A stretch of 64,000 bases of DNA. Source: Macrostomum lignano (taxonomy: Eukaryota). A program made the position numbers and the translations under genes. The notes under the pieces are model-generated. The model made no database searches and had not been told where the DNA came from. It saw only the letters and a program-made list of their open reading frames with translations. Below are positions 1-64,000 of the stretch, in pieces. Location: positions 470,737-534,736 of the forward strand of contig NIVC01000567.1 in assembly GCA_002269645.1 (NCBI GenBank). The letters are read 5' to 3'. Numbering within the stretch: position 1 is the stretch's first letter; each line of letters starts with the position of its first letter.

Positions 1-379
1 GACAGGAATCTATGAGCGTATTTACCGGTTACACCTGGTAATTCAAACATTCCCATTGATCTACCAGCAACACCAATAGAAACTTTTACTGTCGCTTCCC
101 AAATGTCAATAAAATCCACTATATATTTTCATCTAAAAGCATTCTACTCAGGTTGTGGTTCAGCCTTCAGACCAGGAAATACGAGATGTTCAAAGCAGAA
201 AACTCAGAAGACTCATGCAGCTCACTCCATGCGTGTGTGTTTTTACAGCGTTGAGACTTCTCTCCTCATCTCTTACCAGCCCATCAGTTCAGGTCCACAG
301 CGGGTTTTTGGGGGAACCAATGTACAAAAAGTCTGGATAATTGACAAGGCTATAGCTGGGATAGGCGACTCTCACGCGC

Positions 380-393
380 GTTGCCATGGCAAC
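380..393. promoter_or_regulatory. RFX X-box palindrome GTTGCCATGGCAAC
   Basis: Perfect 14-bp palindrome matching the RFX consensus. Confidence 0.55.
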
Positions 394-641
394 CCAGCCT
401 TCCAGTCAGAGAAGAAGAGAAAGAGGGGGAACAGGGGGCAGCTGCAGAGAAATAGGTAAGTACAGTATTCATCGATAGAGATAGATCCCAAAAAAATCTT
501 GCCTCTGCGCCCATTCCTGCTAACTCCTAAACCAACACTTGGCGAAATTTATTGCCTGTATCAATTTGCAGCGGTTAATTATGCTTTTTTTTCTAATCAA
601 TAATCAAATATGGTGAATGGGGATAGATGATGGCGATGGCT

Positions 642-1846
<1,205 letters not shown>

Positions 1847-1887
1847 TATCCATTCAACCTATCTAACTAGAAAAATATGAAACTTAC

Positions 1888-11639
<9,752 letters not shown>

Positions 11640-13171
11640 CGTAATTTTACTGACAGATTTTTTGGCTGAAAAAGTAATAAGCGATGTTCTTGAAGCATTG
11701 ATGGTGATCATGCAGCGATTAACTAATGCTTGTCTTAGAAAAAAGTCATGTAATGACTGACTGATGTCGTTATATGTAGAGTTATAATCTTATTATGAAA
11801 AGAAGTAACACTCTACGTTATGTAGTCGAGAGTCGAGACTTAGAGATTAGTCTACGAAATAAACGTTTCGTACAATGTCAGATAATTAGTACATTTGTTT
11901 GTAAAGACAAAAAACTTTTAAACTTACCACAAAGTGTATTTATTGCTTCTACCAACAAAACTATACTTGACCCGAGCTCATAAAAGTTATTTTACTGAGC
12001 ACTATAATGATAAACCTGTGTCAAATCATATGACCATATAGTCATAAAATATTCTGAAACGTAGAGACTAAATTCGTGCATCAACCTTTTTAGCATTTGT
12101 GTTAAATTTTGCTGTAATTGTACAATAAAACAGTTAAAATTTCTTAAAGTTTTAAAATAAGTTATATAAAAAGATTAATTTTACTGAAAAACATCGTCAA
12201 CAAAATTTTGTTTCTCTGCGTCAGTTTTCATTTTGAGTCAGTAGCAATTTTAAACGCGGTCTTTTGGACCCATTTTTAGAAAGTCTACCAACTGAATGAG
12301 AGCTTATTCATTCGGCACCGGCGTGCTGGATATTCTATAGGAAGTAGAAAATGTATTTTTCGCCTAGTTATTTTGCTTTAGAAATTGTAAAAGCTCTCAA
12401 TATGCGCTATTTTCATCAAAATCATAGCCTCGATTCAGCTAATTTTGATCTAATCATGTCCATTCCATACCGAACACTTCAATGAACACTTCACAGAAAT
12501 TTTCTAAAATTGTTACTTAAAACAGTTTTTGGGGGGTTAGATAACCGCTTACTTGTATTTCATGCAATAATGCGAGAAATGTATATAAATGAAACAATTA
12601 TCTTTCTGATTGTAACTTGTAACTTGTAAGTATTGTGTTCAAGTAAAAGTATTGCCTTCTTGAGGCAATTTATTTAAATGCTACTTTCCTAACTTTCGTT
12701 GGTTTATATTATCATGTCTTTAGCTAAGGCTAAAAAATCACATGCACATATTTTTTCTAAAGTTGAAGAAACGCAAGTTATATATGAATTTTTAGTTTAT
12801 CATCAATATCTAAGTATTTTGAAAATATCACCTGTGTGAAAAGAAACATATCTTTTAATTGTTGCAATTTTTACTTTCAAAACTTTTAGATACTTTATTG
12901 CATGTCAACTACTACGATTTTGATTTAATTAAGTTTACTGGACCTTGTGAAGCTGTGATATATAGAAAGCCACAATTTTCTCTTACACAAATGAATTACA
13001 TAATAATTTGTGTCTATAATTTGAATATAATTTGAAATCCTAATTGGCTAGATTGAAAATTTTATAGAAAAAACGAACTATTAACATTTAAACTAGAGAG
13101 GATCTATATATTTTTTCTGAAATAAAAATTAAATCATCCATTTTATTGCATGTAGAAAATATCCGACACTC

Positions 13172-16100
13172 ATGTCCACTGCAACAACCGACACAACCCA
13201 GACGCCGAAGACTCGCGTCCTTAGCAACCGCTACCGCGTGGTTCGCCAAATTGGCAAAGGCGCTTTCGGCACGGTGCACCTTGTTGAAGATTTGCGCAGC
13301 TCGGAAGAGAAATTCAAAGTGCTGAAAGAAGTTCAAATTGGTGAAGTTGACCCGGATGAAACTCTGGAAGTTGTGCACGAGGCCAAGCTGCTTGGAAAGC
13401 TTGATCACTCAGCTATTCTGAAGTTTTACAATTGTTTTATGGGTAGGTTGGCTCATTAAGTATTTGTTTTCCTTTAAAAACAACTTTTCCCTGAAAAAAG
13501 ATTGGGATTCCTCGTGGCAGTAAATTTTACAAACCGGTGGCCTTGAAATCGGGATTCCCGTTGAGCAATCTTTTAAATAGGATTTCCTCGCCATTCAGTA
13601 GCATGGAAAGTGAGATTTTTCATTTGATGACATTATGGGTGGACTTTTCCATTAAGTGACCTTGAAAGTGAGGATTCCCTTTTGAGTGAAATTAAAAGTA
13701 GCTAAGGATGGATTTTCGCTGTGTCCCTGAAAGTACGAGCCAGGATTTCCCGCTAAGTGACCTTGAAAGTACGATTTTCCGTCGAGCGACCTTGGAATCA
13801 GGAATTCCGTTGCGCGACCTTAAAAGTAGGATTCCCCGTTGAGCGACCTTGAAAGTAAAGGCTTTCCAGTAAAGTGACCTTGAAAGTAAAATTTTCCGGT
13901 AACCGACCTTGAAAGAATATAGGATTTCCTATTAAGCGACCTTGAAAGTATAGGATGGTTTTCACTTGAGTGACCTTGAAAGAAATTTCCGCTTAATACG
14001 TTGAAAATGATTCCGCGTTAAGTGACCTTGAAAGTAGAATTTGACTGTCCACTTGTGGCCTCCGATTTTTATTGATGCTTTTTTCGCCAAAAACAACACA
14101 GAACCGCCGTCGTTTTGCATCGTGACCGAGTACTGCGACGAAGGCGACCTGGACCAGTGCATCAGCCGTCTAAAGCAGGCAGGACACAACCTACCGGTGC
14201 AAACCACCATCCGATGGTTCATTCAAATCCTACTAGGCGTTGACTATTTGCACGGTCGACGGATTTTGCACAGAGATTTGAAAACTAAAAACATATTTTT
14301 GAAAAGTGGTACAGTGAAAATTGGCGACTTTGGTATCTCAAGGGTGCTGATGAGCAACTCCGATATGGCGTCAACTTTTCTTGGCACGCCGTACTTTATG
14401 AGTCCGGAACTGCTCAAACATGAGGGTGAGCTGGGGAGGTCTGCGGCATGCCATCTACTTCCCCATTCATTCTCTATTCTACCTCTATTCTTTCTCTATT
14501 CTCACTCCCTTCATTCTCTATTCCCACCTCCCTTCATTCTCTATTCTCACCTCCATTCATTCTCTATTCTCACCTCCATTCATTCTCTATTCTCACCGTT
14601 ATTCATTTTCTATTCTCACCCCCATTCATTCTCTATTCTCACTCCCATTCATTCTCTATTCTCACTCCCATTCATTCTCTATTCTCACTCCCATTCATTC
14701 TCTATTCTCACTCCCATTCATTCTCTTTTCTCACCTCCACTAATTCTCTATTCTCACTCCCATTTATTCGCTATTCTCACCCCCACTAATTCTCTATTCT
14801 CACTCCCATTCATTCTCTTTTCTCACCTCCACTAATTCTCTATTCCCACCAGTGTTGGGCAAGTTACTCAAAAAAAGTAACTTGCGTTACTGTAACTTAA
14901 GTTACCACTTTTTAAAAAGTAACTTACGTTAGCCTAGTAACTTTGAACAAAAACCCGGTAACTTTTAAGTTACTTCCGTTACTTACTTCCGTTACCTATG
15001 TTATTAACAAAATTTTCTGCTTTTTTTAACATTGCAAATGTGATGGAACAGCACAAATGATCGCGAAAGCCAGGAGGAAGAATACAACAACATTAATTTC
15101 AGTAACTGTATTAAATTTTAATCACTTTAGGCCCTTTCCGTAAAAAGAAGAGAAGCTGAAGGTCAGAAACGTTAAAGGCAAAACGCAATTTAATTTTTAA
15201 TAACATTATAAGTTATAATACACAAGGACAACTTAACGTAACTTCAGTTGTCCTTGATAATACATCGCTCGTAATAAGTATCTGGCTTTACTCCACTCTA
15301 CAGTCTGCTTTACTAGTATTTTTATTTATTTTCAATTATTATCATTAATATTAAATTATTGTGCAGTGCAGTGCAGTGCCAGTGGACTTTAGTGGTGTAG
15401 CCAGGGAGGCCGCCTTAACAATCGTTGGGGCGGCAACTTCACCCCACCTGCAAGACACCCCACCTGGGGGGGTGGGGTTGGGCGTGGCGGGTACCAAAAA
15501 CCATGAGGCGATTTGAGTGCCTGCGGCGCTTAAATGAGTGCCTGCGGCGCTTAAATAAGTGCTTGCGGCGCTAAAATGAGTGCCTGCGGCGCTAAAAGTG
15601 GCAATAACATGAGGCATGGCCAGCCAGGCCAACCCGCCCCCCCCCAATTAAAATTCCTGGCTACGTCGATCACTGAGTGGATTTGTGGAGACTACAGATG
15701 AATTTCTTTCTTTGGTTGTTTGTTTCTAAGAACTAAACAAAATATTTTTATTAACTTAAAAACGAAAAGCAAAAATATTTTACCGAAAATAACAAAGTAA
15801 AAACATGTTTCAAGTATTTCTTTATTAATTACAGCGTAATACCGTATGATATTATTCACTTAGTTTTGAATTTAGGAATGAAAAATGCTAAAAATGTGAC
15901 AACTGGCGTAATAGCTAAGCATATCAGTTTTAAATTTAAATATTGCGATTGTTGCAAAGTAACTGTAACGGACTTCCGAAATTTGAGTAACTTACCGTTA
16001 CTCCGTTACCAAAATAGGAAAGTAACTTGCGTAAGGAACGCTTTACGAAAAAGTAACTTGCGTTACCATTTACAAGTTACTCGGTAACGGAAGTGCCCAA

Positions 16101-19100
16101 CACTGATTCCCACTCCCATTTATTCTCTATTCTCACCGTTATTCATTTTCTATTCTCACCCCCATTCATTCTCTATTCTCACTCCCATTCATTCTCTATT
16201 CTCACTCCCATTCATTCTCTATTCTCACTCCCATTCATTCTCTTTTCTCACCTCCACTAGTTCTCTATTCCCACTCCCATTTATTCTCTATTCTCACCCC
16301 CACTAATTCTCTATTCTCACTCCCATTCATTCTCTATTTCCACCTCCATTAATTCTCTATTCTCACCCCATTCATTCTCTATTTCCACCTCCATTAATTC
16401 TCTATTCTCACCCCATTCATTCTCTTTTCTCACCTCCATTCATTCTCTATTCCCACTCCCATTCATTCTCTATTCTGACTCCCATTCATTCTCTATTTCC
16501 ACCTCCATTAATTCTCTATTCTCACCCCATTCATTCTCTTTTCTCACCTCCATTCATTCTCTATTCTCACTCCCATTCATTCTCTATTTCCACCTCCATT
16601 AATTCTCTATTCTCACCCCATTCATTCTCTTTTCTCACCTCCATTCATTCTCTATTCTCACTCCCATTCATTCTCTATTTCCACCTCCATTAATTCTCTA
16701 TTCTCACCCCATTCATTCTCTTTTCTCACCTCCATTCATTCTCTATTCTCACTCCCATTCATTCTCTATTTCCACCTCCATTAATTCTCTATTCTCACCC
16801 CATTCATTCTCTATTTCCACCTCCATTAATTCTCTATTCTCACCCCATTCATTCTCTTTTCTCACCTCCATTCATTCTCTATTCCCACTCCCATTCATTC
16901 TCTATTCTCACTCCCATTCATTCTCTATTTCCACCTCCATTAATTCTCTATTCTCACCCCATTCATTCTCTTTTCTCACCTCCATTCATTCTCTATTCTC
17001 ACTCCCATTCATTCTCTATTTCCACCTCCATTAATTCTCTATTCTCACCCCATTCATTCTCTTTTCTCACCTCCATTCATTCTCTATTCTCACTCCCATT
17101 CATTCTCTATTTCCACCTCCATTAATTCTCTATTCTCACCCCATTCATTCTCTTTTCTCACCTCCATTCATTCTCTATTCTCACTCCCATTCATTCTCTA
17201 TTTCCACCTCCATTAATTCTCTATTCTCACCCCATTCATTCTCTTTTCTCACCCCATTCATTCTCTATTCTCACTCCCATTCATTCTCTTTTCTCACCTC
17301 CACTAATTCACTATTCCCACTCCCATTTATTCTCTATTCTCACCCCCACTAATTCTCTATTCTCACTCCCATTCATTCTATTCTCACCTCCATTCATTCT
17401 CTATTCTCACCTCTATTCATTCTCTATTCTCACCTCTATTCATTCTCTATTCTCACCTCTATTCATTCTTTTTTCTCACCTCCATTCATTCTCTCTTCTC
17501 ATCCCATTCATTCTCTATTCTCACTCCCATTCATTCTCTACTCTCACCCAAATTCATTCTCTATTCCCACCCGCCCCGACCTGTTCCAGGCTACAACGCC
17601 AAAAGCGACATTTGGAGTGTCGGCTGCATTCTATACGAGATGTGCGCCCTGGAGCACGCATTCAAAGGCGCTGGTCTGATGGGGATTCTATTCAGCATCT
17701 GTGGCAACCCCTGCCCGGTGATCCCAGACCGCTACCCTCCCGAGCTGCAGGCGGTTCTGGAGAAGATGCTAGCCAAAGATCCGCAGGACAGACTCAGCGC
17801 CAGAGAGGTGCTCAAAGAGCCGTTCGTACGCGAGCAGATGCAGAGCCTGCGCGAGGCTGTTGAGTCTCAGAGCGGCGGCAACCGGCAGCAGCAGCTGCTG
17901 ATGGAGGAGACAATTAACGAAGCCGCAAGCAAAAACCTACTATCCGTGCTGCAGGAGAAACCAACGCTCAACAGTCTGGAGTTCGAATCCCGAGCGATGG
18001 CGGCGGCCGCAGCGGCTGCCGCTGAAGTCACTCTGAAGCCCAACAGCGACACGGTCCGGCAGAAGGTCAAGGGACCCGGCCAGGCCGGTGGAGACTTCAA
18101 TGCCCTCAGCCCGCACCAGAAGATGCTGTTGCGAAAGCAACGCGAGGCAGACGACCGCGCCAGAGAGCTGGCCACACAGGCCGCCGAGACGAGCCGTAGA
18201 AACGCCGAGCTGGCTAAGAAGTTCGGCAATCGGACTTTTCGACCGAGCGGCAGCGAAGGCAGAACGGCGTTTCCTCAGCCGCAAGACGACCTGCCAGTGC
18301 GGAACCAACGCTTCTTGGAGGAGCAGCAGCAGCAGAGGCAACAGCAGAAGCACACCGCTTGGGAGTCGCATGACTACGAGCCTCGCCACAATGAAGGTCG
18401 CCGAGATTCTGAAGAAGACTATTACGGCAATGACGGGGATGACAGCGACGAGGAAGACGATCTGGTGCCTGCCAGTCTGGCTCGACGGCAGCCGACTCGG
18501 CCAACTGCCGTGGCTTCAAGCAGAGACGAGCGGCCCATCACGCCGATGAAAATTGACCTCTATCAGCAGATGAATCGGGCTGGCAGTTTTAAAGAGGCCG
18601 CCATGGAGAATGAAGAGCTGGCTGACACCTACTATCAGGTGCTGGACTAATTTTGATTTTAGTCACTTTATATAGCATAGCATAGAATAGCATAGAACTT
18701 TATAGCGTAGAATTATTGGTGATAAGTCATAGAGATATGAAATCGACACTCCCCCAAAATTTTTAGAAAATCGGCAGAAAATTTTCGATAGTTTCCAAAT
18801 ATGTACAGGACCTGTCGCGACTGTCTTAGTCATTTTTTAGTTCATCTGCACTTGTCTCTGTTTACTCTGTTTTCTCTCCGTATCTGTCTGGTTCAGTCTT
18901 GTTATTTTTCTCTCTCTCTATCCCTCGCTGCCTTCTGATTGGCTCTTCAATCTCGCCTCCTTGTCTTATCTACAAAGGGGGGGTGGAGTGCGCGATTGAG
19001 GAAAGAGACGAGATTGAAGAGCCAATCAGAAGGCAGCGAGGGATAGAGAGAAAAAATAACAAGACTGAACTAGATAACAGAGAGGGAGAGATAACAGAGT

Positions 19101-20111
19101 AAGCAGAAACAAATGCATATGAACTAAGAAATGACTAAGAAAGTCGATTAGATAGCAATAACAAGATTAAACTGGGCAGAGAGGGAGAGGGATAAGAAAA
19201 GGAGGGGTGGAGTGCGCGATTAAGGAAAGAGGCGAGATTGAAGAGCCAATCAGAAGGCAGCGAGAGAGAGAGAGAGAGATAAGAATAACAAGACTGACTG
19301 AGAGGAAGAGAAACCTGGGTAAGCAGAGACGAGGTCAGATGAACTGAAGAGATGACTAAGCAAGTCGCGACTGAACTTTTCAAACCATTCTGACAAAAAA
19401 TTCAAACAAATCAAAAGAAACTGATGTCATTTAATAGTGTCAAATTTCAAAACAAAATGACATTTAATTTTTTTATCTAATCGGCAATGAAAAAGTAAAA
19501 AAAAATTCTTACATCTACATCTTTTACATTTACATTTCATTTCATTTCATTTACATCTTTTACATGAGGTTATACATGTAGCTACATTCAGGTCTACCTG
19601 GTTTCAGGATGGAAAATTGATGAGTGTACACTTTCGACAATGTAACTAGTCCACAAACATTGATTGCGAACCGCCTCCATTGTCCCAAAAACAGGCCATG
19701 GCCGATTTCGAAGACGACTTCGACGACTACGAAGACGACGACGAAGACGACGTCCAGGTGACGCTGAAATTCGCTAAGGAGCTGGACGGTGCACTCGGCA
19801 GCGGTGGCCTCGGCGGCACCCGCGGCGGCCGGCTTGAAAGAACCTTCGAGAACCGGACAGACGTCGCCACCGAGCGGGTGTTTGGCCGGGAGGGTCGGGA
19901 GACGATGCTGCAGAAGCTGCGGGATCAGTGCCGGCATGCCGCTGAGCTCAACGGCTTCAGCTACGATGAGGTGTACAGCTTCCTCAAAAAGAATTTGGAC
20001 GCGTCCTACTCGGTGAAGTCGCAGGGTCTGCAGAGACTCACTGGCAATCAGATGTCGGCTGCGTTTCCTTTTGAGCAGCTGGTGTTTCTGGAGTCTGTTG
20101 ACTCCGCGTGA
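13172..20111 (+). CDS. NEK11: NIMA-related Ser/Thr kinase NEK11-like, complete (686 aa)
   Basis: Exons 13172-13442, 14102-14425, 17590-18638, 19695-20111 with consistent phases (1,1,0). Motifs GKGAFG, KVLKEVQIGEVDPDET, WFIQILLGVDYLH, HRDLKTKN, KIGDFGISR, GTPYFMSPE, KHEGYNAKSDIW and CALEHAF closely match recalled NEK11. Acidic/low-complexity C-terminus. The last splice (18638/19695) is less certain. Confidence 0.88.
13485..14040. repeat. Degenerate ~28-bp repeat (aagtgaccttgaaagtaggattttcc) in NEK11 intron 1
   Basis: gaccttgaaagt core recurs more than 10 times. Confidence 0.8.
14850..16105. mobile_element. Non-autonomous hAT-like DNA transposon (1256 bp) in NEK11 intron 2
   Basis: 12-bp TIRs CAGTGTTGGGCA (14850) / TGCCCAACACTG (16105); perfect 8-bp TSD ATTCCCAC at 14842-14849 and 16106-16113; many subterminal GTAAC/GTTAC motifs; no transposase ORF. 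Confidence 0.9.
15390..15675. mobile_element. Small MITE nested inside the hAT element
   Basis: Ends TAGTGGTGTAGCCAGG / CCTGGCTACGTCGATCACTG (degenerate TIRs); flanks agtggactt / agtggattt (8 of 9 identical); internal 4x gagtgcctgcggcgct repeat. Confidence 0.6.
18810..19375. repeat. Foldback/inverted repeat with a duplicated right arm (MITE-like) in NEK11 intron 3
   Basis: Left arm 18891-18955 is the near-perfect reverse complement of 19009-19070 (cgagattgaagagccaatcagaaggcagcgag...). Looser pairing extends to about 18810/19145, and a further direct copy lies at 19200-19375. Confidence 0.8.
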
Positions 20112-20261
20112 GAGCATAACTGCGGGCTTGTGCTGACAGCATAACTGCGAGTCTTCTGCTGCCGCATCCATCACTGCTGGGCTGTGCGGCTCTTCGCTGC
20201 CTGCCGCTTCATGTTTGATAATGTACTCATTTTGTTAATCTGCTTTTAGTTTCAGTTCTGA

Positions 20262-21305
<1,044 letters not shown>

Positions 21306-22313
21306 AATCAGTCGCCTTCAACCGGAGTCTTCATTCCTCTCTGTGACTTGAAATTTGCTCCGACAGCACAGAACCAGTTTTCTTACTGTTTTTGTGTGTC
21401 TCCAAGGATTTCAGAATACTAGCTGTTTCACAATTTCCTTTCATTGGCACCAACTTTTTTATTGTTTTTAGCAAGCAATCAGTTCACATGCTGATAGTAG
21501 TGTAAATTGTGTTTGTTTTAATATTTGATATGTATCGAAAGTTGATTAGCCAGTTAGACGGACAACACAGATAATCCCGATATTAAACCGTTTGATGTGA
21601 CTCTGAACATTATCACAAAGACTGTTTTGTTTTGTTATAGCAATGGTCTCCAGTGTCAAGTTTTAAGTGCAGTTTATTCTGCGACGCCATCTATATCTAT
21701 ATTTACCAGAATGAGATAAGTTAAAAGTGCACTGAACTGCCGTTAACTGTGTGTAATAATTTTGAATATAATTTGCAAAGGAATCAACCATTTTTCCATT
21801 GCTACTTGTCAAACTCAAGTTTTCGATTTGAACGCATTCATAAAAGTGTTATAAATATAACAAAATCGTCATCTTTTCGGTCCAAAAAGTCGTTCGACTG
21901 TAAATTATTGAAACTCATTAAAGAGACCTAAAATATAGGCAAATTTACTTATTTACCTTTGTGAAGTGTAAATTTGTTTTTGATTGATTAAGCAGTGAAC
22001 CAAAAAAGTGTCTGTGGGGCTAAAGTTAGAATTAAAATTAAATTAAATTAAAGTACAGGTAAGCAGATGAAAAACAATTAAAGCCTGAATGTTACGCATT
22101 GGGTCATACGTTTTTTTAAATTTCACTGCCAGAGCTCTTCCGATCTACCAGTATGTACAATTGTACATGTATGTATGTATATGTACCTGCTACTTAAACT
22201 GCTTATACTAACTACCTAATAAATCGTACAATTTTTATAGTATCAACAGAAAAAATGTGATAAATTACCAGCATATGTCTGTGTTAGCGAGCGACAGCCC
22301 ATCGCTCTCGCAG

Positions 22314-25302
22314 TCACGATGAGGCACTCAGGAACCTGTGCCGAAGCAGCTCCGCAGTGTCCGCTCGCTTCCTCGGGTCATAGTCTACGCACCTGAGGTA
22401 GAAGTCCTTCAGGCCGGCTGAGAACCCGTCCGCAATCCGAGGCATCTCCTGCCTTCTATCCCTCAGAATGCCAATATTTACACTTGGCTGGTTCCTATCA
22501 GGAGGCTGCATGGCCGTCATCTCAAACACCGTGCAGCCGAAGGCCCACACGTCGGTCTTGGCTGAGTATGGAAGCGATTGGACTTCTGTGTCGAACAGCT
22601 CCGGAGCTATGAAGTAGGTGGTGCCTTTTGGACCGAAGCCTGTGCTCAGACCGCTGCTCTTCCCGACCTCCTTGGCCAAACCGAAGTCGATCAGCTTGAT
22701 GACGCCCTCGTTGGTGAGCATCACGTTGTTGCAGTTTATATCCCGGTGCAAGATGGCGCCCTCCAGATTGCAGTGCAGGAAGTTTAGACCTGAGCAGATC
22801 TGCAGATAAAGTTGCAACTATTAATTTTGGATGCCAACAAACTGATCCCACACTGATCCCACACTGATCTCACACTGATCCCACACTGATCCCTCACCGA
22901 TTCCACACTGATCCCAGGCTGATCCCACACTGATCCCACACTGATCCCACACTGATCCCTCACCGATTCCACACTGATCCCAGGCTGATCCCACACTGAT
23001 CCCACACTGATCCCACACTAATCCCATACTGATCCCACACTGATCCCACACTGATCCCACCCATTCCAGGCAATGCCAGGGAACCCAGAGACGCACCTGT
23101 CTGGAGAAGTCCCTGACCCCGGACTCCTTGAACGGCTTGTTCTGACGCTGCATCAGCTCAAAGAGGCTGTGACCCGAGACCAGCTCGGTGAAGATGTACA
23201 GCCCATCCGACTTCTGCTCGCACTTGAGGAACTGCACAATGTTGGGATGTGAAATTCGCTTGAGGATCTCAACTCCCCGCTTCTCCATCAGAATTATCTT
23301 CAGTTTCCCTGCAGCTTGCCTCGCATGGCTCAGTGGTAATTTTTTGACAGCCACCGTCTGGTTGCGGTCTGTGAGAGCCTTGTACACCTTGCCGAATCCA
23401 CCACGGCCGATGAGCTGCTTCTTGTTGTCCTGCCGGATGAAGTCCCAGTCGGTGAAGTTGGGGTCCAGCTGCTTCCTGACGCTGAGAACATGAGGTGAAG
23501 GAATTCGTTAAATTTTGTGTGGCTTGGGGCTTTCTGAGTACTTTGGAGTCACTCAGCCTTCTGCGTCACCACCCTTCTGCGTCCCCACCATTCTGCGTCA
23601 CCATATTTTAAGCGCGGACTCACCGAGTCTCCTCAGGCGGTTCCACCTCGGATGCCGAAGTCGGTCCAGGCGGCGGCTCGACGCGGTCCCGAGCTCGCGG
23701 GCGGGGACGCGGAGCTGCAGCTCTGTGGGGGCGAATGAGGGAAAATGTATGAGGGATTTTGCTAAATTTGTACTTAAATTCGACCTGAGTACGATGACTT
23801 AAATGACTTAAAGAGTAGAATGAAAGTATAACGATCTTTAAGCTACTCAAAATTTACTTGATCACTTTCTCCACTCGTTCTCTGGCTGCTGACAAATTAA
23901 ATGCTTTGTAGAAGTTCTCAGTCAGGACTCACCCAGCTGAGGCGGCAGTCGGCGCTGAGCTGCCAGCGGGAGGCCGAGAGGCTTCGAGCCGCCGCTGCGT
24001 GGAGGAAATCCAGGCCCGCTTTGCTGACCGGTCTGTGTAGCACCGCCGACTCTCAACAGCATCAGCCGGTGTTCTGCCCCACATGTTCATCAAGCTGAAC
24101 ATTTCGGCTCCGATTTGGTCAAAAATGAACTGAAGAGAGTCGACTGGCTGATGCTGAGCGGCCCAATGGACGACCGTGTCACCGTCTTTGTCAGGAACTG
24201 TGAGACAGTCGTTGCCGAGCTCCTTCACCAGCCACTTCAGATTTGAATTGTCAGAATTCATTGTAGCAATGTGAAATGCTGTTCTATCCCAGAATCCTTT
24301 CAGCCGAAAGCAGTCAGTTCCGATCTGTTTCTTGATCCACTCCAGCGACTCGACGCCCTGATGTATAGCGGTCAAATGGACGGCCGTGCTACCGTATCTG
24401 TCAGGAACTGTGAGACAGTCGCTGTCGAGCTCCTTCACCAGCCACTCCAAATTTGAACCTTCAGACTTCTGAGCAGCAAAATGAAATGATGCTGTACCAC
24501 TGTTTGACTTTAGCCGAAAGCAGTCAGTTCCGATCTGTCTCTTGATCCACTCCAGTGACTCGATGCCCTGATGCTTCTTGGCAAAATGGACGGCCGTGTC
24601 ACCGTCTCTGTCAGGAACTGTGAGACAGTCGCTGCCGAGCTCCTTCACCAGCCACTCCAAATTTGAATTGTCAGACTTCTGAGCAGCAATGTGAAATGCT
24701 GTTCTATCACTCTTTGTCTTTAGCCGAAAGCAGTCAGTTCCAATCTGTCTCTTGATCCACTCCAGCGACTCGATGCCCTGATGCTGAGCGGCCAAATGGA
24801 CCGCCATGTTACCATCTTTGTCAGGAACTGTGAGACAGTCCCTGCCGACTTCCTTCACCAGCCACTTCAGACAAGAGTTGCTTTTTCTGTTCCCAGCGGC
24901 AAAGTGAGCGACTCTCTTTCCCCATCTATCGACAATTCTCAAGCAACCTCGGCCTCCCTTCTCTTTAACCAGCTTCATCCAAGACTCGTCCTGATGCTGG
25001 GCTGCTAAGTGAACTGGAGTCTCACCCCTATCATTTCTGAATTTCAGACAGTCGGGTCCGAATCTGTCAATCAGCAGCTCCAGGCACGACGAACTCACCG
25101 GCTTGCAGGCCACGTGATGGACCAGCGGCATTTTGCGAAGCTCTTCAAAAGGAAAGTCTTGCTTGTCGAACCCGCCCACCTCCAGCTCGATGTTGCTGCC
25201 GACCTCACCGCACAGTCGCTGCAGCTCCTCGCTGTCTCCAGCCTCCAGTGTCGCTCTGAGCTTCCGCTCCATCTCCATGGATACACTCCAAGCGTTCCCC
25301 AT
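22314..25302 (-). CDS. Ankyrin-repeat + MAP3K19/STE11-like kinase-domain protein, copy 1 (779 aa; 10 ANK repeats)
   Basis: Exons 23933-25302, 23624-23722, 23097-23481, 22314-22799 (phases 2,2,0; stop TGA 22314-22316). 35-aa ANK repeats (e.g. DGNMAVHLAAQHQGIESLEWI). Kinase motifs GRGGFG, VAVK, HPNIV, HRDINCNN, IKLIDFG, APE, KTDVWAFGCTVFEM. Confidence 0.85.
22845..23062. repeat. 11-bp minisatellite (actgatcccac) in ankyrin-kinase copy 1 intron 3
   Basis: Homologous, longer array in copy 2 at 35078-35520. Confidence 0.93.
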
Positions 25303-25780
25303 GCTGGCTTCTCCTAGCAGCGCTTCTCTGCCGATCTTCTGTCTGCCGCAGCTGTTCCACACGGCTTCAGACTGAGTGCTTTGCTCTTCTTCAAGCGAAT
25401 TTGCCTGCCAGCTCAGCAGCAGCAGAAAAAGTCCCGCTGTCACGGACTGAAATCTCTGAGCTCTCCCTGTGCAGAGAAATTTGTTTAAATGGAGTTAAAC
25501 AATGAGAGCTCACTGTGGCTGCGTGCTCGGCATAGCAAGTGCATTGTCAGTGGGCAGGGGTGAAGGGACGGCAGCTGAGACACGAGGGGAGAGAGAGATG
25601 GAGAGGGGAGGGAGGGCAGGGCTGAGGCCTTGATTCAAGCAGAGTTCTGTGATCATTTTCAATTTAGTTTGCAGATGAGATGCATGGCAAATATTTTTCT
25701 GAAAATGCTTGACTGAGGATTTTTCTGTTGCTGAATTCAAATGAAAGGAAAATTCCGCTTGGGTTTGCCACTGACACTTT

Positions 25781-26240
25781 ACATCAGTATCTAACAGGTG
25801 AAAGCAGTATCTAACAGGTGACATCAGTATCTAACAGGTGACATCAGTATCTAACAGGTGACATCAGTATCTAACAGGTGACATCAGTATCTAACAGGTG
25901 ACATCAGTATCTAACAGGTGACATCAGTATCCAACACGTGACATCAGTATCTAACAAGTGACGTCAGTATCTTACAGGTGACATCAGTATCTAACAGGTG
26001 ACATCAGTATCTAACAGGTGACATCAGTATCTAACAGGTGACATCAGTATCTAACAGGTGACATCAGTATCTAACAGGTGACATCAGTATCTAACAGGGG
26101 ACATCAGTATCTAACAGGTGACATCAGTATCCAACACGTGACATCAGTATCTAACAGGTGACATCAGTATCTAACAGGTGACATCAGTATCCAACACGTG
26201 ATATCAGTATCTAACAGGTGACATCAGTATCTAACAGGTT
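25781..26240. repeat. 20-bp minisatellite (gacatcagtatctaacaggt), array 1
   Basis: About 23 copies. Confidence 0.96.
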
Positions 26241-26599
26241 GCCGGGCTCTTCTGCTAATATTTTATGTAATTTTCGTTTGAATTTGATTGTAAAAATTAC
26301 AATTCCGAGTTAGACAAAGCGAAATAAATATTGCAGGAGTAATGGCAATTCAAGTAATAAATATTAGAGGAAAGGAGGACAGAAGTAGAAAGTACTCGCA
26401 AAAAGAGCTGGAGACAGGTGTCAAAGTAAATCAATTTTAAGCAATTGAAAAAATTAAAACAATTCAACAATACAAATGAAAAATGATTACTAATACAAAT
26501 ATTTTAGAGGTGTAAAAAACTGTTTACGCGCTACAGTGCAAAGAGGAATATGGGATGATTAGCCAAACAAATAATATAAGTGGGGTATTTTTCATTGTA

Positions 26600-27760
26600 G
26601 TCAGTATGAGTCTTGAAAGAGGCAATGTTTGGGAAGCTGGGAGGAGGCCTATATCCCCAGCGAGGTCCTGAGATCAATATTTCAAGTTATTCATGGCTCT
26701 TTTGAGTTTGGTGGTAGCAGGGACTCTATGGTCGGCGGCCTGCTCCAATCTTTGAGGTCAAAGCTATGGAACCCTTTTGTGACTTTTTTATGCCATATTT
26801 TAACCAGGATCCATATTCCCTCTTTAAACCTGGGCATCTTGCTGGAATCATGCAGTAAGTAGCTGATTTTAGTGTACTTAGGCGCATCAAGGGAAATCCT
26901 GAGCTCCTGGTTTTGGAGGACCTGAAGTTAATTATGAAGTATGTAATGCCGCTCTCAGTGTAAGACCCGTGAATCAGTCTGAGCGCAAGTTAAGTTGGGC
27001 GATCCTGGTACTCCGAGCGATCCTTCTTATTGAGTTGAGCCTGGGCATTGTGATGCCAGCCGTTCTGGATAAAGTTGAGTACATCTAGGAAGACAGCAGA
27101 ATCAAAGTATTGGATGTCTTCCTGACCAGGTTTGATGGACGGCTTATCAAGACCTGTGATGTGCGTGATTTCCTTTAAACTTAAAGAGACAGGCTTGCTT
27201 TTCGCTGGATTGATAGTGATGCAAACGTCACCCAGCCATTTTTTCTATGTGATGAAGCAGCCATTGAGTCTCTATCGAGCTGACAAGCACAAGGAAGAGG
27301 AGTCGAGACAACACCCCACCTTGAGAGGAACGCCAGCAGCCGACTTGAAGGCTTCGCTGACAGCTCCACCTACCTGAATTCGAATTCCCTGTCGTCAAGG
27401 TAACTGGAAACTATATTCTGACCAATGTTGTGAGGAATGTCACATTCGAGAATCCTTTGCCTAAGATAGCTAGCAGCATGCCAGACGCCATCAAAGACGC
27501 ATAGTGACGTCAATGGTATTGTTTTTAAGCCTGGAGTATTTCCAGCACATCATCTGAGAGTCGCAATATGTTGTCGAATGTACAATGGTCTGCATTGATT
27601 ATTCCTTTGTTTTCAATTATGATTAGCAGATTTCTTGCAATTACCTTTTCATAGAGTTTACACAGGCAAGAGGCTAAACTAATTGGTCTGTAGCTAATTA
27701 TGTCAGTAGTAGGATCATTGCGCCCACGGTCATAACCTACCAGCACCTCCACTGACAAAC
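26600..27760 (-). mobile_element. Degenerate non-LTR retrotransposon (LINE) reverse-transcriptase relic
   Basis: YRPISLASCLCKLYEKVI (about 27640-27695) and a frameshifted GVP-QGGVLSRLLF (about 27290-27335) are non-LTR RT motifs; LRISLDAPKYT near 26870-26905; many stops and frameshifts. Boundaries approximate. Confidence 0.7.
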
Positions 27761-28445
27761 TGAGCTACAGAATCCTTATAATATTCTTAGTTCAAATGGG
27801 AATTACACACAAAATTATTGCACTGAAATACCAATCACATTTGATTTCAATTCATTGTCATTCATTGCAAGTTAAAAATTCGGGTGCTATTTGAGCTGAC
27901 AGCATACGAACTTAAGAATGCAATAAAAACTATGACTCGTGCTTTCGACTTCTTAGAAATCTGCCTCCCAGAGTGCTCAAAGCCGAGGCAGCTGAGCATT
28001 GCAGCTGCTGTGAAACCAGGATGTGAAATATTTCTGAATTAAATGAAAAATTCGTGGAAACACGAGCTATGCTGTTTAGTAGAAGACATGATTACATGAT
28101 TGAATCATTGAGTAGACAGTTCTGTACCGAATCACTCTGAGCAAAAGGTTTATATGCCACAAAAATTAAAATAATTGTATTTTAATGGCCATAAATAGGC
28201 TGTCTCAAACGATATCAATCTTAATTATTCAAAATTATACACAAAAGTTCATTTTTCCAGGCGAGTGCCGGCTTTTCTCACCTGCCTGCCGGAACTCGCT
28301 CTCTGCCGAGGCCAGGTAGTCCAACAGAGATTCAAGAATCAAATTGTAATCTTAGGCCCATGAATGAAGCTTAGAGTTAAGATTCTAATCTTAGAAGCAC
28401 AGCTCATCCTATAATAGTACAGCAATTACAGCAATACACAGCCAT

Positions 28446-28846
28446 GACATCAGTATCTAACAGGTGACATCAGTATCTAACAGGTGACATCAGTATCTAA
28501 CAGGTGACATCAGTATCTAACAGGTGACATCAGTATCTAACAGGTGACATCAGTATCTAACAGGTGACATCAGTATCTAACAGGTGACATCAGTATCTAA
28601 CAGGTGACATCAGTATCTAACAGGTGACATCAGTATCTAACAGGTGACAGCAGTATCTAACAGGAGACATCAGTGTCCAACAGGTGACATCAGTATCTAA
28701 CAGGTGACATCAGTATCTAACAGGTGACATCAGTATCTAACAGGTGACATCAGTATCTAACAGGTGACATCAGTATCTAACAGGTGACATCAGTATCTAA
28801 CAGGTGACATCAGTATCTAACAGGTGACATCAGTATCTAACAGGTC
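28446..28846. repeat. 20-bp minisatellite (gacatcagtatctaacaggt), array 2
   Basis: About 20 copies, same unit and orientation as array 1. Confidence 0.96.
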
Positions 28847-28994
28847 ACATCTGTGACAGAAGTTTAACAGACACGTCATGAAGTCAGACTTTGAGACTGA
28901 GACGGCATCCTCGAACAGATTTTTGAGAATGACAAAAGACAAACTGAGCAAATTTGGGGTTCGACTTTAGAGCCTTGCATTGAAGTAATTGACC

Positions 28995-29408
28995 CTTAAA
29001 CTCTCAGCAATTCCCCCATGACCTTTGATCTCTCAGCAATTCCCGCATGACCTTTGACCTCTTAACAATTCTCCCATGACCTTTGATCTCTCAGCAATTC
29101 CCCCATGACCTTTGATCTCTCAGCAATTCCCCCATGACCTTTGACCTCTCAGCAATTCCCGCATGACCTTTGACCTCTCAGCAATTCTCCCATGACCTTT
29201 GATCTCTCAGCAATTCTCCCATGACCTTTGATCTCTCAGCAATTCTCCCATGACCTTTGACCTCTCTGCAATTCCCGCATGACCCTAAAACTCTCAGCAA
29301 TTCCCCCATGACCTTTGATCTCTCAGCAATTCCCCAATGACCTTTGATCTCTCAGCAATTCCCCAATGACCTTTGATCTCTCAGCAATTCCCGCATGACC
29401 CTTGACCT
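28995..29408. repeat. About 28-bp minisatellite (catgacctttgatctctcagcaattccc)
   Basis: About 14 copies. Confidence 0.93.
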
Positions 29409-29469
29409 CTATGTTGTCACAAAGCGTTTTTGAAATTTCTTGAGAATCTTTGAAACTTTCTGGTAATTG

Positions 29470-30290
29470 GTGATAATCCTGTCTGTGATGGTGACAATCC
29501 TGTCTGTGATGGTGACAATCATGTCTGTGATGGTGACAATCCTGTCTGTGATGGTGACAATCCTGTCTGTGATGGTGACAATCCTGTCTGTGATGGTGAC
29601 AATCCTGTCTGTGATGGTGACAATCATGTCTGTGATGGTGACAATCCTGTCTGTGATGGTGACAATCCTGTCTGTGATGGTGACAATCCTGTCTGTGATC
29701 GTGACAATCCTGTCTGTGATGGTGACAATCCTGTCTGTGATGGTGACAATCATGTCTGTGATGGTGACAATCCTGTCTGTGATGGTGACAATCCTGTCTG
29801 TGATGGTGACAATCCTGTCTGTGATGGTGACAATCCTGTCTGTGATGGTGACAATCCTGTCTGTGATGGTGACAATCCTGTCTGTGATCGTGACAATCCT
29901 GTCTGTGATGGTGACAATCCTGTCTGTGATGGTGACAATCCTGTCTGTGATGGTGACAATCCTGTCTGTGATGGTGACAATCCTGTCTGTGATGGTGACA
30001 ATCCTGTCTGTGATGGTGACAATCCTGTCTGTGATGGTGACAATCCTGTCTGTGATGGTGACAATCCTGTCTGTGATGGTGACAATCCTGTCTGTGATGG
30101 TGACAATCCTGTCTGTGATGGTGACAATCCTGTCTGTGATGGTGACAATCCTGTCTGTGACCGTGACAATCCTGTCTGTGATGGTGACAATCCTGTCTGT
30201 GATGGTGACAATCCTGTCTGTGATGGTGACAATCCTGTCTGTGATGGTGACAATCCTGTCTGTGATGGTGACAATCCTGTCTGTGATGGT
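29470..30290. repeat. 21-bp minisatellite (gtgatggtgacaatcctgtct)
   Basis: About 39 near-perfect copies. Confidence 0.97.
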
Positions 30291-30439
30291 GTATTTAGGC
30301 AGTAAGGCATATTTCATGCATATTTCATTTGCAGCAAATGTATGGCTAAACTCCCAATAGCATTTGTCAAGAAAAAAATTTATGGGCAAAAAAATCGCTT
30401 ATGAAGCAGCTAAAAAATAGAATTTCATTCCTTAAGCAT

Positions 30440-30921
30440 GGAAGAAAGGAAGATGGAAAGAGGGAAAAGAGGGAAGAGGGGAAGAGAAGAAGAGGGGAAG
30501 GGGGGAGAGGGGAGGAAGGGAAGAGGGGAAGAGAAAAAACTGTGGAAGCAGCCGCAGCAAAAACAGCAGCAACAGCAAAGAAACACAGCAGCAACAGCGG
30601 AGAAACAAAGCAGCAACAGCGAAAACAGCAGCAACAGCAAAGAAACACAGCAGCAACAGCAAAGAAACACAGCAGCAACAGCAAAGAAACACAGCAGCAA
30701 CAGCAAAGAAACACAGCAGCAACAGCAAAGAAATAAAGCAGCAACAGCAAAGAAATAAAGCAGCAACAGCAAAGAAACACAGCAGCAACAGCAAAGAAAC
30801 ACAGCAGGAACAGCAAAGAAACAAAGCAGCAACAGCAGAGAAACAAAGCAGCAACAGCGGAGAAACAAAGCAGCAACAGCAGAGAAACAAAGCAGCAACA
30901 GCGGAGAAACAAAGCAGCAAC
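30440..30921. repeat. GA-rich tract plus 22-bp minisatellite (acagcagcaacagcaaagaaac)
   Basis: Abuts the donor of the talin-like pseudoexon. Confidence 0.9.
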
Positions 30922-30931
30922 TGAGACACAC

Positions 30932-31320
30932 CTGGCAAAACAACAGACCCTCCCTGTTGCCGAAGCTGACATCCGGCACATCAACGCATTTCTTCTCAAA
31001 GCACTGCTCAATGATGGCCTGTTGCTCTTCTCCATCACCATCAATGTCTTTGTACTTTTGCTTTTGAACAATCAGATCAACATAAGCGCTAATGAGTTTA
31101 GTGATGGAGTCGGCTTCGGAAATCTTATAGCCGTGATTGCTCGGTCAGAGTAGCCGCCAAAATCCAGAGTGAGTCCGTGAACAGTGGCTGCCCATTTCTT
31201 CACAGATGTGAGCGGCCATTTCTTTAGAATTTGTTTGGTCTTCTGGTCTACGCTGCAGACTCAGTGCTTGGATACACCGAATTAGCGGGGCACGAGTTTG
31301 TTCTCAGATGTCAGTTTCTC
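30932..31320 (-). pseudogene. Talin-like FERM F3 (PTB-like) exon, degraded orphan fragment
   Basis: Translates EKLTSENKLVPR*FGVSKH*VCSVDQKTKQILKKWPLTSVKKWAATVHGLTLDFGGYSD[frameshift]...EADSITKLISAYVDLIVQKQKYKD. This aligns by eye with talin EKMKGKNKLVPRLLGITKECVMRVDEKTKEVIQEW..IKRWAASPKSFTLDFGDY..EGEQIAQLIAGYIDIILKK. Stops at 31282-31284 and 31261-31263, frameshift near 31130-31145, flanked by cag acceptor and gt donor. Confidence 0.8.
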
Positions 31321-31340
31321 CTGAGGGGATGAGCACACAG

Positions 31341-31781
31341 ATAGAGACGAGTCCGGGAGTTCAGAACGACATTCTCAAAGCCCTGGCCTGCACCAGAGAG
31401 CCCTGGCTGCTCAATCGCTACCTGCTCTTTACGCTCGATGACGGGAAAATCCGCAGACAAGACGCCACTCTGGTCGTATCGAGCGTGGCCTCGAACCCTA
31501 TGGGCTTGCAGATCATGTGGGACTTTCTCAGAGACAGCTGGTCAAGCATCCAGGCACGGCAGGTCGGCATTTTCTCCTTGGCCCGGTACGCCTCCAGCTT
31601 GGGCGGCTTCAACTCGCCTGAGAGGCTTCGCGAGATCCGGGAGTTCCTGGCTGCCAACTCGAACAGCCTGGCCAGCGCTGTCCGCGCCTTCGACAACGCG
31701 TTTGAGTCGGTGAGGAACAATGTCCGGTGGATGACAGACTGCCTGCCAGCCGTTATGGACTGGCTGAACTCGCAGTCCTAG
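31341..31781 (+). pseudogene. Orphan C-terminal fragment of an M1 aminopeptidase (aminopeptidase N / ERAP1-C domain), reading frame intact
   Basis: ILKALACTREPWLLNRYL, IRRQDA, VASNPMGLQIMWDFLRDSW, ESVRNNVRWM are hallmark M1 aminopeptidase C-terminal motifs; ends in TAG. No catalytic GAMEN/HEXXH exons were found anywhere in the window. Confidence 0.75.
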
Positions 31782-32228
31782 TGCTGAGCGAGTGCTGACT
31801 GGACGATTGAATGCACAACCTCACATTTTATTTGTTCGATTGACCAATTTTACAGCGTCTAAATTGCACTTTTAGAGCACAAGGAACTGGTGGCATTCCT
31901 CACGTAAACGTATAGCCGAGCTTTTGCTGTCGGTAATTCCTGTAGCCTGTAACATAATGCTTTTTCAATTTTACTAAACATTTAAACAAAATTTACCTTC
32001 AAATCAGAGTTACGACGCGATCTTCCACACTAATCTCGACATCGGGTCCGGCCAGATGACCGAAGCTACAAGTATCTCCGACTCGTCCTTTGACGCCCGA
32101 GGTTACGGAAGTTGATCAGGTCGTGTCACAACAATATTCACTTTTATGTGGATAGACTAGTGGCTGAAATTAGCAAAGGTAACTTTGCTAAAAGTCCATT
32201 CAGGCACTGTCAGGCCGAGCTAAACACA

Positions 32229-32538
32229 AGACACAGAGCCAGACACAGAGCCAGACACAGAGCCAGACACAGAGCCAGACACAGAGCCAGACACAGAGCC
32301 AGACACAGAGCCAGACACAGAGCCAGACACAGAGCCAGACACAGAGCCAGACACAGAGCCAGACACAGAGCCAGACACAGAGCCAGACACAGAGCCAGAC
32401 ACAGAGCCAGACACAGAGCCAGACACAGAGCCAGACACAGAGCCAGACACAGAGCCAGACACAGAGCCAGACACAGAGCCAGACACAGAGCCAGACACAA
32501 AGCCAGACACAAAGCCCCAGACACAGAGCCAGACACAA
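32229..32538. repeat. 12-bp minisatellite (agacacagagcc)
   Basis: About 25 copies. Confidence 0.97.
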
Positions 32539-32577
32539 ACGGCTTGGGATAGGCATGCAGATCTGGCTGCATGCCTA

Positions 32578-32770
32578 TCCCTAACAGAAGACTCTCATGT
32601 CTAACAGAAGACTCCCATGTCTAACAGGAGACTCCCATGTCTAACAGGAGACTCCCATGTCTAACAGGAGACTCCCATGTCTAACAGGAGACTCCCATGT
32701 CTAACAGGAGACTCCCATGTCTAACAGGAGACTCCCATGTCTAACAGGAGACTCCCATGTCTAACAGGAC
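32578..32770. repeat. 20-bp minisatellite (ctaacaggagactcccatgt)
   Basis: About 9 copies. Confidence 0.95.
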
Positions 32771-33207
32771 ACAGCCATATCTAACACGCCAAGTGTGCAT
32801 TCAGTCTAAAACCACACCCCCACTCCCACTTCCCACCAAATCCTGTCCAAATAAAAGCAGAAATGCGATTTTATTCACATTTTCCTGCTCAAAACAGCGG
32901 CGCTCCGCTGAGGTGGCTGAGCAGCCCTCATGCCCCGCCATTGTCTCAGTTCAATGCAATGCGAAGCCACTGCAAACACTTATTTATGCACATTGCACAA
33001 TGCACTGAGTGAGCACAGACTCAAGTATCTGCCAGCATCATTGATGCAGCATCAGTTGTTCAAAAGAGACGCACAGAATGGCTGATGCTCGTTCGAACTT
33101 ACTTTTGTGCAGATGAAGCAACCAGCCGCACCACCCAGCCTCCAGGTGAGCAGATTGCTCAGCTGTCCACAGACTTCTCTGCGTCTCTCCGAGCTCGAGT
33201 CTCCCCC

Positions 33208-33221
33208 GTTGCCATGGCAAC
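33208..33221. promoter_or_regulatory. RFX X-box palindrome GTTGCCATGGCAAC
   Basis: Perfect 14-bp palindrome between the ankyrin-kinase copies. Confidence 0.5.
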
Positions 33222-33454
33222 TGGAGCAGCTCTGCAGCGTCTGTGCAGTTAAGGGCTCTGCACATCTCCTGCTCACTGCGTGAGGGGCCGAGCCGTGAGG
33301 CAGCCTCAGACCTCATGACACTCTGCAAGCCCTTTGAAAACAATGGCCAGCTTCACTGCATGCCTGCTTCATCAGCTCTGCCTTCCCCTCCTATTCTGTG
33401 CGTTGCATTGAGTGAGGCTCAGAAATGATGCTGCGAAATACTAAAATATGAAAT

Positions 33455-33878
33455 GGGACACAGCGGGTCACGGCAGGTCAGGACACAGCGGGTCACGGCA
33501 AGTCAGGACACAGCGGGTCACGGCAAGTCAGGACACAGCGGGTCACGGCAAGTCAGGACACAGCGGGTCACGGCAAGTCAGGATACAGCGGGTCACGGCA
33601 AGTCAGGACACAGCGGGTCACGGCAAGTCAGGACACAGCGGGTCACGGCAAGTCAGGACACAGCGGGTCACGGCAAGTCAGGACACAGCGGGTCACGGCA
33701 AGTCAGGACACAGCGGGTCACGGCAAGTCAGGACACAGCGGGTCACGGCAAGTCAGGATACAGCGGGTCACGGCAAGTCAGGACACAGCGGGTCACGGCA
33801 AGTCAGGACACAGCGGGTCACGGCAAGTCAGGACACAGCGGGTCACGGCAAGTCAGGACACAGCGGGTCACGGCAAGC
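33455..33878. repeat. 25-bp minisatellite (caggacacagcgggtcacggcaagt)
   Basis: About 17 copies. Confidence 0.97.
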
Positions 33879-34109
33879 CAAACGGTGTCTGTATATTTAA
33901 CTGAGAACTCTTGAGTAAGCACTGGACTTCCTGCTCCAACAGTTGCTAATAAAAAGTCAGTCCAAAATCAAATACAAAAATCAGAGCCGGAGAAAGCGCC
34001 AAACCAGGAAGCGCCAAACCAAAAATTCTCGGCAACGAAAAATCTGGAGTAGGCATTGAGCAGTCTGAGCAGATTGGGGAAATTATGATTGGCTTTGTGC
34101 CAGAGTTTC

Positions 34110-34465
34110 AGGATAAACAAAACGGCAATCGGATAAACAAAACGGCAATCGGATAAACAAAACGGCAATCGGATAAACAAAACGGCAATCGGATAAACAA
34201 AACGGCAATCGGATAAACAAAACGGCAATCAGATAAACAAAACGGCAATCGGATAAGCAAAACGTCAATTGGATAAGCAAAACGTCAATCGGATAAACAA
34301 GACGGCAATCGGATAAACAAAACGGCAATCGAATAAACAAAACGGCAATCGGATAAACAAAACGGCAATCGGATAAACAAAACGGCAATCGGATAAACAA
34401 AACGGCAATCGGATAAACAAAAAGGGAAACCGGATAAACAAAAGGGCAACCGGATAAACAAAAAC
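34110..34465. repeat. 20-bp minisatellite (ggataaacaaaacggcaatc)
   Basis: About 17 copies, just beyond the stop of ankyrin-kinase copy 2. Confidence 0.96.
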
Positions 34466-34537
34466 AGACAACGTCGGCAAGCGAAACCGCCCGCTTCAAG
34501 AGTCGTTCCGCTCCCTCACAGCCCGTCGCTCTCGCAG

Positions 34538-37500
34538 TCACGATGAGGCACTCAGGAAGCTGTGCCGCAGCAGCTCCGCGGTGTCCGCTCGCTTCCTCGG
34601 GTCATAGTCTACGCACCTGAGGTAGAAGTCCTTCAGGTCGGCTGAGAACCCGTCCGCAATCTGAGGCATCTCCCTCCCTGCGCATCTTAGCACGGCGATC
34701 CTGAACTGCTGAATGTTCGCGTCAGGAGGCTGCATGGCCGTCAGCTCATACACGGTGCAGCCGAAGGCCCACACGTCGGTCTTGGCTGAGTACGGAATCG
34801 AGTCGTCCTCGCCCATGAACAGCTCGGGCGCCAGGAAGTAGGGGGTGCCTTTGGGATCGACGCCTGTGCTCAGGCCGCAGGTGCCGACGATCTCCTTGGC
34901 GAGACCGAAGTCGATCAGCTTGATGACGCCCTCGTTGTTGAGCATTGCATTGGAGCTCTTGATGTCACGGTGCAAGATGGCGCCCTGCGGCTGGCAGTGC
35001 AGGAAGTTCAGGCCTGAGCAGATCTGCAGGTCGAGAAGTTTTGTGTTGTAAATTTGTTAAAATCATAAAATCATTCTGGATCCCACCCACAGTGACTCCA
35101 TACCTGATCCCACACTGATCCCACTCTGATCCCACACTGATGCCACACTAATCCCACACTGATCCCACACTGATCTCACACTGATCCCTCACCGATTCCA
35201 CACTGATCCCAGGCTGATCCCACACTGATCCCACACTGATCCCACACTGATCCCTCACCGATTCCACACTGATCCCAGGCTGATCCCACACTGATCCCAC
35301 ACTGATCCCACACTGATCCCTCACCGATTCCACACTGATCCCAGGCTGATCCCACACTGATCCCACACTGATCCCACACTAATCCCATACTGATCCCACA
35401 CCGATTCCACACTGATCTCACGCTGATCCCACACTGATCCCACACTGATCCCACACTAATCCCATACTGATCCCACACCGATTCCACACTGATCTCACGC
35501 TGATCCCACACTGATCCCACCCATGTCAGGCAATCCTAGAGAACCCAGAGACGCACCTGTCTGGAGAAGTCCCTGACCCCGGACTCCTTGAACGGCTTGT
35601 TCTGACGCTGCATCAGCTCAAAGAGGCTGTGACCCGAGACCAGCTCGGTGAAGATGTACAGCCCATTCGACTTCTGCTCGCACTTGAAGAACTGCACAAT
35701 GTTGGGATGCGAGAGTCGCTTGAGGATCTCAACTCCCCGCTTCTCCATCTCGACGGCTTTCTGCAGCTTCCCCGATTGGCCGGTGCCGCTCAGGGGCAGC
35801 ACCTTGACAGCCACCGTCTGGTTGCGGTCTGTGAGGGCCTTGTACACCTTGCATACGAATCCGCCACGGCCGATGAGCTGCTTCTTGTTGTCCTGCCGGA
35901 TGAAGTCCCAGTCGGTGAAGCTGCAGGAGTCCAGCTGCTTCTTGGCGCTGAAAATATGAGGTGAAGGAATCTGATGAATTTTGTGTGGCTTGGTGCTTCC
36001 TGAGTACTTTGGAGTCCTCAGCCTTCTGCGTCACCACCCTTCTGCGTCACCAGTTTTTGTCACCCACCTTGTGTGTCACCCACCTTGTGTGTCACCCACC
36101 TTGTGTGTCACCCACCTTGTGTGTCACCCACCTTGTGTGTCACCCACCTTGTGTGTCACCCACCTTGTGTGTCACCCACCTTGTGTGTCACCCACCTTGT
36201 GTGTCACCCACCTTGTGTGTCACCCACCTTTTGCGTCCCAGCGCGGACTCACCCAGTCTCCTCAGAAAGTCCCTCCTCGGACGGCCCAGAGGTTAGGGAG
36301 GTCCATAAGGAGGTTAGGGGCGCCATGAGGAGGTTTAGGGCGCCATGAAGAGCTGTCCTGGCAAATCCGTGGTGCCCTCGCTTGACTGCGGCGCTGCTGA
36401 AAATTTCAGGGCGTCGATCATCAAAGCGCAATGAACTTTCGTTATATAACATGTTCAGTATTTTTAATATCATGCAGCAGTTCTCAGTCAGGACTCACCC
36501 AGCTGAGGCGGCAGTCGGCGCTGAGCTGCCAGCGGGAGGCCGAGAGGCTTCGAGCCGCGTGGAGGAAATCCAGGCCCGCTTTGCTGACCGGTCTGTGCGG
36601 CACCGATCACTCTCAACAACATCAACCGGTGTTTCGCCCCTGTTGTTCTTCAAGCGGAACATTTCGACTCCGGTTTGTTCAAAAATGAACTGAAGAGAGT
36701 CGACTGGCTGCTGCTGAGCGGCCAAATGGACGGCCGTGTTACCGTCTTTGTCAGGAACTGTGAGGCAGTCGCTGCCGAGCTCCGTCACAAGCCACTTCAG
36801 ATTTGAATTGTCAGACTTCTGAGCAGCAAAGTGAGACGCTATTGTATTACTCGTTGTCTTCAGCCAAAAGCAGTCAGTTCCGATCTGTCTCTTGATCCAC
36901 TCCAGCGACTCGATGCCCTGATGCTGAGCGGTAAAATGGACGGCCGTGTCACCGTCTTCGTTAGGAACTGTGAGACAGTCGCTGCCGAGCTCCTTCACCA
37001 GCCACTCCAGATTTGAATTGTCAGACTTCTGAGCAGCAAAGTGAAATGCTTTTTCATCACACCAACCATTCAGTCGAAAGGAGTCAGTTCCGATCTGTCT
37101 CTTGATCCACTCCAGCGACTCGATGCCCTGATGCTGAGCGGCCAAATGGACAGCCGTGTCACCGTATTCGTTGGGAACTGTGAGACAGTCCCTGCCGACT
37201 TCCTTCACCAGCCACTTTAGACAAGAGTTGCTTTTTCTGTTCATCGCAGCGAAGTGAGCGACTGTGTGTGCCGATCCATCGGCAAATCCCAAGCAGTCTC
37301 TGGCTCCCTTCTCTTTAACCAGCTTCATCCAAGTTTCGTCCTGATGCAGGGCTGCTAGGTGCACTGGAATCTCACCCCTATCATTTCCATGTGTCAGACA
37401 GTCGGGTCCGAATCTGTCAATCAGCAGCTCCAGGCACGACGAACTCACCGGCTTGCAGGCCACGTGATGGACCAGCGGCATTTTAAGAAGCTCTTTAAAG

Positions 37501-37634
37501 GGATATTCTTGTGTGTCAAAGCCGCCCACTTCCAGCTCGATGTTGCTGCCGACCTCACCGCACAGTCGCTGCAGCTCCTCGCTGTCTCCAGCCTCCAGCG
37601 CTGCTCTCAGCTTCCGCTCCATCTCTGTTGCCAT
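34538..37634 (-). CDS. Ankyrin-repeat + MAP3K19/STE11-like kinase-domain protein, copy 2 (about 718 aa; 8 ANK repeats)
   Basis: Exons 36499-37634, 36253-36396 (acceptor less certain; 36357 also in frame), 35557-35947, 34538-35023. Same exon phases and same intron minisatellite as copy 1. Kinase motifs GRGGFVC, VAVK, HRDIKSSN, DFG, GTPYFLAPE. Confidence 0.83.
35078..35520. repeat. 11-bp minisatellite (actgatcccac) in ankyrin-kinase copy 2 intron 3
   Basis: About twice the length of the copy 1 array. Confidence 0.93.
36025..36232. repeat. 16-bp minisatellite (cacccaccttgtgtgt) in copy 2 intron 2
   Basis: About 11 copies; only 2-3 related degenerate units in the matching intron of copy 1. Confidence 0.93.
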
Positions 37635-40600
37635 GGCTACACTGCTTCTCCTAGCAGCGCTTCTCTACCGATCTGCTGTCTGCCGCAGCTGTTCCACACG
37701 GCTTCAAACTGAGTGCTTTGCTCTTCTTCAAGCGAATTTGCCAGCCAGCTCAGCAGCAGCAGCAAAAGTCCCGCTGTCACGGACTGAAATCTCTGAGCTC
37801 TCCCTGTGCAGAGAAATTTGTTTAAATGGACTGAGGCCGATTCTCTTCTCTGACCCAGCGGCTGTGTTTGAGGCCTGATTGGGTGCCAGGGGGTCCGGCA
37901 GCTGCTCTGCTCAGCGGGGTGAGAGATGCAGGAGCAGTGGGATGCTGCGAGCTCTGCTGAGTTAAACAATGAGAGCTGCCTGTGGCTGCGTGCTCGGCAT
38001 AGCAAGTGCAGATTGTTTCTTTAGAAATGGAATGGCCAACTTTTGACAAATAGAGTGCAGTAGTTATGAGAGAAGAGAGGAGAATGAAAGGTAGGTGTTG
38101 CAGTGATGACTTAAACAGGCTTAAATGCTATGCACAATTAAAAACGTACAGCTATATGGGCTGTTAATCATGAGCAACTGTAGTAGGACGCTTAGCGATC
38201 GCTGATCGTGCAATTTAATTGTAGGCAAAAATGCATTACTTTTCTTCTTTTGAAACACTAACTTGACCATATGTCGCCTTAAACGTGCATGTATATTATC
38301 AATTAAGAGGTTAAGAAGTCCTTTGAAGGAACATTCTATAGCTATTTTTGTAGAAAACTATTTTAGCTTGCAAGTATGCTCTTCTTGCAGAGAATTTTTA
38401 CTTCCATTCTTGATGACATCATTTAAATAAAATAATTTCTAGACTTCCATCCTGGACAAGAATTGATTTTACGCCTTCTTACACTGGCGGTAGACAGTCC
38501 CATTGTTCTAGCTTAACCGACGATCCCGAGCGAGGCTTCATCGAAGATCGGGCCACGCATCTTCAACGCGAGGTTCACCTGACGAAACAGGAAAATTCTG
38601 CTGAGCATCGGAGGCCGATCGCGAAACCTTAGCCGAAGACCCGATGTAACGCTCCAACGCACACGAAGAATGTCCAAGAAAACGTGCAATGTCGCCCCTT
38701 GACAAGCCGGAATCTCAAATGAGTGGTAGCTATAGCATAACGTCTTACAGAGACTTAATTAGTTAATAGTTGATATGTACACATCAGAAGTATAGCTACC
38801 GGTAGGTAGACAGTCCGTAAGACTAAGTCCGTAAGTCCGTAACAACATTCTTCAAAATGTGGATACTCAGGACCTGGTTTAATTTGCAGTTACCCACACT
38901 TACCAACTCGAATTCTGTCTTATTTGTGGATAGGCCTAGCTACAGATAAAAAGAGTTGAACTTTTGTGCAGTCTTGGGGGTCGGTCGGTGGTGACGCGTG
39001 GCGTGGTGGCACTTCGTTGAAGGTCTCGAAGGTCGCCTGTATGTCTATAGACTACAGGTCAACTTAGAGGGTCGCCATCGTCCATTTCATTCACCGATTA
39101 TGTCTAATGACTGAATGCTGCATGCAGAAGGGGATTCTTTCATTTCAGTTTTGGGAACGCAGCCGTCTCTGATATGCCGATCGGATGCTTTTGTTGAAGG
39201 TCCCGACGGTGATGAAGGAGACCCTGGTGCCTGGGATGCTGAAGGCCTCTACGACAGGTGGACCCAGATTATTGAGCCAATATGGATTCACCATAAAGGT
39301 TTACAGTTTAGTGCTGGTTGTCCTTGCCACCAGTGTCTTCGACAAGAACCGCTGAATATCTCGACGATGCTCGAGAGAAGGATCAATGTTGCTGCAGCTG
39401 ATTGTCGAATATGAGTCGATGTGAAAGTTCACCACTACCACATCACAACCCAAACGCCGTCAACCATGGAAATTGCAGTCACATAATTTCCAAATAATTG
39501 CATGGTGCACTCACAAGGAGAGCAAAATTATTCAGGTAGCTAAAATATGCAAAACACAAAGAAATTGCATTGAACTTCACTCAGCTGTTAACCAAAACAT
39601 TTTTGCTATTCTTCTGTGATGCAGGACAAATATTAGATTTTTTATTTGCAGATTACTTGAAAGATAGACTTGTTAAAATAAAAAGGTTTTTCGAGTTACC
39701 AATTGATTTTACTAGAATCATAAGTAAAACAAGAAAACATATTTAAAACATGATAACACTGAGTAATAAAAACGAATTAAATTGCACAGGTTTTCATATT
39801 GAAATTTTAAAGTAGCTATTTCAGAACCTCTTCACTGCCATCGAAAATCTAGATTTCAAATTAAAATTCGAATTACACAGACTAAGGCCATCCATTGGAC
39901 TCTTACCAAAGTTTAAAATATGAAAATCAAATCAATTTTTAAAAGGCACACGGAGTCTATCGTTTGACTGAGTGGAGTGGGTTGCTTGCACTGTGAACAT
40001 TTTCTGTTGCTATTTATAGAAACAAAATAAAAGTACATTCTCAGGCTGGCCAATCAGAACTGGACTGGTGAAAAGTACAATTAAATCTATGGCACAAATT
40101 AAAAATCAAGGGTAGTAATATAAATTTTTTAACTTGAAAGCTTTTTTTTAGTGCAAATATAAACATTTATTTATATAAAGGCAGCTAGTATTCATTGCAC
40201 ATGAAATATTACAGATATTCTAAGTACTTTTGGGAATGGACTGCAGTTTGTAAACGGGTCTATGGATTATTAGCGTTATATTTAATAGAAAATGTTTTAC
40301 GAGCGTAAATTATTAATTACGAGTAAGTATGGCTATAATCGACAACACATGGACTTTAGCTTTTCTGTAGGAGATAACCATAGGATTTGCATAAGACTAA
40401 AATCTGCTACAATCGCTAACAGACAGTCAGAAATAGAAATACAGAGAACAACTGAAGCTACTACTGCAAGCTCGGATAAAGTTAGTAGTATATAAGTAAG
40501 TAGGATTATTTCACTAGGATTTTATGAATTGGTATTAAGGGAAAAACTCTTCAGTGAGTCCCTCGCCGCGTGTGAAATTAAAAAATAAATTTCTTAAGTA

Positions 40601-40832
40601 ATTGACTACAAATCAATAAGTGGTCCGGTTTTTTGTAATAGCAGCTGCTTTTAGTAGAAAGTGAAAATCTCTTTCATTGCAGAGAAGAGCTGAGGAGCAG
40701 AAAAATGTCAGAAAGAAAATCATTCGTTAAAACAAAAAATTGCCATAAATTACAGTAGAAATAGAAATAAAGATAAAATATGTATGAACTGGTTTGACAG
40801 AACACAGACTAAGTCATTGTCAACAAACTGTG

Positions 40833-40846
40833 GTTGCCATGGTAAC
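40833..40846. promoter_or_regulatory. RFX X-box-like site GTTGCCATGGTAAC
   Basis: Fits GTNRCC-N-RGYAAC; the identical 14-mer also occurs at 44609-44622. Confidence 0.45.
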
Positions 40847-40872
40847 GCCCTCGCCGCCGGCATTGACGAAAC

Positions 40873-61681
<20,809 letters not shown>

Positions 61682-62279
61682 CTTGACAGATTAAAACGAA
61701 AAATAGATGAAGAAAAAAGTTAATTAAATAAAAGCTTCGAAGGCACCACTGAACAATACAGAGTGAGCAGACCAATTAAGTTATGTGGGAATCTGCTGAG
61801 TGGGCGGATTCTTTGTCTTCCTATCCATCTGGCTGTCTGTTTTGTAACTACAGAGGATTAAACGTGACAGTTGTACGAGTATATAGAAAGAGAAGAAACG
61901 CGGGTAGATGTATGGATGGGGAACAGACGCAGGCAGTAAATCTTCGGTTTTTTCTTGCTGAACAAAGAAGTTTTCGTGTTGCGTGTGTTTCTTTTTGTCT
62001 TTGATTGAGATGTATATTGGAAAAAGCAAACAAAGAATTACATTTAGAATTCGATACTATCACAGCTTTTGTGTCACAAGTAAAAGCAAAACGTATGGGT
62101 CCTAAAATTTCAAACTAGCGCCAAGTTTTTTTGTTTTTATGGTTCCAGTTTTGAGTTGATGCTCAGTGAAGCAAAACAAATTACTGGGTAGCGTAAGTTT
62201 GAGCTACAGTGTAAAACTACTAATTCTGAGGTACAAATAATAATAATAATTGATTACACCTGCCCTAATGGCAGATGTG

Positions 62280-62455
62280 CAACCGACAGCTCAGCCGCAG
62301 CTATTGCGCGGCGCATCTGAAGGCTGCGTACGGGTGTTCAGTCCAAGGACTGGGGGGTCGCCACACACCCTCAATTACCCCAGCTAATGCTGGCACCCAT
62401 TTTACAGCTGGTGAACTGAAGCAATGCAGAGTTAATTGTCTTGCTGAGGCACTGC
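62280..62455 (-). mobile_element. CORE-SINE-like relic
   Basis: 62396-62452 cccattttacagctggtgaactgaagcaatgcagagttaattgtcttgctgaggcac resembles the recalled MIR/CORE consensus cccattttacagatgaggaaactgaggcacagagaggttaagtgacttgcccaaggtcac. Left boundary approximate. Confidence 0.5.
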
Positions 62456-63239
62456 TATAATGCTGAATTGCTGCAGTGCATCTACTTAATATTGTCGTAC
62501 ATGTATATTAACTTTCTTATGACAATTTAGAAATCGCATTATAACAAAATTGGGATTTCGAAGTTTTTCCAAATCGATTTTACGTCTTCAGTTTTACATT
62601 TCTCGAGAAGATTTGTAGAATTTATTCTACACAAATTGATGTCATTTACTAATTAAACAAAAAATAACGCAAAAACATTTCTAATAAAAAGTCAAACGTG
62701 ACCAGATTACAGCAACGAAGCGTTGTCATGGAAACAGGTCATGTGCTTCAATTTTCAAGATTCATACTTAAATGCAACTACAAGCTGGAAATGTTTTAAA
62801 TCATTTGACTAGCACAACTCTTTGATGCTATTTGAGCTTTAGTTTCCATGACAACCAATTTTATAGCCTTCTAAAATGCCAACAAGAGTATCTAAAATAA
62901 AAGCACAGGTGATTAAACAAAAAGAAGGAATAAGTAAAAAAAGAACACAGACTATAGTTAGTCTCAGTCTTACCCCATCGGGACCGAACTGAAATTACAG
63001 TTAAGATTATTCAATATTGGGATTTGGTTGTTGTTATAGTTTTCTAAACTTCCGTTTATAACAAAGCTATCGTTTTGAGCATGCAATTCCGTTAGTTATT
63101 TATTACTAATTCTATTTTGCAAGCGCTACAAGAATGTGCGGGCTATACAAGTTTTAGCTGGTCATCATGCTTGAATGAGAAGTCGATAAGAAGAAAGTTA
63201 TGTAAAAGCTTTTGAAATCCAAAATTAAAACTTTCCATA

Positions 63240-64000
63240 CCCTCTCTGTAGCTGGCATATCTCCCTTCCGTATAGATGGCGCCCCCTCTCTGTGGCTAGC
63301 ATCCCTTCCGTATAGATGCGCGCCCCTCTCTGTAGCTAGCATCCCCCTTCTGTATAGTGGACCCCCTCTCTGTTAGCTGGCCCACTCTCTGTAGCTGGCA
63401 TCCCACCTCTCTGTAGCTGGCATCCCACTCTCTGTAGCTGGCATCACTTCTGTAGCTGGCATCCACCTCTCTGTAGCTGGCATCCCACCTCTCTGTAGCT
63501 GGCATCCCACCTCTCTGTAGCTGGCATCCCACCTCTCTGTAGCTGGCATCCCACCTCTCTGTAGCTGGCATCCCACCTCTCTGTAGCTGGCATCCCACCT
63601 CTCTGTAGCTGGCATCCCACTCTCTGTAGCTGGCATCCACCTCTCTGTAGCTGGCATCCCACCTCTCTGTAGCTGGCATCCCACCTCTCTGTAGCTGGCA
63701 TCCACCTCTCTGTAGCTGGCATCCCACCTCTCTGTAGCTGGCATCCCACCTCTCTGTAGCTGGCATCCCACCTCTCTGTAGCTGGCATCCCACCTCTCTG
63801 TAGCGGCATCCCACCTCTCTGTAGCTGGCATCCCACCTCTCTGTAGCTGGCATCCACCTCTCTGTAGCTGGCATCCCACCTCTCTGTAGCGGCATCCCAC
63901 CTCTCTCTAGCTGGCATCCACCTCTCTGTAGCTGGCATCCCTTCTCTGTAGCTGGCATCCCACCTCTCTGTAGCTGGCATCCCACCTCTCTCTAGCTGGC
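63240..64000. repeat. About 22-bp minisatellite (ctctctgtagctggcatcccac), runs off the window end
   Basis: More than 30 copies. Confidence 0.96.

What the first reader, a model, noticed from the sequence alone, without database searches (positions are those of the whole stretch)
22314..37634. Tandem pair of ankyrin-array + MAP3K19/STE11-like kinase genes: candidate undescribed sensor-kinase family
Seen: two 4-exon paralogues, each with a single-exon array of 35-aa ankyrin repeats N-terminal to a kinase. Established: the kinase motifs (LTDRNQTVAVK, NNVML..GVIKLIDFG, DVWAFGCTVFEM..PP) resemble MAP3K19/YSK4 of the STE11 family, which has no ankyrin domain. Known ANK-then-kinase proteins (ILK, TNNI3K) are TKL-group, and RIPK4/ANKK1 have the reverse order. 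Inference: a lineage-specific fusion, expanding by duplication, coupling a variable recognition module to a signalling module, analogous to immune receptor-kinases.
Basis: partly seen in the sequence, partly recalled or inferred. Interest (0 to 1): 0.82.

Follow-up and report, generated by a model that had tools for sequence, protein, structure and literature searches.

The report
Hypervariable ankyrin-repeat MAP3K-like kinase gene pair
Two neighbouring flatworm (Macrostomum lignano) genes encode a rapidly diversifying ankyrin-repeat binding array fused to a MAP3K19-like kinase; they belong to a large, uncharacterised, lineage-restricted family that evolves like an intracellular receptor family, though no function has been tested.

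Summary
On the minus strand there are two intact paralogues (about 76-78% identical). Each has a single-exon array of 35-aa ankyrin repeats followed by a split protein-kinase domain.

- **Gene structure:** gene 1 has 4 coding exons. Gene 2 has 3 or 4, because its linker exon is doubtful.
- **Source:** Macrostomum lignano. A database fragment matches gene 2 exactly over their shared exons.
- **Kinase type:** STE11-like. MAP3K19 and a plant MAPKKK are the best named matches (195-201 bits), against TNNI3K at 117 and ILK at 42. The refutation condition is therefore not met.
- **Family:** dozens of M. lignano loci form one clade (92% bootstrap). That clade also holds kinase-ANK-caspase proteins.
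- **Outside M. lignano:** only one close relative turned up, a transcript-like contig from an unidentified sequencing run.
- **New result:** the repeats are 210-bp double units, 85-93% identical at DNA level, numbering 8 to about 30 per gene. Amino-acid change is concentrated at the canonical ankyrin binding positions (pN/pS about 1.9-3.6 there, 0.6-0.8 elsewhere).

This pattern matches the recognition domains of fungal NLRs. A role as a variable sensor coupled to a kinase is well motivated but remains inference. I found no expression, ligand or activity data.

The parts
23933..25302 (-). Gene 1 exon 1: start codon (MGNAWS...), N-terminal cap and the whole array of about 10 ankyrin repeats of 35 aa, then a Ser/Ala-rich tail
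   Evidence: Pfam Ank_2 E=1.7e-27. GT donor and open spliced frame. Repeat layout.
24148..24866 (-). 210-bp tandem repeat (70-aa A/B double ankyrin unit) inside gene 1 exon 1
   Evidence: TRF: period 210, 3.4 copies, 85% matches. Units 66-77% identical in protein and 85% in DNA.
23624..23722 (-). Gene 1 exon 2: 99-nt Pro/Arg-rich linker (AAAPRPRPRARDRVEPPPGP...)
   Evidence: AG/GT boundaries and frame kept. The same linker occurs in P0002, P0003 and P0006 and is absent from P0004 and P0005.
23097..23481 (-). Gene 1 exon 3: kinase N-lobe (GRGGFGKVYK, TVAVK)
   Evidence: Pfam Pkinase profile positions 16-107. Splice sites.
22314..22799 (-). Gene 1 exon 4: kinase C-lobe (HRDINCNN, DFG, APE, DVWAFGCTVFEM) and stop codon
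   Evidence: Pfam Pkinase positions 104-263, E=5.9e-31. Catalytic-loop codons compared with paralogues.
22841..23060 (.). 11-bp microsatellite in gene 1 intron 3
   Evidence: TRF. The same repeat fills the homologous intron of gene 2.
36499..37634 (-). Gene 2 exon 1: start codon (MATEMERKL...) and array of about 8 ankyrin repeats
   Evidence: Pfam Ank_2 E=7.6e-25. Splice and frame.
36708..37216 (-). 210-bp tandem repeat (double ankyrin unit) inside gene 2 exon 1
   Evidence: TRF: period 210, 2.4 copies, 88% matches.
36253..36396 (-). Gene 2 candidate linker exon (uncertain; may be skipped or lost)
   Evidence: In-frame AG...GT candidate with conserved donor. Database model P0122 joins exon 1 directly to exon 3.
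35557..35947 (-). Gene 2 exon 3: kinase N-lobe with Gly-loop insertion (GRGGFVCKVYK)
   Evidence: Pfam Pkinase. The insertion is also present in database fragment P0122.
34538..35023 (-). Gene 2 exon 4: kinase C-lobe (HRDIKSSN, DFG, APE) and stop codon
   Evidence: Pfam Pkinase E=1.1e-27. Splice and frame.
35104..35520 (.). 11-bp microsatellite in gene 2 intron 3
   Evidence: TRF.

Best explanation
The window holds two tandem members of a large family of cytoplasmic proteins restricted to Macrostomum. Each protein has an N-terminal ankyrin-repeat solenoid tethered by a low-complexity linker to a C-terminal STE11-type, MAP3K19-like kinase.

Shown here:
- The ankyrin array is built from 210-bp double units that stay 85-93% identical at DNA level.
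- Repeat number ranges from 8 to about 30 between paralogues.
- Amino-acid replacements are concentrated at the beta-turn tip and the end of helix 1. These are the positions that form the binding face of ankyrin proteins.
- The kinase keeps most catalytic residues and forms one clade with kinase-ANK-caspase proteins of the same genome.

Inferred:
- Unequal crossing-over and conversion between repeat units reshuffle a paralogue-specific binding surface.
- Binding of a fast-changing partner to that surface switches or relocates the kinase. Candidate partners are non-self or pathogen-derived molecules, or a co-evolving endogenous partner.
- The kinase then signals as a MAP3K, or phosphorylates the bound target.
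- Members starting MGxxxS (gene 1, P0010) may be membrane-anchored by myristoylation.
For: Gene models and domains.

Source and family size.

STE11/MAP3K19-like kinase: the top 60 PDB hits are all STE kinases except NEK1. The best single-domain scores outside the family are 190.6-204.6 bits, for two unnamed Logan proteins, a plant MAPKKK (200.7) and MAP3K19 (195-199). TNNI3K scores 117 and ILK 42.

Family monophyly: 92% bootstrap, with the caspase-fused kinases inside the clade.

Variable positions: entropy peaks at unit positions 3, 4, 6, 14, 37-41 and 49.

Gene 1 versus gene 2: dN/dS is 3.6 at the four variable positions per repeat (chosen after seeing the entropy peaks) and 0.56 elsewhere in the array.

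26 unique repeat units from six genes: at positions fixed beforehand (those randomised in designed ankyrin proteins), pN is 0.388 against 0.046 elsewhere. pN/pS is 1.92 against 0.76. None of 20000 random position sets reached that pN.

Repeat number: 8, 10, 10, 12, 14 and about 30.

Internal repeat identity: 83-88% in protein and 91-93% in DNA in the paralogues.

Localisation: no transmembrane segment.

Constraint on the kinase: dN/dS 0.40-0.57. The catalytic Lys, HRD, Asn, DFG and APE are invariant across eight diverse members.

Precedent: fungal NLR repeat domains show the same evolutionary pattern (PMC4986451).
Against: No expression, ligand or activity data could be found.

The two window genes each deviate in a catalytic motif. 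Gene 1 lacks the catalytic-loop Lys and gene 2 has an altered Gly-loop, so their activity may be changed or reduced.

Their repeats are less uniform (73-79% protein identity) than those of the other paralogues.

The pN/pS values come from pairwise counting over non-independent repeat units that undergo conversion. They are not a formal site model. Synonymous divergence is also raised at the variable codons (0.19-0.20 against 0.06).

The immune reading is an analogy. From my own knowledge, fast-evolving families in this animal are often reproduction-related.

Splicing of ANK and kinase into one mRNA is shown for relatives, not for these two genes.
Confidence: 0.55

Rival explanations
1. The family is an endogenous substrate-targeting system, for example in germline or sperm signalling. 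The ankyrin arrays recruit the kinase to diverse or fast-evolving host partners, and sexual selection or conflict drives the diversification rather than non-self recognition.
For: The same sequence facts fit this reading: expansion, clustering and binding-surface diversification. From my own knowledge, lineage-specific kinase expansions in other animals are often sperm-expressed, and M. lignano has many fast-evolving reproduction genes.
Against: No expression data support it either. High internal repeat conservation with repeat-number variation is best documented in recognition receptors. The sister kinase branch is fused to a caspase, which points to death or defence signalling rather than gamete biology.
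Confidence: 0.25
2. The expansion is largely neutral. These are recently duplicated, partly decaying genes. The apparent hypervariability reflects relaxed constraint on exposed loops, with gene conversion keeping the framework uniform.
For: dN/dS is fairly high everywhere (0.3-0.7 between gene 1 and gene 2). Both window genes carry an unusual catalytic motif. Many database members are fragments. Framework pS is depressed to 0.06, as conversion would produce.
Against: Both genes have intact spliced frames. Catalytic residues are invariant across divergent members. pN exceeds pS about 2-3.6-fold at the binding positions, which relaxed constraint alone does not produce. The Asn variant of the catalytic loop is fixed in a whole sub-clade and recurs in gene 1. 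It also occurs in TNNI3K (HRDLNSHN), which from my own knowledge is an active kinase.
Confidence: 0.12
3. The genes are flatworm orthologues of a known ANK-then-kinase protein (TNNI3K or ILK, TKL group).
For: Same domain order. Gene 1 and the N-type sub-clade share the Lys-to-Asn catalytic-loop change seen in TNNI3K.
Against: The family profile scores TNNI3K at 117 bits and ILK at 42, against 195-205 for STE11 kinases. No TKL kinase is among the top 60 solved structures. In the NJ tree TNNI3K and ILK pair together, far from the family.
Confidence: 0.02

Closest known systems
MAP3K19 / YSK4 and other STE11 MAP3Ks (including plant MAPKKKs)
   Same: The kinase domain is the best-scoring named relative: 195-199 bits for MAP3K19 and 201 for a Digitaria MAPKKK against the family profile. 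Shared motifs are HRDIK..N.ML, G.IKLIDFG and D.W..GCTV.EM....PP.
   Different: MAP3K19 has no ankyrin array. The flatworm family is a separate monophyletic clade (92%) and sisterhood to MAP3K19 is unresolved (3% support). Identity is only about 30-35%. MAP2K phosphorylation is untested.
TNNI3K and ILK (TKL-group ANK-then-kinase proteins)
   Same: Ankyrin repeats lie N-terminal to the kinase. TNNI3K also has Asn in place of the catalytic-loop Lys (HRDLNSHN), as do gene 1 and the N-type sub-clade.
   Different: The kinase domain is TKL, not STE (117 and 42 bits). They are single conserved genes with canonical 33-aa repeats and no hypervariable array.
RIPK4 / ANKK1 / DAPK1
   Same: A kinase combined with ankyrin repeats in an animal signalling protein (own knowledge).
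   Different: The domain order is reversed (kinase first). They are not STE11 and not an expanded family. Their kinase similarity was not scored here, beyond their absence from the top 60 PDB hits.
Fungal NLRs with highly conserved ANK/TPR/WD repeats (HNWD, het-e, het-d type)
   Same: High internal repeat conservation, repeat-number variation, and diversifying change at the binding face of the solenoid (PMC4986451). That paper reports such internally conserved repeats as rare in metazoans (0.8%).
   Different: There is no NOD/STAND NTPase domain. The output domain is a kinase at the C-terminus. This is an animal rather than a fungus. Allelic polymorphism was not examined.
Designed ankyrin repeat proteins (DARPin libraries)
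   Same: The naturally variable positions correspond to randomised positions 2, 3, 5 and 13 of the designed consensus repeat (own knowledge of the design; mapping). The framework is nearly invariant.
   Different: The flatworm repeats are natural, 35 aa long, alternate between A and B types, and are fused to an enzyme.
M. lignano kinase-ANK-caspase proteins (P0321, P0331)
   Same: Their kinase domain lies inside the same clade (258-263 bits; 100% support with the N-type kinases). They also contain ankyrin repeats. [quoted passage not shown]
   Different: The kinase is N-terminal and the effector is a caspase domain. There is no 35-aa hypervariable array.

Membership tests
Ankyrin repeat proteins (Pfam Ank clan) | Significant match to ankyrin repeat profiles in tandem | tested here: met
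   Ank_2 at 96 and 88 bits (cut-off 27.3), plus Ank_4, Ank_5 and Ank. The period is 35 aa rather than 33.
Eukaryotic protein kinases (Pkinase) | Full kinase domain with catalytic motifs (Gly-loop, beta-3 Lys, HRD, catalytic-loop Lys and Asn, DFG, APE) | tested here: inconclusive
   The domain is complete over two exons and most motifs are present. Gene 1 has HRDINCNN (no catalytic-loop Lys). Gene 2 has GRGGFVCKV (Gly-loop insertion). Activity was not tested.
STE group / STE11 MAP3K | Kinase domain more similar to STE11/STE20 kinases than to other groups | tested here: met
   The top 60 PDB hits are all STE kinases except NEK1. MAP3K19 scores 195-199 and a plant MAPKKK 201, against Nek5 135, TNNI3K 117 and ILK 42.
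STE group / STE11 MAP3K | Phosphorylates a MAP2K | not testable with these tools
   Needs a biochemical assay.
MAP3K19 orthogroup | Phylogenetic sisterhood or orthology with MAP3K19 | tested here: inconclusive
   In an NJ tree of 30 kinase domains the family is monophyletic (92%), but family plus MAP3K19 has 3% support and the outgroup order is unresolved.
TNNI3K / ILK (TKL ANK-kinases) | Kinase domain groups with TNNI3K or ILK | tested here: not met
   117 and 42 bits against 195-205 for STE11 kinases. TNNI3K and ILK pair together away from the family.
RIPK4 / ANKK1 | Kinase N-terminal, ankyrin repeats C-terminal | tested here: not met
   The order here is ANK then kinase.
NLR-type receptors with highly conserved repeats (fungal NLR criteria of PMC4986451) | Repeats at least 85% identical to each other over at least 100 aa | tested here: inconclusive
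   Paralogues L001, L005 and L006 show 87-88% and L002 shows 83%. Window gene 1 shows 73% and gene 2 shows 79%.
NLR-type receptors with highly conserved repeats (fungal NLR criteria of PMC4986451) | Repeat-number variation and diversifying change on the binding face | tested here: met
   There are 8 to about 30 repeats between paralogues. pN/pS is 1.9-3.6 at binding positions against 0.56-0.76 elsewhere. Allelic variation was not tested.
NLR-type receptors with highly conserved repeats (fungal NLR criteria of PMC4986451) | Central NOD (NACHT or NB-ARC) NTPase domain | tested here: not met
   Pfam finds only Ank and Pkinase families, apart from weak sub-threshold chance hits.

The most novel reading that the evidence does not exclude
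Macrostomum carries a previously unrecognised class of cytosolic innate-immune or non-self receptors. Hypervariable ankyrin arrays, diversified by repeat shuffling, act as the sensor. They are wired directly to a MAP3K-type kinase and, in a sister branch, to a caspase. This would functionally replace NLR or death-domain pathways that flatworms have lost.
Probability: 0.25. Interest if true: 0.85.

Novelty: new variant of a known kind. Interest (0 to 1): 0.6.

Why it matters
Ankyrin-kinase fusions and hypervariable repeat receptors are each known. An ankyrin array with receptor-like diversification, fused to an STE11 MAP3K-type kinase and expanded to dozens of loci in one animal lineage, was not found in any paper I could search.

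Platyhelminths are reported to have lost key extrinsic apoptosis components (PMC11463336). This family, together with its caspase-fused sister branch, is therefore a concrete candidate for how a regenerating flatworm detects non-self or danger.

M. lignano supports RNAi (own knowledge) and transgenesis (PMC5730564), so the idea can be tested directly. The arrays also amount to a natural counterpart of designed ankyrin binder libraries.

Tried and rejected
- **TNNI3K/ILK orthology:** rejected on profile scores and the tree.
- **Expression data:** I searched the supplements of two M. lignano transcriptome papers for six paralogue IDs. Nothing was found, and one table is stored truncated. A full-text search for those IDs also found nothing.
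- **Published description of the family:** not found. Only the caspase paper touches the sister architecture.
- **Identity of runs SRR28338163 and SRR28338164**, which hold the only non-M. lignano relative: no paper names them.
- **A third paralogue in the window:** tblastn found none. It found only an unrelated NEK-like kinase gene upstream.
- **First bootstrap tree with Biopython:** timed out. A first rerun failed on a distance-formula error. It was redone with my own NJ code.
- **Structure prediction:** not run. The tool returns no coordinates, so it could not show where the variable residues lie.
- **Transposon or viral origin, and horizontal transfer:** considered and set aside. The genes have spliceosomal introns and host-gene neighbours, and the closest outside kinases are equally animal and plant.
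Full report
**1. What is in the sequence**

Reading the minus strand from 25900 to 22200 and from 38100 to 34400 gives two genes with GT-AG introns and open spliced frames.

Gene 1 (779 aa) has four coding exons:
- 25302-23933: ATG and the complete ankyrin array, 1370 nt
- 23722-23624: 99-nt Pro/Arg-rich linker
- 23481-23097: kinase N-lobe
- 22799-22314: kinase C-lobe and TGA

Gene 2 has matching exons at 37634-36499, 35947-35557 and 35023-34538. Its linker exon is doubtful. An in-frame candidate with a conserved donor exists at 36396-36253. Against it, the database fragment P0122 matches gene 2 exactly over their shared exons and joins exon 1 directly to exon 3, and paralogues P0004 and P0005 also lack the linker.

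Pfam confirms Ank_2/Ank_4 (E=1e-25 to 1e-27) and a Pkinase domain split over two exons.

The repeats are 35 aa and alternate between an A and a B type. At DNA level this is a 210-bp tandem repeat (24148-24866 and 36708-37216).

The two proteins are about 76-78% identical and differ by one double unit. No third copy lies in the window.

**2. Source and family**

Protein searches return only Macrostomum lignano proteins as close relatives. About 27 clusters have ANK plus kinase (33-89% identity). A further 55 or so are kinase-only fragments. All are named 'hypothetical protein' or 'Protein kinase domain-containing protein'.

P0122 carries gene 2's odd Gly-loop, GRGGFVCKV, so the window is M. lignano.

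P0001 is a read-through model of a paralogous tandem pair, so the tandem arrangement recurs elsewhere in the genome.

Other members sit tens of kb apart on the same contigs.

The NCBI gene models of this assembly derive from a genome-guided RNA-seq assembly (PMC5730564). ANK and kinase on one transcript is therefore supported for the paralogues.

**3. Kinase class**

A profile of eight diverse family kinase domains was searched against all solved structures. The top 60 hits are all STE kinases except NEK1: SLK 170.5 bits, MAP3K2 166, MAP3K5 163, then STK25, PAK, MST3, MST4, STK10 and TNIK, with NEK1 at 155.

I recovered true reference sequences for TNNI3K and ILK from the PDB and for MAP3K19 from the protein database. 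The same profile scores them as follows:

| Protein | Bits |
|---|---|
| Unnamed Logan proteins (P0293, P0259) | 205, 191 |
| Plant MAPKKK (Digitaria) | 201 |
| MAP3K19 | 195-199 |
| Nek5 | 135 |
| TNNI3K | 117 |
| ILK | 42 |

An exhaustive HMMER scan of 1.84 billion representative proteins was then run. Every hit with a single-domain score of 230 bits or more is from M. lignano, with one exception. The exception is P0256, an 877-aa uninterrupted ANK+kinase reading frame on 3.1-3.2 kb transcript-like contigs from runs SRR28338163 and SRR28338164. It is 54% identical to M. lignano P0242.

In an NJ tree the family is monophyletic (92%). Its position among STE11 kinases is unresolved.

It is not demonstrated orthology.

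**4. Kinase sub-types**

The family splits into two types:
- K-type: TVAVK / HRDIKSSN / DFGLA
- N-type: TCAAK / HRDINCSN / DFGLS

Both window genes fall in the K-type clade. Gene 1 groups with P0006 and gene 2 with P0005, in a clade with 99% support.

Gene 1 nevertheless has HRDINCNN. At DNA level AAG AGC TCC has become AAC TGC AAC, sharing AACTGC with an N-type gene. This is either a short conversion tract or parallel change.

TNNI3K also has Asn at this position. From my own knowledge it is an active kinase, so the change need not abolish activity.

Across divergent members the beta-3 Lys, HRD, catalytic Asn, DFG and APE are invariant.

Between gene 1 and gene 2, kinase dN/dS is 0.40-0.57.

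**5. The ankyrin array evolves like a recognition domain**

Forty-nine unique 70-aa double units from 16 paralogues have a nearly invariant framework. Entropy peaks at unit positions 3, 4, 6 and 14 (A repeat) and 37-41 and 49 (B repeat).

Anchored on the conserved Thr, these map to positions 2, 3, 5 and 13 of the consensus ankyrin repeat. That is the beta-turn tip and the end of helix 1. These positions form the binding face and are randomised in designed ankyrin binders (established knowledge).

Gene 1 against gene 2: these four positions per repeat, picked after seeing the entropy peaks, give dN/dS 3.6. The rest of the array gives 0.56.

I also used the DNA of 26 unique units from six genes: the two in the window plus loci L001, L002, L005 and L006. 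For a set of ten positions fixed beforehand:

| Measure | Fixed binding positions | All other positions |
|---|---|---|
| pN | 0.388 | 0.046 |
| pN/pS | 1.92 | 0.76 |

None of 20000 random sets of ten positions reached that pN.

Units within a gene are 83-88% identical in protein and 91-93% in DNA in the four paralogues. In the window genes they are 73-79% and 85-88%.

Repeat number is 8, 10, 10, 12, 14 and about 30. The genomic first-exon reading frame of L006 is 1153 codons, although its annotated protein is only 835 aa.

High internal conservation, repeat-number variation and diversifying change on the binding face is the pattern described for the repeat domains of fungal NLRs. The same paper reports such repeats as rare in metazoans, at 0.8% (PMC4986451).

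Caveat: my counts are pairwise, the units are not independent, and conversion depresses framework pS. This is strong descriptive evidence, not a formal test.

**6. Related architectures**

M. lignano proteins P0321 and P0331 have the order kinase, ANK, caspase. Their kinase lies inside the family clade, next to the N-type kinases with 100% support.

P0014 (locus L007, a compact 3.5-kb gene) joins a 35-aa-type ANK exon to an N-type kinase. Modules have therefore been exchanged within the family.

**7. How it most likely works**

- **Shown:** a soluble protein with no transmembrane segment. It has a variable ankyrin solenoid, a low-complexity linker that is partly an optional exon, and a C-terminal STE11-type kinase.
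- **Inferred:** recombination between 210-bp units creates new binding surfaces. Engagement of a fast-changing ligand regulates or relocates the kinase. The kinase then triggers a MAPK-type cascade or phosphorylates the bound target.
- **Inferred:** gene 1 (MGNAWS) and P0010 (MGNTRS) may be myristoylated.

The leading rival is a germline or sperm signalling family driven by sexual selection. I could find no expression data to separate the two.

**8. Verdict**

The family is not a member of any known ANK-kinase orthogroup, and it is not an NLR because it has no NOD domain. It behaves like a receptor family in its mode of evolution. The paralogues' proteins are already deposited as uncharacterised entries, but I found no description in the papers I could search. 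I rate it a new variant of known kinds, with moderately high interest. The immune-sensor reading remains untested.

Noticed in passing
window 13172-18650 (+): An unrelated multi-exon kinase gene lies upstream on the opposite strand. Its reading frames at 13172-13459, 14041-14835 and 17640-18650 have NEK-like motifs (HRDLKTKNIFL, GTPYFMSPE). Pfam Pkinase matches the first two frames; the third gave no Pfam family. It is only about 26-37% identical to the ANK-kinase genes over short aligned stretches.
   Followed up: partly
window 31308-31781 (+): A 157-aa reading frame matching the C-terminal ERAP1-like domain of M1 aminopeptidases (E=2e-25) sits between the two ANK-kinase genes on the other strand. 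It could be a last exon or a gene fragment; this was not determined.
   Followed up: partly
window 43062-43871 (-): A reading frame matching the C-terminal domain of phospholipid-translocating P-type ATPases (E=1e-57). This is an ordinary host gene downstream of the pair.
   Followed up: partly
window 25781-34463; also 10062-10633 and 20252-21422: The intergenic space is packed with minisatellites of 12-29 bp units. The same 20-mer forms arrays at 25781-26239 and 28445-28851. Long repeat tracts that read (DRQT)n in one frame flank the region. Intron 3 of both genes carries the same 11-bp microsatellite.
   Followed up: partly
L006 10001-13459 (M. lignano NIVC01000558.1): The genomic first-exon reading frame of paralogue P0003 is 1153 codons (about 30 ankyrin repeats), but the annotated protein has only 835 aa. 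The annotation or transcript assembly seems to have collapsed part of the repeat array.
   Followed up: partly
L007 (M. lignano NIVC01002760.1), protein P0014: A compact 3.5-kb gene joins a 35-aa-type ankyrin exon, like those of the window genes, to an N-type kinase (TCAAK/HRDINCSN). This suggests exon or module exchange between sub-families.
   Followed up: partly
proteins P0321, P0331, P0247 (M. lignano): Kinase-ANK-caspase architectures whose kinase domain belongs to the same clade as the window genes. P0247 may be a merged gene model.
   Followed up: partly
window 22740-22751 (gene 1 exon 4): In the catalytic-loop codons, AAG AGC TCC of all K-type paralogues is AAC TGC AAC in gene 1. This reproduces the Asn-Cys of the N-type sub-family. 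It could be a micro-conversion or a parallel change.
   Followed up: partly
window 27525-27758 (-): A short reading frame whose sequence (YRPISLASCLCKLYEKVIARNL) looks like a non-LTR reverse-transcriptase fragment. Pfam gave no hit, so this is unconfirmed.
   Followed up: partly
L003 and L004 (Logan SRR28338163 and SRR28338164): The only close relative outside M. lignano is an 877-aa ANK+kinase reading frame with canonical 33-aa repeats. The organism of these sequencing runs could not be identified.
   Followed up: partly
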